Assembly (NCBI GenBank): GCA_043813075.1
Contig: JBDRLL010000003.1
Coordinates: 64,001-128,000 of the forward strand
From: Candidatus Altiarchaeota archaeon
Lineage (GTDB): Archaea; Altiarchaeota; Altiarchaeia; IMC4; SCGC-AAA252-I15
Reading direction: 5' to 3'
Length of the DNA stretch: 64,000 nt
Shown: positions 1 through 64,000 of the stretch, one piece after another
Layout of the letters: every line of letters begins with the position of its first letter
Position numbering within the stretch: position 1 is the stretch's first letter
Notes under the pieces: model-generated
Seen by the model: only the letters and a program-made list of their open reading frames with translations
Databases searched by the model: none
What the model was told of the DNA's origin: nothing
Translations under genes and position numbers: made by a program

Positions 1-564
1 GTCATCGCCCACAATACGCGTCGCTTCCCTCAATGATTTCGCCAGCGCCTTGAAGGTCGCCTCCACCTTGTGATGGTCATTCCTGCCCTCGACTTTAACG
101 TTGAGGTTGAATCTGCCGTTCAACGCGAAGCTCTCGAGGAAGTGCTCTATATTCTCCTTGCTGACGTCGCCGACACGCTTCTCCTCGAACTCGCTGAACG
201 GAAGGTCTATGACCGCATACGGTCTGCCTGACAGGTCGACGGAAACCTCTGCTCTCGCATCGTCCATGGGGACTATGGAGTGCGCCATACGGGCTATACC
301 CTTCTTGTCGCCCAACGCCTTTTGAAATGCTTCACCCAAGCATATGCCCACATCCTCAACTAGATGGTGGTCGTCGACTTCAACATCACCCTTAGCGTCA
401 ATCTTCAAATCGAAGCCGCTGTGCTTGGAGAAGCTCTCGAGCATGTGGCCCAGGAAATTCAATGGCATGTTGACGGCGCTTTTACCGCCGCCATCTACGT
501 TAACCTCCAGGATTACCTTAGTCTCCCTGGTCTTCCGTGATACAGAAGCTTTCCTCGCGGCCAT
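1..564 (-). CDS. hisB: Imidazoleglycerol-phosphate dehydratase (3' end runs off window)
   Basis: Manual translation from ATG at 564: MAARKASVSRKTRETK...FLGHMLESFSKH...DDHHLVEDVG...PMDDA...GRNDHHKVEATFKA, containing both IGPD His-rich motifs. Missing from the ORF track because it is truncated. Confidence 0.95.
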   Translation of the reverse strand, partial: MAARKASVSRKTRETKVILEVNVDGGGKSAVNMPLNFLGHMLESFSKHSGFDLKIDAKGDVEVDDHHLVEDVGICLGEAFQKALGDKKGIARMAHSIVPMDDARAEVSVDLSGRPYAVIDLPFSEFEEKRVGDVSKENIEHFLESFALNGRFNLNVKVEGRNDHHKVEATFKALAKSLREATRIVGDD

Positions 565-588
565 TGTTGATAGGTATTGGTTTTAAGA

Positions 589-873
589 TTAAATATCCTG
601 GCTGGTGTAAGACGGCTTCATCATCCTGTCTGACTGCTTCTTAAGCCGGTAGAGCGCATTCAACGCGTTGTACGTCTTCCGGGAGAGGAATACTATTACC
701 GTGAACGTGACCAGCGACACCAGGAAGAAATGAGTGCTTGCCATGAGATCAGACAATAAGAGTACCAGTATTGTTATGACCAATGCTGTGAAGGCGTCCA
801 AGAGACGGGGGTATGCTTCTTTCCTGAATTCCCTCTGGAGGGTCTGGAGGACTATCTTGCGCATCATAGTCAT
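589..873 (-). CDS. Small membrane protein, two TM helices
   Basis: Two hydrophobic stretches; likely start MTMMRK at 873; co-oriented upstream of hisB. Confidence 0.55.
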   Translation of the reverse strand: MTMMRKIVLQTLQREFRKEAYPRLLDAFTALVITILVLLLSDLMASTHFFLVSLVTFTVIVFLSRKTYNALNALYRLKKQSDRMMKPSYTSQDI

Positions 874-954
874 AGATACTCTGATACACGATTTAATAAT
901 CAATCCCCGCGGGCATAAGACGTAATATTTAGGGGTAGTCAAATATCATTAGAA

Positions 955-1995
955 ATGCCCTTAAAACCAGTATTCAGCATCCTGATACCGACTTCCGGAA
1001 GGCCGGAACACCTTAGGGGGTGCGTTGAATCCATTTTCAATGGCGGACACCGGGATTTGGAAGTTCTGGTCCTCGTCAACGAATCCTGCTGGAAGAGCGT
1101 GGACTACCTTAGGAAGGCTTCCGGGGGTTACACTGGCCTTAAGTATTTTGTGGTTAAGGAGAGGCTGAGCCATGGCGCCGCGAGGAACCGGCTGGTGGAC
1201 AAGTCTAGCGGGGATCTGCTGTACTTTATCGACGACGACGTCGTGCAATACGGGAATGCCCTAACCATCCTGGAGGATAAGTTCAGGGAGTATCCATGGG
1301 CTGACGTCATCGGCGGCCCGAACCTGACTCCAGAATCGTCTAGCAGGCTCCAGAAGTATTTCGGATTCTTCTTTGAATCCTATTTCGGGAGCTCTGGGAT
1401 GAGGTACAGGTATAAGCCGATTGGGTGCGATGTTGAAGCCGATGAGAAGAAGCTGATACTCTGCAACCTGGCGTTCAGGTCGCGAGTCTTCAATGAGATG
1501 GGGCTAAGATTCAATGAGGAGATACCTTCAAACGAGGAGAACATACTCCTGGAGCAGCTCAAGTCAAAGGGGGGTAGGATGCTGTACGTCCCCTCACTTA
1601 GGGTCTACCATCACCGGAGGGATTCGCTCATAGGATTCTGCAGGCAGCTGTTCAAGTACGGGAGGGGTAGGGCCCAGAGTATCGCCCACAATCCGAGAAC
1701 ATTCGACCCGGTCTTCATCCTGCCATCAGCATTATTGGCATACATCATTATCTCATTGCCAGCGTCAGGCATCCTCTTCCGAATGCCCTTGGCGGCATAC
1801 CTCCTGGCAGACGTTGCCGCTTCACTAATAAAGTCTGTTGGGGAGCGTGACCTGACCGCTGTTCCCGCGCTGATGGTAATCTTCCCGCTGGGACACTTGT
1901 CCTATGGGATGGGATTCATCTTCCAGTTGGTGAAGACCGCCTTATCGTGGAAAGCAATACATTCAGGAGGGTATGGGGGGCGTCGTCAGAGGTAG
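955..1995 (+). CDS. GT2 family glycosyltransferase with C-terminal TM segments
   Basis: SILIPT, GAARN, FIDDD (DxD) and QLFKYGRG motifs. Confidence 0.9.
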   Translation: MPLKPVFSILIPTSGRPEHLRGCVESIFNGGHRDLEVLVLVNESCWKSVDYLRKASGGYTGLKYFVVKERLSHGAARNRLVDKSSGDLLYFIDDDVVQYGNALTILEDKFREYPWADVIGGPNLTPESSSRLQKYFGFFFESYFGSSGMRYRYKPIGCDVEADEKKLILCNLAFRSRVFNEMGLRFNEEIPSNEENILLEQLKSKGGRMLYVPSLRVYHHRRDSLIGFCRQLFKYGRGRAQSIAHNPRTFDPVFILPSALLAYIIISLPASGILFRMPLAAYLLADVAASLIKSVGERDLTAVPALMVIFPLGHLSYGMGFIFQLVKTALSWKAIHSGGYGGRRQR

Positions 1996-2879
1996 CCTGT
2001 TAATTGATCGAAAAGCGTACTGCTGCCTGCGCCAACAAGCTGGACCTTAACCGTAGGGTCCACTGGAAGGGGTTGGGGTATAGAGTCGCTGCCATAGGAG
2101 ACTTCAGCGCCAGACTCCCTGCACAAGAGCAGTCCTGCAGCAACGTCATACGTCTTGGGGGTTGCCGCCAGCCCAGCGCCAGCCCTCAAGTCCACAATCA
2201 AGTCCGTCTTCCCTGAAGCGAGGAAGGCCAGTTCGAGTGCAGTCGAGCCATAGCATTTCAGCCATACGTCGTCAACTCCGCTGCCAGTCGCCTCCGCCAG
2301 CCTGAGCATCAAGTCATCGTGTATTCCGTACGCGCCCGCAAAATGACAGCCAATCGAGAGCACCGCATGGGTAAGATCCTTTTTGCCTGAGGCTGTGATT
2401 GTCTTCCCATTAGATCTAGCGGCATCGCCTGCGACAACCGTGTAGTCGTCATCGGTATCTAGGCGGGAGACAACACCTACGGCGACATCTTCCAGCGTCT
2501 CAGCTCCAGGGGGGAACACCGCTATGGAACATGAATATGCTGGAAGCCCGCGCCTCGCATTCCTCGAGCCATCCAACGGGTCTATCAGGTATATCGCCTC
2601 GGTGCCGCCGCCATAATGGAGTATGCCCTGATCCTCAGTCATCACTGTGGCGTTAATCCCATTGTCCTTGAAGAAGCCACCTACCGCCTCCTCCACAGGC
2701 ACGTCTATCTCGAACGTCGTGTCGCCCGTCTTGCTGACCGGATGCTGCCGGTCCTCATAGGACCCGACGAGAGGCTCCACCGTCTCCCTGATGATTCCGG
2801 ACAGTTCCAGCGAATTCCTCAGGTGATTCCCAACGTCAAAGTCCACTGTAAAAGTATGGTACTGTCTTTTAATCAACAT
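1986..2879 (-). CDS. Inositol monophosphatase / FBPase-IMPase family protein
   Basis: TED, IDPLDGS, GSTALELAFLASG and YDVAAG motifs. Confidence 0.88.
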   Translation of the reverse strand: MLIKRQYHTFTVDFDVGNHLRNSLELSGIIRETVEPLVGSYEDRQHPVSKTGDTTFEIDVPVEEAVGGFFKDNGINATVMTEDQGILHYGGGTEAIYLIDPLDGSRNARRGLPAYSCSIAVFPPGAETLEDVAVGVVSRLDTDDDYTVVAGDAARSNGKTITASGKKDLTHAVLSIGCHFAGAYGIHDDLMLRLAEATGSGVDDVWLKCYGSTALELAFLASGKTDLIVDLRAGAGLAATPKTYDVAAGLLLCRESGAEVSYGSDSIPQPLPVDPTVKVQLVGAGSSTLFDQLTGYL

Positions 2880-3558
2880 ACGCTAGGGTGAACCTCCTCC
2901 TGAAACGCTCAAACACCCTGAGCACATGAATGCTGAACACTGACATGAAGAATGCATTCCCAACCGCCCGCGAAGTGTTAGCCACCATGCCTGCAAGAAC
3001 CATCGTCACATAAGACTCGATAGTGTGTGTCGGGATGAACAACAGCCATGAGAACAGGTCTAGGAACATGCCGTACGAGTATGCAGCCAGGATAGAGTAC
3101 GCCACCAGCGACGCGATCCTGAGCCTCCCACCGGCCTTAGGGATAAATGCGGCGAAACCACCGCACAATCCGAGGCCGAGCATCTGGAATGGAGTCCACG
3201 GGCCGTGGCCTATGAAGAAGTTCGACAGCATCATCGTCATCGAGCCGGCGGCGAATCCGGGCGCGAATCCGAAGACGTGTCCGACGAGTATTGTGAGGAA
3301 GAATACGGGGCTGAATTCCACGCCGTGTATTATCTGCCTCGACAATACAGTGACCGCTACCAGCACGCTAAGCAGGCTTATCATCCTGGAATCATAGTTG
3401 CGCTCCTCAAAGTCCACGTAGAGTATGAGTATCACTAGGATTGTCAGGATTATCGCGTGCAACGCCCAGTTGAATGCTATCCCGTAGGGCTGGGTGAGCA
3501 GTGCCGTCAACGCCAGTAGTAGCGCATACAGTATTACCTTAATCGTTCCTGTCTTCAT
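2869..3558 (-). CDS. ECF transporter S component, CbrT-like (putative cobalamin)
   Basis: Multi-TM protein with SNFFIGHGPWTPFQM signature; operon with ECF ATPase and T component. Confidence 0.8.
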   Translation of the reverse strand: MKTGTIKVILYALLLALTALLTQPYGIAFNWALHAIILTILVILILYVDFEERNYDSRMISLLSVLVAVTVLSRQIIHGVEFSPVFFLTILVGHVFGFAPGFAAGSMTMMLSNFFIGHGPWTPFQMLGLGLCGGFAAFIPKAGGRLRIASLVAYSILAAYSYGMFLDLFSWLLFIPTHTIESYVTMVLAGMVANTSRAVGNAFFMSVFSIHVLRVFERFRRRFTLAYVD

Positions 3559-4918
3559 GATTCAACCTCCCGTTATCCATCATCAAAACCCTGTCTGCTA
3601 TTCCAGCAAGCTTCTCGTCCTGTGTTATGAATATTATCGTCCTACCTTCACCGCGCATCACGTTTATAACATCTACTAGAGTGCGCAGCGACTTCCCGTC
3701 TATGCCCCTGGTAGGCTCGTCGAGAACCAGTATCCGCGGGTTATGGGCGGTGACAGAGGCTATGGCAAGCCTCTGGCGCTGTCCGACGCTGATGTCCCTC
3801 GGATACGCGTTCTTATGGCCTTCAAGACCGAATCTGCGGAGCACTTCAAGTGCGTCACCGTGCACGCTGAAGTTCCTCATCGTCCCCTCAACCTCCTCTT
3901 CGACAGTCTCATGGAAGAAGGAGTCTGACGGGTTCTGCGGGAGGTAGCCGACTAGGCGAGCAAGCTCTTCAACAGAGGACTCCGACACGTCCATGCCATA
4001 GACGAGAACAGAGCCCTCCTCTGGCTTGAAGAGGCCGTTGAAGTGCTTAACGAGGGTGGTTTTCCCTGAGCCATTTTTCCCCACCAGAGCAACGCACTCC
4101 CCTTCGTTGACTTGCATGCTAACGCCGAACAAAACCTGTTTTCCGCCGTACCATTTCGAGAGGTTTGATGCTGTAATGCAGGGCTTTGTGTTTGATGTCT
4201 TTGACTTTGGCTTGGGGTATTCAATGGGTTTGACGTCGGCGGGGCGCGTGAATCTCTTCCCATCCAGGTCGAACACGCGATCCACGTATTCTACGACGTC
4301 TTCAGTGCTGTGCTCCACCAGCACTATCGTCATGCCGTATCTCTTATTCAGGTCTGAAATCACCTTAAGGAATCCGCGCCTTGAATCCGGGTCCAACTGC
4401 GATGTAGGCTCGTCCAAGACCAGTATGCTGGGCTTCAAAGCCAGTATGGATGCTAGGACAACCTTCTGCTTCTCACCTCCGGAGAGCTCTGTTGTCTTGC
4501 GGCCGGTTAAATTGCTGATGCCCAGTTGGGATGCGACCTCCGCGACCCGTTCCCTTATCTCTCCCCTGTCGGCACCCTGGTTCTCTAGACCGAACGCTAT
4601 CTCGTTCTCCACGTCAACCATCACAAACTGGTTCTCAGGATCCTGGAACACCATGCCAACCTTCCTAGACAACTCTCGTATGCCCGTACTCCTCACGTCC
4701 ATGCCGTCAACCATGACCATGCCTTTGAATATGCCGCCACTGTATTTTGGGACAAGCCCGTTTAGCATCCTGCAGAACGTTGATTTACCGCAGCCTGATG
4801 AACCGGAGACGAGAATGAACTCGCTCCTGTATATGCTTAGGCTCAGATTTTCTACCGCAGGCTCGTCCCGCCCAGGATACCAGTAGGACACGTCCCTTAA
4901 TTCAACCACGTTTTCCAT
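3539..4918 (-). CDS. ECF transporter ATPase with two fused ABC domains
   Basis: GSSGCGKST and GKNGSGKTT Walker A motifs, FQDPENQ Q-loop, LSGGEKQK, two LDEPT motifs. Confidence 0.93.
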   Translation of the reverse strand: MENVVELRDVSYWYPGRDEPAVENLSLSIYRSEFILVSGSSGCGKSTFCRMLNGLVPKYSGGIFKGMVMVDGMDVRSTGIRELSRKVGMVFQDPENQFVMVDVENEIAFGLENQGADRGEIRERVAEVASQLGISNLTGRKTTELSGGEKQKVVLASILALKPSILVLDEPTSQLDPDSRRGFLKVISDLNKRYGMTIVLVEHSTEDVVEYVDRVFDLDGKRFTRPADVKPIEYPKPKSKTSNTKPCITASNLSKWYGGKQVLFGVSMQVNEGECVALVGKNGSGKTTLVKHFNGLFKPEEGSVLVYGMDVSESSVEELARLVGYLPQNPSDSFFHETVEEEVEGTMRNFSVHGDALEVLRRFGLEGHKNAYPRDISVGQRQRLAIASVTAHNPRILVLDEPTRGIDGKSLRTLVDVINVMRGEGRTIIFITQDEKLAGIADRVLMMDNGRLNHEDRND

Positions 4919-5768
4919 TGTAAGTTAAGGCTGGTAGCAGCAATACCGCTGCGGGAATCAATGCGATAACATTGAATGCTGGAAGAGCCATTGATTCGTA
5001 GGGCCAGAAATACATGCTGCCGGAGAATTTAAGGTATACTAGTGTTAGGAGTGATGAGGCATATGCCAGTGATATCATCCGGTCTGCGTTAGTCCAGCGC
5101 AGGGTCCTGTACCTGCTCCTCCTGCCGGAGTATGCTCTCGCAGCCATGGACTCTGATAGGTTGAAGCCTCGCTCTAGGGATGTGACTAGCGTCGGCAAAA
5201 GCAGGCTTATGTTGTTACTGAGCCGCTCGGACAAACTGCCGTCGTCGAACTTGAACCCCCTTGACTTCTGCGCGTCACGTATGGAAGTGAAGTCCTGGGT
5301 CACTGTGGGTATGAAGCGCAACGCTATCAACCCGGTCATCGAGATGGAGGTTATGCAAGAGGGTATTATGTTGACCAGTGAGTCGGGCGTCGTCTGGGAG
5401 TTGAAGACCTGGAATGCCACCAGCATGTCGACAAGCAGTAATGCCATTATAGCCCCCATGCCGACCGACTCCAGCGTGACCGGGCCGGATAGGAATAGCA
5501 GCGGGATGTTTAGTCCAAACATGGGGATGTGCCGTGGAATCCTGTACAATACTGTGTTGCCGGAGTGCACTAGGAATATGTTCACTAGTAGTGGCATTAT
5601 TGACACGAGCAGTCCTATCTTCATGTAGGTCTTAACCGGTTGTTTCCTCACGACAGCCACCGTTGACAGTGCTATGAGCAGCAGAATCAGGTATGCTGGG
5701 TTGTATGTGAGCATGCTGTAGGCGAAGGCGAGGGCCAGCCAGAGCAGCCATGTGACCGTGTTTGGCAT
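4902..5768 (-). CDS. ECF transporter T component (CbiQ/EcfT)
   Basis: ALRFIP, AQKSRG and SMAARAY motifs (XRX coupling motifs). Confidence 0.9.
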   Translation of the reverse strand: MPNTVTWLLWLALAFAYSMLTYNPAYLILLLIALSTVAVVRKQPVKTYMKIGLLVSIMPLLVNIFLVHSGNTVLYRIPRHIPMFGLNIPLLFLSGPVTLESVGMGAIMALLLVDMLVAFQVFNSQTTPDSLVNIIPSCITSISMTGLIALRFIPTVTQDFTSIRDAQKSRGFKFDDGSLSERLSNNISLLLPTLVTSLERGFNLSESMAARAYSGRRSRYRTLRWTNADRMISLAYASSLLTLVYLKFSGSMYFWPYESMALPAFNVIALIPAAVLLLPALTYNGKRG

Positions 5769-5835
5769 CGTGATTTATATATGATGGCGCCCTAAGAATA
5801 AAAGCTTGGATAAATTATCCAAGTGAGGTTTTGGA

Positions 5836-6813
5836 ATGGATGAAAACAGGATATTGACGATAACTGCCGTAATACTGCTGAATTTAGCGGTATTTGCCTC
5901 GGCAGCCCGCGTTGGTATTGTAGTGGATGATGGTGTGGGGGGAGTGGAAACGAAGTGCAGGGATTTCGATGAAGGAGCCACCGCCTATGACGTAATATCA
6001 GGTGCTGGTGGATTTGAGATCGAGGACTTTGGATGGGGTTATGGAGTGTGCTCGATAAACGGGCACGGATGCCCGGTCGGGAACTGCTTCTGCGACCCGG
6101 CATGGGACTTCTGGAACTTCCTGTCCAACAAAGGCAGCTGGAGCATGACTTCGGTCGGAGTCGGCGACCACCGGGTAGAGGACGGGGAGATCATAGGATT
6201 CAAGTGGGGGCAGTGGGGTGACAAGCCGGATGCGATAACGTTCGAGGAGGTGTGCCCGCCCATAAAGAAGGGGAGGACCATCATCCCCAACATAATAGGT
6301 TTCGCTGTGTTGGGCGAAGCCGTGGCAGACAAGCCGGTGGTAGTCAATATCACAGACAATCGTACTGGAGAACCAGTGAAGAACGCTAAGATCGAATTGT
6401 TCAGGGAAGGTGCAGGATGGATTGGAAGGCTCCTGCATGTGGAGGCGGACGAGAACGGGATTGCTAGGATAAACATTCCGGACGAAGGAGAGTACGGAGT
6501 CAGGATAACGAGGTACGACTACCACCACAAGTACGACAGCATCGAAGTCAAGGAGACGACGACAACGACGACCAGCAGCACCACGACGACGATAGTGACG
6601 ACGACCACAACCACCACCAGCACCCTGAAACACTTCATAACAGGGGGGAGAGAGCATACGACGACAACAGTCAAGCCGACAACGACAATTAGGAAAAGCC
6701 CCGCCATACTGGGTAATGCCATGGCACCGCCGACGACAAGACCAAGGCCGGTGAATAGTCAGGACAATGATGAAGGACTGATCGATAGCATAATCGGATG
6801 GCTGTTCGGGTAA
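5836..6813 (+). CDS. Secreted/surface protein: DUF4430-like (transcobalamin C-terminal-like) domain, beta-sandwich domain, Thr-rich linker
   Basis: Signal peptide; VCSING...FWNF...VGVGDHRVEDGEIIGFKWG pattern; poly-Thr tract; divergent from the ECF operon. Confidence 0.65.
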   Translation: MDENRILTITAVILLNLAVFASAARVGIVVDDGVGGVETKCRDFDEGATAYDVISGAGGFEIEDFGWGYGVCSINGHGCPVGNCFCDPAWDFWNFLSNKGSWSMTSVGVGDHRVEDGEIIGFKWGQWGDKPDAITFEEVCPPIKKGRTIIPNIIGFAVLGEAVADKPVVVNITDNRTGEPVKNAKIELFREGAGWIGRLLHVEADENGIARINIPDEGEYGVRITRYDYHHKYDSIEVKETTTTTTSSTTTTIVTTTTTTTSTLKHFITGGREHTTTTVKPTTTIRKSPAILGNAMAPPTTRPRPVNSQDNDEGLIDSIIGWLFG

Positions 6814-6836
6814 ACCCAGGACAACCACCGCATGAT

Positions 6837-7382
6837 TCACTTCAGGCTATGCGGGTCCTTAACGCTGTCCCTCCTTGCCCTGCCGGCGAGGATCATCTCG
6901 TTCTTCCTGGCAGTCAGCGTGTTCTCGAATTCCCCGACGAGGGGGTAGGGAGGATCCTTGAAGCTGACGTCACCCCCGTAGATAACAGTGTACGAGCCAG
7001 GGGGAATAGACTTAAGACGGACGTGAGCATGTATATTACCGCTTGAGCCGGTGTCAGACCTCAAAACCTGCATGCCATAGCTGCTGCCGCCATACTCTTC
7101 AAGCAACGCAAGCCTCGTGGAGACAACGAGCACAGCCCTCTCGCCGTCAGGCACCGGGAACTTCGGCCACGCCCTCGGGTCTCCGGAAGTGAAATCCATG
7201 TTGCCGAGGGCAGATACGATTGAGCCATCACCCATAGTGGCCCTCCTCAAATCACCGCGGGTAGTACCCCTCAGCAAGACCTCGGGGAGGATGTGGCCGT
7301 CAACCTCAACAGGCTCCTGACGTATCGACTGTATTATGTCGTCGGCCTTAACGTGAGGCACATTACTCTTCTCACCTAGCAT
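6837..7382 (-). CDS. Orphan hypothetical protein
   Basis: 181-aa ATG ORF filling the gap; no recognised motif. Confidence 0.6.
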   Translation of the reverse strand: MLGEKSNVPHVKADDIIQSIRQEPVEVDGHILPEVLLRGTTRGDLRRATMGDGSIVSALGNMDFTSGDPRAWPKFPVPDGERAVLVVSTRLALLEEYGGSSYGMQVLRSDTGSSGNIHAHVRLKSIPPGSYTVIYGGDVSFKDPPYPLVGEFENTLTARKNEMILAGRARRDSVKDPHSLK

Positions 7383-7434
7383 ATTGTATTATGGGCATCC
7401 AAGATTTTTATGCTCGTAACTGGATTATCTTGAC

Positions 7435-8763
7435 ATGAAAGTCGTGGTGGTCGGAAACGGAGCCAGGGAACACGCTATTGCCGCTGCATTAAAGAGGAGT
7501 CAGAGCGAGCCTGAACTACACGCATTCATGAGCGCCCTGAACCCGGGGATAAGGAGGATAGTAAAGGACTATAAGGTAGGGGATCCGAACAACCCAGGGC
7601 AAGTGCTCGAATACTGCATGGAAAAAAAGGTTGAGATGGCGGTCGTCGGGCCTGAAGCCCCCCTGGCCGCAGGCCTAGTCGACGTCCTCGAGGAGGCGGA
7701 GATACTATGTGTGGGCCCTCGAAAGAAGCCCGCGCAGTTGGAGACTGATAAGAGCTTCGCGAGAAGCCTTATGAAGGCCTACAAGGTTAAGGGGACTCCT
7801 GAATTTGGGGTTTTCGACGACTGCGAGGAAGCGTGCATGTTCATCGACGACTTTGGGGGGGACGTCGCCATAAAACCCGCGGGACTTACAGGAGGCAAAG
7901 GAGTCAAGATTATGGGGGAACACCTGGATGCTGAGGGCGCAAAGAAGTACGTTAAGGAAATCTTCGACTCCAGCATGGGTAAGATACCTAAAGTAGTGCT
8001 GGAGGAGAGGCTTATTGGGGAAGAGTTCACGCTGCAAGGATTCGTTGACGGCCGTAATGTTGTGGGAACACCCATGGTACAGGACCACAAGAGGGCTTAT
8101 GAAGGCGATGTGGGGCCTAACACTGGGGGCATGGGCTCTTACAGTGACGCGGGATACATACTGCCGTTCCTCACAGAGGAGGATTATGATGAGGGACTGG
8201 ATATAATGAGGCAGGCAGTGCATGCGGTGTATAAGGAGACTGGGGAGAAGTATGTGGGGTTCCTGTACGGGCAGTTCATGGCGACAGCCGACGGCCTGAA
8301 GGTTATTGAATTCAACGCCAGGCTAGGGGATCCGGAGGCGATGAACATACTCACCATACTCGAGTCCGACTTCCAGGACATATGCGATAGGATAACCGGG
8401 GAGATGATTAAAGACGACCTGTCCTTCCGGAAGAAGGCCACAGTCTGCAAGTACCTCGTGCCAGAGGGATATCCTGACAGGCCCAAGGACAATGTGGAGG
8501 TGCTCATACACGAGGACGAGATAATGGGGAAGGGAGGCACACCCTACTACGCTTCGGTTAGAGAGGAGGGGGGGAGCATATTCACGTCAAAGTCCCGTGC
8601 GATAGCGATAGTTGGTACGGCGGACTCCATAACGGAGGCGGAGCAGGTTGCGGAAGGATGCATGACCTACATACAGGGAGACCTCTTCCACAGGAAGGAC
8701 ATCGGCACAAGACCGCTGGTATTCAAGAGGATAGAGCATATGAAGAAGATTAGGGGGGAGTGA
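7435..8763 (+). CDS. purD: Phosphoribosylamine-glycine ligase
   Basis: VVGNGAREHA, VGPEAPL, GGKGV, QDHKR...GPNTGGMGS and EFNARLGDPE motifs. Confidence 0.97.
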   Translation: MKVVVVGNGAREHAIAAALKRSQSEPELHAFMSALNPGIRRIVKDYKVGDPNNPGQVLEYCMEKKVEMAVVGPEAPLAAGLVDVLEEAEILCVGPRKKPAQLETDKSFARSLMKAYKVKGTPEFGVFDDCEEACMFIDDFGGDVAIKPAGLTGGKGVKIMGEHLDAEGAKKYVKEIFDSSMGKIPKVVLEERLIGEEFTLQGFVDGRNVVGTPMVQDHKRAYEGDVGPNTGGMGSYSDAGYILPFLTEEDYDEGLDIMRQAVHAVYKETGEKYVGFLYGQFMATADGLKVIEFNARLGDPEAMNILTILESDFQDICDRITGEMIKDDLSFRKKATVCKYLVPEGYPDRPKDNVEVLIHEDEIMGKGGTPYYASVREEGGSIFTSKSRAIAIVGTADSITEAEQVAEGCMTYIQGDLFHRKDIGTRPLVFKRIEHMKKIRGE

Positions 8764-9230
8764 TGAGAACACTTGTCGCATACTACTCTAGAGGGGGGAA
8801 CACGCGCCTTGTGGCGCAGGAGATAATCAGCATAACCGGAGGAGACGTTGAGGAGCTGGGGGACGAGAAGAAGCGGAAGGGAGGCTTAGGGTGGATTACA
8901 GGGGCCAGGGATGCCTTAATGGGCAGGGAAACCAGGCTGAAACCCTTGAGGAACAATCCTTCAGACTATGACATGATTTACATAGGCTCGCCAACATGGG
9001 CGGGTAGGATGACGCCGGCAGTCAGAACATTCATAAAACAAAACGACCTTACAGGCAAGCGGATCGCATTGTTCGGAAACGCTGGAAACCAGGAGGGGAA
9101 GGCCACCAACGACATGAGCAAGAACCTGGGCAACGCAGAAGTCTTAGGCGAGATTACGGTGCTGGACAGTCAGATGAAGTCAGGCTCATACAAGAGGATG
9201 ATTAAAGAGTGGGTTAAGTCACTGATTTAG
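8763..9230 (+). CDS. Flavodoxin family protein
   Basis: YYSRGGNTR FMN loop and IGSPTWAG motif. Confidence 0.88.
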   Translation: MRTLVAYYSRGGNTRLVAQEIISITGGDVEELGDEKKRKGGLGWITGARDALMGRETRLKPLRNNPSDYDMIYIGSPTWAGRMTPAVRTFIKQNDLTGKRIALFGNAGNQEGKATNDMSKNLGNAEVLGEITVLDSQMKSGSYKRMIKEWVKSLI

Positions 9231-9231
9231 A

Positions 9232-9525
9232 ATGCCTGCCAAGAGATTCAGCAACCAGACGCCGGAACAGATATTAAGACACCTGACACGCCTACTGAAG
9301 GACAACTACAATTACAACCTATACGTCGACCCCCTTGAAGTCGGCTTCATGATAAGCGAAAGCACTTCAGGAACGAAGAAACAGGACCGAAAGCGGCCGA
9401 AAGACTGGGACAGCCTATCAAAGAAACAGAAGAGGAGGAAGGCTGCGATAAAACCGAGGGCAAGCAGCAAGATAAGAGGCAGGAAACAGGGCAGGACAGT
9501 GAACCTGAAGGGAGTCTCGTACTAG
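9232..9525 (+). CDS. Small basic hypothetical protein
   Basis: 97-aa ORF starting 1 nt after flavodoxin; Lys/Arg-rich C-terminal half. Confidence 0.5.
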   Translation: MPAKRFSNQTPEQILRHLTRLLKDNYNYNLYVDPLEVGFMISESTSGTKKQDRKRPKDWDSLSKKQKRRKAAIKPRASSKIRGRKQGRTVNLKGVSY

Positions 9526-9592
9526 CCCACACCAATGATATGCGGTATCTTGTTTTAATTAAGCTTTCGTAGATGTTTTACTAGTCTTAGAC

Positions 9593-10711
9593 GTGGAAGA
9601 GATGGGGGGGAAGTCCATACTAATACTTGAGCGTGACCCGCTCAAGAGAAAGCGGAGATCATTTGAGATAGGGTACTGGAGGTTCTCGGAGTATTTTGTA
9701 TCCGAAAGGCTGCTCAAAGAGGGATGGCAGGTCACATCACTGGATGACGAGTCCATGCCACACTTATGGCTTTTGTTGAAGTGGATGTTCAGGAGGGAGT
9801 GGATTGCAGAGTATTACTTAAGCCTCTTTCAGACGGCCATGCTAGCCTTCTCGCGGAAATCCCATCCTATCGCATGCGCCTGGCAGGGGCCGGGTTTTGT
9901 GTTCGCGGCGATACGCAAGTTGCTTGCGAGAAGCAGCGAGACTAAGCTGATAGTGGTGATGTACTACAGTTACACCCACAACACCTTAAGACATGCCATC
10001 ATACGCCGTGTACTCGGATGGGTCCTCCGTGATTCTACGACAATCGTGTGCATCACTTCCACCCAGAGGAAGGAGTTCGAAAAGTCTTTTCGCCTGAAGC
10101 CAGGACAGGTAAGGTACTTAAGAAGGGGTGTTGACACCGTATTTTTCAGTCCGCTCGCGGAGGACCGTGAAACCGGGATTAACGACTATGTGTTTTGCAC
10201 TGGAGAATACGACAGGGACGACAGACTCCTGCTAAGCGCATGCATGGACCTGGGTTTGAAACTAATTCGGGTGACGAAAGAGCCGGAATACGCTTTAGAA
10301 ATATTGAGGATTGCTAAGAACATCGGCGTCAGGGAGATTGAAGTCCTGATGAAAGTGGACGCTGAAACTCTGCGCAGATTATACAGGAACTCGCTGTTTG
10401 TAGTGGTGCCTGTTAAGAATGACACCCATCCGGCTGGACTTACATCCTTACTGGAGTCCATGGCCTGTGGGAAGGCGACCATCGTCAGCGAGGGGTTGAC
10501 TACAGAGGATTATGCTAGAGACATGGTGGACGCCGTTTATTTTAATCGAGGTGACTTGAAGAGTTTGAAGGATAGGATGGCTCTACTGCGTGATGACGCC
10601 CACCTGAGGGCAGTCATCGGAGGAAACGCCAGGAAAGCTGTGGAGGATAACCACCGAATCGAGGATGACGTTGATGGCCTGATGCGGGTGGTGGGGGGCC
10701 TCATGGCCTAG
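9593..10711 (+). CDS. GT4 family glycosyltransferase
   Basis: GVDTVFF and GLTSLLESMACGKATI motifs. Confidence 0.88.
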   Translation: MEEMGGKSILILERDPLKRKRRSFEIGYWRFSEYFVSERLLKEGWQVTSLDDESMPHLWLLLKWMFRREWIAEYYLSLFQTAMLAFSRKSHPIACAWQGPGFVFAAIRKLLARSSETKLIVVMYYSYTHNTLRHAIIRRVLGWVLRDSTTIVCITSTQRKEFEKSFRLKPGQVRYLRRGVDTVFFSPLAEDRETGINDYVFCTGEYDRDDRLLLSACMDLGLKLIRVTKEPEYALEILRIAKNIGVREIEVLMKVDAETLRRLYRNSLFVVVPVKNDTHPAGLTSLLESMACGKATIVSEGLTTEDYARDMVDAVYFNRGDLKSLKDRMALLRDDAHLRAVIGGNARKAVEDNHRIEDDVDGLMRVVGGLMA

Positions 10712-10717
10712 TGTTTT

Positions 10718-12031
10718 TCATTTTACCAGTGATATTATAGGGTTCCTGCTCCCGCTCCTGGTTTTACTCAACCGGTCTTTTACCACAACATCCACATCAA
10801 CTTCTTCGTTTATTGCCGATCTGATCTTGTCTTCAATCTCGCGCACCATAACCGTTGAGAATTTGATTCCAGGCAGTATCTCTAGCGTTAAGTGATCCCT
10901 AGAATCCTGTATCATACAGAAGTCGCATATGCAGTCAGGATAGTCCAGGATAAGATGATAGGCCAGGTCCAGGAGAAATCCTGAAGAGAGGATTCTCCCG
11001 CTTGGGAGCGTGAAATAGTCGTTTTTCCTGCCTTGCAGCTTCTCCAACACCTTGAATTTTCTCCCGCAAGAACATTCCTTGGTGACTATGCTGGCAAGGT
11101 CTTTCTGGCGATACCTGATGAACGGCATGGCGTAATTTAGAAGATGGGTTCCAACAACCTCTCCAACAACACCCTCTGGAAGGTCTTGGCCGTTTTCATC
11201 GAGGATTTCAACATAGTTTATATCCTCGAAGACGTGGTAGTTGTAGGCCCTGCATTGGGCTGCTATGCGGTTTAATTCCTCGGAGGAATACTCGTCTAGG
11301 ATAGTGCAGTTAAAAAAATCCGCTAGTCTGCTTCTTTCACTGGGAAGTGACATCTCTGAATTCACGAATATTGCCTTAAGTCTTTTTGGTGGGGAAACCC
11401 CATTATGCATCATATAAACCATTAACTCACTCAATACGGATGGATAGCACGAGAGTATGTCAGGATTTTGCCGGACTAATTCCCTTGTTATCGAGGGCAC
11501 ATCATCAAGAGTCCATATGAAACGCACCCAGTATAGGCCCAATATCCTGTCCAACGGATGCTTTGACGAGTAGATGCTAACCTGCTTGTGCCATGGACGC
11601 CATCGAACCCCCATCGAATACGTCCTAAGTCCAGCCAGCATATAGTGCACAAGAGTGGACTTGTCGTATATCACCTTCAGCACCTTGCCTGATGAGCCGG
11701 AACTCGCTGAGACAATGCACTTGTCCGCGTCAACGCCTTTCGCTAGAACGCCTTCCGGGAAGTTGTCTATTAACTCATCCTTAGTTGTTAACGGTAGTCT
11801 CTTGAAGTCCTGGATGGTTTTAATATCACTTGGCTTTATACCAGCATGATCATACTTTTCCCTGTACAATGGGACGTTGACGTAAGCGTGTTCAACGATT
11901 TTTTTAAGCCTATCAAATTGGTATCTCTCGATTTCTTCCCGCGAACGGTATTGAAGTCTGAATGTGGGGAATAGACCCGGCAGTAACCGGGATACCACGT
12001 TGAATCCGTCGCTTAGGGGCAGTGTTTTCAT
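10718..12031 (-). CDS. Phenylacetate-CoA ligase / CapK-like adenylate-forming enzyme
   Basis: HAYVNVPLYREKY, SSGSSG P-loop, YSSEE, NYAMPFIRY and GRKND motifs; start likely MKTLP at 12031. Confidence 0.85.
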   Translation of the reverse strand: MKTLPLSDGFNVVSRLLPGLFPTFRLQYRSREEIERYQFDRLKKIVEHAYVNVPLYREKYDHAGIKPSDIKTIQDFKRLPLTTKDELIDNFPEGVLAKGVDADKCIVSASSGSSGKVLKVIYDKSTLVHYMLAGLRTYSMGVRWRPWHKQVSIYSSKHPLDRILGLYWVRFIWTLDDVPSITRELVRQNPDILSCYPSVLSELMVYMMHNGVSPPKRLKAIFVNSEMSLPSERSRLADFFNCTILDEYSSEELNRIAAQCRAYNYHVFEDINYVEILDENGQDLPEGVVGEVVGTHLLNYAMPFIRYRQKDLASIVTKECSCGRKFKVLEKLQGRKNDYFTLPSGRILSSGFLLDLAYHLILDYPDCICDFCMIQDSRDHLTLEILPGIKFSTVMVREIEDKIRSAINEEVDVDVVVKDRLSKTRSGSRNPIISLVK

Positions 12032-12164
12032 TATTTTAGTAGAGTATATTAACAGGCCATAAAGAAAACTGGGGGGCAAGCCACAAAGCGTAGTGGCTAT
12101 CGCACCTGAGACCATAATGCATTGGGTACTGGGTCTTATTAAGTTTTTCACCGTATTCTTACCT

Positions 12165-13406
12165 GTGGTAGAATATGTGGAGACCTACGGGTGCGCTCTA
12201 AACCAGGCTGACAGCGAGACTATTCACGGACTGCTTGAGGAGCACGGGCTAGGCGAGTCTGGTGTTGTCGTGGTAAACACGTGCACAGTCAAGTCCCCGA
12301 CCGAAAACAAGATACTGAAGAAACTCAGGGAATACGAGTCTGAGGGTAGACGCGTGGTTGTGGCAGGATGCCTGCCGGCAGCAAGACCAGGAGTAGCGGA
12401 CGAGTTCCCATCCTTCTCATTCATCGGAACCAACACAGGAGACATAGTGGAGGCTGTGAGCGCTACGGCCGTGGGCGAAAGGTACGTTAATATCTCGGGT
12501 CCTGGCGAGAAAATCGGGCTGCCGCACGTGAACGAGAACCCTGTCGTCGGCATCGTGCCGATATCAGAGGGTTGTCTGGGAGGCTGCAGCTACTGTCTGA
12601 CTAAGAAGGCTAGGGGGAGGCTAAAGTCATACAGCGTTGATGGTATCGTCCGCCGGATTGGCGAGTTCGCTTCTAAGGGTGTCAGGGAGATATGGCTTAC
12701 GTCACAGGATACTGGAGCCTATGGGAGAGATGTTGGATGCGACCTTGTGGAACTGCTTAACGCAGTCTGCATGGTGGAAGGCGACTTCAAGGTCAGGGTC
12801 GGCATGATGAACCCTAACTATGCGTTGGAGATGCTGGACGGTTTGATTGACGCCTACAGGAACGTTAAGATTTACAGGTTCGCGCACATTCCAGTGCAGT
12901 CTGGCAGCGACAAAGTGCTTGAAGAGATGAACAGGCGATACTGTGTGAGAGATTTCAAGAGGATTGCTGAGAGATTCAGGGAAGAATTGAATGCCACTAT
13001 ATCGACGGACGTTATTGCAGGCTATCCGACTGAGACCACTGAAGAATTCGACAAGACAGTGAGGCTGATAAGGGAGTTGAAGCCTGATGTGCTTAACGTG
13101 TCCAGATACTGGCCGAGGCCTGGCACGGAAGCCGCTTCATTAAAGCAGCTGCCCGGTAGGGAGACCAAGAGGCGTTCCAGTATTATCGTCGACTTGTTCA
13201 GGGAAACAGGGTTGGAGAGGAATAGATGGTGGATTGGGTGGAATGGCGAGTGCATCGCCTCGAAGGATAACGGGGATGGCACGTACACTGCGCGCAACGA
13301 CTGGTACAAGCCGATAATAGTTGATGGTGAAGGACTGTTAGGAAATAATCTGATGGTTGAGGTTACTGAGGCGACATACTATGACTTGAGGGGGGAAATC
13401 ACCTAG
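12165..13406 (+). CDS. tRNA t6A37 methylthiotransferase (archaeal MiaB-like, e-MtaB/CDKAL1 type)
   Basis: ETYGCALN, NTCTVK, VAGCL (UPF0004 Cys residues); GCLGGCSYC radical SAM motif; PRPGTEA; GTG start estimated at 12165. Confidence 0.9.
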   Translation: MVEYVETYGCALNQADSETIHGLLEEHGLGESGVVVVNTCTVKSPTENKILKKLREYESEGRRVVVAGCLPAARPGVADEFPSFSFIGTNTGDIVEAVSATAVGERYVNISGPGEKIGLPHVNENPVVGIVPISEGCLGGCSYCLTKKARGRLKSYSVDGIVRRIGEFASKGVREIWLTSQDTGAYGRDVGCDLVELLNAVCMVEGDFKVRVGMMNPNYALEMLDGLIDAYRNVKIYRFAHIPVQSGSDKVLEEMNRRYCVRDFKRIAERFREELNATISTDVIAGYPTETTEEFDKTVRLIRELKPDVLNVSRYWPRPGTEAASLKQLPGRETKRRSSIIVDLFRETGLERNRWWIGWNGECIASKDNGDGTYTARNDWYKPIIVDGEGLLGNNLMVEVTEATYYDLRGEIT

Positions 13407-14043
13407 CCTGCAGCAACACGCCTTTTATCCTGCCGACATCCTTTGCATCAATCCTTGGGAAAGGTATCTTACTTAACGCGATGCGGAGTTCACGATCCTC
13501 TTCGGCAGGAGCATCCTGCCCCCTGACCGTTAGTGCGTCCATGAAAGCCCGTCTAGTGGACTTGTCGTCAGAACTCCTCTTGTCAGCCCGGAAATCCACG
13601 CTTTCAACCAACTTCGGGTCTTGAATAAGCTTTTCCAATGCATCATGAGGGTATGTGACCCACTCCTTCAAACCCTTCTCCAGACGCTCAGCCAACTGGC
13701 CAGCATCCTCCCTAGAGCCGGTCGCCCTCACGATTCTCTCGGCAATAAGAGAGATTGCCCTGCTGGCATAGATTCCTGGGAAATTCATGGGGTGAAGCCA
13801 CTCCGCCTCCCCCACGGGAACTGAAACCATCTCCCTGAGGATGTCTTGCACAGGCCGGTGAGGCGTAATCCCTGACTGGCGTACCGCATAATCCATTACC
13901 TGTGATAACTTGTCGGGAGGCAATACCTTCTTCATGCCATCAAATATTTTCTCAGCCCCCGCCTCCTCGATGGTGGGTGGGAATAGATAACCCTGACCTT
14001 TACCGTCAAAGTAGTGCTGCCCCCTCCGAGTGAATGTTGGCAT
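13399..14043 (-). CDS. Orphan hypothetical protein
   Basis: 214-aa ATG ORF; no recognised motif. Confidence 0.6.
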   Translation of the reverse strand: MPTFTRRGQHYFDGKGQGYLFPPTIEEAGAEKIFDGMKKVLPPDKLSQVMDYAVRQSGITPHRPVQDILREMVSVPVGEAEWLHPMNFPGIYASRAISLIAERIVRATGSREDAGQLAERLEKGLKEWVTYPHDALEKLIQDPKLVESVDFRADKRSSDDKSTRRAFMDALTVRGQDAPAEEDRELRIALSKIPFPRIDAKDVGRIKGVLLQAR

Positions 14044-14064
14044 AATGGATAATAGGTAGGATGA

Positions 14065-15069
14065 TTATTTTAACTTGAAGTCGACGCAGTACCTTGAGAC
14101 TCCGGGTGAGAAAGACCCGCACTCGACCACATCCAACACCTCGACAGCAACCCCCAATATGCCAGCAGACTCGACCGCATCACCGCTAGCACCGATACTG
14201 CTCTCCGCGAAGACATAATAATGGACGACACCACCCGTATTCAACGCCGGCAACGCAATATCCATGAAGCTTCCAGCATCCTTGGGCAGCGGCATCACTA
14301 TCCTGTCAAATGTCCCGAGGCTGGGGACGACATCACGAACGTCGCCACAGTAGACGCTAACACTGGTCTTACTCATCAAAACGTTCTTACGCATGAACTC
14401 CACCGCATCAGGATTCAACTCTACCGCATGGACTTCACAGCCTGAAACACGTGAAATCAGTATTGCATACGGGCCTACGCCAGCGAACATGACGAGCACC
14501 CTTTCGCCGGGACGGGCCTGTCTCGCCACCCGCATACGCTCGCCGGATAGACGGGGGCTGAAGTAGGCCTTAGCCACGTCAAGCCGGTACCTTAGGCCGT
14601 GCTCGGAGTGTATCGTCCAGGTCCTGTCTTCCCCAGCTATCACTTGCAGGGACGGCACACGATACTCTGAGTCGACCTTCCCGGTCTTCATGAGGACAAC
14701 CTTAACGTTCTTGAAGGTTTTGATAAGCGCTTCACCCACAATATTCTTCCTTGGCAAAAGGCCTTCAGGCAGGTCGATTATGGCTATGTCGCCGATTATG
14801 TCGAATGATGACGGCACTAGAGGCAGTTCACCTTCAGACAGAGTATTCCTAAGGGAATCAAGGAGGGAAGTCGGGGCTCTTTCGTTTAACGGACCTTCAC
14901 GCTCCACGAACTCCACGCCATCGACTTCAATTTTCTCTTTCACAGGGAAGAGCACGAATCCCTTCTCCCGAATAACTTTGCGGGAGTTATCCCAAACGCC
15001 CGAATCCATGACAATATTCTTGACGGACTCCGCCCTCCGGACCTCAATCTTAGCGTACATCACCGACAC
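14065..15069 (-). CDS. trm5: Trm5-family tRNA (G37) methyltransferase (Met10+-like)
   Basis: SFDIIGDIAI, YFSPRLSGER, MFAGVGPY, ELNPDA and DRIVMPLP motifs; start may be ATG 15060. Confidence 0.88.
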   Translation of the reverse strand: MSVMYAKIEVRRAESVKNIVMDSGVWDNSRKVIREKGFVLFPVKEKIEVDGVEFVEREGPLNERAPTSLLDSLRNTLSEGELPLVPSSFDIIGDIAIIDLPEGLLPRKNIVGEALIKTFKNVKVVLMKTGKVDSEYRVPSLQVIAGEDRTWTIHSEHGLRYRLDVAKAYFSPRLSGERMRVARQARPGERVLVMFAGVGPYAILISRVSGCEVHAVELNPDAVEFMRKNVLMSKTSVSVYCGDVRDVVPSLGTFDRIVMPLPKDAGSFMDIALPALNTGGVVHYYVFAESSIGASGDAVESAGILGVAVEVLDVVECGSFSPGVSRYCVDFKLK

Positions 15070-15076
15070 GTAAAGA

Positions 15077-15496
15077 CTATTCCCCCTTGAAGTATAAACG
15101 CTTAATCTTCTTGCTGCTGTTCAATCCACCATCCCACTTGGATTGAATACGGACAACGCGTGCTTCAACACCCGCCTTCCTCAGCATATCCTCAACCTCT
15201 TCGATAGTGAACGACTGGTCAGGGCCAAGCGTGACTATGTCGGGCTTCAACTCGCGTATGGGCTTCAGCATGTCGTCAGGGTCGCCGATGACCGCGTCAT
15301 CCACCGACTTCAGCGACTTAACCACCTCAAGCCTCTGCCCCTCGGGTATGTGCACCACACCCTTCCGGTCTCCAGCAGTCCTGTCTGATGCGATTATGAC
15401 CACAAGCCTGTCCCCCAGCCTACGGGACTCGCTTAGGTAAAGCAGATGGCCTGGATGCAGCACCTCGAAAACCCCTGTGGCAACGACTAGAACCAT
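15077..15496 (-). CDS. ribL: Archaeal FAD synthase (cytidylyltransferase family)
   Basis: VVATGVFEVLHPGH (HxGH) and KPDIVTLGPDQ motifs; start MVLVV at 15496. Confidence 0.8.
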   Translation of the reverse strand: MVLVVATGVFEVLHPGHLLYLSESRRLGDRLVVIIASDRTAGDRKGVVHIPEGQRLEVVKSLKSVDDAVIGDPDDMLKPIRELKPDIVTLGPDQSFTIEEVEDMLRKAGVEARVVRIQSKWDGGLNSSKKIKRLYFKGE

Positions 15497-15536
15497 ATGA
15501 AGCTTATATACGTTGAAGAATAAATGTATCTTCCAG

Positions 15537-15959
15537 ATGAAGCCTGAAATCGAGTACAAGAGCCTTGAGGCGAAACAGTACGGAACCGGTGGAGAGCCGG
15601 CCAGCATAAACAACAACAGCACTCTGACGAAAGTACTGGGCGAGGGGAAATACCTTAACGTGGGATTCATATTCAGCTGCAACTACGAGCCCAACGTGGG
15701 CGTCATAAGAATCGAAGGCGACCTTAGGCTCGACGAGTCGGAGGACAACGTCAAGAGGGCTATGGACGAGTGGAACACGTCAGGACACAAGAAACTCCCG
15801 AAAGACATCGCCGAGAAAGTCCACAACACGATACTGTCGAACTGCGTGCTGGAGGCAAGCATCCTGGCGAGGGACGTTAAACTACCGGTCCCACTGCCAG
15901 TCCCCCACGTCCAGATAGGCAGCGAATCAACGAAGGAGACTCAAAGTTATATCAGATGA
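15537..15959 (+). CDS. Conserved archaeal hypothetical protein, possibly SecB-like fold
   Basis: First gene of the L31e-aIF6 operon; C-terminal NTILSNC...ARDVKLPVPLP. Confidence 0.65.
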   Translation: MKPEIEYKSLEAKQYGTGGEPASINNNSTLTKVLGEGKYLNVGFIFSCNYEPNVGVIRIEGDLRLDESEDNVKRAMDEWNTSGHKKLPKDIAEKVHNTILSNCVLEASILARDVKLPVPLPVPHVQIGSESTKETQSYIR

Positions 15960-15962
15960 AAA

Positions 15963-16265
15963 ATGAAAGAAGAAAAGCCAGATAAGAAGGAGAAGAAGTC
16001 GAAGAAGGAGGCCAAGCCCCCGGAAGAGAAGATATACTCTGTGCCATTAGGCAGCGCGCGCAAAGGATCTTCACGAGAAAAGGCCAGTAAGGCAGTGAAG
16101 GTTGTGAAAGAGTTCCTCGAGTCAAAGGCAGGGCTGGACGAATACTCCATAGACCCTGAGTTGAACAGCCAGCTATGGTCAAGGGGAATCGGCAAGCCAC
16201 CCAGGAGCCTGAAGATAAAGGTTGTGAAAAACGAGGGTGAAGTCACTGTTTCACCGGTGAAGTAG
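15963..16265 (+). CDS. rpl31e: 50S ribosomal protein L31e
   Basis: EKIYSVPL, KAVKVVKEFL and IDPELNSQLWSRGIGKPPRSLKIKV motifs. Confidence 0.92.
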   Translation: MKEEKPDKKEKKSKKEAKPPEEKIYSVPLGSARKGSSREKASKAVKVVKEFLESKAGLDEYSIDPELNSQLWSRGIGKPPRSLKIKVVKNEGEVTVSPVK

Positions 16266-16270
16266 GCAAC

Positions 16271-16921
16271 ATGCACTACCAGCAGCTAAGCGTGCAGGGC
16301 GAGGATTTCATAGGCCTCCTAGGACTCGCCACGGACAGGTATGCAGTACTCGCCAGGAAGTTCCCGGATACTGATGTTTTAGGCGTGGAGTCGCTTCGGA
16401 CGAGGATATACGCCACAAACCTTGTGGGAATGTTCTGCGCCGGGAACAGTAACGGGCTTCTAGTGCCGTACTTTGTTGGCGAGGACGAGATGCAGAGGCT
16501 TAGGGAGTTCCTGAACCCCATGGGCGTTGAGGTGGGGAAGATTGAGGACATCCACACTGCCCTCGGCAACATGATAGCATGCAACGACAAAGGCTGCGTG
16601 CTAAGCCCCAAGATACTGGACTACCATGTTGTGGAGGAGGTGCTGGGTGTCGAGGCTGTCTCCATGAGTCTTGGCGGGCTTGAGGAGGTTGGCGCATGCG
16701 TTTGCGCTACAAACAAGGGATTCATCGCATCACCCTACGCTGAAGGGCAGCTAAAGGCTTTGAGCGACGTCCTTAAAGTGGGGGGCGACGTTGGGACAGT
16801 GAATTTCGGGGTTTCTTTCGTTAAGTCAGGCCTGATTGCCAACAGCAACGGCTACATGACAGGGTCAAGGACTAGTGGGATAGAGGTTGGTGAGATAGAG
16901 TCTGCGTTAGGGTTCATCTAG
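16271..16921 (+). CDS. eif6: Translation initiation factor 6 (aIF6)
   Basis: GNSNGLL, ALGNMIACNDKG, GTVNFG and ANSNG...TSGIE motifs; follows L31e. Confidence 0.95.
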   Translation: MHYQQLSVQGEDFIGLLGLATDRYAVLARKFPDTDVLGVESLRTRIYATNLVGMFCAGNSNGLLVPYFVGEDEMQRLREFLNPMGVEVGKIEDIHTALGNMIACNDKGCVLSPKILDYHVVEEVLGVEAVSMSLGGLEEVGACVCATNKGFIASPYAEGQLKALSDVLKVGGDVGTVNFGVSFVKSGLIANSNGYMTGSRTSGIEVGEIESALGFI

Positions 16922-17401
16922 CTTCCTTACCTTATCCACTCCACCAGATTCCTCAATAACCTTAGCCACCGCATCAGGGACAAGACTCCTCCAGTCGCCA
17001 TCTTCAACTATTCTCCTACGCACTTCGGTGGCAGAGTATAGTACGCGGTTGAAGAATGGCACCTCAACCACACTAAAGCCGGCTTGCCTGAAAAGGTTGG
17101 TTTCACGTTCCGTATTCCCGTAATACGCGTCGAAATCAAGGTTTTCACTGATCCACTCCATCCACTTGCCATCATCCCCGAAATCCGGGATTCCGACCAC
17201 CTCGAAGCCGACGTCAAGCACCAGCGAGTTGACTATCATATCCTCCCGCTCTTCGAACGAGAAGGGATTATCCTTCACCCCACTCTTGTTAGAACTCCCT
17301 ACGCCGATCAACAGCTCCCCTGAGTGTGCGGCAGCGTATTCTATAAGGCTTACGTGACCCTTGTGGAGCGGCTGAAACCTGCCGACAACGAGCGCTTTCA
17401 T
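16907..17401 (-). CDS. nadM: Nicotinamide-nucleotide adenylyltransferase
   Basis: GRFQPLHKGH, NPFSFEER and SATEVRRRI motifs. Confidence 0.93.
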   Translation of the reverse strand: MKALVVGRFQPLHKGHVSLIEYAAAHSGELLIGVGSSNKSGVKDNPFSFEEREDMIVNSLVLDVGFEVVGIPDFGDDGKWMEWISENLDFDAYYGNTERETNLFRQAGFSVVEVPFFNRVLYSATEVRRRIVEDGDWRSLVPDAVAKVIEESGGVDKVRKLDEP

Positions 17402-17404
17402 CCC

Positions 17405-17438
17405 GGTTTAATTAATTCGGTTCCATTGTTAATATCAT
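17405..17438. repeat. 34-bp direct repeat, copy 1
   Basis: ggtttaattaattcggttccattgttaatatcat, identical to 18316-18349. Confidence 0.95.
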
Positions 17439-17507
17439 TAATGGAATAAAGGCGTTGGAATACAATAGGATATAAAAGTTGATAGGAATACGAGGGAGGT
17501 AGATTAT

Positions 17508-18203
17508 ATGGGATGGGGGAAAAAGCCCGCCAAATCTCGTTTTTGCGGTGTAAGCTATCTGGGAGAGGTTCAGGCTAATGAGATTGAGTTTATTGCGGGA
17601 AAGTTTTTATCTGACAGGAAGGATCTTGTGCTAGCCGACTTCGGCTGCGGCGGAAAACCATACAAAAATGTGTTTGAGAGATACGTTTCGAAGCATATTG
17701 GGGTGGATATCCCGTTAAACGATGATGCCGACGTATTCTTTGACGAGAAGGGGAGAGCAGACCTTCCGGACAACTCAGTGGATGTTGTAGTGTCAACCCA
17801 GACGCTGGAACACGTTGATAACCCGGTGTTTTTCCTTGAGGAGATAAGGCGTGTATTGAAGCCCGGCGGACTGCTTATTACCTCAACACACGGATGTTTC
17901 TTCTACCACCCATGCCCGGGAGACTTCTGGAGGTGGACTGCTGAAGGATTAAAAAAACAGATAACCAATTCAGGCTACCATATCATATATTTTAAGGGGG
18001 TGCTTGGTTTAACGGGCCTGTCAATCCAGTTGTTCCAGGCTGCATTAGAGGAAAAACTGCCAAAACACATCATCAAACCCGTTTTCACATATATTATGCA
18101 GGTTCTTATCGGAATAGCGGATAAGATAGACACCGATGAAGAGAAAAAACGGGATGCTTGCATATACTTTGTAGTCGCTTCAAAAGAAGATACTGGCAGA
18201 TGA
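17508..18203 (+). CDS. Class I SAM-dependent methyltransferase
   Basis: DFGCGGKPY, TLEHV, RVLKPGG and YHPCPGDFWRWT motifs (type common in glycan loci). Confidence 0.88.
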   Translation: MGWGKKPAKSRFCGVSYLGEVQANEIEFIAGKFLSDRKDLVLADFGCGGKPYKNVFERYVSKHIGVDIPLNDDADVFFDEKGRADLPDNSVDVVVSTQTLEHVDNPVFFLEEIRRVLKPGGLLITSTHGCFFYHPCPGDFWRWTAEGLKKQITNSGYHIIYFKGVLGLTGLSIQLFQAALEEKLPKHIIKPVFTYIMQVLIGIADKIDTDEEKKRDACIYFVVASKEDTGR

Positions 18204-18315
18204 CTAGGAGATATTAGCAGAACAAGTGACACCACCATTTTCTTACAGTTACTGGATGGGTGAGATGATGGGTAGGATATCCTGCCGAACCCATCTACGA
18301 CGGTATTTCATTCCA

Positions 18316-18349
18316 GGTTTAATTAATTCGGTTCCATTGTTAATATCAT
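18316..18349. repeat. 34-bp direct repeat, copy 2 (ends in the herA start codon)
   Basis: Identical to 17405-17438. Confidence 0.95.
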
Positions 18350-19862
18350 GGGTATCGGCCAAGTGATAGGCTCCACTACACTAAGGAGCTTTCGTTTTGT
18401 GATAAAGGAGGGTGAGGAGGGGAAGGTCAAGAGGGATGAGTTCGTCACAGTCAGGGAGTCTGTGACAGGCAACAGGATACTCGGCGTCGTCAAGGACATT
18501 GTGACTTCAAACGAGCTACTGCCGGACGAGTTCGGCCGCGACCTCAGGCTCGCAGACATTATACTGAAGGAGGGTGAGTATCCCGTACCAATAGTCAAGG
18601 TGCTTGGGATACAGGGGAGGGATGGGCTGGAACTCCCACGCCATGGCATAAAGCCGGGTGCGGTGGTGGAGTTGGCTGAAGACGAGATGCTGAAGGAGAT
18701 ACTCCATCAGGAGGGTGGCAGGAGTGCTTTGATAGGGACTTTGTCCACCAGGGAGACTGTGCCTGTGGAGGTTAACATAAACGAGCTCGTGTCCAGGCAT
18801 TGCGCAGTCCTCGCGATGACTGGTGCGGGGAAAAGCTATACTGTCGGTGTTCTGATAGAGGAGATAATGAAGAAGAAAGGGTCTGTCTTAGTGTTCGACC
18901 TGCATGGGGAGTTCATAAACGTGAGGATGAAGGACTCGGGGGTAAAGGTGTATGATGTGGAGGGTAAGGACATGATAAAAGTTAACGTGGACTCGCTTTC
19001 ATCCGGGGACTACGTGAACCTAATGCCAGACCTGACGAACACGCAGAGAGACCTTCTGGACGAGGTCCTGAATCTCGCGGACAAGTTCTACGAGAAATAC
19101 GACTTGAACACCATACTGGAAGTCCTCTCCATAATCTACGACACGAAGAAGGGCGAGGAGCCGGGGGAGATGATATTCAACAACAGGGAGATAACGACGA
19201 TAACCAAGAAGGTTACGCTCCCCACGATAGGCGCGCTCATGAGGAGGATAAGGAGGCTCGACAGGATCGGCGTCTTCAGTGTGAAGGGGACTCCACTGAA
19301 CGAGATAGTCAGGGAGAACCAGCTGACGGTATTCAACCTGTCTGAGGCGGACGAGAAGGTTAGTGAAATCATAGTGGCCGCCATGCTGAGGAACATATTC
19401 GACGCAAGGAAAAAATTCATGAGAGGAGGGGGCGGAGAGGGCCTGCCGACCCCGACGTTCATAGTCATCGAGGAGGCGCACAACTTCGCTCCTAGAGTGG
19501 TCGAGGCGGACTACATACCGTCCAGGGGGATAATAAGGAAGATAGCGAGGGAGGGGAGGAAGTTCGGCGTGGGGTTGTGCGTTGTGAGCCAGAGGCCTAA
19601 CAAACTGGATTCAGACGTGCTTAGCCAGTGCAACACGCAGTTCATAATGAAGATGGTGAATCCCGTCGACCAGGAGTATATAAGGCAGAGCGTGGAATCT
19701 GTTACGGAAGATATTGTGAGGGATTTACCGAGCCTTTCAAGGGGCGAGGCCATCATATCCGGCAGCGCCATAAACCTGTCGGTACCCGCTAGGATACGTG
19801 AGAGGGAGACGGCGGTCGGCGGTCAGGATATTGATATCGTAGGTGTGTGGAATGGCAATTGA
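18348..19862 (+). CDS. herA: HerA-family helicase/ATPase (HAS barrel + ATPase)
   Basis: N-terminal HAS barrel; HCAVLAMTGAGKS, FDLHGE, IEEAHNF and AREGRKFG...SQRP motifs. Confidence 0.9.
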   Translation: MGIGQVIGSTTLRSFRFVIKEGEEGKVKRDEFVTVRESVTGNRILGVVKDIVTSNELLPDEFGRDLRLADIILKEGEYPVPIVKVLGIQGRDGLELPRHGIKPGAVVELAEDEMLKEILHQEGGRSALIGTLSTRETVPVEVNINELVSRHCAVLAMTGAGKSYTVGVLIEEIMKKKGSVLVFDLHGEFINVRMKDSGVKVYDVEGKDMIKVNVDSLSSGDYVNLMPDLTNTQRDLLDEVLNLADKFYEKYDLNTILEVLSIIYDTKKGEEPGEMIFNNREITTITKKVTLPTIGALMRRIRRLDRIGVFSVKGTPLNEIVRENQLTVFNLSEADEKVSEIIVAAMLRNIFDARKKFMRGGGGEGLPTPTFIVIEEAHNFAPRVVEADYIPSRGIIRKIAREGRKFGVGLCVVSQRPNKLDSDVLSQCNTQFIMKMVNPVDQEYIRQSVESVTEDIVRDLPSLSRGEAIISGSAINLSVPARIRERETAVGGQDIDIVGVWNGN

Positions 19863-20097
19863 GGATTTGAGGAAGAAGATCGACTCAATGGACGACAAGA
19901 TACTGGGGATGATAGAGGAGAGGGTGGATTTGGCTAAGAGGATTGGGATTGTGAAGCGGAAGAAAAACCTGCCCATAGAAGACGCTGACAGGGAGGGTGA
20001 GGTGCTCGCTAGGATGGCGAGGAAGACGAGGCTCAAGAAGGATTTCGTGAGAAAAATCTTCGAAGACATAATATCCTACTGCAGGGAAGTACAGTGA
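19852..20097 (+). CDS. Chorismate mutase (AroQ type)
   Basis: IEDLRKKIDSMD...ERVDLAKRIGIVK...IEDADRE. Confidence 0.9.
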   Translation: MAIEDLRKKIDSMDDKILGMIEERVDLAKRIGIVKRKKNLPIEDADREGEVLARMARKTRLKKDFVRKIFEDIISYCREVQ

Positions 20098-20104
20098 CGA
20101 GTAC

Positions 20105-20950
20105 TCACACAACCCTTCTCCTCTGCTGAGGAGGCTGCTCCCTTCTAATGACCCTTCCATCAATTACGTTCGGGTCCGGCCGGTCATGCCTTATCTGATC
20201 GGCATGATGAGTCAGCATTTCCGGGCCTTTATGCCCTATCGCAGGCTGCGTACTTACTTCAGATAATCCGGAGAAGTCGGTTGAAAAACCCTCCCGTTGG
20301 ACTGTCTTATCACATAATTGGACGAGCCTCTGGAATCTGCCCCATGTGGATGCACCACCCTTCAGAAAATCATCTATAGGCTCCGAGTTGGCTGGATCTG
20401 GAAGCATGCCGAATTCTGAGAAGCCGAAGCTGTTATATAGGAAGTTGAAGACCTGGGTTGCCATGGCCTGCTGCTGTGGGTCTGCGATCGGCGGAACCTC
20501 CTCAGCCCGCTGTGTTGATGCATCAACCCCCCTGTGCAAAGCAGACATCTCGCTCTCGGTGAATGGACCCAAAGCCCTTACGGGACCGAGCTCGCCATTA
20601 CCATCCAAGTCCATCTTGAAGTTCCTCCACAACCGGAAGCCTTTACCTGTCCGCGGGTCATATAATTCGAAGGCTATGTGATTATGCTCCATCCCACCCT
20701 GGGGGAGGGAGATGTTAGCGTCCATGTATATTGTCGCCTGTGGGCTCCGCCATACCTCATCGTGAACAGTCCTTAATGGCTCAGGTGGCGAGACATCCAT
20801 AGCAAGCCTCTGGCGGGCAGTCACCCATTTGAAGGCAGGGCCTCTGCCATATTTTGCGCCAGAGTGCTCAAAACTGTTGCTGACGAGAACCTCGCCCGGC
20901 TCCTTGTCGTCAACCCCCCTCTCCATCCTAGAGTACCTTGAGATAGCCAT
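20105..20950 (-). CDS. Orphan hypothetical protein
   Basis: 281-aa ATG ORF; no recognised motif. Confidence 0.6.
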   Translation of the reverse strand: MAISRYSRMERGVDDKEPGEVLVSNSFEHSGAKYGRGPAFKWVTARQRLAMDVSPPEPLRTVHDEVWRSPQATIYMDANISLPQGGMEHNHIAFELYDPRTGKGFRLWRNFKMDLDGNGELGPVRALGPFTESEMSALHRGVDASTQRAEEVPPIADPQQQAMATQVFNFLYNSFGFSEFGMLPDPANSEPIDDFLKGGASTWGRFQRLVQLCDKTVQREGFSTDFSGLSEVSTQPAIGHKGPEMLTHHADQIRHDRPDPNVIDGRVIRREQPPQQRRRVV

Positions 20951-21022
20951 TTTAGGTTAGAATCTGGGAATGCATGGAATAAATATCATGTTTTATCCGC
21001 CTATTGCGGTAATTATATCATC

Positions 21023-22156
21023 ATGGCCGCGTTAATGAGCCCTGCACCAGCGGACCCGCGACAGCAGGCGGGTATTGACGACCGTCAGACGCAGAGGGTG
21101 TTGAGGATAGTCTTCGTGCAGGGGCCTCACACCTCTGAGAGGGAGGCTTTGGCGCTGAAGGATGCGATAGGCAGGGCGGACGTGTTCAGCCCGGAATACA
21201 ACTTCGGTTCAGAGAGCGGGTTAAGGCAGGTGGAAGACAGCTACCGCCGGATGTTCGGCCTGCTTGCTGAGGGGAAGAACGCGGAATTCGATGGGAGGCG
21301 TGATCTGGAGCGGAGCAGGGAGATGGCACACGGGACATGCCCGCGTTTCGTGAACACGCAAGACGACCTGATTTACGAGGCTAGGACGCCGGTTTTATAT
21401 GTCGAGAGATTCAGCGACGAGGAAGCCCGGAGATACGCTAGGATGCAGCATCAGACCATGGCTCTCGCTAGGGACTCTATCGTCAGCTTCATAAGCGGGG
21501 ACTTCAATGGGGCGTTGAATAACACGCTACAGCAGGTGTCTATGGAAGCCATGCTGGAGATGGCGAGGGAGGACAACATCATACGCAATGCCCAGCAGGC
21601 CATCCCAAGGATATTGGAACACTATCCGATGCTTGCGAGAAAGAGCGAGCTAACATATGTGGTCTCCCTCGGTTCGACACACACAAGGCCGGGTGAGGAA
21701 TTATCAAGACTACAGTCAGACAGGTTCAGGGTGGAGGTGTTGAACGAGCATGCGGACGTGCTTCCCACAACAAGGACTGAGCTGATAAGGGGGATAAAAA
21801 CAGGTGGCGTCCCACAACTGGATGACGTCGCAGAACAGCTGGGGAGATGTGTTCTAGAGGACTTGACGAAAATGTTCGTCCCGAAAGACCATCCACTCCA
21901 GGAAAGCTATCTTGCAAAAGAACTGACATTAAAGGCGATGGCATCCAGAGTACCGCTGGATGATATCAGGGGACTGTGCAGGACTCTCGGAGAGGGTGGT
22001 AGGGAGGGGAGCGCCTCAACAGACAAGCTTAAAGAACTATTGAACGGGGTATACGCTAGGAACGGTGTTGAAGTAGACCTCGACTTCAACGTCACTCAGG
22101 TGAACAGGATGCTGCAGACATCCTACCCATCGTTTGGTGAAAGATACCGGATATAA
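21023..22156 (+). CDS. Hypothetical protein, possible TraB/ChaN/EreA (Tiki)-like fold
   Basis: VFVQGPH...FSPE...AREDNI...VVSLGSTH motif order. Confidence 0.5.
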   Translation: MAALMSPAPADPRQQAGIDDRQTQRVLRIVFVQGPHTSEREALALKDAIGRADVFSPEYNFGSESGLRQVEDSYRRMFGLLAEGKNAEFDGRRDLERSREMAHGTCPRFVNTQDDLIYEARTPVLYVERFSDEEARRYARMQHQTMALARDSIVSFISGDFNGALNNTLQQVSMEAMLEMAREDNIIRNAQQAIPRILEHYPMLARKSELTYVVSLGSTHTRPGEELSRLQSDRFRVEVLNEHADVLPTTRTELIRGIKTGGVPQLDDVAEQLGRCVLEDLTKMFVPKDHPLQESYLAKELTLKAMASRVPLDDIRGLCRTLGEGGREGSASTDKLKELLNGVYARNGVEVDLDFNVTQVNRMLQTSYPSFGERYRI

Positions 22157-22202
22157 CCCTCCGGCATTTATTTTAGTCGTAAAAGGTAATATTCAAGGGG
22201 AA

Positions 22203-22994
22203 ATGACTGATAATATCGGAGTATTAGGGCCTAAGGGCACTTTCACTGAGCAGGCTGCCAGTAAGCTCTATCCTGGAGCAGGTTTCACGTACCTGGATGA
22301 TGTGGGGGATGTCTTCGAGTACGTTAACTCCGGGAAGGGGCTTGGCGTCGTGGCCATCGAGAATTCCCTTGAAGGCAGTGTCGGGAAGACGCTCGCCTGC
22401 CTCATGGAGTACGACCTGAAAATATGCGGTGAGACGACGCTGGACATAAACCTCTGCCTTATAGCTGATGAGGGGGTTTGTGTGGGAGACGTGAGGATAG
22501 TTAGGTCGCACCCGCACGCCCTCGCCCAGTGCAAGAAGTACTTCAAGGAGAAGATGCCTGGAGTGAAGACGCAGACGACTACAAGCACTGTGACGGCGAT
22601 AAAGGAGGTTAAGGGAAAGAAGGATGTTGCGGCGGTCGGACCGCGAGAGGCTGCTGGAGAGTACGGCCTCACCGTCATCGCAGAGAACATTCAGGACTTG
22701 GACAGTCAGACACGGTTCATCGCAATCTCGGAGGAGGGGGTATGGGGGGACAAGACTTCGGTCATATTCGCGTTGAAGGATAAGCCTGGCGCATTATACA
22801 ACATACTCAAGATTTTCGCTGAAAACAAGATCAACCTGACGAAGATAGAGAGCAGGCCATCCAGGAGGAAGCTTGGTGAATACGTGTTCTTCATGGACTT
22901 CAACAACAACGGACTCGATAAGGAGGGTGTTGACGGTCTGCTGGATGAGATGAGGGATGACACGACATTCCTCAAGTATCTCGGAAGCTACTGA
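22203..22994 (+). CDS. pheA: Prephenate dehydratase with ACT domain
   Basis: LGPKGTFTE, IENSLEGSV, SHPHALAQC, TRF and INLTKIESRPS motifs. Confidence 0.95.
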   Translation: MTDNIGVLGPKGTFTEQAASKLYPGAGFTYLDDVGDVFEYVNSGKGLGVVAIENSLEGSVGKTLACLMEYDLKICGETTLDINLCLIADEGVCVGDVRIVRSHPHALAQCKKYFKEKMPGVKTQTTTSTVTAIKEVKGKKDVAAVGPREAAGEYGLTVIAENIQDLDSQTRFIAISEEGVWGDKTSVIFALKDKPGALYNILKIFAENKINLTKIESRPSRRKLGEYVFFMDFNNNGLDKEGVDGLLDEMRDDTTFLKYLGSY

Positions 22995-23036
22995 AACGAG
23001 CATATTTCATTAACTAAGACCTATTATTCTATCCAG

Positions 23037-25292
23037 ATGTTTGTGGAACACCCGCTCGTGAGGAAGGATAAGCTGAGGCTCAGGAGGTATCAGGAGGCGG
23101 TGGTAGCCAGGGCCATAGACGAGAACACCCTGGTCGTGCTGCCGACAGGATTGGGCAAGACTATTGTCGCGGCGATGGTGGCGGCAGTACGGCTTGGGAA
23201 GTACCCGAACTCCAGGGTGCTTTTTGTCGCGCCCACTAAGCCGCTGGCAGTCCAGCACGAGAAGACGTTCAGGGACCTGCTGACTGTGGAGGAGACCACG
23301 GTACTAACCGGCCAAGTTAGTTCTGAAAAGAGGAGGGAGCTGTGGAACACCAGCAGGATAATATTCGCGACACCGCAGACAATACAGAACGACTTGTACA
23401 GGGGGTTGAAGCTGGATGACGTGTCGCTGATAATTTTTGACGAAGCCCACCGGGCTGTCGGGGACTACAGTTACGTTGGCATAGCAGGGGACTACGTGAA
23501 GCAGTCGCCCTACCCGCTCATACTGGGGCTGACCGCTTCACCCAGCTCGGAGCGGGAGAAGGTGGGGGAGATAAGGAAGAACCTTTTCATAAGGAACATA
23601 GAGGCCAAGACCGAGCACGACAGGGACGTGAAGCCTTACGTCCAGGATGTGAAGGTTGATTGGGTTAGGGTCGAGCTGCCGGAGGAGATAAAGGAGTTGA
23701 AGACCGTTCTTGAGGATGTTCTGAGGGAGCAGTTGAAGAACCTGAAGGAATACGGGTACCTTGAGAGCGCGCAGATACAGAAGGTCAACAAGAGGATGCT
23801 CTTGGGGATACAGCATGAGATAAGGAAGGAGATAACGGGGGGGATGGATTCTTACGGGCCGGCGTCGCTGGTGGCTTCGGCGATAAAAGTCAACCACGGG
23901 CTGGAGCTCCTTGAGACGCAGGGCGTTACCGCGCTACACGAGTACTTTAAGAGGATGTTCAGCCAGAAGACGAAGGCTGTTAGAAAGCTTGTTGGGGACC
24001 ATCGGATGATAAAGGCCTCATACACGGCGAAGAAGCTCATTGAGGAGGGTGTTGAACACCCCAAGCTGGACGAGCTCGTGAAGATAGTGACGAGACACAG
24101 GGACCAGAAGGTGCTGGTGTTCACACAGTACAGGGATTCGGTTGACAAGATAATAGAGCGGCTGAACGAGGCCGACATACTAGCGCACGAGTTCATAGGT
24201 CAGGCTGCGAGGGGCGTTAGCAAGGGGATGACGCAGAAGAAGCAGATAGACGTGTTGGAGAAGTTCAAGGAGGGCGCATACACTGCTTTGATAGCGACCT
24301 CGGTCGCTGAGGAGGGGTTGGACATCCCTAAGGTGGATGCCGTAGTCTTCTACGAGCCGGTGCCTTCGGAGATAAGGAGCATACAGAGGAGGGGTAGGAC
24401 AGGCAGGAGTGCTGCGGGGAAGGTCTACGTGCTTATCGCGAAGGGGACGCGGGATGAGGGATACTATTGGGCTTCAGTGCACAAGGAACGGAGGATGGGG
24501 AATATTGTCAGGGAGTTGAGGAGCGGGCTGGACAAGCAGCAGAGCCTCGAGGATTATGACGCTGGGGGGATTAGTGTGGAGGATAAGGTGGAGACGCCAG
24601 CGGCTTACGGGCAGCAGAGCATAGCCCAATACTCTTTCAGGGACTCTGATGAAGTCAGGATATTCGTGGATGTGAGGGAGCGGAACAGGAACATACTCGA
24701 CCAGCTTAAGGAAAAGGCGGTCATAGAGGTGAGGCAGCTTCCGGTTGGAGACTATTTGCTGTCGGACAGGGTGTGTGTGGAGAGGAAGACTATGGAAGAC
24801 TTCCTGCAATCGATTATAGACAAGAGGCTTATGCAACAGCTGACTGAGATGCGGCGGAACTTCATGATGCCTGTGCTCCTGGTGGAAGGGTGGAGCAACC
24901 CATACTCTATGAGGGACATACACCCTAACGCCATAAGGGGCGTACTAGCGTCCATCGCAGTGGACTTCGAGGTGAGCATCATACCAAGCATGGATGAGGC
25001 GGACACGGCCGGGATACTCTACGCGATGGCGAAGCGGGAGCAGGTGGATGAAAACAGGGTTGTGGGCTTGAGAGGAGAGCGCAAGCCGCTCACCCTGGAG
25101 GAGAGGCGCAGATACGTTGTGGAGTCGCTGCCAAACGTTTCCGCGGTACTGGCAGGCCGCCTGCTGGATGAATTCGGGAGTGTTGAGGGTATTATGACCG
25201 CGTCTGAGAGCGATTTGATGCGTGTTGAGGGGATAGGCGGGAAGAAAGCGGCTGAAATCAGGAATGTTGTGAAGAGCAAGCACGATAAATAG
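23037..25292 (+). CDS. hef: Hef helicase-nuclease (DEAH helicase + ERCC4 nuclease + HhH)
   Basis: PTGLGKT, DEAH, TAS, QRRGRTGR; GDY...VERKT nuclease motif; C-terminal VEGIGGKKA HhH. Confidence 0.95.
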   Translation: MFVEHPLVRKDKLRLRRYQEAVVARAIDENTLVVLPTGLGKTIVAAMVAAVRLGKYPNSRVLFVAPTKPLAVQHEKTFRDLLTVEETTVLTGQVSSEKRRELWNTSRIIFATPQTIQNDLYRGLKLDDVSLIIFDEAHRAVGDYSYVGIAGDYVKQSPYPLILGLTASPSSEREKVGEIRKNLFIRNIEAKTEHDRDVKPYVQDVKVDWVRVELPEEIKELKTVLEDVLREQLKNLKEYGYLESAQIQKVNKRMLLGIQHEIRKEITGGMDSYGPASLVASAIKVNHGLELLETQGVTALHEYFKRMFSQKTKAVRKLVGDHRMIKASYTAKKLIEEGVEHPKLDELVKIVTRHRDQKVLVFTQYRDSVDKIIERLNEADILAHEFIGQAARGVSKGMTQKKQIDVLEKFKEGAYTALIATSVAEEGLDIPKVDAVVFYEPVPSEIRSIQRRGRTGRSAAGKVYVLIAKGTRDEGYYWASVHKERRMGNIVRELRSGLDKQQSLEDYDAGGISVEDKVETPAAYGQQSIAQYSFRDSDEVRIFVDVRERNRNILDQLKEKAVIEVRQLPVGDYLLSDRVCVERKTMEDFLQSIIDKRLMQQLTEMRRNFMMPVLLVEGWSNPYSMRDIHPNAIRGVLASIAVDFEVSIIPSMDEADTAGILYAMAKREQVDENRVVGLRGERKPLTLEERRRYVVESLPNVSAVLAGRLLDEFGSVEGIMTASESDLMRVEGIGGKKAAEIRNVVKSKHDK

Positions 25293-25318
25293 GTTACTAC
25301 CAATTCATAACAGACACC

Positions 25319-27628
25319 ATGGACTCCGATGCTGAGAGAAGGCTTTTATGGCGGAAGATAGGGCAGAGGGAGAAGCAGAGGCGGAATAACATAGAGGAGA
25401 TTAAGAAGATAATACACTCCGGCGACCCCACAGGCAAGAAGAACGCCAAGACTCTGCTGAGGCTTGTGCTGCATGGCGAGGGCATAAAGTCCAGTGAAGC
25501 CAGCAAGATGATAGGTGTGGGCAGGAACGTCATAGACCAGTGGGCTAGACTGCTGGAGGATAAAGGCCTTATAGTAGTGGACGCCCACGGACACCCTGAC
25601 CCAAAGCTGATGCCAAGCCAGGAGATTCTGAATAAACTCAACAAATACAAGCAGGAGAAGCTGAACCTGACGCTCGGCGAGGAGATACTCTCCTATGAAA
25701 GCGCTCTGGAGAAGAAGAAGGAGGAGTTGACTAAGGAGCATGAGGAGAAGATAAAGCTGGGGGAGGATTTGGAGAAGATAAAGCTTCAGCTGGCTGAGAA
25801 GGAGGAGGAGCTGAAGAAGGAGCATAGGGAGCGTCTTGACCTGGAGAAGAGGATGGTGGAGATTGAGGGGGATGCTGCCGGCGAATACGATGAGAAGCTA
25901 AGGATGCTTAGGGAGCAGTTGAACCGTGAGCGCACGGAGCGCATGAAATTCGAGACCTTGATGAAGGAAGAGCATGATAAGCTGCTTGCGGCTGAGGAGG
26001 AGAAGAGGAGGGCGTGCGCTAAGATGGAGGAGGAGCTTATGAAGCGTGAGGCTGAGATACTGGACAGGGAGAAGTCTCTTGAGGAATACGAGGAGCTTGA
26101 CGCCATCTTCGGTGATGACGTGGAAGATAAGAGGATAAGTGACGCGAAGAAGAGCATCGACACCATCAGGGAGAGGATTGGTAAGGTGGGTGAGAAGATT
26201 GCTGGAGTGGATGATGAGTTAGGGCAGGATATACGGAGCATATTCTCTGATGAGGAGGATTTAGCCAGGATACTTGGGGAAGAGCTTGCACTGCTGAAGA
26301 GGAGGATGGCTGATCTGGAGTCAGCAGGGAAGGGCCTGAAAGCGGATGGTTCAGGAAAGCCGCCGGACGAGAAGCCACCCGCACCACCCACCCCGCCAAA
26401 GCCACCGGAGCCCGCATTTGGTCTGGATGCGACTGCAACAGCATTATCTGACCGGACTCCGGAAAGTGTGGTTCCAAAAACAGGGAAGCTGAAGCCTCCA
26501 GCACCACCGACACCGCCAACACCTCCAGGACCGCCTGAGCCAGTGGATGAGGGCAAGGCCGTGGCGGAGCTGAAGACAGAAGCCGTTGCAGAGAAGAGGG
26601 AGACTATAAAACCAACAGCAACGCCTGCGGCAGCAAAACCAGATGCGCCCACACCAAGGCAAACCACACCCCCATCACAGACTACGCCATCAACAGCAGC
26701 ATCAGAGCCGACGGCCGCACCACCGGCAAAAACAAAGGTAACCCCACAATCGCCGGCACCAACACAGGAAAAAACAACAATACAAAAGCCGCCAGTGATC
26801 ACTAGAACGCATACTACAGCACAGACACATCCTACCACAACGCCCGCAGGGCAGGTGACTGCGCCGACAACGCAGGCAAGAACACCAATCACTCCGCCAA
26901 CATCGCCGACACCAACACAGGAAAAACCAACAACCAGTCAGCCGTCACATATCAATCAAAAAACGCCGGCAGAGCAGGGTACACCAGATGAAGAGCCGAG
27001 TGGAAAACAAGCAGAGGGAAAAACGCCGGCAACACAGGCAGGACCTCCAGAACCTCCTGGAAAACCAGGAGGAAAAGAGGAGGCTCAAGCAAAGCCGGAA
27101 AAGCGTATAGCCAGCATGGAGGAGATGAGGAAGGCTCTTGAAGAGCCGGAAGAAGAGGGAGGAATCGTTTTAAAACCCCCCAGACCACCCTCCAATGAAG
27201 AAGAGCATCCCCATGAGATACCGCTGCCCCCTGAGACAGAGGAGAAAATGATGGAAGACGAGGAGCCGGTGCGCAGGATAGCGAGCATCGAGGAGATGCG
27301 GAAGATATTCATAGATGATAAGGAAGACGAAAAAGCGAAGGAAGAGGAGAAAAAACTCGGAGTCGACATCGAAAACCTGATCGAACTGCTGGAAAACAAG
27401 AAGATAATCAAGATTAATGATGCTTCTAAAGCCATAGGCGTGAACGATAACACCATAAGGATATGGGCCAACAGGCTGCAGGAGAAGGGTGTGGTGACGG
27501 TAAAGAAGCATTTGATGAGGGAGGATGAGATACTGCTGAACCCGTACGTGAACACCAAGGAGATAATAGAAGCGCATGAGGCAGAGCGGATAAGGGAAGA
27601 GATTAAAAAACTGCATAAGGAACAATAA
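25319..27628 (+). CDS. Large coiled-coil, Pro/Thr-rich protein with N- and C-terminal winged-helix-like domains
   Basis: Two copies of the pattern ASKxIGV..xI..WAxxLxxKGxxxV; Glu/Lys coiled coil; low-complexity linker. Confidence 0.75.
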   Translation: MDSDAERRLLWRKIGQREKQRRNNIEEIKKIIHSGDPTGKKNAKTLLRLVLHGEGIKSSEASKMIGVGRNVIDQWARLLEDKGLIVVDAHGHPDPKLMPSQEILNKLNKYKQEKLNLTLGEEILSYESALEKKKEELTKEHEEKIKLGEDLEKIKLQLAEKEEELKKEHRERLDLEKRMVEIEGDAAGEYDEKLRMLREQLNRERTERMKFETLMKEEHDKLLAAEEEKRRACAKMEEELMKREAEILDREKSLEEYEELDAIFGDDVEDKRISDAKKSIDTIRERIGKVGEKIAGVDDELGQDIRSIFSDEEDLARILGEELALLKRRMADLESAGKGLKADGSGKPPDEKPPAPPTPPKPPEPAFGLDATATALSDRTPESVVPKTGKLKPPAPPTPPTPPGPPEPVDEGKAVAELKTEAVAEKRETIKPTATPAAAKPDAPTPRQTTPPSQTTPSTAASEPTAAPPAKTKVTPQSPAPTQEKTTIQKPPVITRTHTTAQTHPTTTPAGQVTAPTTQARTPITPPTSPTPTQEKPTTSQPSHINQKTPAEQGTPDEEPSGKQAEGKTPATQAGPPEPPGKPGGKEEAQAKPEKRIASMEEMRKALEEPEEEGGIVLKPPRPPSNEEEHPHEIPLPPETEEKMMEDEEPVRRIASIEEMRKIFIDDKEDEKAKEEEKKLGVDIENLIELLENKKIIKINDASKAIGVNDNTIRIWANRLQEKGVVTVKKHLMREDEILLNPYVNTKEIIEAHEAERIREEIKKLHKEQ

Positions 27629-27629
27629 G

Positions 27630-28949
27630 ATGGGTTCATGCACGCTGATACTAAACTACGGGAGATGCGGTTGGGGTTCATGCCTCTTCTGCGGCTATGG
27701 AAGGTCATCGGGCAGGAAGCCTGACGTCGACGCATTAAAGAGGGAATTCGACGACTTCTTCGGAAAGATGGGGGAGGACGCGGAAGAAGTGAAGGTGTTC
27801 AGTTCCGGAAGCTTCTTGGACGACAGGCAGATACCGGCGGAAGCCAGGAGACACTTCATAGGGAAATGCATGGAGAAGGATATAAGGAGGGTGACTATAG
27901 AATCCCGCCCGGAATACGTCACAAAAGAAAAGCTCGAAGAATTCGAGGGGGTGAAGGTCACCCTGGCGATAGGATTAGAGTCCGCGGACAACCAGGTTCT
28001 TGAAAGGATAAACAAGGGATTCAGGAGGGAGGACTATGAGAGGGCTGCGGACATTGTGAAAAAGTCAGGGGGTGATGTTAGGACATATCTGCTCGTGAAC
28101 CCGCCATACGTGAAGGATGTCTGTAAGAGCGTGGATGATTCCGTTGAATACGCGTTAAAACACTCTGACAGCATAGTCCTGATAAACCTCCTCCCACACA
28201 GTAACGCGCCGCTATTCAAGAAATGGGTTGCAGGAGAATGGAGCTTCCTAGATAGGAGAGGATTCGATGAGGCGACAGCCCGGTGGGCTGACAACCCTAA
28301 AATCGAACTGGATTATGAGACATTCAAGTTCACGCCGCAATTCCCAGACCATATGAAGACGCCGATAAATGGCGTTGGGGAGGAGTATCTGACACACCCC
28401 TATTTCGAGGCCTGGCAGGACTATCTGGACAGGTTCTACCAGCCGTCTGAACGGAAGAAGACGCTGCTCCTCCTACCATGCAGCTACAGGAAACCGTACA
28501 GCGAGTCAAAGACCCACAAGGAGATAATAGGGGTTATCGGGGAAATCGGCGGGAGAGACCGCATACACGAAGTCATGCTCAGTAATGCGGGAGTCATACC
28601 AAGAGAATTCGAGGACAGATACCCCTTCAACGCATACGATTGGGATGAGAGCCTGGAGACGCCGGAGATAAGGAAGAGGTATGTGCAAGTCACGTCAGAG
28701 AGAATAGCCAACTATTTAAGAGCGCACGGAAAAAGATATGACAGGAAGGCCTGCTACCTCCGGAGAGCGTCGGACTCCCATCAGGCAGTCGAGAAGGCGT
28801 TCAAAGAGCTTGGTATGGAATTCGACAACCTGCTTTCCCCAGAAACCGACGGCAAACTAGATGGCGGGACAAGCGGCCTTAGGAAGCCGGAAGCGCTAGA
28901 TGATTTGAGGGAGGGTTTAAGACGGCTACTGCAAAATTCCACGCGATAG
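27630..28949 (+). CDS. Archaeosine biosynthesis radical SAM (RaSEA-like) fused to an ArcS-type (DUF5591-like) domain
   Basis: CGWGSCLFCGY, KVFSSGSFLD, IESRPEY, AIGLESAD, INKG and TYLL motifs, then LLLPCSYRKPYSESKTH...GVIPRE. Confidence 0.82.
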   Translation: MGSCTLILNYGRCGWGSCLFCGYGRSSGRKPDVDALKREFDDFFGKMGEDAEEVKVFSSGSFLDDRQIPAEARRHFIGKCMEKDIRRVTIESRPEYVTKEKLEEFEGVKVTLAIGLESADNQVLERINKGFRREDYERAADIVKKSGGDVRTYLLVNPPYVKDVCKSVDDSVEYALKHSDSIVLINLLPHSNAPLFKKWVAGEWSFLDRRGFDEATARWADNPKIELDYETFKFTPQFPDHMKTPINGVGEEYLTHPYFEAWQDYLDRFYQPSERKKTLLLLPCSYRKPYSESKTHKEIIGVIGEIGGRDRIHEVMLSNAGVIPREFEDRYPFNAYDWDESLETPEIRKRYVQVTSERIANYLRAHGKRYDRKACYLRRASDSHQAVEKAFKELGMEFDNLLSPETDGKLDGGTSGLRKPEALDDLREGLRRLLQNSTR

Positions 28950-28990
28950 GAGAGGCTTCACACTGGCTTCAGGTTAGGCTCCAGGAGGAA

Positions 28991-29377
28991 TTGCACGCCC
29001 ACGGGCTGGAAGGCAGTGTCACACGGGCGGACGACAAGACTTTTGTCGTGGTCGTTGAGGGTGATGTTGAAGCCATAAGGAAGTTGTATAACGATGTTCA
29101 CGCTGCGCTCGCTGACAACGTGAAGTTGAGTGATATCGTATTGTCAAAGACTGATCCGCCCAGGGATGTTGTGGAGGATCCGTTGAGGCAGGTTATTGAT
29201 TCGGTGCAGAGGATGGAGCAGAGGATAATAAGGATAGAGAACAAGTTGAATGCGATACTCGCGCGTCTGGAGTCGGGAGGATTCAATGGGGGGAGTGATG
29301 AGTCCTATAGGGAGTATGGTTCTGGTGAGATTAGTGAAGAGTCGACGAACGCGTTTGCGAGCATGTTCGGGGACTGA
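28991..29377 (+). CDS. Degenerate acylphosphatase-fold protein with C-terminal coiled coil
   Basis: GLEGSVTRADDKTFVVVVEGD resembles acylphosphatase beta2-beta3; the frame stays open upstream to 28904, so the start is uncertain. Confidence 0.55.
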   Translation: MHAHGLEGSVTRADDKTFVVVVEGDVEAIRKLYNDVHAALADNVKLSDIVLSKTDPPRDVVEDPLRQVIDSVQRMEQRIIRIENKLNAILARLESGGFNGGSDESYREYGSGEISEESTNAFASMFGD

Positions 29378-29380
29378 CGC

Positions 29381-29575
29381 CTATAGGCTGGAGAGCTGGC
29401 GCTTAAGATGGGATATCTCCGTCTGGTATTGCTTAAGCTTGTGGGTTTTAGAGAGACGGCTTTCACTGCTGTTGCGGAGTTCATGAATCTTCTCCTGGTA
29501 GTCGGATATCTTAGACTCTATATCAGTCTTCTGCTTATGCATTCGCTCGATAGCTGCTTTGGATAGTTTCGCCAT
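29381..29575 (-). CDS. Small coiled-coil hypothetical protein
   Basis: 64-aa ATG ORF with heptad pattern; AT-rich promoter-like region upstream. Confidence 0.55.
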   Translation of the reverse strand: MAKLSKAAIERMHKQKTDIESKISDYQEKIHELRNSSESRLSKTHKLKQYQTEISHLKRQLSSL

Positions 29576-29671
29576 CAGGTTATTTAATTAGATCCATGAG
29601 TAATAAAAGAGAAAACTTATAATATAAAAACATATCTTATATTATAAAAAAATTGTTTTTATTAGATAAGT

Positions 29672-30193
29672 TTATCTGGTCAGTAACTTCAGATGCCTGT
29701 CAACCCACTGATTCCTATCCTGTAGATACAAGATGACCTCAGCGAACTGGTCGTTAACATCAAAATAACGCAGGGTTATGCCATTATCCCTGTAAGGAAC
29801 AAGTTCCGTTATCCGATAATGAGGGATGTATAATATGGACTCACCGCTGCTGGGAGGCTCCGCCAGAACACCAATGTTGGTCAAGTAGATGTCTGAACGA
29901 ATGGGGTTTAACGGAAAATCCTGCTCTCCAATACTTACAAAAACAACATAGCTTGAATTCCCAGAAGACGTTAAGAGAACCTTCTCCTGCTCCGGGAAAT
30001 ACAGCTTCTTCTCCTGATTGAAATAATTGTAGAGACCGAAAATGGATAAAACACCAGCAAAAGCGCCAACAATCAGCGCGATAACACCCATATCCAACGC
30101 TGAACCGAACACGTAGATGAAGAACACCAGGCAAGCCAATAGAGCCAGCATAATGACGCCTGAAAACCTGCCTGACATGAAATTCAAGTTCAT
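29672..30193 (-). CDS. Membrane protein with two TM helices and a PH-like C-terminal domain
   Basis: Two TM helices, then IYLTNIGV...YIPHYRITE and a terminal W-containing helix. Confidence 0.6.
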   Translation of the reverse strand: MNLNFMSGRFSGVIMLALLACLVFFIYVFGSALDMGVIALIVGAFAGVLSIFGLYNYFNQEKKLYFPEQEKVLLTSSGNSSYVVFVSIGEQDFPLNPIRSDIYLTNIGVLAEPPSSGESILYIPHYRITELVPYRDNGITLRYFDVNDQFAEVILYLQDRNQWVDRHLKLLTR

Positions 30194-30257
30194 TTTAAAA
30201 CCCAAAAAAACACCCTGAAAGCCTTATATATTAATTAAACAGTAGAATAAAAGAAAC

Positions 30258-30788
30258 ATGAGGATACTCTGGTGCGTGACTGGCGCAAGCCACCTGCTGG
30301 AGGAAACCACCAGAATAATGCTTGAAACAGCCCAGAAGAACAAAGTAACTGCGGCATTCTCAAGGGCTGGGCTGGAAGTATCCAAGGTTTTCGGCGAATA
30401 CGATAGGATGACTGCCGCGGCTGAAAAAACACTCTTCGAGGGGGAGGAGGGTGCGAGCTCGCCCATATGCATGAGCCTTGACTCCTATGGTCTGGTGGTA
30501 GTCGCACCATGCACCGCTAACACGGCCGCAAAACTGGCGCACGGCATAGCGGACTCGCTTGTGACAAACATCGCAGCCCAGTCAATGAAGAGGGGTAAGG
30601 ACATACTGATACTCCCAACAGACTCTGAAGGGGAAGCGAGCTCGAAAACACTTTCAGGGAAAGAGATTAGGATTAGATGCAGGGGCGTTGACCTGGAGAA
30701 CGTTGAAAGACTCGCTTCAGAGGGAGTAGTGGTGGTGAAGACGCCAGGCCAGCTCAGAGAAATGCTCGGCAGACATAAACGCCCTTAA
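30258..30788 (+). CDS. Archaeal flavoprotein (AfpA-like, HFCD family)
   Basis: ILWCVTGASH, VVAPCTANTAAKLAHGIADSLVTN and LPTD motifs. Confidence 0.85.
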   Translation: MRILWCVTGASHLLEETTRIMLETAQKNKVTAAFSRAGLEVSKVFGEYDRMTAAAEKTLFEGEEGASSPICMSLDSYGLVVVAPCTANTAAKLAHGIADSLVTNIAAQSMKRGKDILILPTDSEGEASSKTLSGKEIRIRCRGVDLENVERLASEGVVVVKTPGQLREMLGRHKRP

Positions 30789-31687
30789 ACATTCCTCCTG
30801 GAATGCTTGGAGATGTCGTGGACGTAGTCCCTCAAACCGAAACCCAAGGCTATAGCCAGGCCGAGGGAGAAGCCTGCCATAAGAATCTTGAATGAATCAG
30901 TGAGGACCGAGACGTCAACATCCTTTTTGAGTATCGGCAGCGCCAGGACGATGCCGAAGAACACTATAGTAACCTCGGTTATGAGCGCTAATATCTCCTT
31001 GAAGACGACATTCCTCTGCCTGAGGGACTCTGACGCGTACTTTGAGAGGATGAGTGATATCACTATCAGGATGACTCCGGAAATCGCCTCCGGTATGTAG
31101 GACAGGAGACTTCCTATGAACGAGCCGATGAAGTTCAAGTCTAGCTTGATGGCTCCCTCACCCATGAACAAAAGCACTATGTACCATTTCAGGAGGCCTC
31201 CTGTAGCGCTTGCCAGTGATATGCCGCCCAACGCCCCGCCCACATTGTACTTCTTGAGCTTATCCTCAGTGCCCATCACATCCAACGCGTCTTTCACTAT
31301 CTTCTCGACCACGCCGCCGATTATCAGGCCCAGTATAGTGAGCACTATGAACCAGAATAGGCTGGTCATGAAGTCGTATATTGTGAATGATATGCTCAAG
31401 CCAGTGGTCGTGAGTATCAATGCCACGACAAACCAGCGTATGTAGTGCTTTATGAAGGATCGTATGGAACCCCAAAGCTTTGAGGTCATCGCCCCATACC
31501 GGACAAACTGCCTTTCAAGCTCTTTGAGGGAGAACAAGGCTTCCACGAAGTTGGACACGATTAGGCCAACAACATAGCCTACAGTGAGGGTTATTATGGT
31601 CTGAAACGCTATTAGAACGTACTTCATGAAGAAGCCGAACGCCTGAATCAGGTATGACGGGTCTATCTGTATGTCCATCTTGTACAA
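30785..31687 (-). CDS. TM-helix repeat membrane protein (MscS-associated/CmpX-like)
   Basis: Multiple TM helices; LLSYIPEAI and LAIALGFGLRD motifs. Confidence 0.7.
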   Translation of the reverse strand: MYKMDIQIDPSYLIQAFGFFMKYVLIAFQTIITLTVGYVVGLIVSNFVEALFSLKELERQFVRYGAMTSKLWGSIRSFIKHYIRWFVVALILTTTGLSISFTIYDFMTSLFWFIVLTILGLIIGGVVEKIVKDALDVMGTEDKLKKYNVGGALGGISLASATGGLLKWYIVLLFMGEGAIKLDLNFIGSFIGSLLSYIPEAISGVILIVISLILSKYASESLRQRNVVFKEILALITEVTIVFFGIVLALPILKKDVDVSVLTDSFKILMAGFSLGLAIALGFGLRDYVHDISKHSRRNV

Positions 31688-31749
31688 ATTGTTTGATGTT
31701 TAGTAAATAAGTATGCTGGCATATATAACGGCGAGTAAAACGCCATACG

Positions 31750-33204
31750 TCACACTGAATTATCCACGCCCTTAGACGGCTTAAATAGCAGGATAATGCG
31801 CAATACGCGCAATAGAGGCTTCATCAAGGCATGGAACATTCTTGTTCTCCCGAACAGGAGGTGGGCTTTACCGCCGATTATCGCACGGTTTATCATCTTC
31901 CTGCCCACCGGGTTTTCATAGCTTGTCGCCAGGTTCTTCCTGAATATCCGCTTGTTGGACATACGTAGTACTTCTTCCGCTTTCTCTGTGTCGAAGCCTA
32001 CCTTACAGACGTATGACATGTGATCCCAGTAATCCAGGTCTGTTATGCCGACTTTCCCTTCCTCAAGGAATTCGTCCATAAGCCTGCCGTGGGGGGTGAA
32101 CTTCTGGTAGACCACCATGCTGGGATTCACTTCGTCCATGAAGTCTGTCTTCTCGACTATCGAATCCATTGATTCCAGGGGAGAGCCGACTATCATGGAG
32201 GCTATGACAAACACCCCGTTTTCAATCAGTATTGAGAACACCTCCTTGACTCGCAAGGCATCGTATCTCTTGCCGTAGTATCCCATTATCTCCTCGTTAA
32301 CGTCCTCAATGCCGAAGAGTATGGCCTTCACCCCAGCCTCGCGAGCTAGGGGTATCAGGTCAGGGTGGCTTATGAACGTGTCGACCCTCGCCTGGATGCT
32401 CGCGTTGATATCCAGCTTCCGCTCTGAAATGAGTTGCAGCAGCCGCCTGGTCTTGGAGACGTCGCCGAAGAAGTTGTCGTCAGCGAACATCAGGTTTTTC
32501 ACACCCATGCTCCGGGCATAGTATTCGATGTCTTCAGCCATGCGTTCGGGACTCCTTGTCCTGTATGGTGTGAAGAAGTCTTTTGAGGAGCAGAACAGGC
32601 ATTTGTGGGGGCACCCCCGGGACCAGTCGACCAGTAGGAATGGTTTTTCACACCATACGAAGTCGTAGTCATTGACGTCTATCAGCCTGAAGTCCGGGCG
32701 GGGCAGGTCATCCAAGTCAACCGTATCCTGTCTCCCAGAGTATCTGACCGCGCCGTCCTCCAGATAGTAGACCCCCTTAACCAGGGAGACTGGCTTGCCT
32801 GAATCGATCGAGTCCACGAGGCTCTTGAAGACAAAGTCTCCCTCGCCGGAGACTATGTAGTCCATAACCCGGCCCTTGAGTAGTGATTCGAAGTCCCGGT
32901 CCCTGAAGAAGATGTAGCTGCCTCCTGCGACAATAACCATGGTGTCGTCGAGCTCACGCAACTCCCTTAAGAGCTTTAGTGATTTAGTGTATGAAACGGT
33001 GTGAAGCAGGCTTATGCCCAGCACCTGAGGCTTGAACTCCCTCACCGCGTCGAACAGGATGCTGTCACCGCAAGCAGTCAAGTCTATAAGACGCACTTCA
33101 TGGTCAGGCTCAAGGATTGCGGCGATATACAGCAACCCTAGGGGCATCGCATTACCCAGAACTGATTCGACGTTAGAGTCGGGATTGACAAGTAAAACCC
33201 TCAT
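31750..33204 (-). CDS. Cobalamin-binding radical SAM protein (class B-like) #1
   Basis: MRVLLVNP...PLGLLYIAA, VAGG, SGEGD, WSRGCPHKCLFC, FADDNF and FGIE motifs. Confidence 0.9.
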   Translation of the reverse strand: MRVLLVNPDSNVESVLGNAMPLGLLYIAAILEPDHEVRLIDLTACGDSILFDAVREFKPQVLGISLLHTVSYTKSLKLLRELRELDDTMVIVAGGSYIFFRDRDFESLLKGRVMDYIVSGEGDFVFKSLVDSIDSGKPVSLVKGVYYLEDGAVRYSGRQDTVDLDDLPRPDFRLIDVNDYDFVWCEKPFLLVDWSRGCPHKCLFCSSKDFFTPYRTRSPERMAEDIEYYARSMGVKNLMFADDNFFGDVSKTRRLLQLISERKLDINASIQARVDTFISHPDLIPLAREAGVKAILFGIEDVNEEIMGYYGKRYDALRVKEVFSILIENGVFVIASMIVGSPLESMDSIVEKTDFMDEVNPSMVVYQKFTPHGRLMDEFLEEGKVGITDLDYWDHMSYVCKVGFDTEKAEEVLRMSNKRIFRKNLATSYENPVGRKMINRAIIGGKAHLLFGRTRMFHALMKPLLRVLRIILLFKPSKGVDNSV

Positions 33205-33216
33205 CCTGGATAACAA

Positions 33217-34692
33217 TTATACTTTATCAAGGTATAAGCGCCTGGCCGCCCCCCATAATCTCCATTCCACAGGATGGTTGAAGTACCTCCGCCGCCACCT
33301 GGCTTCAGCTGAAATATTGAAGAGGTAGTGGAATACATCGTATGCAGCCACCATAAGACTGCTTCCCCCAAGCCACGCCTTCTTCACCTCCGGACCCCTG
33401 GAGGCCAGCCGCTCATGGAAGTGGGTGAAGCGGACTATGTTTGATATCGTATCCAACTGGGACTGGGCTTCCATGCTCATCCAGGGGAGACGCACGGAGT
33501 CGAACCTCCATCCACCCCATTCTTCCAGGGAACCATGCACCATCATGCCCTGGGAGACCGCGGTTTCATGGATGGGCGTGCCAGGCTGGGGTATGAGCAT
33601 CCATAGGTTACATACCTCCGTCCTAGGGTTCAGCCTCCTGAGCTCGTCCACCAGGCTGAGGGTCTTGGACAGGTCTCCTGGAGTCTCATCAGGCCAGCCG
33701 ATGATGAAGCTCACCATTGGCGTTATCCCATAGTCCCCGCACTTTCGGACAGAATCAGTTATCTGGCTGACTGTGATACCCTTCCCAATCCCGTCAAGTA
33801 TCCTCTGGGAGCCTGACTCAGCGCCGAAAAACAGCGTCTCGCATCCGCTATCCCCCAGGAGTCTGGTGAACTCATCATCGTATCCGGAGAAATAGTCAGC
33901 CCTATTATAGGCCATCCACTTCACGTCCCACCCCTCCCGTATTATCGCCGAGCAGATGCTCCGCATCCTCTCCTTGTCGACAAAGGAGTTGTCCTCCTGG
34001 AAGGTTATGCTGTTTGCGCCGACTTCTTCTATTATGTTCCTTAGCTCCTCCACCACAACCTCGGGTTTCTTCGCCCTCCAGCCGCCCTTGCTGTAGCAGT
34101 GGTTAAAGCAGAACGTGCAGTTGTGGGGGCATCCCCTGCTGGACTGGTAGGAGAAGTATTCCCTGCAGTCGATGTATTTACGCAAGTCCACCAGATCGTA
34201 GTGGAGGCTGCCTATGGCGTTCATGTCCGTGAAACCCCTCGGTGGGGTTGAGACGACAACCCCGTCTTTCTTGAATGCGATTCCGTTGACATCCTTTAGC
34301 GGACCCTCATCCCTGACAGTGTTGGCAAGCTCTATGATGGTTTCCTCGCCGTCACCACTGACGGCGATGTCGACGAGACTGCTGGCCGCAGTCTGCTCCG
34401 GCAGCATCGTGGCGTGGGGCCCGCCCCATACTATCGGGATGTTTGGGTCTTCCTCGCGTATCATGCCTGCGACAGCGAGGCCGTGGCTTATCTGCGGCCC
34501 TGTCATGGATGTTATGCCTGCCAGAAGATACTCGCCGTCGAGATGCTTGAGGTCTTGAATCCGTGTGTCCACGATTTTCGGGTCGTAACCAGCATTCCGG
34601 AGGACTGTTCCAAGGTTTAGGAGCGGGAGCGGCATGTAGGGCGCCCTCTCTTTTTTTCCAGGGTATATCAGGAGTATTTTATCTGTCGCCAT
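33217..34692 (-). CDS. Cobalamin-binding radical SAM protein (class B-like) #2
   Basis: ILLIYPG...PLPLL, WGGPHAT, GDGEET, SSRGCPHNCTFC, GAESGSQRIL and PQPGT motifs; start MATDK at 34692. Confidence 0.92.
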   Translation of the reverse strand: MATDKILLIYPGKKERAPYMPLPLLNLGTVLRNAGYDPKIVDTRIQDLKHLDGEYLLAGITSMTGPQISHGLAVAGMIREEDPNIPIVWGGPHATMLPEQTAASSLVDIAVSGDGEETIIELANTVRDEGPLKDVNGIAFKKDGVVVSTPPRGFTDMNAIGSLHYDLVDLRKYIDCREYFSYQSSRGCPHNCTFCFNHCYSKGGWRAKKPEVVVEELRNIIEEVGANSITFQEDNSFVDKERMRSICSAIIREGWDVKWMAYNRADYFSGYDDEFTRLLGDSGCETLFFGAESGSQRILDGIGKGITVSQITDSVRKCGDYGITPMVSFIIGWPDETPGDLSKTLSLVDELRRLNPRTEVCNLWMLIPQPGTPIHETAVSQGMMVHGSLEEWGGWRFDSVRLPWMSMEAQSQLDTISNIVRFTHFHERLASRGPEVKKAWLGGSSLMVAAYDVFHYLFNISAEARWRRRYFNHPVEWRLWGAARRLYLDKV

Positions 34693-34732
34693 GCTTAATG
34701 TTTGATGATTATTACAAGAGTACCATATAAAG

Positions 34733-36073
34733 ATGGAGTTGGGGAAAAGCAGGAGCCTCTGTCCCATATGCCTGAAGGAGATTGACGCGAGCATAATCCA
34801 GGATGATGGGAGGGTGTTCATCTCTAGGGAGTGCGCTGCGCATGGATTGTTTGTTGACCCACACCTCTACGAGGATCCGGTCATATACAAGGCGCTCTCC
34901 AACATGGACTGCGGCGGGGATGACGTCCTACCGGACACTCTAGTGTTCCACACTACACCAGCATGCAACATGGACTGCCAGTTCTGCCCTATACCAGGCG
35001 AGATGAGGTCTGGTGAAGGCCCTGAGATAGGTGAGATTATGGATGAGGTCTCCAGATTCCATGGGTCTACCATATTCCTGTGCGGGGGAGAGCCGACCAT
35101 AAGGGGGGATTTGCCGGAGATAGTCGGGAAAATCTCAGGTGCAGGGAAGAATGTGCTGGTCTTCACCAACGGACTGAGACTAGCGGACAGGAAAAACGTG
35201 GATTCCCTCAAGGCCACAGGCCTGACCCAGGTCATACTCTCGTTCAGCACGTTTCAAGAGGAGAAGGACATTAAAGTCTACGGCTCCCGCGTCACTTCAT
35301 TGAAGCTGAAGGCCTTGGAGAACCTGAAGGCCACGCTGACCCCGACCGGCTTCTCATTCCTAGTATTCAAGGACATTAACGAAGACGAGGTGGATAAGGT
35401 GATCGGATACGCGGTAGACAACCGGGAGTGGGTCAAGAGCATATGCTTTCAGGTGGTCTGGAGGCCTTCCGAAAGGGACTCCAGCATGGTGAAGCAGAAG
35501 GGGATAATAGACCTTGTGCGAAAATCCGCTGGAATTGATGTTGAAGACTTCATAGAATGCACTGTCTTCGGCAGCACTGTGTCTGAGATTTTCAGGAGGA
35601 TTACGGGCAGGGGTGGGCGCGTGTATTCCAGGTGCGAGCTAAGATGCCAGTCATGGGTGTCAGATGGACGACTTGTGCCATTATCCGGGATGATTGATTT
35701 GAAGACTGTGAACGAATCGCTACGGAGAATTAACAGCCGCCTCAAGGGGTCAGCAGCCCGGAAGATTGGTGTGATGATCTTGTTTTTCCCTTACACAGAA
35801 TTATTGAAGTCGTTCATATTCAACAGGGACTTCAGAAACTTCTGCCTTAGCAGGTTTTCAGGCATGCTCTCAGGTATAGTGCACGGCAGGATGTTCCGCG
35901 AGTCGTTGGGGAAGGACATGCTCGGATTCATGGTGGGGAGATATTATACCAGGTACAACATCGACTTGGGGTTGGCGGATACTTGCAGGTACTGCAGGTC
36001 TCCTGAGGGAAACGACATCTCATACTGCATATGCGATATGATAGGGTGGACTGAGAACAAGCAGACTGCTTGA
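34733..36073 (+). CDS. MJ0619/Tes-like radical SAM protein #1
   Basis: N-terminal SRSLCPIC...CAAHG metal-binding module; CNMDCQFC; GGEPT; TNG; Cys-rich C-terminus. Confidence 0.85.
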   Translation: MELGKSRSLCPICLKEIDASIIQDDGRVFISRECAAHGLFVDPHLYEDPVIYKALSNMDCGGDDVLPDTLVFHTTPACNMDCQFCPIPGEMRSGEGPEIGEIMDEVSRFHGSTIFLCGGEPTIRGDLPEIVGKISGAGKNVLVFTNGLRLADRKNVDSLKATGLTQVILSFSTFQEEKDIKVYGSRVTSLKLKALENLKATLTPTGFSFLVFKDINEDEVDKVIGYAVDNREWVKSICFQVVWRPSERDSSMVKQKGIIDLVRKSAGIDVEDFIECTVFGSTVSEIFRRITGRGGRVYSRCELRCQSWVSDGRLVPLSGMIDLKTVNESLRRINSRLKGSAARKIGVMILFFPYTELLKSFIFNRDFRNFCLSRFSGMLSGIVHGRMFRESLGKDMLGFMVGRYYTRYNIDLGLADTCRYCRSPEGNDISYCICDMIGWTENKQTA

Positions 36074-36095
36074 TGAGCCGCTTGGTCCTGGTGAG

Positions 36096-37433
36096 TCATG
36101 GATTATCTGATTCCCGCGACCGGAACACTTCCCTAAGGCAGAACGGAACGACTCTATCTCCCTCAAAGCCTCCGAGACTGCAGCAGGACATGAATTCATA
36201 ATCCACGTTTGACGCGTCAAAATACCTGTTAGCTATTATACTGCACACCTGAGGCAGCATCATTGTTATCGGATGGTCATTTTCCGCAATGATCTTCCAT
36301 AATCCGGATGCGCTCGGCAGCATGAACAATATTGCGCGCGCGTCTCTGACGCTAGAGAGGAATGCGAGGATAGTCTTCACTAGGGCGCCTGCTTTCCCTG
36401 CTTTTCCATTGAAGTCTGTGCTAACGCTTATCTTGGATAGCCTTTCTGAGAGTGCCTGCATGTCCAGCAGATGGTTTAAAGGCGTTAGAGAATCCCCCAT
36501 ACGGACTAGGTATAGCCGTAGGTAGCATGCTGAAACCCGCCTACCACCCCTCCCAGACATCTTTCGCATAAGCTGGCTGAAGCAGAAGCCGAACCTGGTG
36601 CACTCGAGGAAGTCTTCCAAGCAGGTTCCCAGATGCATGCATACCAGATCAGCGGACTTGCTTGCAGGCACTGAACGCCCCGCGTCATTCCCATTTGGAT
36701 TCCAGTAGGATGAGAAAGCTAAACCCCTTATCCTACCCCTATGACGCCTCAAAAGTTCTATGAAGCCTGGAACCTGGTCCTCGTTTACGCCGTCCCGTAG
36801 GACAACATTCAGGAAGACTGGTATGTCTAGTTGAAGTAGGTTTTTTAACGCCCCCATCTTCTTCCCGACCACTTCCTCGCCGTATAGCCGGATGCCCTGA
36901 CCAGCATCCAGTGTGTCCAATGAGAGCACTATCAGTGGCTTGTTTCTTGAGAATGAACTGGCATAATCCATGCTGCCCAGCCTAATCCCGTTGGTGAAGA
37001 ATGAGGGATGATATCCCATAGACCTTAATTCACCTATTATCCCCGGCAGGTCGTCGCGCATGGTAGGCTCCCCGCCGAACAAGTATATTATGGAGCCGCC
37101 GAACCCAGCGGCAGTGGAGACTAATTCTTCCAGAGATATCGGATGTTCTTCCACCATGCCTTGAGGCTTAAAGCAGTCTGGGCAGTTCATGTTGCATAAT
37201 CCGGTGACATCCAGAAAAGCAGTGTCCGGAGACCATTCACCGTCTTCAGGGTCGATGGCCAGGAGTGACTTCATTGACGCGTAGACTTGCTTGTCTTGGA
37301 AAACGTGCGGGCTCACTGAAGTGCCATGCTCCGGGCATTCCTGCCTTATGAACATTCTCCCGCCATCCTCGAAGACCGTTGCATCAACATCCCTCAAGCA
37401 CTTCGGACAGATGCTCCGTGAATTTGATTCCAA
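36096..37433 (-). CDS. MJ0619/Tes-like radical SAM protein #2
   Basis: SRSICPKC...CPEHG; CNMNCPDC; GGEPT; TNG; C-terminal SCCS...VPFC; TTG start. Confidence 0.87.
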   Translation of the reverse strand: MESNSRSICPKCLRDVDATVFEDGGRMFIRQECPEHGTSVSPHVFQDKQVYASMKSLLAIDPEDGEWSPDTAFLDVTGLCNMNCPDCFKPQGMVEEHPISLEELVSTAAGFGGSIIYLFGGEPTMRDDLPGIIGELRSMGYHPSFFTNGIRLGSMDYASSFSRNKPLIVLSLDTLDAGQGIRLYGEEVVGKKMGALKNLLQLDIPVFLNVVLRDGVNEDQVPGFIELLRRHRGRIRGLAFSSYWNPNGNDAGRSVPASKSADLVCMHLGTCLEDFLECTRFGFCFSQLMRKMSGRGGRRVSACYLRLYLVRMGDSLTPLNHLLDMQALSERLSKISVSTDFNGKAGKAGALVKTILAFLSSVRDARAILFMLPSASGLWKIIAENDHPITMMLPQVCSIIANRYFDASNVDYEFMSCCSLGGFEGDRVVPFCLREVFRSRESDNP

Positions 37434-37488
37434 AAAAACCCCTCAAACACAGATTATGAGACAGGCAAGATATATTATTGTTAAGTTC

Positions 37489-37506
37489 TGATATTCAATA
37501 ATATCA
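37489..37506. promoter_or_regulatory. Palindromic putative operator in a divergent promoter
   Basis: tgatatt-caat-aatatca (7-bp arms) between divergently transcribed radical SAM genes. Confidence 0.35.
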
Positions 37507-37545
37507 AGGGTGTACGCTAGTGCAAAGAATTTCCGAATGGTTTGA

Positions 37546-39210
37546 ATGAAAATCAGGTTGAGCTGCTTTAATCCGTTCTCATATAGCATAACCCCCCTCG
37601 GACTGGGATACAAAAACGCTTCCCACAACAACGCTGGACACGACTCTATGATACGCCTTTTTGAACGGGAGGAGTCAGCGTTCTACGACACACTGCTGTC
37701 GATGGACTTTCTTGGGAAGAGATTCCCGCTAATATCGATACCAGAATACATACAACAGATCGAACTGGTGGAGAATGAAGTTTTCGCAGAGGAGCTCGGC
37801 TTCATAGACAGGGGGGAGATGAACTACAGGTCCAGATTCCCCTCTGAAACAGAGAGGCTGGTTGGGATATGCGACTCCATAGCGGACAGCCTGTCAGGCA
37901 ACAGTATGGTGGGATTCAACATAACGTCAATAGCCATGGGACCGACACTATACATCTCGAAGGCAATTAGGGAGAGGGATGATGGCGTGAAGATAGTGTA
38001 TGGGGGGCCGATAACAGACATGATGGCTGGAGTTTTAGACCCCATAAACGCCATGCACAAGTCCATCAACGAGTCAATGAGGAGTAGCGGCATATACGGG
38101 AGGTACGCTGATTTTCTGGCTGGGAACGTCGACTTCCTGGTTCACGGTGAGGGTGAGGAGACTATTGTGGAAATTGCTAATGCGATTGATGATGGAGGTG
38201 ACGCGGAGATACCGGGGACTACCGCCATCAGGGAGGGGTCTTTCAAGAGGAGTCGCCCTAGGAGGCCTGTTGACTTGGATGGGATATGCCGTCCAGACTT
38301 TGATGGCATAGACATGAGGACGTACGGGTATGTCACGTTCAACTTCTCCAGGGGTTGTATTAACGCGTGCACGTTCTGTGACGAGTGCCTGTTCTTCAAG
38401 GGCTACAGAGTCAGGGATCCGGCAAAGGTTTTGGAGGAGTTGAGCGCCGGCTCAGAGAGATATCCTGGTAAAAGGTTTCTCGCGTGCGACAGCCTGCTGA
38501 ACGGAGACCCTGCGAGGCTGAAGGAGCTCTGCAGGCTGATTACTGAGTCAGGGCTGCGTATAGACTGGAGCGGATACCTGCGGCTGCCTGAGACGGACGA
38601 GGAACTAGTAGACCTGCTCTATGAGTCCGGTTTCAGGAGGCCGAAATTCGGTTTAGAGACCATCGACGATGGGGTCTATGAGGAGGTTGGCAAGCGGCAG
38701 GAGACCGGTCACGCGCTTAGGATCATGGACTACTGCAGGAGGAAGGGCATGAAGGTGACCGCGAACTTCATGATCGGGTATCCGGGGAGGGGAATGGACT
38801 TCGAGCTGGAGGTGATGGATAGGGTTAAGGGCATACGAGGGCACTATGATTACATGCCGCTTGAATCGATAAACGTGGGTATAAGGTCGAGTGTCGCGAG
38901 CGACCCTGAGAGGTGGGGTTTCGAGATAAAAAGCACCCATGAATTCAGTGAGAGTGACTGGGAGTATTATACACTGGCAAGGTCGTATATCCCGGGAATC
39001 ATAACGTACACGAGGAATTCGCTGTCACGAAGCGAGGCTGAGAGGATATTCGAGGAATACAACAGGCACGGTCTTCTCAACAAGAGGGGGTTGGAGTATG
39101 GACTCCACAAGTATGGATTAGGATGGCTGAAAAAGTATAGGCGGTATATTCCGTTCAGCATATCCAACTGGCTTAAGCTCCAGTATCTTAAGGAGGAGAT
39201 AATCATTTGA
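37546..39210 (+). CDS. Cobalamin-binding-like radical SAM protein #3 (divergent N-terminus)
   Basis: VYGGP, HGEGEET, FSRGCINACTFC, DSLLNG, FGLE and NFMIGYPG motifs. Confidence 0.85.
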   Translation: MKIRLSCFNPFSYSITPLGLGYKNASHNNAGHDSMIRLFEREESAFYDTLLSMDFLGKRFPLISIPEYIQQIELVENEVFAEELGFIDRGEMNYRSRFPSETERLVGICDSIADSLSGNSMVGFNITSIAMGPTLYISKAIRERDDGVKIVYGGPITDMMAGVLDPINAMHKSINESMRSSGIYGRYADFLAGNVDFLVHGEGEETIVEIANAIDDGGDAEIPGTTAIREGSFKRSRPRRPVDLDGICRPDFDGIDMRTYGYVTFNFSRGCINACTFCDECLFFKGYRVRDPAKVLEELSAGSERYPGKRFLACDSLLNGDPARLKELCRLITESGLRIDWSGYLRLPETDEELVDLLYESGFRRPKFGLETIDDGVYEEVGKRQETGHALRIMDYCRRKGMKVTANFMIGYPGRGMDFELEVMDRVKGIRGHYDYMPLESINVGIRSSVASDPERWGFEIKSTHEFSESDWEYYTLARSYIPGIITYTRNSLSRSEAERIFEEYNRHGLLNKRGLEYGLHKYGLGWLKKYRRYIPFSISNWLKLQYLKEEIII

Positions 39211-39827
39211 CACATAGGGGAGAGCTTACCGGAGAATTGCCTGAACCCGACTGGGATGCGGTCTGGGGCAGGAATTTAGGCAAGAATCTGACGGTATTTA
39301 GGGTATACTCTGGGCTCAGGTTCAGAAGCTATAGAAGACTGTTCAGTGGACTGGACCTGGAGGGTAGGGGGGTGCTGGAGATAGGGGGTGGGACAGGACA
39401 GTTAGGCAGCATGCTTGGGAGGGAATTCAAGTGCAATGTAACACTGATAGACGATAGTGAAGAGGCTTTCAGATTCCACTCCAGATTCGGCATAAAAGGG
39501 GTGGATTATGTGAGGGGGGATGTCTTCAGGCATGAGGGAGTCTACCATCTAGTCTACAGTGACGGGCTTATAGAACACTACAGGGGCGCTAAGAGGGAGG
39601 ATCTGATACGGCGTCATTCCCTGTTATGCGGTGAGGGGGGTTACACCGCCTTTTTTGTGCCAAAAAAATCGTTTTTCGTTGACATGTTCCTCACACTCAG
39701 GGGCTATTACGAGGAGAAGTACGACGTGGATGGCATCACTTCAGAGCTGGAGGAGAATGGCCTTGAGGTCCTCAAGACTGTGGAGGATTTCCATATGATA
39801 GGTGTGTTATGCGAGCAGAGGGGATAG
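39207..39827 (+). CDS. Class I SAM-dependent methyltransferase
   Basis: VLEIGGGTG and SDGLIEHY motifs; overlaps both neighbours. Confidence 0.87.
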   Translation: MTHRGELTGELPEPDWDAVWGRNLGKNLTVFRVYSGLRFRSYRRLFSGLDLEGRGVLEIGGGTGQLGSMLGREFKCNVTLIDDSEEAFRFHSRFGIKGVDYVRGDVFRHEGVYHLVYSDGLIEHYRGAKREDLIRRHSLLCGEGGYTAFFVPKKSFFVDMFLTLRGYYEEKYDVDGITSELEENGLEVLKTVEDFHMIGVLCEQRG

Positions 39828-41164
39828 CCTTTGAGGCAAGGACTAGGAGCCTCTGCCCAGTTTGCCTCAAGCAGGTGGACGCGAGCGTAAGGATTATTGA
39901 GGGTAAGGTCAGCATCAGCAAGGAATGCGACAAGCATGGCTCCTTCGAGTCGCCGCATTTTTGGGGTGATGAAGTGCTTTATCACGCGATGAAGAGGATA
40001 GCGGACATGTGTGATGACGGGGTACCCCCGGACAACCTCGGGTTGTATCTCACACAGAAGTGCGATTTGAGTTGCAGCTACTGTTATCTGAAGGATAATG
40101 AGGAGGGGATGGAAGAGCCGAGCATAAGCGATGTCTTAGATTATGTGTCCGGATTTAAGGGGTCGACTGTCATACTAAGCGGGGGGGAGCCGACACTCAG
40201 GGACGACCTGCCTGAGATAATCAAGGTGGTGCGGGAGAGAGGATACATGATTGTGCTCGCGACAAATGGCATGAGGCTTTCGAGAGAATACGTGGAAGAC
40301 CTGAAGTCATGCGGTTTGGGCATGGTGATGCTGTCTTTCACGACCTTTAAGGAGGAATACTCAGAGAGACTGCAGGGCATCAACACTGTCGAGGCTAAGA
40401 GAAGCGCTGTAAGAAACCTTAATGACGCATGCATCCCATTGTTCCTCTACATTCCTGTTTTGAGGGGGGTGAACGACAGTGAGATAGGCGCATTCATAGA
40501 TTACGCCAAATCCGTGAATGCGGTGAGGGCGGTTGACTTCAATGTGACAACACACCCAGGAGGATTCTCAGACAAGCTGACGCTCACACAGAAGGAGATT
40601 ATCGACGTGATAGGAGAGCATACTGGCGTTGGCGTTGAGGACTTTACGGACTGCACGTTATCCGTGCACCTTGCATCAGAGGCATTAAGGAAGGTATTAG
40701 GTGGTGGGAGGAGGAGTTCAGGATGTTATCTGAGACTATACTTCCTCAGGTCAGGGGAGGTCTTAAGTCCAGTGAGCGGGATTCTGGACTTGAAGTATGT
40801 TAACATGAGGCTTCTATCAGCCAACGCTATCCTTGACTCGAAATCACCGCTCAGGAGAATCAAGGCGTTGAGCATCATCGCGGGATTGTTCCTATCAACC
40901 GCTTGGCGGAATCAGGAGGGGATGATGCTTTGTTCAAGTGTTGTCAGAAGCATTGCCTCCAGGAGAGGTGGCTCGTCTGCTGGCGGCGGATTACTATGCA
41001 TTAATGTTATGCGATTCAACGACCGCTTCAACGCTGACCTTGGTTTCACTCGGGCATGCTGCTCGCACAGCATCAGGAATGCTTCAGAGAAGCCAATGTG
41101 CGCGTGCATTAGGGAAATGTATTTCTGCAGGCCGCCTGTCTTTAAGAAAAGGAATCTAAAGTAG
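39809..41164 (+). CDS. MJ0619/Tes-like radical SAM protein #3
   Basis: TRSLCPVC...CDKHG; CDLSCSYC; SGGEPT; TNG; GVND; C-terminal ACCS...PMCAC. Confidence 0.87.
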   Translation: MRAEGIAFEARTRSLCPVCLKQVDASVRIIEGKVSISKECDKHGSFESPHFWGDEVLYHAMKRIADMCDDGVPPDNLGLYLTQKCDLSCSYCYLKDNEEGMEEPSISDVLDYVSGFKGSTVILSGGEPTLRDDLPEIIKVVRERGYMIVLATNGMRLSREYVEDLKSCGLGMVMLSFTTFKEEYSERLQGINTVEAKRSAVRNLNDACIPLFLYIPVLRGVNDSEIGAFIDYAKSVNAVRAVDFNVTTHPGGFSDKLTLTQKEIIDVIGEHTGVGVEDFTDCTLSVHLASEALRKVLGGGRRSSGCYLRLYFLRSGEVLSPVSGILDLKYVNMRLLSANAILDSKSPLRRIKALSIIAGLFLSTAWRNQEGMMLCSSVVRSIASRRGGSSAGGGLLCINVMRFNDRFNADLGFTRACCSHSIRNASEKPMCACIREMYFCRPPVFKKRNLK

Positions 41165-41170
41165 TGTATA

Positions 41171-43351
41171 ATGCAATTCTGGCGTGGGGGTATTGCAAGG
41201 GACTTGCTGTTCCTGGTCTGCCTTTCTGCGGTTATACTAGTCATCGGAGCATCCAGCATAAGGGAGAAGTCTCCAGTATGGGACGAACCATATTATGTTG
41301 GAGCGGGATACTACATGCTCAGACAGTGGGATAAACCGTGGATAAACTATACCAGCCTAGTTCCCATAATAACGCACCCCCCGCTACCGTATTACGTCAA
41401 CAGCATACCGTTCTACATATACGACTTGATTGGCGACTTCTCGGATGGAGGATTGTTTGATACAAATGAGAGCGAACTAGTCACGTATCCGCCACCAAGC
41501 GTGGATGAGATATTGGATTTGAAGAGGGATTATCCTGAAAAATTCGGGCAGAGATTCATATACTCTGACGAATACGAGGAGTACGACCTCCTGTTCTACT
41601 CGAGGTGCTCGATGCTACTATTGCTGATACTATGCAGCACATACATGTTCGTGATTGCCAAGAGATACTACGGTTTCGAGACGGCCTGCGTGATAACCGC
41701 TTTATTCTCGCTAAACCCGAGCATACTCGCACACGCCAGGCTGGCGACAACCGATATCGCTCCGGCATGCTTTAATCTCATATCATTCTACTACTTCACG
41801 CTTTTCATGGAGAGGAAGAGTCTGACGAGGGGTCTTGCTGTAGGCATAACACTCGGACTGGCCTTGCTCAGCAAGGAATCCAGCACCTACCTGCTGGCAC
41901 TATATTCCGCAATAGTATTCATCCGACTAGTGTCATGGTTTGTGTCGAGGGTCGTGCATGTAGTAAAGACTTGTTGTGGTCTTATGAGTGATAAAAACAG
42001 AATGTCCGAGTCCATCGCGTCGATGCTAACTTGGAGTAGGTTTAGGGGGAGCCTCCCGCTCTTAGGGCTCATAACGCTCATCTCACTGACAGGTGTTTCA
42101 GTATACCATGGCGGGGAAAAAAGCACTATAGTATACGTTGTGGTGATAACGCTTTTCATGATCTTCTACTCTGAGGGGAGGAAGAGGGCTTTCATTGGTT
42201 TTGTCAGATGGTTTTTCCGGCTTTTGAGGTCGCTGACACCATACGCGATGATTGTTGTTTTAGCGACAACCACATTGAATGCGGGGTACTTGTTCACGGA
42301 GATAAACTACGACTGGCTCGAGAACTGGGGGGGTATCCTGCTAAAGGACGTCCGCTTCTCGCAAGACGAGATGATGGATAGGAGCATTAGGGGTTATGCC
42401 CTTGGCTTGAGACTGCCTGTGTCAGACTACTACCTCTACACTATAATGAATACGCGAGTTCATATGAGGGTCGGGCACCCAAGCTACATAAAGGATGTTA
42501 TAATCTCTAGTAGGGAGGTGGGCGAGATGAAACCCGGATTCGTGGAGGACGAGATGCTGAAGATAAGGGAGGGTGTTAGTGTGAAGAAGAGGATGGACTA
42601 CTGGGTGACGCTATTCCTGATAAAAGCCCCTGAAGGGCTTCTGATACTGCTGCTCTTCTCGATATTCTACTTCTTCTCAAACCAATTCAAGAGGGGGATA
42701 GTCAACGATAAGTTGACATGGTTCAGGACGTGCCTTGTGCTGAACATAATCACGGCCTGCATGATGATTCTCGCATCAACCATACTGATTGGCGTAAGAC
42801 TTGTGTTATTCATATTTCCGCTATTGTATCTACTACTAGCGGAGCCGATGAAGGCTCTGCTGTCTGGCGGCAGAACCTCCAGGAGACTAGCATACATCAT
42901 CATAGCATTATCGGTACTCCCAGCTGTCATATACCACCCGCACTACATCCCCTACTTCAATCAGTTGGTTGGCGGCCCGGAAAACGGATACACTTACGCT
43001 TCAGACTCGAATGTTGACTGGGGTCAGGATTTGCCTGGCCTGAAGGAGTATATGGACGAGAAAGGCATTGACGAGATTAAACTGGCATACTTCGGGACCG
43101 CGAGGATAGATGAGTATGGGATAGAGTATTTTTCACTGCCAAACAACCAGGGGATAGAGATGTTCTCTGGGCAGCGGAGTCCTGACGTGGAGTGCGGCCC
43201 TGTTGAGGGCATACTCGCAGTCAGCGCGACAAGCCTGACAGGGCAGTTCGGAGACCCCGGATGCTATGAGTGGCTTAGAGGCTACGAACCGATGGACAAC
43301 ATAGGATATTCCATACTAGTCTATAACATCACCAATGCAACAGCAGGCTAG
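41171..43351 (+). CDS. GT-C fold polytopic glycosyltransferase (PMT/ArnT-like)
   Basis: WDEPYY, HPPL, LAHARLATTD, ALLSKES and YFNQLVGG...DSNVDWGQDL motifs. Confidence 0.85.
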   Translation: MQFWRGGIARDLLFLVCLSAVILVIGASSIREKSPVWDEPYYVGAGYYMLRQWDKPWINYTSLVPIITHPPLPYYVNSIPFYIYDLIGDFSDGGLFDTNESELVTYPPPSVDEILDLKRDYPEKFGQRFIYSDEYEEYDLLFYSRCSMLLLLILCSTYMFVIAKRYYGFETACVITALFSLNPSILAHARLATTDIAPACFNLISFYYFTLFMERKSLTRGLAVGITLGLALLSKESSTYLLALYSAIVFIRLVSWFVSRVVHVVKTCCGLMSDKNRMSESIASMLTWSRFRGSLPLLGLITLISLTGVSVYHGGEKSTIVYVVVITLFMIFYSEGRKRAFIGFVRWFFRLLRSLTPYAMIVVLATTTLNAGYLFTEINYDWLENWGGILLKDVRFSQDEMMDRSIRGYALGLRLPVSDYYLYTIMNTRVHMRVGHPSYIKDVIISSREVGEMKPGFVEDEMLKIREGVSVKKRMDYWVTLFLIKAPEGLLILLLFSIFYFFSNQFKRGIVNDKLTWFRTCLVLNIITACMMILASTILIGVRLVLFIFPLLYLLLAEPMKALLSGGRTSRRLAYIIIALSVLPAVIYHPHYIPYFNQLVGGPENGYTYASDSNVDWGQDLPGLKEYMDEKGIDEIKLAYFGTARIDEYGIEYFSLPNNQGIEMFSGQRSPDVECGPVEGILAVSATSLTGQFGDPGCYEWLRGYEPMDNIGYSILVYNITNATAG

Positions 43352-43354
43352 CGG

Positions 43355-43645
43355 CTATGCTTTGGAAGGAGTGTTCTGGAATCTGCTCCAGTAGGCTAGG
43401 GCAGATACTGTCACCAAGATTATAACCAGGTAAGAGGTAAGTGAGGTTATGGCTATGCCAGCATTCTTGTTTATAAAGTATATTATAAGATGTGGTATCA
43501 CACCCAGTATGGCGCTTAATCCGATCCTCTCGACTATACTGACGTCATTGCGCTTAGGGAATATTGCGAGGGATAGGGCGTACCCAGGGACGAATATGAA
43601 CAAGAGGGAGATTATTGTGCCCCAGAATATGCTTTGACCGTCCAT
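43355..43645 (-). CDS. Small membrane protein (DUF1616 N-terminal-like)
   Basis: FVPGYALSLAIFP...ERIGLS motif; three TM helices. Confidence 0.7.
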   Translation of the reverse strand: MDGQSIFWGTIISLLFIFVPGYALSLAIFPKRNDVSIVERIGLSAILGVIPHLIIYFINKNAGIAITSLTSYLVIILVTVSALAYWSRFQNTPSKA

Positions 43646-43680
43646 CCTTTATTATTACACAACAAGCCCATAAAAAGCCT

Positions 43681-44766
43681 TTAAAGCATGTCTGCAATGA
43701 AGAAGGGCGAGTAGGCGAGGAATTTGACCGCGAACCGGGGGTTGAAGGCTAGGCTGCTGATAACCCTTGACGCATAGTCCATGTCGCCCCCACTCTCAAG
43801 ACTGCCCCTTACAGACTGGAGTAGGTCGAAGAGACGATCCAGACTCTTTGGTGAAAGCCCGGATAAGAAACGATGTATGAACAAGTGCATGAGAAGCTCG
43901 CGTCCGACCGCCCTCTTCCATTCGCGCTCGTATTGGTCGCTGAAAGCATATTCAGCAGCCAGACCGCCCATGACGATTCCGCCGCCGGTGGAAGCCTTCA
44001 CCTGCCCTCCAGCATCCCCCACAGTCACCAGACCATCGTACTGCGTCCTCATCGACGGCTTGTGTATGGGTATTATCCCGTAGTGCTCGTCGAACACCGT
44101 GTCTTTTCTGAGGCGGCCTTCATCACGCAGTTTTTTCACGAATGCCTCCATGTAGGGCCTTGGATTTCTCTTGGTGCAGAGTCCGATGCGAGCACGGTCC
44201 CCGATGGGTATGACCCATGCGAAGAAGTCAGGGACGGTGAAATACAATTCAGCGAAATCATTGTCGCATTCAACGTCCATCTCGTACTGCATTCCAATGA
44301 GGAATTCGCTCGGCTTTTCAATGCCCATTGTGATGTGGAGTGAGTAGTCCGTTCCGGTGGCGAGGGCTATTCGGTCGGCCTTTATCTTGGAGCCGTCACT
44401 GGTGGATATTGTGCCATTGACGTCAACCACGCGGCCGGTGGCCCGGACTGCTCCCGCATCAACTGCCTTGTTTAAGAGGTGGCCGTCAAAACCTATACGA
44501 TCCACCACACACGCCATCGTCTTGCCGCCATCAGCCTCGAACAGCACGCCCCCTGGAGAGTAGAACCTCGCGCCACGAATCCTGTTCAATATGAAATCCC
44601 CGTCACTAACGCCCAGTCTCTCAAGTCCAGACTTGCTTATCAGGCCCGCACACTGGACCCTGCAGACGTCGCCGCCTATCAGCGCGACATCCATTGACTT
44701 GGCGGCGTGCGTTGCTGCGATACAACCTACGGGGCCTGCACCCACCACAGCAGCGTCATATTTCAT
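43681..44766 (-). CDS. Geranylgeranyl reductase family FAD oxidoreductase
   Basis: YDAAVVGAGPVG, QCAGLIS, DRIGFD, FAWVIP and GDAGGQVKASTGGGI motifs. Confidence 0.88.
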   Translation of the reverse strand: MKYDAAVVGAGPVGCIAATHAAKSMDVALIGGDVCRVQCAGLISKSGLERLGVSDGDFILNRIRGARFYSPGGVLFEADGGKTMACVVDRIGFDGHLLNKAVDAGAVRATGRVVDVNGTISTSDGSKIKADRIALATGTDYSLHITMGIEKPSEFLIGMQYEMDVECDNDFAELYFTVPDFFAWVIPIGDRARIGLCTKRNPRPYMEAFVKKLRDEGRLRKDTVFDEHYGIIPIHKPSMRTQYDGLVTVGDAGGQVKASTGGGIVMGGLAAEYAFSDQYEREWKRAVGRELLMHLFIHRFLSGLSPKSLDRLFDLLQSVRGSLESGGDMDYASRVISSLAFNPRFAVKFLAYSPFFIADML

Positions 44767-45464
44767 TTCTTCTTGTGCTTAGAATAAGCCAGGAGCAGCC
44801 TATTGGTTGAAACCAGTATCTTATCCTTCCTATCCGTCTTGACTTCTATCAGCTTCTTACTCTCAAGCGACTCAGCCCACTCCATGACAGTGTTCTTGTC
44901 TGAGTCGAGGAGTATCGCCGCGTCAATCAGCTTGACCCTCTTCAGTCTTGCGACAGTCTTGGCGAGTTCCTTTGGTCCGGAAGACTTGGCCTGCGACTTT
45001 TCCCTCTTTTCGGGGGATGCTATGAGGTCGTCGAATGAATCCTCTGTTAGAGGGGTCACTATCCTCTGTGATACGGGCCTCTCGGGTTCAGTGGGCCTTG
45101 CCTTGGAGGCGTATTCCAGTTCGTCGGTTATCCTCTTGACGTCATCCTCAAGACGTTTCACGTCAGATTCTCTCCCAGCGAGCTTTGACGCCCATTCGGA
45201 GTCCTTGTTTCTAACTTCTTCACGCAATTGGCGTATGGTTTCGTTGGAGCGCATGAGGTGGTATGTTAGGACATCCATCTTCTCAGCGACTGCGATAGCG
45301 TATAGCTGGTCTGGGTGCGCTCCGGTGAGGGAACGCTGGTACCATGCGTCAAGCTCCTGCTCACGCTTCAAGAGCATTGCGTGTTCACGCACGTATTTTC
45401 TCTCAAGTTCCTCGTATCTCCTGCGTTCTTCCTTAAGCTGTTTTTCCAGGTCTTCCCCAGCCAT
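44763..45464 (-). CDS. Coiled-coil protein with C-terminal winged-helix-like domain
   Basis: Coiled coil; VKLIDAAILL...VMEWAESLESKKLIEV, similar to the domains of 25319-27628. Confidence 0.7.
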   Translation of the reverse strand: MAGEDLEKQLKEERRRYEELERKYVREHAMLLKREQELDAWYQRSLTGAHPDQLYAIAVAEKMDVLTYHLMRSNETIRQLREEVRNKDSEWASKLAGRESDVKRLEDDVKRITDELEYASKARPTEPERPVSQRIVTPLTEDSFDDLIASPEKREKSQAKSSGPKELAKTVARLKRVKLIDAAILLDSDKNTVMEWAESLESKKLIEVKTDRKDKILVSTNRLLLAYSKHKKK

Positions 45465-45467
45465 TCT

Positions 45468-46544
45468 TCAATCACCCCTTAAGTCGATCACGTCAACGTC
45501 CTCAGGCCCCGTTGAGATTATAGCCACCGTGACGCCCACCTTATCCTCTATGTTCTTTATGTGGGCTAGCGCGTCCGCCGGCAAGTCATCTATGGATGTT
45601 GCACCAGCGCATTCTGGGAACAGTTTGTCGAGGCATGTGACGCATATTCTCGTTGCACCATTCACTCTCGCAGAGTATCTGGCGAGAGTGAAGTCGAATG
45701 AGCCTATCTTCCTCGGTCTGCCGGTTACTGTACCTACTTCGCCGAGATAACACGCTATCCGCTCGTTGTCGTTTTCGCCCTTGCACCCGGCATCCTCAGC
45801 CCACTTCAGGACGTTAGTCCATATGCTGCTGCCCTCTATCTCCTCGTTTGTCAGGTAGTGGACGTATGGGTCTTCACCAACCCTGCTCATGTAAGCCTTG
45901 TATATGACGTACACATCGTCTACTCGTGTTGGGCCCACGCCCATGTCTGCTGCGGCGGTGGATGCTGAAGTGTCCTTGCTGGTCACATAGGGGTAGTTGC
46001 CGTAGTAGAGGCTTAGTCCGAATCCCTGGCTTGCCTCGATGAGCACTTCCTCCCCCGCATCAATGGCGTCGTTAACTATCTGGGGCACGTCGGCTATGAA
46101 GTCCTTGAGTTCTGGGAAGTCCTTGGCCTGCCTTGCCACACGATTGACTCGGGCAGCATTCGCCGGACCGCATCCGGAGCCGGTTGTCCCTATCTTCTTG
46201 CTGTTGGCTCCCCTATCCTCCTGCTTGTGTTTTTCCTCGATGACTGCGCAACGCTTGTCGACGAATACGCGCCCACGGGTATTAGTCTCATCAACCTCCT
46301 TCATCAAAGTTGGTATGTCCACGAGTACTCCCGCCCCAATCAGCAGCTTCGCTGTCTGATTCATGAACCCGCAGTTTATCATCCGCAGCCCGTATTTCCT
46401 GCCGTTGTGGACTATCGTATGGCCTGCGTTAGGCCCGACACCAGCCCGCCCTATCACCGACGGATTGTCCTTTAATGCGAGATAGGATATTATCTTGCCC
46501 TTGCCCTCATCCCCGTAATGTCCTCCAACCACTATAGAAACCAT
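45468..46544 (-). CDS. purA: Adenylosuccinate synthetase (short archaeal type)
   Basis: GHYGDEGKGK, GPNAGHT, IGTTGSGCGP, YPYVTS and GTVTGR motifs. Confidence 0.96.
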   Translation of the reverse strand: MVSIVVGGHYGDEGKGKIISYLALKDNPSVIGRAGVGPNAGHTIVHNGRKYGLRMINCGFMNQTAKLLIGAGVLVDIPTLMKEVDETNTRGRVFVDKRCAVIEEKHKQEDRGANSKKIGTTGSGCGPANAARVNRVARQAKDFPELKDFIADVPQIVNDAIDAGEEVLIEASQGFGLSLYYGNYPYVTSKDTSASTAAADMGVGPTRVDDVYVIYKAYMSRVGEDPYVHYLTNEEIEGSSIWTNVLKWAEDAGCKGENDNERIACYLGEVGTVTGRPRKIGSFDFTLARYSARVNGATRICVTCLDKLFPECAGATSIDDLPADALAHIKNIEDKVGVTVAIISTGPEDVDVIDLRGD

Positions 46545-46618
46545 ATCGTACACCCTATTTGAAAACAAGTAAAATAGTGGGATTGAATATTATTAAGCTG
46601 GCTTCACATTAGGTTAAG

Positions 46619-47197
46619 ATGCTGGATAAACGCGACTGCAGGGCCATTAAGGCCGATTTGGACAAGCTCAGCAGGGGTAAGATAGAGGTCATGAAGCAGT
46701 CGAGGGAGATTGTTAAGGCGTCTAAGGAGCTGATATACAGCATACACCGGGGGGACGTTAAGGGATCCCGTGCGCTTCTCGCCAACATCCGGAAGAAGAG
46801 GGGGGTGCTTGATAGGATAGCCTCAACCCCGAGGCTTAGGGCATACCATCCGTACATCAATGGCGTGCAGGAGTATGTTGAGGCTGTATCATACCACTAC
46901 GTGATGACTAGTGGGCATATTCCATCCCGGAAAGACCTTGACGTGGACAGCGAGACGTATCTGATGGGCCTGTCAGACCTGACGGGCGAGCTTATGAGGA
47001 AGGGTGTCGACGACATGGTGAATGAGAGATACGCGCATGCGATAATGATGAGGGATGCGGTGGCCGAGATTTACGGTCTCATGCTCAGTCTTGACCTGGA
47101 TGGTGGTGAGGCGCGGAGAAAGTCTGATGCGGTCAAGTGGAACCTGGCGAAGCTCGAGGATTTGGTGTACGATGCCAAGATAAGGGACAAGATATGA
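46619..47197 (+). CDS. Translin/TRAX family protein
   Basis: SREIVKASKELIYSIHRG, QEYVEA, YLMGLSDLTGELMR and RRKSD motifs. Confidence 0.88.
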   Translation: MLDKRDCRAIKADLDKLSRGKIEVMKQSREIVKASKELIYSIHRGDVKGSRALLANIRKKRGVLDRIASTPRLRAYHPYINGVQEYVEAVSYHYVMTSGHIPSRKDLDVDSETYLMGLSDLTGELMRKGVDDMVNERYAHAIMMRDAVAEIYGLMLSLDLDGGEARRKSDAVKWNLAKLEDLVYDAKIRDKI

Positions 47198-47712
47198 TGG
47201 AAGACTTCAGGTATCATATGATGGCGGCTGCCGCGATTGCGGTGATACTTTTTCTCATAGGAGTGATGGTGGGGATGGGTTTGGGCTACTATGCCATCCC
47301 ATCGGTGATGGATAGGATTGACCCGACTACGACAACCACTACCAGCAGCACGACGACCACTACTACAAGCACAACGACCACGAGCACAACGACATCCACG
47401 ACTTCAACAACAACCACGACCATGGAGCCGTTCTACGTTTGCGCAGAGGAGTTGATGAGGGACGAGTTCGTTGAAACCGAATGCTACGGGAAGACTAGCG
47501 GAGAATACTACAACAGCTCGATGAAGTCCACAGTATGGTATGTGTTGAACAACACCGCTATCGGAGACCACGCCTCCAACAGGGTGAAGGTGGTGGAAGA
47601 CACCTGCTACTACACCCTCAAGAAGCTGAACTTCCAGGTTGGCGCGCTTTCCACATGCGTGATACCCCAGGAAAGGAACTGCACGCTGGACGCGGACCTC
47701 ATTACAGACTGA
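47194..47712 (+). CDS. Membrane-anchored Thr-rich surface protein with Cys-containing C-terminal domain
   Basis: N-terminal TM helix, ~30-residue Thr/Ser tract, several N-x-S/T sequons. Confidence 0.7.
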   Translation: MMEDFRYHMMAAAAIAVILFLIGVMVGMGLGYYAIPSVMDRIDPTTTTTTSSTTTTTTSTTTTSTTTSTTSTTTTTMEPFYVCAEELMRDEFVETECYGKTSGEYYNSSMKSTVWYVLNNTAIGDHASNRVKVVEDTCYYTLKKLNFQVGALSTCVIPQERNCTLDADLITD

Positions 47713-47772
47713 GGCACCGATTAGTTTAAATTCATCGATACATATTACTAGTATGTTCTCAGGGGTGATGTG

Positions 47773-48015
47773 ATGGAGTATCAGGTTGAAGTGCGCGTAA
47801 GCCTTAAAAAGGGTGTTCTTGACGCTGAAGGCGAGACCGTGCAGAAGTCCCTTAGCCTGCTCGGATTCAGGATAAGCAGGGTCGAGACTGTCAAGACGTA
47901 CGTGATAACCGTCGACGCCGGCTCTGAAGACGCGGCAGTTAAGACCGTTGAAGACGCATGCCAGAGGCTTCTAGCAAACCCGGTCATACAGGAGTATTCC
48001 ATAACGGTGGTGTAG
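47773..48015 (+). CDS. purS: FGAM synthase subunit PurS
   Basis: LKKGVLDAEG and CQRLLANPVIQEY motifs. Confidence 0.95.
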   Translation: MEYQVEVRVSLKKGVLDAEGETVQKSLSLLGFRISRVETVKTYVITVDAGSEDAAVKTVEDACQRLLANPVIQEYSITVV

Positions 48016-50325
48016 TTGTACAAGAAGATAGTCGAACACGTCTACGAAGTAGACCTGCTCAACGCAACAGACGATGAGTTAAAACAAGTGACTGCCGAAC
48101 GGAGTCTCGGCCTATCGCTCGGCGAGATGAAGATGGTGAGAGACCACTTCAAGAACGAAGGCAGGAACCCCAGGGACGTTGAGCTGGAGGCCATAGCCCA
48201 GAGCTGGAGTGAACACTGCTGCTACAAGACGAGCAAACCCATACTGAAGGATACTGTATTCAACATCAAGGCCCCGCAGAACATCTGCGTGATAAGCGAG
48301 GACGCGGGTGTCGTGGACTTCGATGATAAACACGCCTATGTTGTGGCGCTTGAGTCTCACAATCACCCGTCTGCGCTAGACCCGTATGGTGGGGCGGCTA
48401 CTGGAGTCGGCGGGATACTGCGTGATGTCGTGTGCATGGGCGCGCAGCCTATCGCATTGATTGACCCGCTGTTTTTCGGCCCGCTCGATTATGATGAGAA
48501 GAAGCTTCCTAAGGGCGTCAAACATCCTAGATACTTGTTTCACGGCGTGATAGCGGGGATAGCGGACTATGGTAATCGCGTGGGCGTGCCAACTATCGCG
48601 GGCATGGTGTGTTTTGACGAGAGCTACGTCTCGAACTGCCTGGTTAACGTTGGTTGCATCGGGATACTGCCGAAGGACGAGATAATACACAGCAGGGCTG
48701 GCGGTTCAGGCGACGTCTTCATACTTGCTGGCGGCAAGACGGGGCGTGACGGGATTCACGGCGTCACATTCGCTTCCGCTGAACTGCATGAGGAGAGTGA
48801 CGAGGAAAGCAGGCCTGCAGTCCAACTGGGTTACGCGATAATGAAGGAGCCGTTGACACACGCATGTCTTGAAGCCAACAGGAAGAAGCTTTTGACTGGC
48901 ATGAAGGATTTCGGGGGAGGTGGGTTGAGCTGTGTTTCAGCGGAGATGGCGCATTCAGCCGGACTTGGCGCGACAATACGCTTGGACAATGTAATGCTGA
49001 AGGAGCCGGGGCTGGCGCCCTGGGAGATATGGGTGTCGGAGAGCCAGGAACGCATGCTGGTTTCGGTTAAGCCTGAAAACGTGGACAGCGTACTTGAGAT
49101 ATTCGACTTCTGGGATGTTCCCGCCGCAGTCGTCGGAGAGGTCGACGATTCCGGGAGGATAAAGGCCACATACCAGGGCGTTGAAGTCCTGAACCTTGAG
49201 TTGGAGTACCTGATAAAGGGTGTGTGCTACAACAGGCCCTACAGGAAGCCTCAAGCCTGCCTGACTGAGGTGGAATTCGAGATGCCTGAACTCGGTGATG
49301 CTTGCATGAGAATTCTTAACATGCAGAATGTTGGCAGCAGGGAGACGATAGTGAGGCGCTATGACCATGAAGTCAGGGGCAGCACAGTCATCAAGCCCAT
49401 GCAGGGCGTGGTCAACAGGCAGACTCACGGGGATGCTTCCGTCTTGAAGCCTCTTGAAGACTCCTATCAGGGCCTTTCAATCACATCCGACGTGAACCCT
49501 TTCCTATGCAGGGCTGACCCATATTGGGGTTCTGCGAGCGCTGTGGACGAGGTCGTGAGGAACCTTGTGGCGGTAAACAGCATGCCACACTCTATGGCTG
49601 ACTGCCTTAACTTCGGGAACCCGGAGAAGGAGGAGCGGCTCGGGGACTTCGTGTCAGCTACGGAGGGATTATATTTCGCGGCTAACGCTTATGGGATACC
49701 ATTCGTTTCAGGGAACGTGAGCTTATACAATGAGGCTCCGAAGGGGCCGATAGCGCCGACACCCACACTCCTGGGGGTGGGGATAGTTAAGGACGTTAGG
49801 AAGTGCGTGACCTCGGACTTGAAGGATGAGGGCAGCATAGTATACCTGATAGGGGAGACGATGAGGGAGATGCGCGGCTCCCAGTACTACCGCATGATGA
49901 ATCTGGATGGCGGATGCGTTCCGACAGTAGACCCAGGTAAGACCAAGAAGAGCATGGAAGAACTGCTGGCCGCCATGGACAAGGGCATCGTTAGGAGCTG
50001 CCATGACCTGAGCGAAGGCGGGCTGCTCGTCGCCCTGGCTGAAATGTGCTTTGGCGGGGATATGGGTGTTGAAGCGGACTTGAACGGGATGGGAGACTTG
50101 CGGACAGACTTCAAACTGTTCAGCGAGTCCAACAGCAGGTGGCTTGTTGAGGTATCTCCAGGTAAGGCGGATGAGTTCGAGGAGAATGTGGGTTGCGTCA
50201 AGATTGGGGTCGTAAAGTCGGCTAAGAAAATCGTATTGTCTGATGGTGATGTCAAAATCGAATTGAGTCTCGAGGAGTTAAGAGACAGGTGGGATTCCGC
50301 GATAGGCAGGGAGGTCCCGGAATGA
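48016..50325 (+). CDS. purL: FGAM synthase subunit PurL
   Basis: WSEHCCYK, ESHNHPS, GAATGVGGILRD, SESQERM, NFGNPE and SGNVSLYN motifs; TTG start. Confidence 0.97.
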   Translation: MYKKIVEHVYEVDLLNATDDELKQVTAERSLGLSLGEMKMVRDHFKNEGRNPRDVELEAIAQSWSEHCCYKTSKPILKDTVFNIKAPQNICVISEDAGVVDFDDKHAYVVALESHNHPSALDPYGGAATGVGGILRDVVCMGAQPIALIDPLFFGPLDYDEKKLPKGVKHPRYLFHGVIAGIADYGNRVGVPTIAGMVCFDESYVSNCLVNVGCIGILPKDEIIHSRAGGSGDVFILAGGKTGRDGIHGVTFASAELHEESDEESRPAVQLGYAIMKEPLTHACLEANRKKLLTGMKDFGGGGLSCVSAEMAHSAGLGATIRLDNVMLKEPGLAPWEIWVSESQERMLVSVKPENVDSVLEIFDFWDVPAAVVGEVDDSGRIKATYQGVEVLNLELEYLIKGVCYNRPYRKPQACLTEVEFEMPELGDACMRILNMQNVGSRETIVRRYDHEVRGSTVIKPMQGVVNRQTHGDASVLKPLEDSYQGLSITSDVNPFLCRADPYWGSASAVDEVVRNLVAVNSMPHSMADCLNFGNPEKEERLGDFVSATEGLYFAANAYGIPFVSGNVSLYNEAPKGPIAPTPTLLGVGIVKDVRKCVTSDLKDEGSIVYLIGETMREMRGSQYYRMMNLDGGCVPTVDPGKTKKSMEELLAAMDKGIVRSCHDLSEGGLLVALAEMCFGGDMGVEADLNGMGDLRTDFKLFSESNSRWLVEVSPGKADEFEENVGCVKIGVVKSAKKIVLSDGDVKIELSLEELRDRWDSAIGREVPE

Positions 50326-51125
50326 AGGCGTGCATACTATTGATAGAAGGCACCAACTGCGAGGACGAGAGTGTGAGAGCCTTCAAAAGCGTCGGCATAG
50401 ACGCGGAGAAAGTACACCTGAAGCAGCTGACTGGAGAATGCGTGTCAGAGAGGATGAGGAACCTTGATGAATATGACGCGCTCTTCATACCGGGAGGATG
50501 GAGTGCCGGCGACTACATACGTGCTGGCGCCATATTCGCAGCGAGAATGAAGGCGAAGCTAGGGCCCGCACTAAGGAAATTCACTGAAGACGGGAGGATC
50601 ATAGTGGGCGTTTGTAACGGCTTCCAGGTGCTTGTTGAATCCGGACTGCTGCCTGGATTCGATGGGATAAGCGAACGCCCGGAGGCGGTGCTAACAATCA
50701 ACGCTTCGAACAGATTCCAGTGCAGGCCATCATTCCTAAAGCACGTTAACAAGTGCAGCATCACCTCGCGCATCCCTGAAGGCAGGGTGCTCCAGGTGCC
50801 GGTCGCGCATGCGGAAGGCAGGCTCAGTTTCGGGTCCAGGAACGATGAATTTCTGGGTAAGCTGGTTGACGGCGGGCAGATAGTGTTCAGATACTGCAGA
50901 AGCGATGGCGTTGACGCGGAAGGGGAGTTCCCATGGAACCCGAACGGATCGCTCTATGACATTGCAGGCATCTGCAATCCTGAAGGCAGCATACTCGGCA
51001 TGATGCCGCATCCTGAGCGGGTCATAGAACCTGTACAGCAGGCGGACTGGACCCGTAAAAAATACGTGGAGGGCGAAGGCAGGATATTCTTCGAAAGCAT
51101 CAGGGACTACCTCAAGTCCAAGTGA
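50322..51125 (+). CDS. purQ: FGAM synthase subunit PurQ
   Basis: GTNC, PGGWSAGDY, GVCNGFQ, AHAEG, NPNGS and MMPHPER motifs. Confidence 0.97.
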   Translation: MKACILLIEGTNCEDESVRAFKSVGIDAEKVHLKQLTGECVSERMRNLDEYDALFIPGGWSAGDYIRAGAIFAARMKAKLGPALRKFTEDGRIIVGVCNGFQVLVESGLLPGFDGISERPEAVLTINASNRFQCRPSFLKHVNKCSITSRIPEGRVLQVPVAHAEGRLSFGSRNDEFLGKLVDGGQIVFRYCRSDGVDAEGEFPWNPNGSLYDIAGICNPEGSILGMMPHPERVIEPVQQADWTRKKYVEGEGRIFFESIRDYLKSK

Positions 51126-51616
51126 ACGCCCTTAGGTATGTCGGAGATGAAAGACATGTTGCCCTGCATCTTGTTCTCGAAACCGCACGTTGTCTTCAGG
51201 TCGTCGCCGCAGACGAACTTAACGTCCGCGAACAACAATCCCTGCTTTATGAGGAGGGCTATTGAATCACCCTCTGAAAGCAGTGGTTTTCCAGACCTTG
51301 TTGATAGAATGCATTCATCCATGACGCATGACAGCATAATTCTTTCCAACGCATAACATTCCATCCTGCACTCATCGCACGTCTGGATGCACAAGTCATT
51401 TACCACTTCCAGATGATTCCCGGTCACACTATACCGCCACTCATATCCGTTAAGAGAGTGGATGAGAAAACGTTCCGGCGCGGTAGCACCATACATGAAG
51501 TACCCGCCAGACATGAATGCCATGAGGCCTATCGCAAGATGCAGTAGAGTGAAGATCGCAGTCAACAGGATTATGCGCCGGACCCTAGCAGATTTTTCTG
51601 GCGTGCCAGGGTTCAT
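51107..51616 (-). CDS. Cys-rich membrane-anchored hypothetical protein
   Basis: One N-terminal TM helix and eight Cys; overlaps the PCNA stop. Confidence 0.55.
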   Translation of the reverse strand: MNPGTPEKSARVRRIILLTAIFTLLHLAIGLMAFMSGGYFMYGATAPERFLIHSLNGYEWRYSVTGNHLEVVNDLCIQTCDECRMECYALERIMLSCVMDECILSTRSGKPLLSEGDSIALLIKQGLLFADVKFVCGDDLKTTCGFENKMQGNMSFISDIPKGVHLDLR

Positions 51617-52344
51617 ACGCTCTCTATCCGTGGTGCTAGGTAATAGACAACCCTCCCGTCACCTATAGCATACTCGACCCGTAGTGGGGCGTCGGAACGT
51701 AGCTTGAGTGTGACCACGCTCGGCGCCTCAGCAGCCTTCAGTATGTTGTTCAAATGGTCTAGACTAAACACGGCACGAGACTCCTTGCTGACATTGACAC
51801 TCAAAACCTTCTCTTCAGGAAACTGTATGTCCACGCTACCGGTGTCGCCGTCACTTTTTATGCTGAAACCGCCGTCAAGCTTCAACTCCACGTGATTGCT
51901 CACCAGCTCAGCATCCTTGAGAGCTTCTTTTAGTATGTTAGGCGCAATCTTCACTTCAGCGGTGAATTCGATTGAAGGCTCCTTCGGCGGGTTTGAAGAA
52001 GCATCGATGACTGAGACGCTGAAGCTTCTCTTGGTCTCGCCGCGGAATACCATCTTAAGCCGCTGGTCTAGCGTCAAGTCAATCCGGTCCTCAGGCTTTG
52101 AACGCTTGGTTATCTTGTTCAGCTCAGCGAAGTCTATCCCAATGTTGGTGGGATTGTCAACCGAGAACTTCTCGAACGCGCTCCCTGAAAGCTCAAAGTC
52201 CACGAGAGCAATCTGAGAGGGGTCCATCGCACGAAGCTTAAGGCCTTCCTTGCTTATCTGGAAGGTGCCCTCGTCAATCAAGGCTGCAATAGCCTCAATG
52301 CTACTCCTCCAAGACTTAGTGTCGTTAATCGTTGCCTGAAACAT
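51613..52344 (-). CDS. pcn: DNA polymerase sliding clamp PCNA
   Basis: LRAMDPSQIALV and YYLAPRIE motifs. Confidence 0.96.
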   Translation of the reverse strand: MFQATINDTKSWRSSIEAIAALIDEGTFQISKEGLKLRAMDPSQIALVDFELSGSAFEKFSVDNPTNIGIDFAELNKITKRSKPEDRIDLTLDQRLKMVFRGETKRSFSVSVIDASSNPPKEPSIEFTAEVKIAPNILKEALKDAELVSNHVELKLDGGFSIKSDGDTGSVDIQFPEEKVLSVNVSKESRAVFSLDHLNNILKAAEAPSVVTLKLRSDAPLRVEYAIGDGRVVYYLAPRIESV

Positions 52345-52406
52345 CAAAACACCCCAACCTAATGATGATATTAATTAACGAGTCAGGATATAAAAGCAGG
52401 AACACG

Positions 52407-53957
52407 TCATATCGTGCTTAGCCTTCTGACCACAAAATCCCGGTCCAACGTAAGCAGGAACATGGCCGCCTTAGGGCCCTTCCGCTTGCCTATAAGCGCC
52501 AGGTATATGGCCTCAAAGACCTGTTTTGGGTCTTCACCAACGTTCCTTGAAGTCTCGTATATCCGCTTGTGGAAGTCTTCAGGCTTCCATTCTTTCCCAA
52601 GCTCCTGTGAAATCTTCTTCAATGCTTCTAACTGTTTTTCAGTGAGGGAGTCGGATATTTTAGCTGCCTCCCCGTCGTCTATGAGATGGAAGAGTAGGTA
52701 TTCTGGACCGTGCTTCTGAACCCATGTTCCCGCCAGTCTTGTGCGTTCCTTGAGGCGTTTTTCAGAGAATCCATCGTAGCCCATGGAGGACACCCGGTCG
52801 GACAGCATGCGTTCATTGTCTTCCGGTATTATCTGCGCCAAGACCGCGCAGAGGGTGAATGGGACGTTAAGGTATTCTGGCTCCCCAATCTGGGACAGGC
52901 TGTACATCTCCTTGAATCCTGCGTCACCCTCTTCCTTGCAGAAGTACACGCGTTCCGCGGTGTCGTATTCGTCTGTCAGCGATGTTAGGCTGGATAGGTT
53001 TATGTCCCTCTGCTTCTGAAGCCTCTTGTACATGAAGTACTTCAGTACTTCAGGCTCCGCTATCTCAAGCCAGTCTGAGAGCGTTATCACATTGCCTTGG
53101 GAGCTGGATATCTTAGCCCCGTTGAGGGTGAAGAACTCGTAGACCACAGGCAACGGCGGCTGCCAGCCGAATACTTCCTGGGATATTATCTTGCTGGTGT
53201 CATAGCTTCCGCCTGATGCTGCATGCTCTTTCCCGAAGGGCTCGCACGTGACCTTAAAGTGGTGCCATCGCGCAGCCCATTCGACACGCCAGGGAAGCTT
53301 GCCCATACCCTGCGAAGCGTCGCTGACGCCTTTGAAGCCGCATCCCTCAACCTCCCCGCCTGAAACATCCGTGGTAACGCACTCGTAGCTGACGTTCATA
53401 CCGTCGATGCCGGTCACATTAGTCGTGGATATCCTCCCGCATCCATCGCATACCGGAGTCCATGGAACATAGTCTTCAGGCAGCGGGTCGCTCCTGAACC
53501 TGTTGAGTATTTCACGTATCTTATCCCGCGTCTTGAAGGAGGTCCGTATCTCGTCGAGTAATGCGCCTGTACGGTACAATTCTGTTCCAGAGTATACCGT
53601 GGGGTTGACGCCGAATTTCTCCAAGTCCTCTAGGAACGGTTTTGCCATGTGGTCTACGAAATTGCTGTGGCAGCCGTGGGGGTCAGGGATGTCCTTGACT
53701 GGGAAACCCAGATGATCGCGGAGGGACTCCATGCCTGCAGGCACCTTGCGGAATGGGTCGCTGTCATCAGATATCCATATCAACTCCGCATCTTGGCCGG
53801 ACGCCGCCAAAGCCTTCCTGACGCAGTCCCCCCTTATAACGTCGCTGGCGTTGCCAACGTGGGGTATGCCGGATATGCTCGTCCCGGTGGCGATAACATG
53901 GCTACCACCCCGACCAACCAATCCCTCGACTATCTCGTCACTCCAATGCATGACCAT
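52407..53957 (-). CDS. lysS: Class I lysyl-tRNA synthetase
   Basis: MHWSD, SGIPHVGN, KLPWRVEWAARW, EPFGKEH and KISSSQGN motifs. Confidence 0.96.
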   Translation of the reverse strand: MVMHWSDEIVEGLVGRGGSHVIATGTSISGIPHVGNASDVIRGDCVRKALAASGQDAELIWISDDSDPFRKVPAGMESLRDHLGFPVKDIPDPHGCHSNFVDHMAKPFLEDLEKFGVNPTVYSGTELYRTGALLDEIRTSFKTRDKIREILNRFRSDPLPEDYVPWTPVCDGCGRISTTNVTGIDGMNVSYECVTTDVSGGEVEGCGFKGVSDASQGMGKLPWRVEWAARWHHFKVTCEPFGKEHAASGGSYDTSKIISQEVFGWQPPLPVVYEFFTLNGAKISSSQGNVITLSDWLEIAEPEVLKYFMYKRLQKQRDINLSSLTSLTDEYDTAERVYFCKEEGDAGFKEMYSLSQIGEPEYLNVPFTLCAVLAQIIPEDNERMLSDRVSSMGYDGFSEKRLKERTRLAGTWVQKHGPEYLLFHLIDDGEAAKISDSLTEKQLEALKKISQELGKEWKPEDFHKRIYETSRNVGEDPKQVFEAIYLALIGKRKGPKAAMFLLTLDRDFVVRRLSTI

Positions 53958-54026
53958 ATATTATTAAAATACAGCATAATATTAACCGGCGGTATGATGA
54001 TGCGAACAACCTCTGAATTGTGATGA

Positions 54027-54218
54027 GTGATGGGCGACCTGACCGCCATTCTGGGTGTGTCCAATGTTAAGGACGGTGTTCTTGGGGTTATGGCCGCTAA
54101 ATTCAGGGATAACCTGCAGGAGTACGGGCCATATGACGGGATTACCTTAGCAGAGGGCGGGTCAAACCTTGACGAGCTGGTTACGAGACAATTAATTAGT
54201 TTCGATTATACAAGTTAA
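54027..54218 (+). CDS. Short hypothetical ORF (possible remnant)
   Basis: 63-aa ORF filling the intergenic space; no motif. Confidence 0.3.
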   Translation: MMGDLTAILGVSNVKDGVLGVMAAKFRDNLQEYGPYDGITLAEGGSNLDELVTRQLISFDYTS

Positions 54219-54226
54219 TTGACAAG

Positions 54227-55501
54227 ATGAAAGTGGGTTACCTGCACCTAGGGCCCCCTAAACATGGCGTTTGCCGTTACGGGATGCTCCTCGCCGAGGA
54301 AGCCAAGACTAGGAGTGACTTGGAGGTGATGGAGGAGAGGATTATCCTGGGGGATGATTATGGGAAGAACCGGAGGATGCTTGCTAATGCGGGGAAGAGG
54401 CTTTCTGCCGCAGATGTCGTGCACATCCAGTACACGAGGTACCCTGACCTAGTGTGGGGTAAAGGTTTCGATCACGTCCGCAATATGCTGGTGTTCATGA
54501 TGCACTGCAGGACACTGGTGGTCACCACACTCCACGACGTCTATCTGAACGAGTATTTCACTCCCGGGATGGTACTGGGTTTTTACGCGAAATACTTCAA
54601 GGGGATGCTGTCAGGTATTTTCAATGGCAGGAGAAGGGAGACCAGTCTGAGGGAATTGTATCTGAAGGCAAGGCCCAGCCTCGGGTACCTGCTTGCCACT
54701 AAGATGATATCCTTCAAGTCAAGCCTGGTTCTAGTATGCTCTAGGGAGGAGAGGAAGAGGATAAAGAGCTTCGTGAAGATTAGAAAAATCAGGGTCATAA
54801 ACCATTTCGTGGAAAAAAGGGATCCCCACACGAAGTCCGACGCTGAGAAGGCAAAGAAAAAGCTCGGATTAGAAGGGCATCGGGTGATAACACTGCTAGG
54901 ATTCTTATGGGGTTCTAAGGGGCACAGGATGGTTGTAGAGTCAATCCCTCTTCTGCCAGAGGACGTGACCGTGGTTTTCGCTGGGGGGCCGGGCTTGAAA
55001 CAGGAGGAGACTGAGGACATAGTCTGGATGCTTACACTTTTGGCCAGGAGGCTTCGTGTCTCATCAAGACTTAGGATAACTGGTTATCTGCCGGATGACA
55101 AGCTCGAGGAGTACATTATCGCAACAGACCTGGCGGTATGCCCGTTCATAAACATGGCGAGCTCGGGATCCCTATCCACCTGGATTTCATACGCGCGGCC
55201 GATACTCGCATCCAGGCTCCCTCAGATGAGGGAGTATAACGCGATGGAGCCCGGTTCGATACGTTTTTTCGAACCATACAACAGCAGGGGGTTCGCGATA
55301 GCGGTTGACAGGGAATTGGAGACTTGCAGCCTGAAGGATGACGCTAGGGTGGCTGGGCTCAGGAGCAGGATGATCATCCCAGTCGCCTTCGACAAACACC
55401 TGGAATGCTTTAAACGCATCATAAAGCAGAATAATAGTAAAGAAAACCTAAGGGATACAGATGGATTACGACATAAAACGCTCGATAGAACACCTGCTTG
55501 A
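54227..55501 (+). CDS. GT4 family glycosyltransferase
   Basis: GVCRY, VHIQY, TTLHD, LGFLWGSKG and DLAVCPF...SSGSL motifs. Confidence 0.87.
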   Translation: MKVGYLHLGPPKHGVCRYGMLLAEEAKTRSDLEVMEERIILGDDYGKNRRMLANAGKRLSAADVVHIQYTRYPDLVWGKGFDHVRNMLVFMMHCRTLVVTTLHDVYLNEYFTPGMVLGFYAKYFKGMLSGIFNGRRRETSLRELYLKARPSLGYLLATKMISFKSSLVLVCSREERKRIKSFVKIRKIRVINHFVEKRDPHTKSDAEKAKKKLGLEGHRVITLLGFLWGSKGHRMVVESIPLLPEDVTVVFAGGPGLKQEETEDIVWMLTLLARRLRVSSRLRITGYLPDDKLEEYIIATDLAVCPFINMASSGSLSTWISYARPILASRLPQMREYNAMEPGSIRFFEPYNSRGFAIAVDRELETCSLKDDARVAGLRSRMIIPVAFDKHLECFKRIIKQNNSKENLRDTDGLRHKTLDRTPA

Positions 55502-56342
55502 GACCAACAACGTGAGGAGGAGCCTCTGGCACATGGACAACAAGGTTGAGGACCTGGTGTACGGCATACGCCAGGGAGACGACTCGGTTGTCGTTGGGGA
55601 CATGATATTCAACATGGAGGGCCCATACCCCCTCAAGACCGGGAGGAAGACAGGCCTCATACACACTTGCAGCGACATAGTGGTTATGGGCGGGAGGCCG
55701 TTGTTCGCATTCAACGCGATGCAGGTGGATTCCATGAAGGAGGCTGATGAGGTTATTGAAGACATCAAGAGGCAGTCGAACGGCCTGGGCGTGCCGATGG
55801 TCGGGGGCAACACACAGATGGAGAACGACCTCAAGCCCTGCGTCTCATTTGCAGTGGTTGGGAGGCTTGTCGGGGAGCCTATCGCCGATGCGGGATGCGT
55901 TGAGGGGGATAGTATGCTGATGCTAGGCGAGATTGTCGAGGGGGATATAGGGGAGAGGGTGTATAGGGCTAAGGTAAAGTATGAGACGTTCCTGGAGATG
56001 CTGGAGGAGAAGGTTGTGGTTCACGCGGCGAAGGATGCGAGCAGGGGAGGATGGTTCGGGAACATGGTCGAGATGCTTGTGAAAAGCAGGCGGGGCGTGA
56101 AGTTGAAGAGCATACCTTATCCGGAGGTATCAAGGTATATGGGCACTTTCCTCATCTCAGTGCCGGAGGTGGAAGTGGACCGTGTTGTGGAAATCGCGTC
56201 CAAGAGAAAGTGTCCTGTCGTCGAAGTCGGTGAGGTGCTGAAGGACACTCATGTTGTCATGGGCAGGAAGAAGCTTGTGAACAAGAAGAAGATGCAGGAA
56301 CTCATACGGGGCATACCCTACAAGAAGCCGAAAAAGGCTTGA
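55461..56342 (+). CDS. AIR synthase-related (PurM/ThiL/SelD superfamily) protein
   Basis: GDDSV, SDIVVMGGRP, VGGNT and AAKDASRGG motifs. Confidence 0.82.
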   Translation: MDYDIKRSIEHLLETNNVRRSLWHMDNKVEDLVYGIRQGDDSVVVGDMIFNMEGPYPLKTGRKTGLIHTCSDIVVMGGRPLFAFNAMQVDSMKEADEVIEDIKRQSNGLGVPMVGGNTQMENDLKPCVSFAVVGRLVGEPIADAGCVEGDSMLMLGEIVEGDIGERVYRAKVKYETFLEMLEEKVVVHAAKDASRGGWFGNMVEMLVKSRRGVKLKSIPYPEVSRYMGTFLISVPEVEVDRVVEIASKRKCPVVEVGEVLKDTHVVMGRKKLVNKKKMQELIRGIPYKKPKKA

Positions 56343-56369
56343 TGACAATCAACAACACCGGTTTTTCAA

Positions 56370-57596
56370 ATGGCAGGAGTGGAGATATCTGTTGTAGTGT
56401 GCACGTACAAGCGTCCGGACTATCTCAGAAAAACGATTAAAAGCCTGGTGACACAGAGTTTAGACGGGGGAAGATACGAGATAATAGTCGTCGACAACGA
56501 GATAAGCGGTGAAACGCGCGGTGTGGTAGACGAATTCGGTGGATACAACGTCAGATACATTCCCGAACCTAGGCTCGGCGCATCATACGCAAGGAACACC
56601 GGATGGATGAATGCTAGCGGGCGTTACATAGCATTCACTGACGACGACGCGATAGCGTATCCTGACTGGCTTGAGAGCATAATAAAAGCATTCGATAGCG
56701 TGAAGCCTAGTCCTGGAGTTGTGGGCGGTAAGGTGGAGCCCATATGGCAGTCCAAACCCCCTGAATGGCTTAGAGGATGGCTGCTGGACCTGCTCACAAT
56801 AGTCGACCATTATGACTCCCCGACGGTTCTGAACGACACCGGAAAATGGCTGGTTGCCATGAACATCGCCTACCCCAGGGAAATCCTAGAGAAATACGGG
56901 GGATGGGACGTTAAGACAGGTAGGAGAGGCGGCAGACTACTGTCCTGCGAGGAAGAGTGGTTGAACGAGAAAATCGCTGGGGACGGCCATCAGATATACT
57001 ACAGTCCAGACATCATCATGAAGCACCACATAATGCCGGAACGTATGACAGTCAAATGGCTTGCCAGAAGGATGTTTTGGAATGGCGTATCGCACGCGGT
57101 AATACAACTGATTAAGGGCGGACGACGGAAAGGCATAAGCTCTCTGATTAAAGATGTCGACTCGCACACACTCAACTACATGGAAAAGGAATACGAAAGC
57201 AAAGTACTGTTAGAGCTTAAGAGAGACTACGACAAGACTTGGGGGGGGAACAATATTGTTAAGGAAGGCATTGATGACTTGATAGTAAGATACAACGACT
57301 ACGGCGGCAGGAAGTCACTAATCAGCGAACTGCGTGAATTAAACCGGAAAAACGAGTGCAGGGGGATAAGAGACCTGCTGGAGAGATACGACGTTAGCAT
57401 GATACCGCTGAAAACAAGGGTGACATACATTTATGCAGTATACAAGGGGCTATGTGAAGACTATGTGGGGCCGGGCGGCCTAAAGAAAAGTGAAAAAGAG
57501 CGCTACTATTCTCTTCTATACGATAGGATAACGTTTATCCTCTACTTATCCGAGAATATCGGATACACGTTGGGTATGACTGGTTTGGTCAATTGA
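56370..57596 (+). CDS. GT2 family glycosyltransferase with C-terminal extension
   Basis: ISVVVCTY, VVDN, GASYARN and FTDDD motifs. Confidence 0.9.
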   Translation: MAGVEISVVVCTYKRPDYLRKTIKSLVTQSLDGGRYEIIVVDNEISGETRGVVDEFGGYNVRYIPEPRLGASYARNTGWMNASGRYIAFTDDDAIAYPDWLESIIKAFDSVKPSPGVVGGKVEPIWQSKPPEWLRGWLLDLLTIVDHYDSPTVLNDTGKWLVAMNIAYPREILEKYGGWDVKTGRRGGRLLSCEEEWLNEKIAGDGHQIYYSPDIIMKHHIMPERMTVKWLARRMFWNGVSHAVIQLIKGGRRKGISSLIKDVDSHTLNYMEKEYESKVLLELKRDYDKTWGGNNIVKEGIDDLIVRYNDYGGRKSLISELRELNRKNECRGIRDLLERYDVSMIPLKTRVTYIYAVYKGLCEDYVGPGGLKKSEKERYYSLLYDRITFILYLSENIGYTLGMTGLVN

Positions 57597-57647
57597 AAAG
57601 CAGCTTCAGGACTCAACTAATAAAACACCAAACCAATGATATAAAAT

Positions 57648-59570
57648 ATGAACAAGGACTCTGGACTGGCGAAATACCTCAGGGATGAGGAGAAGATAGC
57701 CAAGATGCTTTTCCTACTAGCTGCCGCGAGCGCTGTCCTAGAGTACTTTGGCGTGGAGCAGAGACTGCCTTTCCATATAGCACTGCTGACTATCGCATTC
57801 ACGCCAATCCTGTTGAAGAGGGAGCAGATGAACAACATGAGGTTTGCCGTACCCTATCTAGCTGCAGCAGCATTGATTTTCACCATGCCCTTGTTCAAGA
57901 ACTTCAGTTACTGGGGGTATCATGACTGGGACTTCCACATGGCCATGAACGAGGTGGCGAGGAGGACCATAATAGAATACTGGCAGATCCCATTCTGGAA
58001 TCCTTTCGCTGGGGGAGGGAAGATATTCCTCGCGAACCCGAGCTCAGGATTCCTAAGCCCGCTCTACGTCATCGTGCTGATATTCGGCACAGTCCACGGA
58101 ATGAAGCTGCAGATAATAGCGCACACCATATTAGGTTTGATAGGGTTCATGCTGCTGTCGAAAAACCTGGGTTTGAAGGGGCATGCTGCATACCTACCAG
58201 GATTCGTGTACATGTTCAACAGCTTCTACAGCCTTCACCTGACGGTAGGCCATTACGCGTGGATAGCCACCTGCTGGCTCCCCTACGTCTTCCTATACTA
58301 CAAGATGAGTTACGAGGAGTTGAGGTACACGCTGGTGGCGGGACTGTTCATCGCACTAATGTATCTTGAGGCTCACGGATACTTGTTCGCATACTCTCTT
58401 CTCGTCATAGGACTGCACGCGTTCTTCAAATTCGCAACAAACCTTCTGTCCCGGCAAACTTCCTTAAGGAGAAAGCTGATGCCGTTGATTATCATACCAC
58501 TGATAGTCAGTTCGACATTGCTTATTGGGTCTGTGAAGATAATACCCACACTATTGTACACTCAAGACTACCCACACAAATTCACGAGACAGCCAGGATT
58601 CCAGCTTTCAACCCTAGAGTACGCCCTCCTGAACACCAGCAGGATAAGCACTTCAATATACTGGCATAACAAAAGCGCGTACATGGGTGTCATACCCATA
58701 CTGCTCGCGTTGATGGGCGTGGTAGTCATGGGGAGGGAGTCGATACCTTTGATACTTGCATTGATCATAATACTGTGGGCGTCGTTCACGACCTACGCGC
58801 AGATAAACATTTGGGAGATGATAAACAAGCTGCCGTTATACCAACACCTTAGGTCGCCCACCAGGCTGATAATGCTGGTCGTGTTCATAATAGCCATCTT
58901 CGCAGGGCAGGGGGCTAAGAAGGTGGACAGGATAAGCGAGAAGCTTACGGCACTCCTCGTCACATACTGTATGATAACCTTCGTCATGTACAACAGTAAC
59001 GTGCTGTACAAGGCGTTCATAATAGAACCATACGCAGTCAAAAGAACAGGCACCGAATTCCAGCAGGGATACTTCAGCGACAAGAAGAGGGGTCAGAACA
59101 CCAACATATTCGCCCACATAAACGCTAACCAAGGCTACCTGAAGGACTACGACCCCGTGAAGAAGAGGAACTACGCCATAGACTTCAGGAACAAAAGCTA
59201 TGAGGGAGAAGCGTTCATGACATCCAACAACAAGGCAGAGCTCACATACTTCTCCCCCAACAAGTTCGTGGTAGAACCCGGTGACGACGGAGTAGTGGTC
59301 TTGAACCAGAACTACGTTGACGGGTGGAGTGCGAACGGGAAGGAAGCACTGAAGGTGGACGGGCTTGTGGGTGCTGAAGCAACCAAAGAAGAGGGAGAAG
59401 TCGCCTTCAAATACACTCCGCCAGGATTCTACCTCGGATTCATGCTGACCACAGGAACACTAGTGCTGACACTGCTCGCGCTGACGAACAACCTGCCAAA
59501 ACTAAAGCAGATGATAAAAGACACCCTCAAAGAGGCCCGGAAGGAGTCCGAACGCGAATACCTCAAGTAG
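57648..59570 (+). CDS. YfhO-like polytopic membrane protein (GT-C-like)
   Basis: PFWNPFAGGG...LANP, LRSPTR, LNQNYVDGW and FKYTP motifs; many TM helices. Confidence 0.78.
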   Translation: MNKDSGLAKYLRDEEKIAKMLFLLAAASAVLEYFGVEQRLPFHIALLTIAFTPILLKREQMNNMRFAVPYLAAAALIFTMPLFKNFSYWGYHDWDFHMAMNEVARRTIIEYWQIPFWNPFAGGGKIFLANPSSGFLSPLYVIVLIFGTVHGMKLQIIAHTILGLIGFMLLSKNLGLKGHAAYLPGFVYMFNSFYSLHLTVGHYAWIATCWLPYVFLYYKMSYEELRYTLVAGLFIALMYLEAHGYLFAYSLLVIGLHAFFKFATNLLSRQTSLRRKLMPLIIIPLIVSSTLLIGSVKIIPTLLYTQDYPHKFTRQPGFQLSTLEYALLNTSRISTSIYWHNKSAYMGVIPILLALMGVVVMGRESIPLILALIIILWASFTTYAQINIWEMINKLPLYQHLRSPTRLIMLVVFIIAIFAGQGAKKVDRISEKLTALLVTYCMITFVMYNSNVLYKAFIIEPYAVKRTGTEFQQGYFSDKKRGQNTNIFAHINANQGYLKDYDPVKKRNYAIDFRNKSYEGEAFMTSNNKAELTYFSPNKFVVEPGDDGVVVLNQNYVDGWSANGKEALKVDGLVGAEATKEEGEVAFKYTPPGFYLGFMLTTGTLVLTLLALTNNLPKLKQMIKDTLKEARKESEREYLK

Positions 59571-60507
59571 AGTTCTCAGGCGCATTCCCAGACAGGACAG
59601 TGTTGTCTATGTCCTTGAACATGGGGAAGCCGCGCTCGCTTATCGGGACATACATGACGCTGTTGTGCTTGTCCAGATTGGTAATCCAGTACCAGCTCAA
59701 GTACGCTGGAGTCAGACTCTGGCCGATTATGTCATTGGCCTTGGATATGCCCTCAGCCTCAATGCGCTTCCTCTCAGCCTCCTTCTGCTCCTTCTGTATA
59801 ACGAACTCCATCTTCTGAGCCTCCTGCTCAGCCTGCAGTTTAACCTCGATGGCACGCTCTATCTGCGGGGGCCGGACTATTGTCCTAACCAGCACCTGCT
59901 CCAAAACTATGTTCTTATCCTGGAACAGAGGCCTTAGGTTGTTGAATATCTTCTTGGCCATCTCAGGCCGCTTCTGGTGCATGTCCATCGCAAGGTATTC
60001 CCCGGCAACGTCGCGTATCGCCGTCCTGGCGACTGGGCGTATGATTATCTTCTCATAGTCTCTCCCGACAGTCTGATGAATCTGATTCGCCTTCTCAGGG
60101 ACTATGTGGTAGAGTATTGTCACGTCAAAGTCGACGTTCAAACCGTCCTTTGATATGGCGGTTATCCTGTCGTCGCCCTTGACACTACCCTCCCCGGAAA
60201 CGATGCTCATGGTATAGTCCTGGGTCTTTACGTTGTAGTTGGTGACCGTCACCCAGGGCGGCTTGAGATGCCACCCCTCATTGAACTCATCCTCCAGAAC
60301 GCCTCCAGACAGGTAGTTGAACCTCACACCACGCTCGCCGGCGCCGACACTCGCAATCAACAAGGGGCTGATGAAGATGAATGCTATGAAAAAAACGATT
60401 AGAAGCGTTATGATTGAGCCGGCCGGACTCCTGCCGCCGGACCTGCCTCTATGATGCCCGGACTCAACGCCAACCGGGATATCAATCTCCTCGCCGAATA
60501 GCCTCAT
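59563..60507 (-). CDS. Prohibitin/SPFH (band 7) protein
   Basis: GAGERGV, EGWHLKPPW, SKDGL and AIEVKLQAEQEAQKM...EAERKRIEAEG motifs. Confidence 0.92.
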   Translation of the reverse strand: MRLFGEEIDIPVGVESGHHRGRSGGRSPAGSIITLLIVFFIAFIFISPLLIASVGAGERGVRFNYLSGGVLEDEFNEGWHLKPPWVTVTNYNVKTQDYTMSIVSGEGSVKGDDRITAISKDGLNVDFDVTILYHIVPEKANQIHQTVGRDYEKIIIRPVARTAIRDVAGEYLAMDMHQKRPEMAKKIFNNLRPLFQDKNIVLEQVLVRTIVRPPQIERAIEVKLQAEQEAQKMEFVIQKEQKEAERKRIEAEGISKANDIIGQSLTPAYLSWYWITNLDKHNSVMYVPISERGFPMFKDIDNTVLSGNAPENST

Positions 60508-60543
60508 GATAGATGATTAGTTCAGTTAGTATATAAGTGACGT

Positions 60544-60948
60544 TTACCCGGACTTGTTTTTGTTTTTCATCTCCCGGAACTTCTCCTTCAGGTCGTCGGG
60601 GGAGCTGACGTTGGAGAACACGAGCTCATAGCCGGTAGAGCCGGCGGTATTGAAGTAGAGTGTGCCGTAGTTCAGAAGCTTGCCCACCATGCCCTGCTTT
60701 ATGATTATGTCCTGTATCTTATCCAAGTCCGCCTCGCGTTTCGTCGTCGACAGGAAACCATACTTGACTTTTATGCGCTCGCTCGTCACCTCATACTTCC
60801 AACGGTTCATCTTCAGCACGCCGAGGATTAGTATGGGTATCCCGAATATAGCGAATATGAATGTTATCGTCAGGAAACCTCCGATTAGCCAGTACCAGTA
60901 AAGGCTCGCAGGCGCGAGCCCACCCTTCCAGACAACCTCCTCCGCCAT
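60544..60948 (-). CDS. Bacterial-type PH domain membrane protein
   Basis: TM hairpin, then YEVTSERI...GFLS...KIQDI..KQG...LNYGTL...TAG. Confidence 0.8.
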   Translation of the reverse strand: MAEEVVWKGGLAPASLYWYWLIGGFLTITFIFAIFGIPILILGVLKMNRWKYEVTSERIKVKYGFLSTTKREADLDKIQDIIIKQGMVGKLLNYGTLYFNTAGSTGYELVFSNVSSPDDLKEKFREMKNKNKSG

Positions 60949-60992
60949 GGTAAATCCTTTTCTTTTGTAAAATAAGTTTCTTTCTTTTTCGT

Positions 60993-61031
60993 AAACGTTT
61001 TTCTTTCTTTCCCAAAGAAAGAAAAAGGTTT
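60993..61031 (-). terminator. AT-rich stem-loop downstream of the tRNA locus
   Basis: aaacgtttttctttcttt-ccc-aaagaaagaaaaaggttt: 18-bp stem with one mismatch. Confidence 0.5.
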
Positions 61032-61112
61032 GCCGCCGACGAGACATTCAGAAGCCTTAGGCTTCTGATGCGCCGGAATCGCTCTTGCGATTCCGAGCGT
61101 TTGAACTCGCGA
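61028..61112 (-). pseudogene. Second copy of the tRNA-Phe 3' end (T arm + acceptor strand) interrupted by a 55-nt BHB intron at 59/60
   Basis: 61028-61044 equals 61117-61133 and 61100-61112 equals 61134-61146; insert 61045-61099. Confidence 0.85.
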
Positions 61113-61119
61113 TGGTGTT

Positions 61120-61223
61120 TGCCGCCGACGAGATTTGAACTCGCGACACCCCGGTTTCGAAAAGCCTTTTGGACTAAGGGGCTCTCTTCAGCCGAGTGCT
61201 CTCCCAGACTGAGCTACAGCGGC
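61120..61223 (-). tRNA. tRNA-Phe(GAA) with a ~30-nt intron at canonical 37/38 (61156-61185); CCA not encoded
   Basis: GCCGCTG TA GCTC AGTCTGGGA GAGC A CTCGG CT GAA G [intron] A CCGGG GTGTC GCGAG TTCAAAT CTCGT CGGCGGC A folds to a cloverleaf. Confidence 0.95.
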
Positions 61224-61374
61224 GAACGCTAGTAACTTATTTCAAGGGTTTATTTCTTGTTGTTTTGGGTTTAAATTCTTTTCTAAATGATTTTTAATGT
61301 TTTTAATGTGGTTTTGATGAAGTTGACGTTTGGTTTGGCGTATATATCAGCATGCAATGCCCTTTTCTTAACAC

Positions 61375-62652
61375 ATGGCTGCCGTAGAATCTGAGAGGGA
61401 ACCTAGACTAACACCCAATCAAATACGCCTAGTTAGGGCCTCTCGTTTCTCGAGGGAGGATGAGAGGCGCTTGGACGAGCTTTTGAAAGGTCCTTTACCT
61501 GACGACCCCAACAGAGGCCTGATTGCTGATGGACTTAGGAGTGAGTATGGACTTCAGGGTGTTGATGATGGTGTTCTCGCGCCGTTGGTTCGGCTTAGGG
61601 TTATGAGGCAGGGTTTGAGGGGGAGGTTAGGGGTAAGCGCTCAGGATGAGGAGGGCTTGCGCGAGTTCATTCGGGTAGAGCCGGGGGAGATTGACAAGTA
61701 TGAGGATTTCGCTCAGAGCTTGAGGAACATGGTGAGAATCCAGGAGGGGATTGGAAGTCGCATAGGCGAGTGGTTGGACGGCAGGGTGGACGAGAGAGTT
61801 GAGAGCGCATGCAAGAGTGAGATTGAAGGCATCAAGTTTCTCACGTTCATAGAGAATCTTGGCGGTGTCGGGGAATACCATAAGGTGCCTGGGATAATAA
61901 CCGAGACTGTTCAGACTGGGAATAGGTTCCTAAGCGACATCATCGGATTCACTGGATACAATACCCTACTCGACACTGACCTGACGGAGAGGATTAAGAA
62001 GCGTTTTGAAGGCCAGCGGCAGGTCAACATCTTGGACTCCGGATGCGGCAAGGGAAGTGCCTTGGCTGAGTTGGTCCAGAATCTGGATAAGGAGTGGGGC
62101 GGCCACACGGTTTTGGATGAGGGTGGTGAGAAGATAGTCTTATTCCGGAACGGTAAGCGACTTAAACTAGTGGGTGTGAGCAGGCTGGAGTACAAGCCGC
62201 ACCAGGATTACATAAATTACGTTGTTAGTGACATAAACCAAGCGCCACTTAAAGGACCCTTTGACGAGATATGGGACGTGTACGGGCCATTAACATATAT
62301 TTTAGAGAAAAAAGAACTGTTGGAGAAGTACTACCGACTTCTAAGGAAGGATGGGGACGGTGGCGAGGCAGGAGCAGTGAGGATAGCGACTAATGAGATG
62401 ATAATACTGCCCCCCAACCTCAATAAACCATTGGAGGAGCTGAATAGTGATGATGTTGAAGCTGGTGGAAGAGAGCTCTCGAGGAGGGTGGACGGCTTTG
62501 AATTGAAAGTCATACGCAGACGGTCGTTGGCTATCGAATTGCGTAGGCTTCACGATCAGATTCAACTGCCACTTGGAAAAGGAGAACCAGTAGCGTATGG
62601 TGGGATATACGTCACAGGCGTTAGAGAGATATACAAGGTGGAGTCGGATTAG
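61375..62652 (+). CDS. Orphan N-terminal domain + class I SAM methyltransferase domain
   Basis: ILDSGCGKG, GPFDEIWDVYG and YYRLLRKDG motifs. Confidence 0.7.
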   Translation: MAAVESEREPRLTPNQIRLVRASRFSREDERRLDELLKGPLPDDPNRGLIADGLRSEYGLQGVDDGVLAPLVRLRVMRQGLRGRLGVSAQDEEGLREFIRVEPGEIDKYEDFAQSLRNMVRIQEGIGSRIGEWLDGRVDERVESACKSEIEGIKFLTFIENLGGVGEYHKVPGIITETVQTGNRFLSDIIGFTGYNTLLDTDLTERIKKRFEGQRQVNILDSGCGKGSALAELVQNLDKEWGGHTVLDEGGEKIVLFRNGKRLKLVGVSRLEYKPHQDYINYVVSDINQAPLKGPFDEIWDVYGPLTYILEKKELLEKYYRLLRKDGDGGEAGAVRIATNEMIILPPNLNKPLEELNSDDVEAGGRELSRRVDGFELKVIRRRSLAIELRRLHDQIQLPLGKGEPVAYGGIYVTGVREIYKVESD

Positions 62653-62698
62653 TAGAATGCTTCCAGACGTGATTCACATGTAGTTAGATTGGGGGAAT

Positions 62699-62956
62699 TC
62701 AGAGTATCTCCGCCTTGGTGCCCAACGCCTGCCCGGGAAGCCCGTTCTCAAAATGGGCCACCACAGCCCCCTTCCCGCCGTGCGTTCTCGTTACTTCACC
62801 AGCCAGCTTCTTGCCTGAGGACGTCGTCCACTCGACCTTCTTGCCCAAGAGTTTCTCTGCATCCTCCTTGCTCTTCGAATCCGCAGGCTGGAGCACCATC
62901 TGCTTGTTGTTCTGCGTGCGCCTGCCGCCCCGGTAGCTTACGACAACTGCTTCCAT
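62699..62956 (-). CDS. rpl35ae: 50S ribosomal protein L35Ae
   Basis: SYRGGRRTQNNKQM...GKKVEW...GEVTRTHGGKGAVVAHFENGLPGQALG. Confidence 0.95.
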   Translation of the reverse strand: MEAVVVSYRGGRRTQNNKQMVLQPADSKSKEDAEKLLGKKVEWTTSSGKKLAGEVTRTHGGKGAVVAHFENGLPGQALGTKAEIL

Positions 62957-63055
62957 CTTAAAAGGTATATATATTGTGCAATCGGCCTTTAAAAAGAGGT
63001 TTCGACCATGGAACTGTTTTGTTTTTATATTATGCTTCTTAATTAAGAGGCACAT

Positions 63056-63589
63056 ATGAAGGAGGTTCGTTTCCACGGTCGGGGGGGTCAGGGTGCTGTG
63101 ACTGCCGCCATGATACTTTCTGTTGCAGCCTTCCATGACGGCAAATACACGCAGGCGTTCCCGAAATTTGGTGTGGAACGGAGGGGTGCTCCTGTGCAGG
63201 CTTTCACCCGTATTTCCGACGAGTTCGTGAGGCGTAAGAGCCAGGTCTACACGCCGGATTACCTTGTAGTCCTCGACAGCACGCTATTCGGCGCTGAAAA
63301 TATCACTGACGGTTTTAAGGAGGACGGCATGATCATAGTAAACACCAACATGAGTGCAGGCGACTTGGGGCTTAAGGGTTTGAACGTCAAGACCCTTGAC
63401 GTCAGCAAGCTCGCTATGGAGGTCTTGGGCAGGGATATTGTGAATACCGCCATGCTCGGCGCCTTCGCGGGATTCACCGGCGAAGTGAGTCTTGAGGGGC
63501 TTCTGAAGGGTGTTGAAGGGCAGTTCTCAGGCGCCATAGCCGAGAAGAACAAGAAACTAGTTGAGGAAGTTTATAATCAGTCAAAATGA
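63056..63589 (+). CDS. porC: Pyruvate:ferredoxin oxidoreductase gamma subunit
   Basis: EVRFHGRGGQGAVT, FGVERRGAPV and NTAMLGA motifs. Confidence 0.95.
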   Translation: MKEVRFHGRGGQGAVTAAMILSVAAFHDGKYTQAFPKFGVERRGAPVQAFTRISDEFVRRKSQVYTPDYLVVLDSTLFGAENITDGFKEDGMIIVNTNMSAGDLGLKGLNVKTLDVSKLAMEVLGRDIVNTAMLGAFAGFTGEVSLEGLLKGVEGQFSGAIAEKNKKLVEEVYNQSK

Positions 63590-63885
63590 GCGTCGACTTG
63601 GGCAAGAAAAAACTGGCTGGAGTTGAGATAACCACAGGCTGTGTTCTGCCCAGCGACGGGAGCACTAAGGCTAACAAGACGGGCGGATGGCGTGCCATGA
63701 GGCCTGTCACCGACCATGAGAAGTGCACTGCCTGCGGCATCTGCTGGGCCTACTGTCCTGACGCGTCGCGGGTTAAAGCCAAGGACGGGAAGTATGATTT
63801 TGACGAGGACTACTGTAAGGGCTGCGGCATCTGCGCCGACGTGTGTCCAGTCAAATGCATTAAGATGGTGGTGGAAGAGAAATGA
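63586..63885 (+). CDS. porD: Pyruvate:ferredoxin oxidoreductase delta subunit
   Basis: KTGGWRAMRP and two CxxCxxCxxxCP motifs. Confidence 0.95.
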   Translation: MSVDLGKKKLAGVEITTGCVLPSDGSTKANKTGGWRAMRPVTDHEKCTACGICWAYCPDASRVKAKDGKYDFDEDYCKGCGICADVCPVKCIKMVVEEK

Positions 63886-63908
63886 ATGTCATAATTATGT
63901 CTTGCCCA

Positions 63909-63964
63909 GTGCGGCTAAGCGAAGCGCATGCCGCACCTTTTGATGAAACTTTTGCAAAAGTTTC
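63909..63964. repeat. Double-hairpin palindromic element between porD and porA
   Basis: gtgcggc...gccgcac stem and a perfect 20-bp palindrome gaaacttttgcaaaagtttc. Confidence 0.75.
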
Positions 63965-63976
63965 GGGGGAGGAAAA

Positions 63977-64000
63977 ATGAGGGAGGTTATGGAGGCGTCT
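63977..64000 (+). CDS. porA: Start of pyruvate:ferredoxin oxidoreductase alpha subunit (truncated by window)
   Basis: GGAGG RBS, then MREVMEAS; expected position after porC-porD. Confidence 0.6.

Follow-up and report, generated by a model that had tools for sequence, protein, structure and literature searches.

Gene locus and domain architecture

The window analyzed here, i.e., the whole stretch of 64,000 nucleotides (64 kb), carries on its forward strand an uninterrupted 439-aa frame with zero internal stops, in which a RaSEA-like radical-SAM half is joined to an ArcS C1 (DUF5591) half. Its ATG at 27630 follows the TAA (27626-27628) of an upstream 769-aa gene after a gap of 1 nt. The features of the locus are collected in Table 1.

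Table 1. Features of the fused gene and its upstream neighbor (positions in the window; aa, residues of the 439-aa protein).
Feature	Residues	Positions	Strand	Basis or remark
Upstream 769-aa gene		25319..27628	+	Conserved neighbor; context only, not part of the enzyme
Fused RaSEA-like / ArcS-C1 gene	439 aa	27630..28949	+	One ORF, stop codon 28947-28949
Radical-SAM core homologous to RaSEA	aa 1-205	27630..28244	+	TIGR01210, hhalign, Foldseek
Presumed [4Fe-4S]/SAM cluster cysteines	C13-x4-C18-x2-C21	27666..27692	+	Conservation
Connecting helix and strand between domains	aa 206-234	28245..28331	+	Conserved in the family; predicted structure
ArcS C1 (DUF5591) domain	aa 235-400	28332..28829	+	NF040592, Pfam, PDB and Atlas matches
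ArcS signature motif	P283-C-x3-K-P-Y-x2-S-x2-H296	28476..28517	+	44/44 aligned homologs
C-terminal helices	aa 401-439	28830..28946	+	Helices 404-409, 414-418 and 420-434 in the model

The initial annotation had read this gene as a single-chain fusion of RaSEA with the catalytic-type domain of ArcS, and this was borne out by the one 439-aa ORF, in which both domains were recovered by Pfam and by NCBIfam. The domain scan that it had proposed for the two families returned TIGR01210 (E 8.5e-41) and DUF5591 (E 5.3e-19), matches much too strong to have arisen by chance. No stop or frameshift separates the two domains, and the C-terminal half does match DUF5591/ArcS, the two points on which the fusion had been made to depend. 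The ArcS TGT-like and PUA domains were correctly described as missing, as the 439-aa protein gave no Pfam match to TGT, TGT_C2 or PUA at E<=1. Amongst the 61 other ORFs scanned in the window, no separate arcS, raSEA, tgtA or queC/D/E was found, and the window contained 0 tRNA genes.

The AlphaFold2 model of the 439-aa protein (mean pLDDT 93.6, pTM 0.87) predicts that the two domains pack in a fixed orientation. No solved ArcS-RaSEA complex was present among the 8 PDB sequence matches or the Foldseek matches listed.

Radical-SAM half

Pfam Radical_SAM was matched at aa 12-161 (E 3.7e-14) and the NCBIfam RaSEA model TIGR01210 at aa 3-179 against model positions 15-202 of 313. The TIGR01210 score of 140.2 bits lies under the curated equivalog cutoff of 212.15; canonical RaSEA representatives reach 229-358 bits on the same model. 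When the fused family (alignment A1) was compared with 40 RaSEAs (alignment A2) by hhalign, residues 3-205 were aligned with probability 100 and E 2.6e-48, at 35% identity over 201 columns, and the motifs SGSFLD, ESRPE, AIGLE, INKGF and TYLL-NPP were common to both. This match ends at A2 column 279 of 380, and the last ~100 RaSEA columns (the last third) are missing from the fused proteins. The RaSEA homology that had been assigned to the N-terminal ~235 aa was thus upheld, but over the shorter extent of aa 3-205, and the motifs FSSGSFLD (aa 57-64) and ESRPEY (aa 91-96) were located as claimed. Foldseek matches of this half included Elp3, the queuine lyase 6p78 (TM by target 0.71) and viperin.

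Cysteines C13, C18 and C21 were unchanged in 44/44 aligned homologs and in 68/68 sequences, and their Cx4Cx2C spacing was kept in all 44 aligned homologs and in 67 of 67 full-length locus ORFs. The initial annotation had counted this motif (C13-GWGS-C18-LF-C21) among the RaSEA-like ones; it is indeed present, but its spacing is unusual for RaSEA, 38 of the 40 canonical representatives having Cx7-9Cx2C and 2 having Cx4. The Cys-rich C-terminal module of RaSEA (CxxC...CxC) was found in 35/40 RaSEA representatives versus 0/44 fused proteins. In a quick-search, unrooted tree, from which 24 of the 67 locus ORFs were left out for thinning, the 44 fused N-domains and the 40 RaSEAs were split by one branch with an SH-aLRT of 99. 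Rather than being ordinary RaSEAs, the radical-SAM halves make up a sister clade distinct from RaSEA; with this separate position and without the last ~100 columns of RaSEA, their chemistry could differ.

Connector and ArcS C1 half

Residues 206-234, to which neither the RaSEA nor the ArcS models gave a match, were modeled as a helix (209-219) and a strand (225-228) in a block with pLDDT >=85, and W204, T231 and F234 are conserved in this region. In the C1 domain that follows, Pfam DUF5591 was matched at aa 262-397 (69 bits versus a cutoff of 26) and NCBIfam ArcS NF040592 at aa 235-397 against model positions 254-408 of 575 (E 8.9e-20). As a whole protein the fusion missed both ArcS cutoffs, with 70.8 bits on NF040592 (cutoff 440) and 69.6 bits on NF053620 (cutoff 600). 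The C1 domain was also matched by the PDB entry of AF0587, 2q07, in sequence (E 6.9e-7) and in fold over 173 columns, and aa 238-435 by an Atlas cluster of standalone 210-aa DUF5591 proteins with a TM of 0.87. The C-terminal segment, aa 401-439, had no family match and is moderately conserved (N400, L401, L402, L423, L426).

The signature motif PCx3KPYx2Sx2H, defined here after the accessible passages of PMC5699537 and bioRxiv 10.1101/2023.04.13.536721, was found in the C-terminal part, where it had been claimed, as P283-CSYRKPYSESKT-H296. C284, K288, P289, Y290 and S293 were unchanged in 68/68 sequences, and position H296 was W in 7 of the 68. Altogether, it was observed directly which families the two domains belong to and that the signature residues of each domain are conserved.

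Because the radical-SAM halves branch apart from RaSEA and their cluster motif resembles that of queuine lyase, the fused protein could be considered to make another 7-deazaguanine derivative or to use an amine donor other than lysine. The branch support of this clade, the Cx4Cx2C shared with queuine lyase 6p78, the score below the RaSEA cutoff and the H296-to-W replacements agree with such a change of product or donor. We nevertheless regard it as improbable, given that RaSEA is far ahead as a family match (the next-best family, MnmL, reaches E 7.4e-9) and that the core of the ArcS motif is unchanged across the fused family (68/68).

Conservation of the fusion across lineages

Relatives of the fused gene are encoded in 110 species-level genomes, and the hosts of the 80 loci kept for analysis are Altiarchaeota, several DPANN phyla and some Thermoproteota. 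PF04055 and PF17884 were both present in 118 of 120 listed homologs, and all 44 family members matched the RaSEA and the ArcS models, both at E<=1e-10. A single open frame of at least 400 aa was found in 71/80 loci (69 that passed the strict test, and additionally L034 and L054); of the remaining loci, 7 run into the end of their contig and 2 look interrupted or short (L028, with two frames, and L063, with 385 aa). These observations confirmed that the fused RaSEA-like and ArcS-C1 architecture of 27630..28949 is real and conserved across lineages.

An artifact, i.e., a misassembly, or adjacent genes joined by a sequencing error or read through as one, found no support apart from the interrupted or short appearance of L028 and L063. 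This explanation was rejected as practically negligible given the continuous architecture in 71 of 80 independent loci and the two domains in 118 of 120 listed proteins; in addition, 11 representatives (50% identity) cover the query from residue <=10 to residue >=398, and the connector is conserved in the family and confidently modeled.

A search for longer fusions (770-2195 aa, e.g., with TGT or PUA) gave no match at E<=1e-3, which is weak evidence. The search for shorter relatives gave 19 matches, and those with at least 50% identity come from contigs no longer than 5.3 kb and are fragmentary, thus probably truncated genes rather than true splits. Fusions of RaSEA and DUF5591 in the opposite order, independent of the fused family, also exist: P0159 has the order DUF5591-C2-PUA-RaSEA, and its radical-SAM part is nested inside canonical RaSEA in the tree, and in P0155 a DUF5591-like region precedes a RaSEA. 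The representatives with odd architectures are P0154, P0155, P0159 and P0121.

Gene neighborhood and possible tRNA-binding partners

Homologs of the upstream 769-aa gene form one cluster, which occurs in 37 loci, and in 29 of these the distance to the fused gene is at most 500 bp; the product gave only weak HTH matches, at both ends. In part of the loci the fused gene is linked to tgtA, which was found by tblastn within +/-10 kb in 14/80. In 11 of the 80, with DPANN-named or unspecified hosts, tgtA lies at most 3.3 kb upstream on the opposite strand (divergent), and the gap to the fused gene is 43-62 bp in 4 loci. All of the tested tgtA neighbors (5/5) scored 434-480 bits on TIGR00432 (cutoff 350). 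Amongst the Altiarchaeota-type loci, L025 alone has a nearby tgtA, 9.4 kb away. QueC/D/E were not among the 39 most recurrent neighbor clusters of related loci, and a blastp search (1e-5) of the regions flanking the fused gene in the 80 loci revealed no additional RaSEA or DUF5591 ORF. The fused gene has housekeeping genes around it, and its conservation extends over entire phyla.

This neighborhood bears on whether the fused protein is self-sufficient or needs a separate tRNA-binding partner (canonical ArcS, a PUA protein or ArcTGT) encoded elsewhere in the genome. A partner would be in line with the lack of all of the TGT-like, C2 and PUA domains of canonical ArcS, with the immediate divergent position of tgtA, whose product has C2 and PUA, in the 4 loci with the shortest gaps, and with the faster lysine transfer that the D-arm is reported to bring about in T. 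kodakarensis (PMC11298593, available passages). However, the same passages describe ArcS as working on the preQ0 nucleoside and on short RNA fragments, and ArcTGT as not co-purified with ArcS in T. kodakarensis (PMC11298593); combined with the lack of a second RaSEA or DUF5591 ORF in the flanks, this makes dependence on a partner unlikely, although it deserves some weight.

It is also conceivable that the substrate is not position 15 of tRNA but the free preQ0 base or nucleotide (with the G+ base inserted later), other RNAs, or DNA, as for phage ArcS2. No nucleic-acid-binding domain was detected in the fused protein by Pfam, and the available parts of the literature report that ArcS accepts the preQ0 nucleoside and its 5'-phosphate (PMC11298593) and that the C1-only ArcS2 yields dG+ in DNA (10.1101/2023.04.13.536721). 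The neighboring transglycosylases are, on the other hand, of the tRNA-G15 type (above the TIGR00432 cutoff and with PUA) and not DpdA, and the housekeeping setting and phylum-wide conservation of the fused gene are unlike those of mobile DNA-modification islands, so that a substrate of this kind appears quite unlikely.

Proposed function and mechanism

Archaeosine (G+), found at tRNA position 15, is a modification characteristic of archaea; to our knowledge, its last biosynthetic steps are known biochemically for only a few Euryarchaeota and Crenarchaeota. The best matches of both halves of the fused protein were to archaeosine-pathway families only (RaSEA and ArcS). From these matches, we infer the enzymatic activity of the fused protein, together with its substrates, lysine donor, product and self-sufficiency, and consider that the gene probably encodes a single-chain archaeosine synthase, which adds lysine to preQ0-tRNA and then cleaves the adduct by a radical step to G+. 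This reading is also favored by the conserved fusion, by the tgtA neighbors in some loci and by the opposite-order fusions; against it stand the scores under the RaSEA and ArcS cutoffs, the separate clade and missing C-terminal module of the radical-SAM half, and the lack of tgtA and preQ0-synthesis genes in the window.

In this scheme, ArcTGT, encoded elsewhere, would first insert preQ0 at position 15, and the C-terminal ArcS-C1 domain would then attach lysine, by its epsilon-amino group, to the nitrile to give preQ0-Lys. The N-terminal radical-SAM domain would hold a [4Fe-4S] cluster through C13, C18 and C21 and split SAM to the 5'-deoxyadenosyl radical, which would break the C-N bond of the lysine and leave the formamidine of archaeosine. 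Because the modules are covalently joined and their predicted relative orientation is fixed, the preQ0-Lys intermediate could pass straight from the C1 site to the radical-SAM site. The enzyme would dispense with the tRNA-specific binding domains (TGT-like N, C2, PUA). The acceptance by T. kodakarensis ArcS of the preQ0 nucleoside or its 5'-phosphate, as reported in PMC11298593, means that L-shaped tRNA is not needed and makes a PUA-less enzyme plausible.

According to the same partial source, T. kodakarensis ArcS carries out lysine transfer only in complex with RaSEA (PMC11298593). For M. jannaschii ArcS and for phage ArcS2, formation of G+ with no radical-SAM partner has been reported (10.1101/2023.04.13.536721; PMC11298593), and lysine chemistry is thus not the sole option for a C1 domain.

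A wider proposal, put forward tentatively and somewhat short of an even chance, is that the fused clade represents a minimal archaeosine synthase that works on its own and provides the main route to G+ in Altiarchaeota, much of DPANN and some Thermoproteota. If true, it would be a fourth genomic solution beside ArcS plus RaSEA, QueF-like and GAT-QueC, and both the tRNA-binding domains of ArcS (PUA, C2, TGT-like) and the Cys-rich C-terminal module of RaSEA would be dispensable for catalysis. The position of DUF5591 in the fused protein, where it occupies the place of this module, suggests that the module is a docking device in the two-subunit enzyme. If the fused protein is active alone, the lysine/radical-SAM route would extend to Altiarchaeota, DPANN and some Thermoproteota, and the minimal catalytic unit would be ~430 aa with two domains and no PUA. 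The literature consulted deals only with Euryarchaeota (the arcS and RaSEA set) and Crenarchaeota (most without arcS), and PMC11298593 describes ArcS-RaSEA-tRNA structural work as still missing in the field; an active fusion would offer a compact, confidently modeled single chain for such work.

Comparison with known systems

The proposed single-chain archaeosine synthase is a variant of a known system, and its proteins are already in databases; the fusion itself is new to the literature searched, in which, supplements being outside the scope, no description of a RaSEA-ArcS fusion was found. It is a textbook Rosetta-stone confirmation of the experimentally found ArcS-RaSEA complex, for which the original paper is Yokogawa 2019 (Nat Chem Biol).

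The archaeosine synthase of Euryarchaeota, described for Thermococcus kodakarensis in the available part of PMC11298593, consists of ArcS as the alpha subunit (lysine transferase) and RaSEA as the beta subunit (radical-SAM lyase). The fused protein has the same two modules, a DUF5591/C1 domain with PCx3KPYx2Sx2H and a TIGR01210-type core with SGSFLD, ESRPE and INKGF, but in one polypeptide instead of two. It lacks the TGT-like N, C2 and PUA domains of ArcS as well as the N-terminal extension and the Cys-rich C-terminal module of RaSEA (0/44 versus 35/40). It further differs in the Cx4Cx2C spacing (versus Cx7-9Cx2C), in its separate radical-SAM clade and in its host lineages.

The queuine lyase 6p78 shares with the fused protein the Cx4Cx2C motif of the cluster (CxWGxCxFC) and the fold, with a sequence match over aa 7-133 (E 1.1e-4) and a Foldseek alignment of 230 columns at ~20% identity. 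This lyase, too, breaks a C-N bond in the side chain of a 7-deazaguanine, although one published account describes the step differently. Unlike the archaeal fused protein, it is a bacterial salvage enzyme that acts on free queuine and stands alone, with no DUF5591. Membership of the fused protein in the queuine lyase family was not borne out, in view of the low sequence identity, the archaeal host, the far stronger family match to RaSEA and the DUF5591 fusion.

The C1-only ArcS of some archaea and the ArcS2 of phages and viruses resemble the fused protein in having the DUF5591 core alone, with no tRNA-binding domains, according to the available text of 10.1101/2023.04.13.536721 (PMC10516641). 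The ~210-aa C1-only representatives P0149-P0153 have 38-40% identity to aa 235-434 (125-132 bits). These are separate small proteins, whereas in the fused family C1 is always joined to a radical-SAM domain; ArcS2 of phage nt-1 reportedly gives rise to dG+ in E. coli with no such partner (10.1101/2023.04.13.536721). Finally, the QueF-like and GAT-QueC proteins of Crenarchaeota are, as described in PMC5699537, likewise alternative solutions for the last step from preQ0 to G+ where a lineage lacks canonical ArcS, but their folds are non-homologous, and their chemistry is an amidotransfer from ammonia or glutamine that involves no radical-SAM step.

Domain architecture of the fused protein

The fused gene and its neighbours are listed in the table. 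The initial annotation had described an uninterrupted frame joining a RaSEA-like radical-SAM half to an ArcS-type C-terminal domain that lacks the TGT-like and PUA domains of ArcS, and each of these elements was confirmed. The C-terminal half matched DUF5591 and both ArcS models, RaSEA was the top NCBIfam match of the N-terminal half, and TGT, TGT_C2 and PUA were not found in the Pfam scan, even at E<=1. The motifs were recovered at the proposed positions, namely C13-GWGS-C18-LF-C21, FSSGSFLD, ESRPEY and P283-CSYRKPYSESKT-H296. The scores fall below the curated whole-protein cutoffs (212 for RaSEA; 440 and 600 for ArcS), as is expected of matches to partial domains.

Features of the fused gene, its protein and the surrounding window
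Feature	Coordinates	Strand	Details
MiaB-like UPF0004 + radical-SAM protein	12093-13403	+	tRNA-modification gene
Trm5/Taw2-type methyltransferase	14068-15069	-	tRNA-modification gene
Hef	23037-25289	+	helicase + ERCC4 nuclease + HhH; two genes upstream of fused gene
769-aa ORF	25319..27628	+	homolog of conserved upstream gene; stop 1 nt before ATG of fused gene
Fused gene	27630..28949	+	439 codons, single ORF, no internal stop
RaSEA TIGR01210 (NCBIfam)	aa 3-179		model 15-202 of 313; E 8.5e-41, 140.2 bits
Radical_SAM (Pfam)	aa 12-161		E 3.7e-14
Two ArcS models (NCBIfam)	aa 235-397		model 254-408 of 575; E about 1e-19
DUF5591 (Pfam)	aa 262-397		E 5.3e-19; 69 bits against gathering score 26
Cluster of five radical-SAM genes	31753-41161	both
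Two radical-SAM + B12-binding domain genes	31753-33216, 33220-34821		in cluster
Two radical-SAM genes with HMPTM-type N-terminal zinc ribbon	36099-37433, 39809-41161		in cluster
Further radical-SAM gene	37546-39207		in cluster
Methyltransferase-like ORF	39207-39824		among the cluster

Distribution of the fusion

The fusion of RaSEA-like and ArcS C1 (DUF5591) domains is genuine and old. Searching 5.8 billion proteins yielded 525 matches at E<=1e-3; among the matches listed, 118 of 120 carried PF04055 and PF17884 together (lengths 350-464 aa), all 16 organism-named sources were Candidatus Altiarchaeota, Altiarchaeales or Altiarchaeia, and seven bore the JGI label 'archaeosine synthase' or 'archaeosine synthase alpha-subunit'. 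The nearest kin of the protein from the window are likewise Altiarchaeota, with protein P0002 at 68% among the matches listed and locus L003 the closest neighbour in the tree. When 1.84 billion representatives were searched exhaustively with HMMER, 1575 matched at E<=1e-3, 11 of which (402-488 aa) cover the query from residue <=10 to residue >=398.

When each GTDB species was represented by one genome, a relative turned up in 110 genomes, and 80 loci were retained for comparison: 31 labelled Altiarchaeota-type, 21 DPANN (Aenigmatarchaeota, Micrarchaeota, Iainarchaeum, Nanohaloarchaea, Nanoarchaeota, Parvarchaeota, Nanobdellati), five Desulfurococcales, Thermofilaceae or Culexmicrobium, four with Euryarchaeota or Methanobacteriota labels, and 19 unspecified. 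By a strict test 69 loci hold one intact frame, with further open frames in L034 (472 aa) and L054 (439 aa). The gene is cut by contig ends in seven loci and looks interrupted or short in two, L028 (two frames) and L063 (385 aa); that the fusion itself is an artefact is highly improbable.

Locus L049 is a 2.3-kb contig titled Methanosarcinales. Its fused N-domain differs very little from the L048 one (end branches of 0.018 and 0.014, respectively), both lie with Nanohaloarchaea loci in the tree, and the label may be a binning error.

Conservation and relationship to RaSEA

C13, C18, C21, S59-G60-S61, E91 and P94 were invariant in both the 44- and 68-sequence alignments of the fused family, as were C284, K288, P289, Y290 and S293 on the ArcS side. 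H296 is replaced by Trp in seven of 68 sequences, five of them from Thermoproteota and Culexmicrobium loci (L055, L057, L067, L076, L078) and the others a Nano/Parvarchaeota pair (L066, L069); the substitution is limited to these groups and leaves the remaining ArcS motif intact.

The Cx4Cx2C motif, initially described as RaSEA-like, is present in all 44 aligned homologs and in all 67 full-length locus ORFs, but it is atypical for RaSEA: among 40 canonical representatives, all reaching TIGR01210 at E<=1e-40, the spacing was Cx7-9Cx2C in 38 and Cx4 in two. Queuine lyase (6p78) shares the Cx4 spacing of the fused family. In a profile comparison, residues 3-205 aligned to the RaSEA set with probability 100 and E 2.6e-48, whereas the N-terminal extension and final ~100 alignment columns of RaSEA are absent from the fused family, and its CxxC...CxC module occurs in 35/40 RaSEAs and 0/44 fused proteins. 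These departures bear on whether the protein might use a different donor or make a different product, which we consider very unlikely given RaSEA as by far the top family match and an invariant ArcS motif core.

A quick, unrooted IQ-TREE analysis of radical-SAM domains (43 locus ORFs plus the protein from the window, with 24 of the 67 locus ORFs omitted to thin Altiarchaeota) separated all 44 fused N-domains from all 40 RaSEAs by a branch with SH-aLRT 99. This topology is consistent with a single origin of the RaSEA-like/DUF5591 fusion, and with the fused clade being the sister group of RaSEA, outside RaSEA itself. Two library proteins have the reverse order, so the RaSEA and DUF5591 modules must have been fused on more than one occasion. 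P0159 (497 aa, a fragment incomplete at both ends) carries DUF5591-TGT_C2-PUA and then a RaSEA part (TIGR01210, 202.5 bits) nested within the canonical clade (SH-aLRT 99), and P0155 (680 aa) a DUF5591-like region (aa 91-279) followed by a near-complete RaSEA (aa 339-610). Separately, the radical-SAM part (aa 319-522) of P0154 (544 aa) groups with the fused clade beside L066 and L069; this protein is without DUF5591, and the ~318 preceding residues have no Pfam match at E<=1e-5.

Gene neighbourhood

The window is an ordinary stretch of archaeal chromosome, with GARS, PurL/PurQ, class-I LysRS, PCNA, eIF-6, HerA, Hef, Trm5/Taw2 and a MiaB-like radical-SAM enzyme. Within its 64 kb, no TGT, queC/D/E, PUA protein, second DUF5591 or RaSEA gene, or tRNA gene was found. 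Across the 80 loci, in the stretch examined for each, a TGT gene lies near the fused gene in 14. Eleven of these, all with DPANN names or unspecified, have it on the opposite strand <=3.3 kb upstream, with a gap of just 43-62 bp in four. All five neighbours tested were TgtA, the tRNA-G15 enzyme (434-480 bits against a cutoff of 350), with C2 and PUA domains. Among Altiarchaeota-type loci a TGT was seen only at L025, 9.4 kb away. Set against this linkage to a tRNA-modifying enzyme, an action of the fused protein on a non-tRNA substrate appears improbable.

The conserved neighbours in Altiarchaeota are Hef and an uncharacterised gene directly upstream (37 loci; <=500 bp in 29). Hef recurs in 22 related loci at a median distance of ~2 kb, and thus a gene order of Hef, then the unknown gene, then the fused gene is conserved. 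In the window the unknown gene is the 769-aa ORF, which may be co-transcribed with the fused gene; its homolog cluster matched no Pfam or NCBIfam family. The ORF (homologs include L031:5803-7143 and L005:8550-9992) gives a weak HTH match at either end (aa 50-101 and aa 696-725), and the region between them contains a coiled-coil-like segment and a long low-complexity tract rich in Pro and Thr.

Predicted structure and proposed function

The AlphaFold2 model built on the 44-sequence alignment (mean pLDDT 93.6, pTM 0.87) implies that the two domains would pack in a defined arrangement. Foldseek searches of the PDB matched the N-half to radical-SAM barrels, including Elp3 (E 6.5e-9), viperin and queuine lyase (TM-by-target 0.71 over 230 columns), and the C-half to AF0587 (2q07; 173 columns), which is also the top PDB sequence match, exactly across the ArcS motif.

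According to excerpts of a published account (PMC11298593), euryarchaeal ArcS attaches lysine to the preQ0 in position 15 of tRNA, RaSEA turns preQ0-Lys into archaeosine, and ArcS activity requires the complex with RaSEA. The fused protein is probably a single-chain alpha-beta archaeosine synthase, because the catalytic signatures are invariant in both halves, the covalent link is obligatory, the two-domain model is confident and tgtA is linked. Its domain identities, conservation and linkage were observed, while we infer its substrates, donor, product and self-sufficiency; a lysine adduct formed by the C1 domain would be cleaved by the radical-SAM domain. With TGT-like and PUA domains missing, the protein might instead depend on a separate tRNA-binding partner, but we regard this as unlikely. 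The same excerpts (PMC11298593) describe ArcS substrates that include the preQ0 nucleoside, its 5'-phosphate and short RNAs, and therefore the tRNA L-shape is unnecessary.

Comparison with known systems

The fused sequences are already public with automatic two-domain annotation, some JGI-labelled 'archaeosine synthase'. A full-text literature search found no account of the fusion, which the primary archaeosine synthase papers may mention, or of archaeosine synthesis by a fused route in Altiarchaeota or DPANN; in the excerpt available, the sole DPANN paper found that mentions archaeosine concerns bacterial queuosine genes (PMC8204110). A fusion of two proteins with a known obligate complex is not very surprising. 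As a single-chain synthase, it would define a minimal enzyme, widen the known range of the archaeosine pathway and be well suited to obtaining the structure that is still missing.

The nearest relatives of the C-half are stand-alone C1-only proteins of ~210 aa (38-40% identity, 125-132 bits; Atlas TM 0.87), a type that occurs in some archaea and also in phages, where it is called ArcS2, according to part of a preprint (bioRxiv 10.1101/2023.04.13.536721). Altogether, the fused protein would work like ArcS-RaSEA, yet it is a full member of neither family: it misses both curated cutoffs, its radical-SAM half forms a separate clade, and it lacks the TGT-like, C2 and PUA domains of ArcS and the C-terminal Cys module of RaSEA.

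Follow-up and report, generated by a model that had tools for sequence, protein, structure and literature searches.

The window, a 64,000-nucleotide stretch of DNA from a Candidatus Altiarchaeota archaeon, carries six radical SAM genes in a compact island (Table 1), and three of them are, by their sequences, an undescribed sister branch of the tetraether-forming enzyme Tes (GDGT-MAS, MJ0619), here named TesL. Because three genes come from the sister branch of an enzyme that welds tetraethers, the cluster probably builds or decorates a lipid. The best reading, to which we give about an even chance, is an accessory, patchily distributed system for cross-linking and tailoring isoprenoid lipids. 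The original prediction of a lipid-tailoring system is retained as to a hydrophobic, probably isoprenoid substrate, and abandoned as to a geranylgeranyl reductase (GGR) as member and a DUF1616 protein; the Tes-like proteins are not Tes. In this reading, 31750-43351 would be one half of the pathway, which was probably exchanged horizontally. The genome has no true Tes.

Organization of the island

Table 1. Genes of the island and its flank (coordinates in the window).
Gene	Coordinates	Strand	Product
B12a	31750..33216	-	class-B (cobalamin-binding domain + radical SAM) enzyme, 488 aa
B12b	33217..34692	-	class-B radical SAM enzyme, 491 aa from ATG at 34692
TesL1	34733..36073	+	Tes-superfamily radical SAM enzyme, TesL clade, 446 aa
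TesL2	36096..37433	-	TesL-clade radical SAM enzyme, 445 aa; convergent with TesL1
B12c	37546..39210	+	class-B-like radical SAM enzyme, 554 aa
Methyltransferase (MT)	39207..39827	+	probable class I SAM-dependent, 206 aa
TesL3	39809..41164	+	TesL-clade radical SAM enzyme, 451 aa
GT-C	41171..43351	+	PMT/ArnT-like membrane glycosyltransferase, 726 aa
GGR-family gene	43681..44766	-	TIGR02032 164.3 vs cut-off 158.8

All six radical SAM ORFs lie within 9.4 kb where they had been predicted, each with one CxxxCxxC motif and a PF04055 match above the cut-off. Since the whole genome has 41 PF04055 matches in 1,798,969 bp, about 0.21 such genes are expected in 9.4 kb; by Poisson arithmetic, six would occur by chance with a probability of about 1e-7 per window of that size. 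The ORF strands define four transcription units, and not two divergent ones as first proposed: B12b-B12a (minus), TesL1 (plus), TesL2 (minus) and B12c-MT-TesL3-GT-C (plus). Within the last unit, neighbouring genes overlap by 4 and 19 nt at the first two junctions and are 7 nt apart at the third. The DUF1616-like membrane protein disappears from the map: 41171-43351 is a single ORF, no DUF1616 match is obtained even at E<=1, and 43352-43680 holds no ORF of at least 100 aa.

The split into four units, the identity of only 24-37% among paralogs inside the island, and the genome's expanded radical SAM and GT-C families (17 B12-type radical SAM genes, six TesL and 43 GT-C matches) would suit local tandem duplication of genes that have no joint function. 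We hold this to be very unlikely in view of the density of radical SAM genes, the overlapping or abutting genes of the B12c operon, the recurrence of the TesL and B12 pairing in organisms that are not close kin (32-48% GC), and the confinement of B12c orthologs to TesL-bearing genomes (2/2, among 41 searched).

TesL, a sister branch of Tes

The three TesL of the window combine PF23545 (MJ0619/HMPTM zinc ribbon) with the radical SAM domain PF04055 (51 and 63.5 bits in TesL1, 49.6 and 46.2 in TesL2, 50.4 and 92.6 in TesL3). Their description as MJ0619/Tes-like holds for superfamily membership, by sequence and fold; they are not Tes. TesL3 aligns to GDGT-MAS (PDB 7TOL; also 7TOM) over residues 5-422 (E 5.5e-40), and its AF2 model (pLDDT 86.4) matches the whole GDGT-MAS fold in Foldseek, including the helical pocket domain, with a TM of 0.80; the next entry, MoaA, reaches only 0.38. 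The NCBIfam Tes model (NF045702, cut-off 450) gives 127.7, 103.7 and 158.3 bits to TesL1, TesL2 and TesL3, and 104-206 bits to the 12/12 TesL scanned. Scores of the window TesL are about equal on the model of the radical SAM (seleno)protein TrsS (NF045646, cut-off 490), with 116.2 bits for TesL1 and 166 for TesL3. TrsS-clade proteins, which share superfamily and domain order with TesL, score 478-694 bits with the TrsS model and still reach 300-378 with that of Tes, so that Tes and TrsS are closer to each other than to TesL. In a tree of the three groups, TesL forms its own clade (SH-aLRT 97), apart from archaeal Tes and from a TrsS clade that is bacterial in this tree.

TesL (14/14), Tes (10/10) and TrsS-clade proteins (8/8) share the rubredoxin CxxC...CxxH site, the CxxxCxxC motif and three C-terminal-cluster cysteines. 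The auxiliary [4Fe-4S] cluster at the N-terminus sets them apart: its three cysteines are kept in 10/10 Tes and 8/8 TrsS-clade proteins but in 0/14 TesL. Their absence, the sub-cut-off scores and the separate clade rule out that the window TesL are Tes. Among TesL paralogs, only TesL3 has a methionine at the position of Met439, the labile ligand of GDGT-MAS. Lacking the N-terminal cluster and, in all but TesL3, this methionine, TesL may have a chemistry that differs from that of Tes.

The helical segment of the second lipid pocket is more hydrophobic in TesL (mean Kyte-Doolittle +0.12) than in Tes (-0.21), and hydrophilic in the TrsS clade (-0.78), with best 19-aa windows of 1.37, 0.75 and 0.15, respectively. 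TesL also differs from Tes, present in one or two copies, in forming arrays of 2-6 paralogs; the wider family comprises roughly 140 representative clusters. According to the available part of PMC13459092, Gms belongs to the SPASM/Twitch enzymes and has no rubredoxin domain, while TesL has rubredoxin and no SPASM match; the same source presents the bacterial membrane-spanning lipid synthase Mss as a radical SAM enzyme believed to join two lipid tails through a cluster-assisted mechanism. Mss is set beside TesL here by description; TesL groups with Tes and TrsS.

B12-type radical SAM enzymes

Three genes had been taken to be of the cobalamin-binding type. B12a and B12b exceed the PF02310 cut-off of 32.1 (52.2 and 43.2 bits) and carry PF04055 (65.8 and 72.6 bits) with the motifs CPHKCLFC and CPHNCTFC. 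B12c (PF04055 57.5 bits) has no significant PF02310 match (16.1 bits, E 0.01), and its residues 129-462 align to class-B radical SAM families of NCBIfam, all under cut-off; it is therefore called B12-type by family likeness. Its ortholog (53% identity) scores 31.6 against 32.1 for PF02310 and is found only in genome G012, adjoining TesL genes, so that the gene occurs in 2/41 genomes of the order. B12c has an N-terminal extension of about 120 aa and opens its operon. B12b sits directly upstream of B12a on the same strand; a longer B12b ORF (to 34821) would overlap TesL1, and the B12-domain alignment starts right after the 34692 start. An alternative B12a start is the ATG at 33204.

None of the window's B12 enzymes matches a curated NCBIfam family. 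The best match of B12a, BchE, reaches 166.9 against a cut-off of 481, which places this protein outside every curated family, and all matches of B12b are far below their cut-offs. TokK is the best PDB match of B12a (E 8.7e-12). The tree of the B12 enzymes has poor resolution, and the island-linked enzymes do not come together in it.

Related islands and distribution

The island contains three B12-type and three Tes-like genes as predicted, yet it is no self-contained set. Contig C10 of the same genome bears a second island with three more TesL, two B12 radical SAM genes, five GT-Cs and a divergent UbiA-family prenyltransferase; the window set seems to be half of a larger system, with the remainder on C10. 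Synteny elsewhere bears out the association: TesL arrays adjoin B12 radical SAM genes in 7/8 contexts with flanks, among them a related genus, a contig labelled Omnitrophota and two contigs from metagenomes. The seven are the window, C10:113622-120877, G012, G020 (contig C245), L022, L106 and L107; in the eighth, C10:130070-132749, the nearest B12 gene is 9 kb off. G012 unites orthologs of TesL1 (43% identity), TesL2 (46%, also adjoining the B12c ortholog) and B12c with orthologs of TesL6, UbiA and one GT-C of C10, and its island adjoins DnaK/DnaJ as on C10. UbiA occurs in 3/8 contexts (C10, G012, L022) and is absent from the window itself, L106 and L107. The L022 UbiA has the C10 island UbiA as its sole match in the window's genome at E<=1e-8. 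This island UbiA fits none of the curated families of prenyltransferases, its best score being 36 bits against 269.

TesL is carried by 4/61 genomes of the phylum and by 1/61 genomes around the Omnitrophota-labelled genome; the only bacterial carriers found are two MAGs with that label. Such patchiness suits a specialised product of any kind, not a lipid alone, and we know of no link between the TrsS clade and lipids, so that superfamily membership alone is no proof of a lipid substrate. The available part of a review lists TrsS only as a selenoprotein (PMC13188914). The island might make something other than a lipid, a specialised metabolite or a modified peptide (small molecule, cofactor or RiPP), its Tes likeness reflecting shared cluster chemistry alone. 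L022, with ten consecutive radical SAM genes, one with a SPASM domain, and L107, with a class IV aminotransferase and a GDSL hydrolase, would fit this, as would the horizontal-transfer-like distribution and the sub-cut-off matches of the B12 enzymes to RiPP C-methyltransferases (TIGR03975, 90.6-107.4 bits; ApyD, 147.4 bits). We nevertheless consider it quite unlikely: no short precursor ORF, leader peptidase or other protease, cyclodehydratase or exporter is found in any annotated locus, the helical domain of TesL exceeds that of the lipid enzyme Tes in hydrophobicity, UbiA prenyltransferases recur across TesL clusters, and the full-length fold match is to GDGT-MAS only.

Methyltransferase and glycosyltransferase

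The methyltransferase is translationally coupled, as predicted, and is so at both ends: its TTG start, preceded by a AAGGAGGAG stretch, overlaps the upstream TGA stop, and its 3' end overlaps TesL3. A Methyltransf_25 score of 26.6 against a gathering score of 27 (E 9.7e-6) and the GxGxG-type motif VLEIGGGTG make it a probable class I SAM-dependent enzyme. No orthology is detectable among the methyltransferases of the window, G012 and L022.

The PMT/ArnT-like assignment of the GT-C is confirmed by PMT (41.2 vs 22.7) and PMT_2 (38.2 vs 26.1), and by the acidic pair in WDEPYY after the first hydrophobic segment, as in GT-Cs of this type. It has no NCBIfam family and no PDB match by sequence; a paralog (61% identity) lies in the C10 island.

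Its position immediately 3' of TesL3 in the same operon would agree with a pathway for a polyprenyl-phosphate-linked glycan or surface glycoconjugate, in which a UbiA-type enzyme and a GT2 load a sugar on polyprenyl phosphate, radical SAM enzymes modify that sugar or the carrier's tail and, outside the membrane, GT-C enzymes transfer the product to a surface protein or lipid. Some UbiA-family enzymes do make polyprenyl-phospho-sugars, as in mycobacterial DPPR synthesis. Of the 8 TesL contexts, 4 to 5 have a GT-C inside or next to them (the window, G012, the two parts of C10, and L106 with a PMT_2 score of 24 bits, under cut-off), whereas L022 and L107 have none in the sequence covered. L106 ends with a GT-C then a GT2, the usual pair of polyprenyl-phosphate sugar routes. 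The best match of the G012 island GT-C in the window's genome is inside the C10 island (32% identity, 3e-77), but that island contains no ortholog of the window GT-C. With 43 PMT_2 matches in 1.8 Mb, a GT-C neighbour is to be expected often, and its presence is weak evidence. Of the B12 radical SAM genes, 7/17 have a GT-C no more than 6 kb away against 3.6 expected, a borderline excess that 259/5000 permutations reach and that comes from genes that are not independent. Lipid tails, not sugars, are the substrate of the one TesL relative that has been characterised. We regard the glycan pathway as unlikely.

Proposed pathway

For the favoured lipid cross-linking system, a hydrophobic, probably isoprenoid substrate is suggested by the Tes superfamily fold, the B12 pairing, the recurrence of UbiA and the hydrophobic helical domain. 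The divergent UbiA enzyme, encoded in the C10 island and beside the orthologous cluster in the related genus, would make a prenylated scaffold. The radical SAM cluster of TesL would generate 5'-deoxyadenosyl radicals, and these would take hydrogen from unactivated sp3 carbons in the lipid tails. The C-terminal [4Fe-4S] cluster of TesL would keep the carbon radical formed first bound as a C-S adduct, and a second radical would then close the C-C bond; such a substrate C-S intermediate on the C-terminal cluster is described for GDGT-MAS in the available parts of PMC9433317 and PMC13459092. Each TesL paralog lineage, of which there are five to six, may serve its own position or substrate. The B12-type partners would then methylate, cyclise or desaturate the tails, and the small methyltransferase and GT-C enzyme(s) may finish the head group. 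Grs, Gmm, GDGT methylases and Ted, which act on archaeal tails, we take to be models for the B12 partners, likened to them by description, not by sequence. B12 radical SAM enzymes methylate, cyclise and desaturate GDGT tails in archaea, according to the available text of 10.1101/2025.10.20.683597. Clustering of archaeal lipid radical SAM genes is exemplified by gms-grs-gmm of T. guaymasensis, where, like in the island, a C-C-forming radical SAM gene accompanies B12-binding radical SAM genes acting on the same lipid tails (available parts of PMC11214058; 10.1101/2025.10.20.683597).

The GGR-family gene

The GGR-family gene, which had been counted with the system while allowing that it might be an unrelated neighbour, is an unrelated neighbour. 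It belongs to a purA-hyp233-GGR unit (purA in 9/9 and hyp233 in 8/9 of the neighbouring loci examined), its ortholog is present in 40/41 genomes of the order, and in G012 this ortholog lies 415 kb away from the island.

The radical SAM island

The island at 31750-43351 holds, as the original prediction had it, six radical SAM genes, each with one CxxxCxxC motif in the ORF list and translations; all six also have a Pfam radical SAM domain. The source MAG (41 contigs, 1.80 Mb, 89% complete), in which the window spans C3:64001-128000, has 41 radical SAM matches, so that ~0.21 would be expected per 9.4 kb and the six observed are far beyond chance. The B12c ortholog in the same-family genome G012 bears the NCBI label 'Candidatus Altiarchaeales archaeon', by which the MAG would belong to Altiarchaeota. 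Elsewhere the window encodes standard archaeal housekeeping functions (eIF-6, PCNA, class I LysRS, Hef, HerA, purine synthesis). Among sequencing runs, none of RNA was listed as containing the window, and one DNA run has 0.29 of the sampled words.

Genes of the island, neighbouring genes and other loci discussed in the text (window coordinates unless a contig or locus is named; G000 is the source MAG)
Gene or locus	Position	Strand	Features
B12a	31750-33216	-	radical SAM and B12-binding domains (Pfam)
B12b	33217-34692	-	radical SAM and B12-binding domains (Pfam)
TesL1	34733-36073	+	radical SAM; PF23545 MJ0619-type zinc ribbon
TesL2	36096-37433	-	radical SAM; PF23545 MJ0619-type zinc ribbon
B12c	37546-39210	+	radical SAM; PF02310 16.1 bits
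Small methyltransferase-like gene (MT)	39207-39827	+	Pfam matches just below gathering scores
TesL3	39809-41164	+	radical SAM; PF23545 MJ0619-type zinc ribbon
GT-C, 726 aa	41171-43351	+	PMT and PMT_2 over gathering scores
GGR-family gene, convergent	43681-44766	-	TIGR02032 over cut-off
hyp233, 233 aa	44763-45464	-	charged, coiled-coil-like, no family match
Seventh radical SAM gene	27630-28949	+	RaSEA-like N-terminal part; ArcS-type DUF5591 C-terminal part
769-aa ORF	25319-27628	+	weak HTH matches only
Relative of L107 452-aa ORF	10718-12151	-	no Pfam match
Relative of L107 452-aa ORF	G000:C8:6872-8215		no Pfam match
Small protein between DnaJ and island UbiA	L010:9645-10313 (G000:C10:133645-134313); L102:5174-5773		no Pfam match
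Two tandem sulfatase genes	L009:1141-3814 (G000:C10:107141-109814)		few kb upstream of C10 island
True Tes of G007	L018 (G007:C63:24610-27967)		532 bits; one in-frame TGA
Example GT-C/B12-type loci of G000	C10:4013-19710; C13:3215-6938; C36:77761-90917; C28:4811-21814

Three of the radical SAM genes had been predicted to be of the B12-binding type. This holds for B12a and B12b, which pass PF02310 with 52.2 and 43.2 bits (cut-off 32.1), the B12 domain being N-terminal to the radical SAM domain; B12c has no significant match to the B12 domain (E 0.01), its ortholog in the related genome G012 reaches 31.6 bits, and the matching region of B12c is covered by alignments to class-B NCBIfam families. 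Best scores on curated families are 166.9 bits for B12a on BchE (cut-off 481), 147.4 for B12b on ApyD (750) and 90.6 for B12c on TIGR03975 (282), and none of the three enzymes reaches the cut-off of BchE, HpnR, HpnJ, PhpK, Mmp10-type or other curated B12 radical SAM equivalogs. Judged by these scores they fall outside every curated family, and the NCBIfam matches include no model for GrsA/GrsB, Gmm, the GDGT methylases or Ted. PDB sequence searches give only remote class-B matches (TokK, CysS, OxsB, TsrM, AprD4, 9ccb), and a quick LG+G4 tree of 25 B12 radical SAM rows, poorly resolved and with long branches joined, does not show the island-linked enzymes as one group.

The start of MT overlaps the stop of B12c by 4 nt, downstream of a AAGGAGGAG stretch. 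The glycosyltransferase scores 41.2 bits on PMT (gathering score 22.7) and 38.2 on PMT_2 (26.1), and has an acidic motif, WDEPYY, at residues 37-42 after the first membrane segment, a placement that we take to be diagnostic of GT-C enzymes; a PDB sequence search gave no match. The DUF1616-like membrane protein predicted beside it is not supported, as the 726-aa product has no such Pfam match at E<=1. Two separate proteins within 41171-43351 are ruled out by the ORF list and the Pfam search.

The MAG encodes 6 proteins of the Tes-like clade termed here TesL, 17 B12-type radical SAM genes (together 23 of its 41 radical SAM matches), 4 UbiA and 4 GGR-family genes, and has 43 PMT_2-type GT-C matches, 37 of them over cut-off. 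Seven of the 17 B12 radical SAM genes lie within 6 kb of a GT-C (3.6 expected), a count reached in 259 of 5000 permutations; the test is borderline and was therefore dropped as a main argument. That the island genes have no joint function, a reading to be weighed with the six radical SAM genes in 9.4 kb, is highly improbable.

TesL is distinct from Tes and TrsS

The three MJ0619-like proteins do carry the PF23545 zinc ribbon over cut-off, in line with the original prediction. Their membership in Tes itself is not borne out: they score below the family cut-off, fall outside the Tes clade and miss the N-terminal cluster cysteines. On the Tes model NF045702 (cut-off 450 bits) TesL1, TesL2 and TesL3 obtain 127.7, 103.7 and 158.3 bits and nine further TesL 137.8-206.2, compared with 452.6-741.7 for all six sampled Tes-clade rows, and no Tes match over cut-off was found anywhere in the 89% complete MAG. 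On the TrsS model NF045646 (cut-off 490 bits) the window proteins reach 116.2-166 bits, seven of eight sampled bacterial-clade rows 499-694 and the eighth 478. Since Tes and TrsS members score 300-417 bits on each other's models, TesL is more distant from both than Tes is from TrsS. The discoverers of Tes used as homology threshold a BLASTP E<1e-50 with >30% identity to a characterised Tes (PMC8941075). TesL3 compared with GDGT-MAS, the Tes of PDB 7TOL (MJ0619), misses a threshold of this type (phmmer E 5.5e-40; 23-24% identity in the structural alignment), although query and program are not those of the discoverers, who ran BLASTP with MA_1486.

A quick IQ-TREE (LG+C20) of the superfamily was built from 100 rows, kept from 121 HMM matches after removal of those <160 bits, <400 or >600 aa, of duplicates and of one fragment, and was rooted at the midpoint only. 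It places TesL in a clade of its own (14 rows, SH-aLRT 97), outside both a bacterial clade (43 rows, SH-aLRT 99) and the archaeal Tes clade (42 rows, SH-aLRT 95), where the true Tes from nine related genomes fall. By scores and tree, TesL is a third, undescribed branch of the Tes superfamily. In the literature searched, neither a Tes-like clade devoid of the N-terminal cluster nor TesL/B12/UbiA clusters were found to be described, and on the function of TrsS there was just a table listing; TesL-type sequences may already stand in the supplements of PMC8941075 (Tes homolog lists) and of the 2026 Altiarchaeota lipid paper (tree).

Metal sites and fold

The N-terminal auxiliary [4Fe-4S] cluster of GDGT-MAS is bound by C73, C77, C80 and a His (PMC9433317). 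In our alignment its cysteines occur in 10/10 Tes and 8/8 TrsS-clade rows and in 0/14 TesL, where the region has a deletion of ~25 residues in all 14. The rubredoxin cysteines, the SAM-cluster motif and three C-terminal-cluster cysteines are present in 32/32 aligned rows. All 14 TesL have three cysteines of the rubredoxin-type CX2C...CX2H site, with PF23545 over cut-off in the three of the window, and the three Cys of the C-terminal [4Fe-4S] cluster; the His of CX2H is invariant in the nine-sequence alignment A1 and nearly so in A2. At the position of the labile Met439 of GDGT-MAS, Met is found in TesL3 only and Gly or Asn in the other five paralogs of the MAG.

The AF2 model of TesL3 (pLDDT 86.4, pTM 0.88) matches 7tol in Foldseek with E 5.7e-30 and TM 0.80/0.73 over 485 columns, showing the overall GDGT-MAS fold; the second-ranked entry is MoaA, with TM 0.38. 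In GDGT-MAS a helical segment forms the second lipid pocket; the hydrophobicity of this segment is higher in TesL than in Tes, and far higher than in the bacterial clade. Compared with Tes, TesL thus keeps the rubredoxin site, the SAM cluster, the C-terminal cysteines and the fold, but not the N-terminal auxiliary cluster; TrsS-clade rows, unlike TesL, keep the cysteines of that cluster, and their helical segment is much less hydrophobic. The missing cluster and the more hydrophobic pocket domain mark off TesL by a clean structural difference.

Distribution

Of the 41 genomes in the order, 9 have true Tes; of the 21 in family f1, which includes the source MAG and G012, 2 do. TesL (>=490 bits) is found in 4 of the 41 order genomes and 4 of the 61 of the phylum, all four in f1, and in one of the 61 genomes surrounding G041, which has an Omnitrophota label; G002, which shares its genus with G012 and is 92% complete, has none. 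Within f1 four genomes have TesL without Tes over cut-off, two have Tes without TesL, and 0 of 21 have both. This pattern is a phyletic hint that such small numbers, from incomplete MAGs, do not allow to be tested. The true Tes of the same-family genome G007 has one in-frame TGA that could be selenocysteine, a sequencing error or a sign of a broken gene.

A profile search of 1.84 billion representatives returned 1197 proteins at E<=1e-30. Among the best 150 of these, CxxxCxxC occurs within the first 200 residues once in 140, twice in 6 and not in 4, by a crude pattern test with fragments included; the 140 with a single early motif indicate that the short type exists as a family, though a small one. 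Those of its members that have names carry Altiarchaeales and Omnitrophota labels. Scanning contigs with the TesL alignment gave mostly Tes and TrsS relatives, with L022 as the sole outside TesL locus among the matches listed, and a metagenome scan added at least two further loci, L106 and L107.

Gene neighbourhoods

A second island lies on contig C10 of the source MAG. It begins with TesL4, a GT28-like fragment, a B12 radical SAM gene, a PMT-type GT-C and another B12 radical SAM gene, continues with a hypothetical gene, a GT-C 61% identical to that of the window, guaA-C and three GT-Cs, and ends with TesL5, TesL6 and a divergent UbiA, followed by DnaJ and DnaK. G012 has one island, adjoining GrpE-DnaK-DnaJ, with UbiA, orthologs of B12c (53%), TesL2 (46%) and TesL1 (43%), and two further TesL, of which one is orthologous to TesL6; after the TesL genes come a 797-aa putative glycosyltransferase, then a methyltransferase and a GT-C, and the top match of this GT-C in the source MAG lies inside the C10 island. 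From these gene contents we infer that the window and C10 islands are two halves of a single ancestral system.

Of the outside loci, L022 (Omnitrophota label, GC 35%) has on one strand a radical SAM gene, a methyltransferase, a B12 radical SAM gene, three radical SAM genes, UbiA, two TesL, a B12 radical SAM gene and two radical SAM genes. The metagenome contig L106 (GC 32%) carries TesL, a B12 radical SAM gene, two TesL, a B12 radical SAM gene, a weak GT-C and a GT2, and L107 (GC 41%) a GDSL hydrolase, two B12 radical SAM genes, TesL, a ribbon-less relative and an aminotransferase. The grouping first noted in the window recurs elsewhere: among 8 contexts that have flanks, 7 show TesL next to a B12 radical SAM gene, the contig of G001 being left out as too short. 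The island is a genuine gene system, conserved and not random, with an undescribed Tes-superfamily branch at its core. Of the 8 contexts, 3 include UbiA and 4 to 5 a GT-C. As an alternative function, a polyprenyl-phosphate glycan route centred on the GT-Cs is unlikely. An ESM Atlas look-up of the island UbiA gave generic UbiA clusters only, one commonest in Omnitrophota.

The small protein encoded between DnaJ and the island UbiA is kept in the source MAG and G012 with 26% identity (E ~1e-11). On C10, the tandem sulfatase genes are followed by an aminotransferase, PFK and a class I FBPase. The L107 string opens with a 452-aa ORF without Pfam match, whose two relatives in the source MAG share 28-29% identity (E 1e-49 to 2e-55).

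Putative function

Going beyond the family, fold, cluster ligands and conserved linkage, which the data show, we favour, as an even call, the hypothesis that the TesL/B12/UbiA set acts on hydrophobic tails, with coupling by TesL, tailoring by the B12 enzymes and a scaffold from UbiA. By analogy with the Tes mechanism (PMC9433317; PMC13459092), TesL probably couples unactivated carbons of the tails via a C-S adduct on the C-terminal cluster, each paralog possibly with a different substrate or site. Methylation, cyclisation or desaturation of the tails would fall to the B12 partners, as with known lipid B12 radical SAM enzymes (10.1101/2025.10.20.683597; PMC11214058), and UbiA would be the source of the prenylated scaffold. 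Set beside the hydrophobic pocket segment of TesL, a non-lipid metabolite or peptide as the product is improbable.

An extension of the action on hydrophobic tails, which we regard as speculative and doubtful, is that TesL arrays provide a second enzymatic way, independent of the first, of making isoprenoid lipids that span the membrane or are cross-linked. In Altiarchaeota lineages without canonical Tes, the five to six lineages of TesL paralogs would jointly take on tetraether formation, working with one iron-sulfur cluster fewer than Tes and each making a different C-C link, e.g. first and second tail couplings or mid-chain bridges; couplings of unequal C20/C25 chains would yield asymmetric 'extended' tetraethers, and the UbiA, TesL and B12 radical SAM cassette would have moved between Archaea and Omnitrophota bacteria. 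Extended tetraethers have recently been assigned to Altiarchaeota, with separate origins reported for the canonical tes genes of Alti-1 and Alti-2 (10.64898/2026.01.06.697877). Zeng et al. describe 1-2 Tes homologs per methanogen genome, the second copy of M. acetivorans giving macrocyclic archaeol in traces only (PMC8941075).

Tes serves as genomic marker of tetraether (GDGT) production in environmental and palaeoclimate studies, and loose 'Tes homolog' searches may include non-Tes proteins. Most of the structural diversity of archaeal lipids is increasingly traced to radical SAM enzymes; TesL adds a branch whose multi-paralog arrays are linked to a UbiA prenyltransferase and to radical SAM enzymes of the B12 type, a lead to novel C-C bond-forming lipid chemistry, to the origin of lipids still unassigned in the anoxic subsurface and in sediments, and to the share of the Tes metallocofactor set truly required for sp3-sp3 coupling.

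Genes flanking the island

The GGR-family gene scores 164.3 bits on TIGR02032 (cut-off 158.8) and stays below both cut-offs of the DGGGPL reductase equivalogs (60.3 vs 780; 44.2 vs 580). The reservation made at the outset, that it could be an unrelated neighbour, proved right: an ortholog with 45-60% identity is present in 40 of the 41 genomes of the order, and that of G012 lies 415 kb away from the island. Among nine examined neighbouring loci purA is found in 9 and hyp233 in 8. This wide occurrence and the purA-hyp233 context of the examined loci make it a conserved neighbour outside the system and rule it out as an island member. The hyp233 gene sits between purA and the GGR-family gene with junctions of 3-4 nt, a position kept in 8 of 9 related loci.

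Between the seventh radical SAM gene and the island, which is downstream of it, are 2.8 kb. Its N-terminal part matches the archaeosine radical SAM enzyme RaSEA with 140 bits (cut-off 212), and with its C-terminal domain the product looks like a RaSEA/DUF5591 fusion. Around the neighbouring 769-aa ORF the AT skew is very high (0.415 at 26-28 kb) and the GC skew high, and several long overlapping ORFs lie opposite it on the other strand.

Follow-up and report, generated by a model that had tools for sequence, protein, structure and literature searches.

A second, intron-bearing copy of the tRNA-Phe 3' end directly behind an archaeal tRNA-Phe gene probably records tRNA intron turnover

How introns arrive in archaeal tRNA genes and depart from them is still unsettled. 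In the one worked example, the tRNA-Thr(GGU) of Caldiarchaeum subterraneum, the accessible text of Sugahara et al. 2012 (PMC3293823) invokes recombination between two kinds of attachment site, with and without an intron, to account for a tRNA fragment that occurs together with an intron gain. This example relies on fragments that are kilobases apart. A single non-canonical intron distinguishes the gene from a fragment of this tRNA at its locus, from which the authors infer recent turnover; the fragment represents the 5' part and lies 1.8 kb off, a recombinase gene is situated in between and the intron, at position 24/25, resides in the working gene. According to the same text, after integration of the SSV and pNOB8 type the 3' part of a tRNA gene is present twice as an exact direct repeat (44 bp are quoted for SSV1), on one side of which the working gene is restored. 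The part available of Chan et al. 2011 (PMC3218864) reports partial tRNA fragments from archaeal genomes, which it attributes to integrations or rearrangements, and also describes split and permuted tRNA genes with a piece that has its junction at a bulge-helix-bulge (BHB) site. The available passages of PMC3218864 and PMC4033280 also credit Randau and Soll with the idea that introns located towards the 3' end of tRNA genes interfere with the integration of elements.

BHB motifs were classified here with the Marck-Grosjean rules as restated in the accessible text of bioRxiv 10.64898/2026.10.13.758758, under which the hBH class is ranked as canonical. The alpha4 and alpha2 splicing endonucleases are described as requiring the strict hBHBh' motif, whereas alpha-beta and three-unit enzymes take hBH (PMC3239211, as far as its accessible text goes).

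The locus described here lies in a stretch of 64,000 nucleotides (64 kb), which was analysed as a whole and is referred to as the window. Rfam model RF00005 detected a tRNA-Phe(GAA) gene at 61120..61223 on the minus strand with 50.2 bits (E 9e-08), covering model positions 1-71 of 71, and together with reading of the sequence this interval runs from the acceptor 5' end to the discriminator base. It belongs to the only family that exceeded its Rfam threshold across the 64 kb. The anticodon GAA identifies the gene as tRNA-Phe, and CCA is not encoded. ARAGORN reported no tRNA gene in the 64 kb, presumably because an intron interrupts the anticodon loop; ARAGORN alone would therefore underestimate the number of tRNA genes of this genome. 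This canonical intron comprises 30 nt at position 37/38 (61156..61185, minus strand; boundaries and motif count). By the published motif rules it forms a relaxed hBHBh' structure with 3/4 central pairs, five pairs in h and five pairs in h'. The imperfect central helix suggests that the endonuclease of the organism already handles a non-ideal motif.

Downstream of the gene, a second copy of its 3' end follows in tandem. Read on the minus strand, the order is A1, B1, ACCA, A2, a 55-nt insert, B2 and a T-rich tract. Block A1 (61134..61146, 13 nt, repeat family D6) covers tRNA positions 47-59 within the working gene, and B1 (61117..61133, 17 nt, repeat family D2) covers positions 60-73 plus the three trailer bases AAC. 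After the ACCA spacer (61113..61116, 4 nt), which was read directly from the sequence and occurs in neither flank of the second copy, A2 (61100..61112) represents the 5' exon piece of the putative relic and provides one strand of the T stem as well as the TTCA strand of the central helix discussed below (repeat search and motif count). B2 (61028..61044), the 3' exon piece found by the repeat search, retains the native downstream context, as its T-rich trailer resembles that of the relatives. All four blocks lie on the minus strand, and both block pairs are 100% identical; the coordinates and description of the tandem duplicate given by an earlier reading of the sequence alone (the sequence-only reading) are thus correct. 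Once the insert is removed, the second copy equals the last 30 nt of the gene (positions 47-73 and three trailer bases) at 30/30 nt. The identity stops sharply on either side, which points to a recent event. The 17-mer of block B has two matches in the window at an expectation of 0.03. Ignoring the insert, the repeat period is 34 nt from start to start.

The two copies differ in what follows them. Copy 2 leads into a T-rich trailer, as seen after tRNA-Phe in the relatives, and copy 1 leads through ACCA into copy 2. Directly after copy 2, the repeat search revealed the T-rich tract together with an AT-rich 18-nt inverted repeat (94% complementary, 3-nt loop) at 60993..61031 on the minus strand, which begins within the last bases of the second copy and spans the T tract. 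Tract and repeat together are likely to serve as the transcription stop of the whole unit, of which the inverted repeat may form a part. Since AAC separates the discriminator base from ACCA, the latter is not a CCA tail on a tRNA end. An origin of the duplication from cDNA of a reverse-transcribed mature tRNA was therefore rejected, as AAC intervenes and the first copy belongs to a gene that retains its 37/38 intron. For the same two reasons, ACCA does not support the recombination with a spliced, CCA-tailed copy that the sequence-only reading proposed.

We consider it about an even chance (probability roughly 0.5) that the locus consists of one working tRNA-Phe(GAA) gene and a non-functional, intron-bearing relic of a 3' end that was left behind by recombination in the 3' part of the gene. 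This reading is supported by the finding that copy 1 completes the full-length match to the Rfam tRNA model. Compared to C. subterraneum tRNA-Thr(GGU), the arrangement is similar in that a tRNA gene shares its locus with a partial copy of itself and a single non-canonical intron sets the two apart. Unlike the situation described in the accessible part of PMC3293823, the fragment here is a 3' part only 4 nt off, neither an element nor a recombinase is present, and the intron lies at 59/60 in the fragment. The SSV- and pNOB8-type integrations share with our locus the exact direct repeat of a tRNA 3' part and the complete gene on one side. In contrast to what the same text describes for them, the repeat measures 30 bp and flanks only 4 nt, neither element DNA nor an intact or split integrase gene lies between the repeats, and one copy is split by 55 nt. 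With split and permuted genes, as far as they are described in the available part of PMC3218864, the putative relic has in common that a piece ends at a BHB site. Unlike these, it lacks its own promoter and leader, it duplicates a part that already exists and trans-splicing is not needed. The piece follows a complete gene on the same strand after 4 nt, which leaves no room for a promoter, and it is thus not a separately transcribed one.

The 55-nt insert (61045..61099, minus strand) was characterised by motif count, folding and copy search. It interrupts the second copy at 59/60, a bond of the T-loop that corresponds to 37/38 of the anticodon loop and that we take to be a documented position of archaeal tRNA introns. 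Its excision restores the intact 3' end exactly, as A2 plus B2 equals A1 plus B1 over all 30 nt, and the placement of both junctions by the sequence-only reading is confirmed. The central helix pairs TTCA (T-loop positions 54-57, before the 5' bulge) with TGAA of the insert (before the 3' bulge) in 4/4 Watson-Crick pairs, and the five-pair T stem serves as the outer exon helix h, for which at least two contiguous pairs are required. The unpaired stretches are AA^C and TG^T with each junction after the second base, in agreement with the initial description. TG^T, placed between T stem and central helix, forms a genuine 3-nt bulge, and AA^C comprises three unpaired bases situated in a three-way junction. 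The inner helix h' of the insert amounts to a single pair, whereas strict hBHBh' motifs need at least two contiguous pairs; the insert is therefore a candidate intron of the hBH class and its 5' cut is placed in the three-way junction. Of the textbook, perfect BHB that had been claimed, the hBH geometry is real, but the single h' pair, the location of the 5' cut and a splice conformer above the minimum-energy fold (see below) do not fit this label. No gene for a splicing endonuclease was found in the 64-kb window by the family scan of its open reading frames.

Archaeal non-canonical BHB introns of Thermoproteales, Asgard archaea and others, as presented in the accessible texts of PMC3239211, PMC4033280 and bioRxiv 10.64898/2026.10.13.758758, likewise show a 4-bp central helix, 3-nt unpaired stretches at the cut sites (the 5' one in a three-way junction in our case), an outer helix, a position outside 37/38 and exact restoration of the tRNA. 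In contrast to them, the fragment that carries the insert cannot form a tRNA without the upstream gene, and h' is absent.

How easily such a motif arises by chance was estimated at the same site, where 376 of 20,000 shuffled inserts and 367 of 18,270 genomic 55-mers reached the hBH class (about 2% each). The real insert reaches this class at only one of the 65 positions of the spliced tRNA, which is the observed one. These numbers bear on the possibility that the 55 nt are not a spliced intron and display the motif by coincidence; a dead tRNA fragment would then have received structured DNA of another kind, for example filler from repair or a small hairpin element. The frequency of about 2% among random 55-mers is compatible with this, as are the missing h' and a minimum-energy fold that consists of two hairpins and not of the splice motif. 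On the other hand, the site mirrors 37/38 and is the single one of 65 that fits, the central helix is fully Watson-Crick paired, and the sequence at the insert ends shows neither terminal inverted repeats nor a target duplication, with no further copy in the window. Altogether, we regard a chance motif as improbable.

The copy search covered the 64-kb window at up to three mismatches and, by short-word BLAST, the 119 tRNA-Phe loci listed in the comparison set described below, and in neither did the insert turn up a second time. Among the 190 BLAST matches in these listed loci, eight lay outside the tRNA; they were 14-23 nt long, at chance level, and none was located in the insert. The notion of a small mobile hairpin intron that targets T-loops consequently gained no support. 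The insert and the gene's own 37/38 intron have a 7-nt word in common at nearly equal distance from the 3' cut. Homology of the two introns was rejected, as the shared word is not significant and 338 and 439 of 5000 shuffles equalled the alignment score. A C/D-box guide RNA within the insert was also considered and dismissed, as no C box could be read and Rfam at E up to 1 returned nothing there.

Folding of the 85-nt stretch with the insert gave -38.9 kcal/mol (z -5.18), and none of 200 shuffles folded as well, so that the two strong alternative hairpins pointed out by the sequence-only reading are real. It is these hairpins, not the splice motif, that dominate the minimum-energy fold. The BHB conformer reached -31.7 kcal/mol versus -38.9 kcal/mol for the minimum at 37 °C (7.2 above), -17.5 versus -22.6 kcal/mol at 60 °C (5.1 above) and -5.8 versus -9.0 kcal/mol at 80 °C (3.2 above).

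With the acceptor 5' strand paired to copy 1 or to copy 2, folding energies at 37 °C were close (-79.5 versus -81.4 kcal/mol). The slightly more stable fold with copy 2, and the adjacency of copy 2 to the T-tract trailer, would suit a single gene with two introns, in which the mature tRNA is made via copy 2 by removal of an 89-nt intron (B1, ACCA, A2 and the insert) from site 59/60, and in which it is the first 3' end that has intruded. As inferred from its sequence, the first A block could form the same central helix and T stem in the same hBH geometry. Yet the first copy emerges first in transcription and gives a complete tRNA, and since both routes lead to the same product, no selection would maintain the route via copy 2. 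We therefore assign a very low probability to a two-intron gene.

A working gene with a relic behind it would be expressed as follows. A single transcript would read through both copies to the T tract, and the first acceptor 3' strand, emerging first, would complete the cloverleaf. Cleavage by RNase Z would then take place behind the first discriminator base, and the relic would be lost with the 3' trailer. If the 5' strand paired with copy 2 instead, A1 would form the same central helix and T stem and the cut would remove 89 nt; as the mature tRNA would be identical, the relic may be harmless. Regarding its origin, the gene might recently have recombined in its 3' part, so that an intron-less 3' end came to lie before an intron-bearing one. 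The latter would be either the gene's own former end or an arrival from a donor copy. In the first case, an intron-less donor end would have displaced the intron-bearing resident, and in the second an intron-bearing donor end would have stayed beside the intron-less resident.

To see how the locus looks elsewhere, we used a comparison set of at least 119 tRNA-Phe loci, which resulted from a scan of genome contigs with a D-arm and anticodon-arm pattern containing one N. At this N, 117 of the 119 listed loci carry C, and the N admitted the tRNA-Phe of Nitrososphaeria. Neither the genome from which the window derives nor the closest relatives of this genome are part of the set, of which five listed loci are related to the window. 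In tblastn searches with eight window proteins, the gene for ribosomal protein L35Ae was present at these five loci (L023, L045, L049, L061 and L099), and the genes for the gamma and delta subunits of pyruvate oxidoreductase were detected at L023, L049 and L061 with up to 84% identity in L023. The reverse search matched the AIR-synthase-like gene at L049 (60%) and L023 (54%) and revealed a weak bPH_2-like match just downstream of the L049 tRNA (23%, E 2e-6). The records of the five relatives are labelled Altiarchaeota, Altiarchaeales, Euryarchaeota and uncultured archaeon, and Gammaproteobacteria in the case of L099. The lineage of the window, with relatives labelled Altiarchaeota or Euryarchaeota, is not among the intron-rich groups named in the accessible texts of PMC3239211, PMC4033280 and bioRxiv 10.64898/2026.10.13.758758.

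The acceptor 5' strand is common to the window and all five L35Ae-linked relatives. Each of the five has one uninterrupted tRNA-Phe 3' end, and a T-loop insert or a duplicate 3' end occurs in none of them. A 37/38 intron is found in L045 only (18 nt). For the 118 other archaeal tRNA-Phe loci listed with a locatable 3' end, the available sequence, which in 39 loci extends to just some 300 nt on each side, contained no further copy of the last 16 nt, which indicates that the tandem arrangement is unusual. The T-loop insert is not ancestral at the depth of the five L35Ae-linked relatives, as judged from their sequences. If it was ever part of the working gene, it was gained recently, and a formerly intron-bearing working gene would therefore need a gain followed by a loss.

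No such gain and loss in the working gene is needed if a local duplication came first. In this scenario, slippage or end-joining would have duplicated the last 30 nt of an intron-less gene end with ACCA as filler, and the BHB intron would have entered the distal copy afterwards. The distal copy would be transcribed but unselected, so that the insert could persist free of cost. The period of 34 nt from start to start, insert ignored, is in line with this, no mobile element has to appear and vanish, and the 7-nt word shared with the 37/38 intron near the 3' cut would be in keeping with it, but this word is not significant. Furthermore, the ACCA filler stays without explanation, and neither the window nor the 119 loci listed contain the insert a second time. 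A splice-exact insertion into a functionless copy would moreover need targeting, for instance by reverse splicing and reverse transcription, of which no sign was seen here. We consider a duplication that preceded the intron the main alternative, though an unlikely one.

The reading of a working gene and a recombination-derived relic draws on the 30-nt block of sharply delimited identity, which resembles an attachment-site repeat. With only 4 nt between the copies, and since site-specific excision leaves one copy, an additional and nearly exact deletion must be assumed. The surroundings were searched for traces of mobile elements. The genes around the tRNA-Phe gene are ordinary ones and encode a bPH_2 membrane protein, an SPFH protein, a glycosyltransferase, a class I methyltransferase-like protein, L35Ae and PorC/PorD. 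A family scan assigned none of the 65 non-overlapping open reading frames of the 64 kb to an integrase, recombinase or transposase, Pfam found no integrase among the nine open reading frames flanking the tRNA, and PHROGs and PADLOC returned nothing element-like in six open reading frames, five of them flanking the tRNA. A third copy of the 27-nt or the 17-nt repeat does not exist in the 64 kb, for which reason a distant second element border was rejected. The GC content is flat in the window. The bacterial-type promoter and terminator scan, which does not cover archaeal signals, and Tandem Repeats Finder showed nothing relevant between 60800 and 61500.

When the 231-nt region was compared to phage and plasmid collections at E up to 1, 63 phage and five plasmid records matched. 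A virus or plasmid donor was rejected, as the best 20 of the 63 phage matches and all five plasmid matches cover at most 20% of the query and are confined to the tRNA part. Integration followed by deletion of the element, as suggested by the sequence-only reading, hence receives no direct support from the spacing of the copies, the gene content, the repeat search or the virus and plasmid matches, which do not exceed generic tRNA similarity.

The intron-bearing duplicate next to a working end that lacks this intron is probably a record of intron turnover. The description as a snapshot of intron gain or loss is borne out insofar as these two ends lie next to each other, the hBH motif forms at one of 65 positions and none of the 118 loci listed has a duplicate; the mechanisms offered along with it are weaker. 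That the locus is itself an intermediate of tRNA intron turnover in a lineage which is not known for interrupted tRNA genes, with a 59/60 BHB intron just lost by replacement of the 3' end or just inserted into a transcribed spare copy, is a tentative proposal that we would call unlikely at present.

All of this presupposes a correct assembly. The records of the relatives are metagenome-assembled genomes, and the window may stem from one, too, so that two strain variants with and without the T-loop intron could have been fused. However, the ACCA junction belongs to neither putative allele and a chimera would not be expected to create it, which makes such a fusion unlikely, and the repeats of 13 and 17 nt are presumably below usual assembly word sizes. 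An assembly artefact is the explanation to which we give the least credence.

The kinds of features combined here are known: non-canonical BHB introns, tRNA fragments near tRNA genes (PMC3218864) and intron change linked to integration (PMC3293823) are all described in the accessible texts. Measured against these texts, new details are the immediate tandem, an intron on the spare and not on the working copy and a lineage outside the intron-rich groups named. A literature search by titles and abstracts found no report of a tandem intron-bearing tRNA 3' duplicate and, among the papers listed, none on tRNA introns of Altiarchaeota. Intron-free and intron-bearing 3' ends side by side and otherwise identical would constitute a compact and directly testable intermediate. 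If this is true, intron gain or loss would proceed via short duplications of tRNA 3' ends and not by clean insertion or deletion. The locus, which is a single one, is also relevant to the proposal that the integration of elements is hindered by introns located towards the 3' end of tRNA genes.

Besides the tRNA itself, the gene order of the region deserves mention. A 425-aa open reading frame at 61375-62652 on the plus strand, resembling class I SAM methyltransferases, lies between the tRNA-Phe and L35Ae genes. The basis for this assignment is weak, as the match to Pfam Methyltransf_25 is below the cut-off and the structure neighbours in the Atlas, which are methyltransferases, have TM values of 0.3-0.4. 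At L023, L049, L061 and L099, the L35Ae gene is located about 60-200 nt upstream of the tRNA with no methyltransferase-like gene in between. On the other side, genes for a family 2 glycosyltransferase, a 640-aa protein without family match and an SPFH/Band 7 protein occupy 56370-60507 between the AIR-synthase-like and bPH_2 genes, the counterparts of which are adjacent in L049. The extra genes on either side of the tRNA compared to the relatives indicate a change in gene content on both sides.

Two of the comparison loci showed peculiarities of their own. L099 (contig CAWEEC010000110.1) comes from a bin labelled Gammaproteobacteria, although its tRNA-Phe is of archaeal type and its L35Ae gene shows 69% identity to that of the window; the contig is probably mis-binned. 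In L001, which belongs to Micrarchaeota, a block of about 85 nt within 300 nt after tRNA-Phe recurs about 190 nt later.

Two further regions of the window may be of interest. At 53990-54045 on the plus strand lies a candidate C/D-box guide RNA with 37.1 bits to Rfam family sR2 (gathering score 42; E 1.5e-4), which also matches two further C/D-box families, all below threshold. Between 31750 and 41164, a run of radical SAM genes was observed, three of which are predicted to be B12-binding; all assignments are below the curated cut-offs, and the run includes two partial matches to the models of tetraether lipid synthase (Tes) and TrsS.
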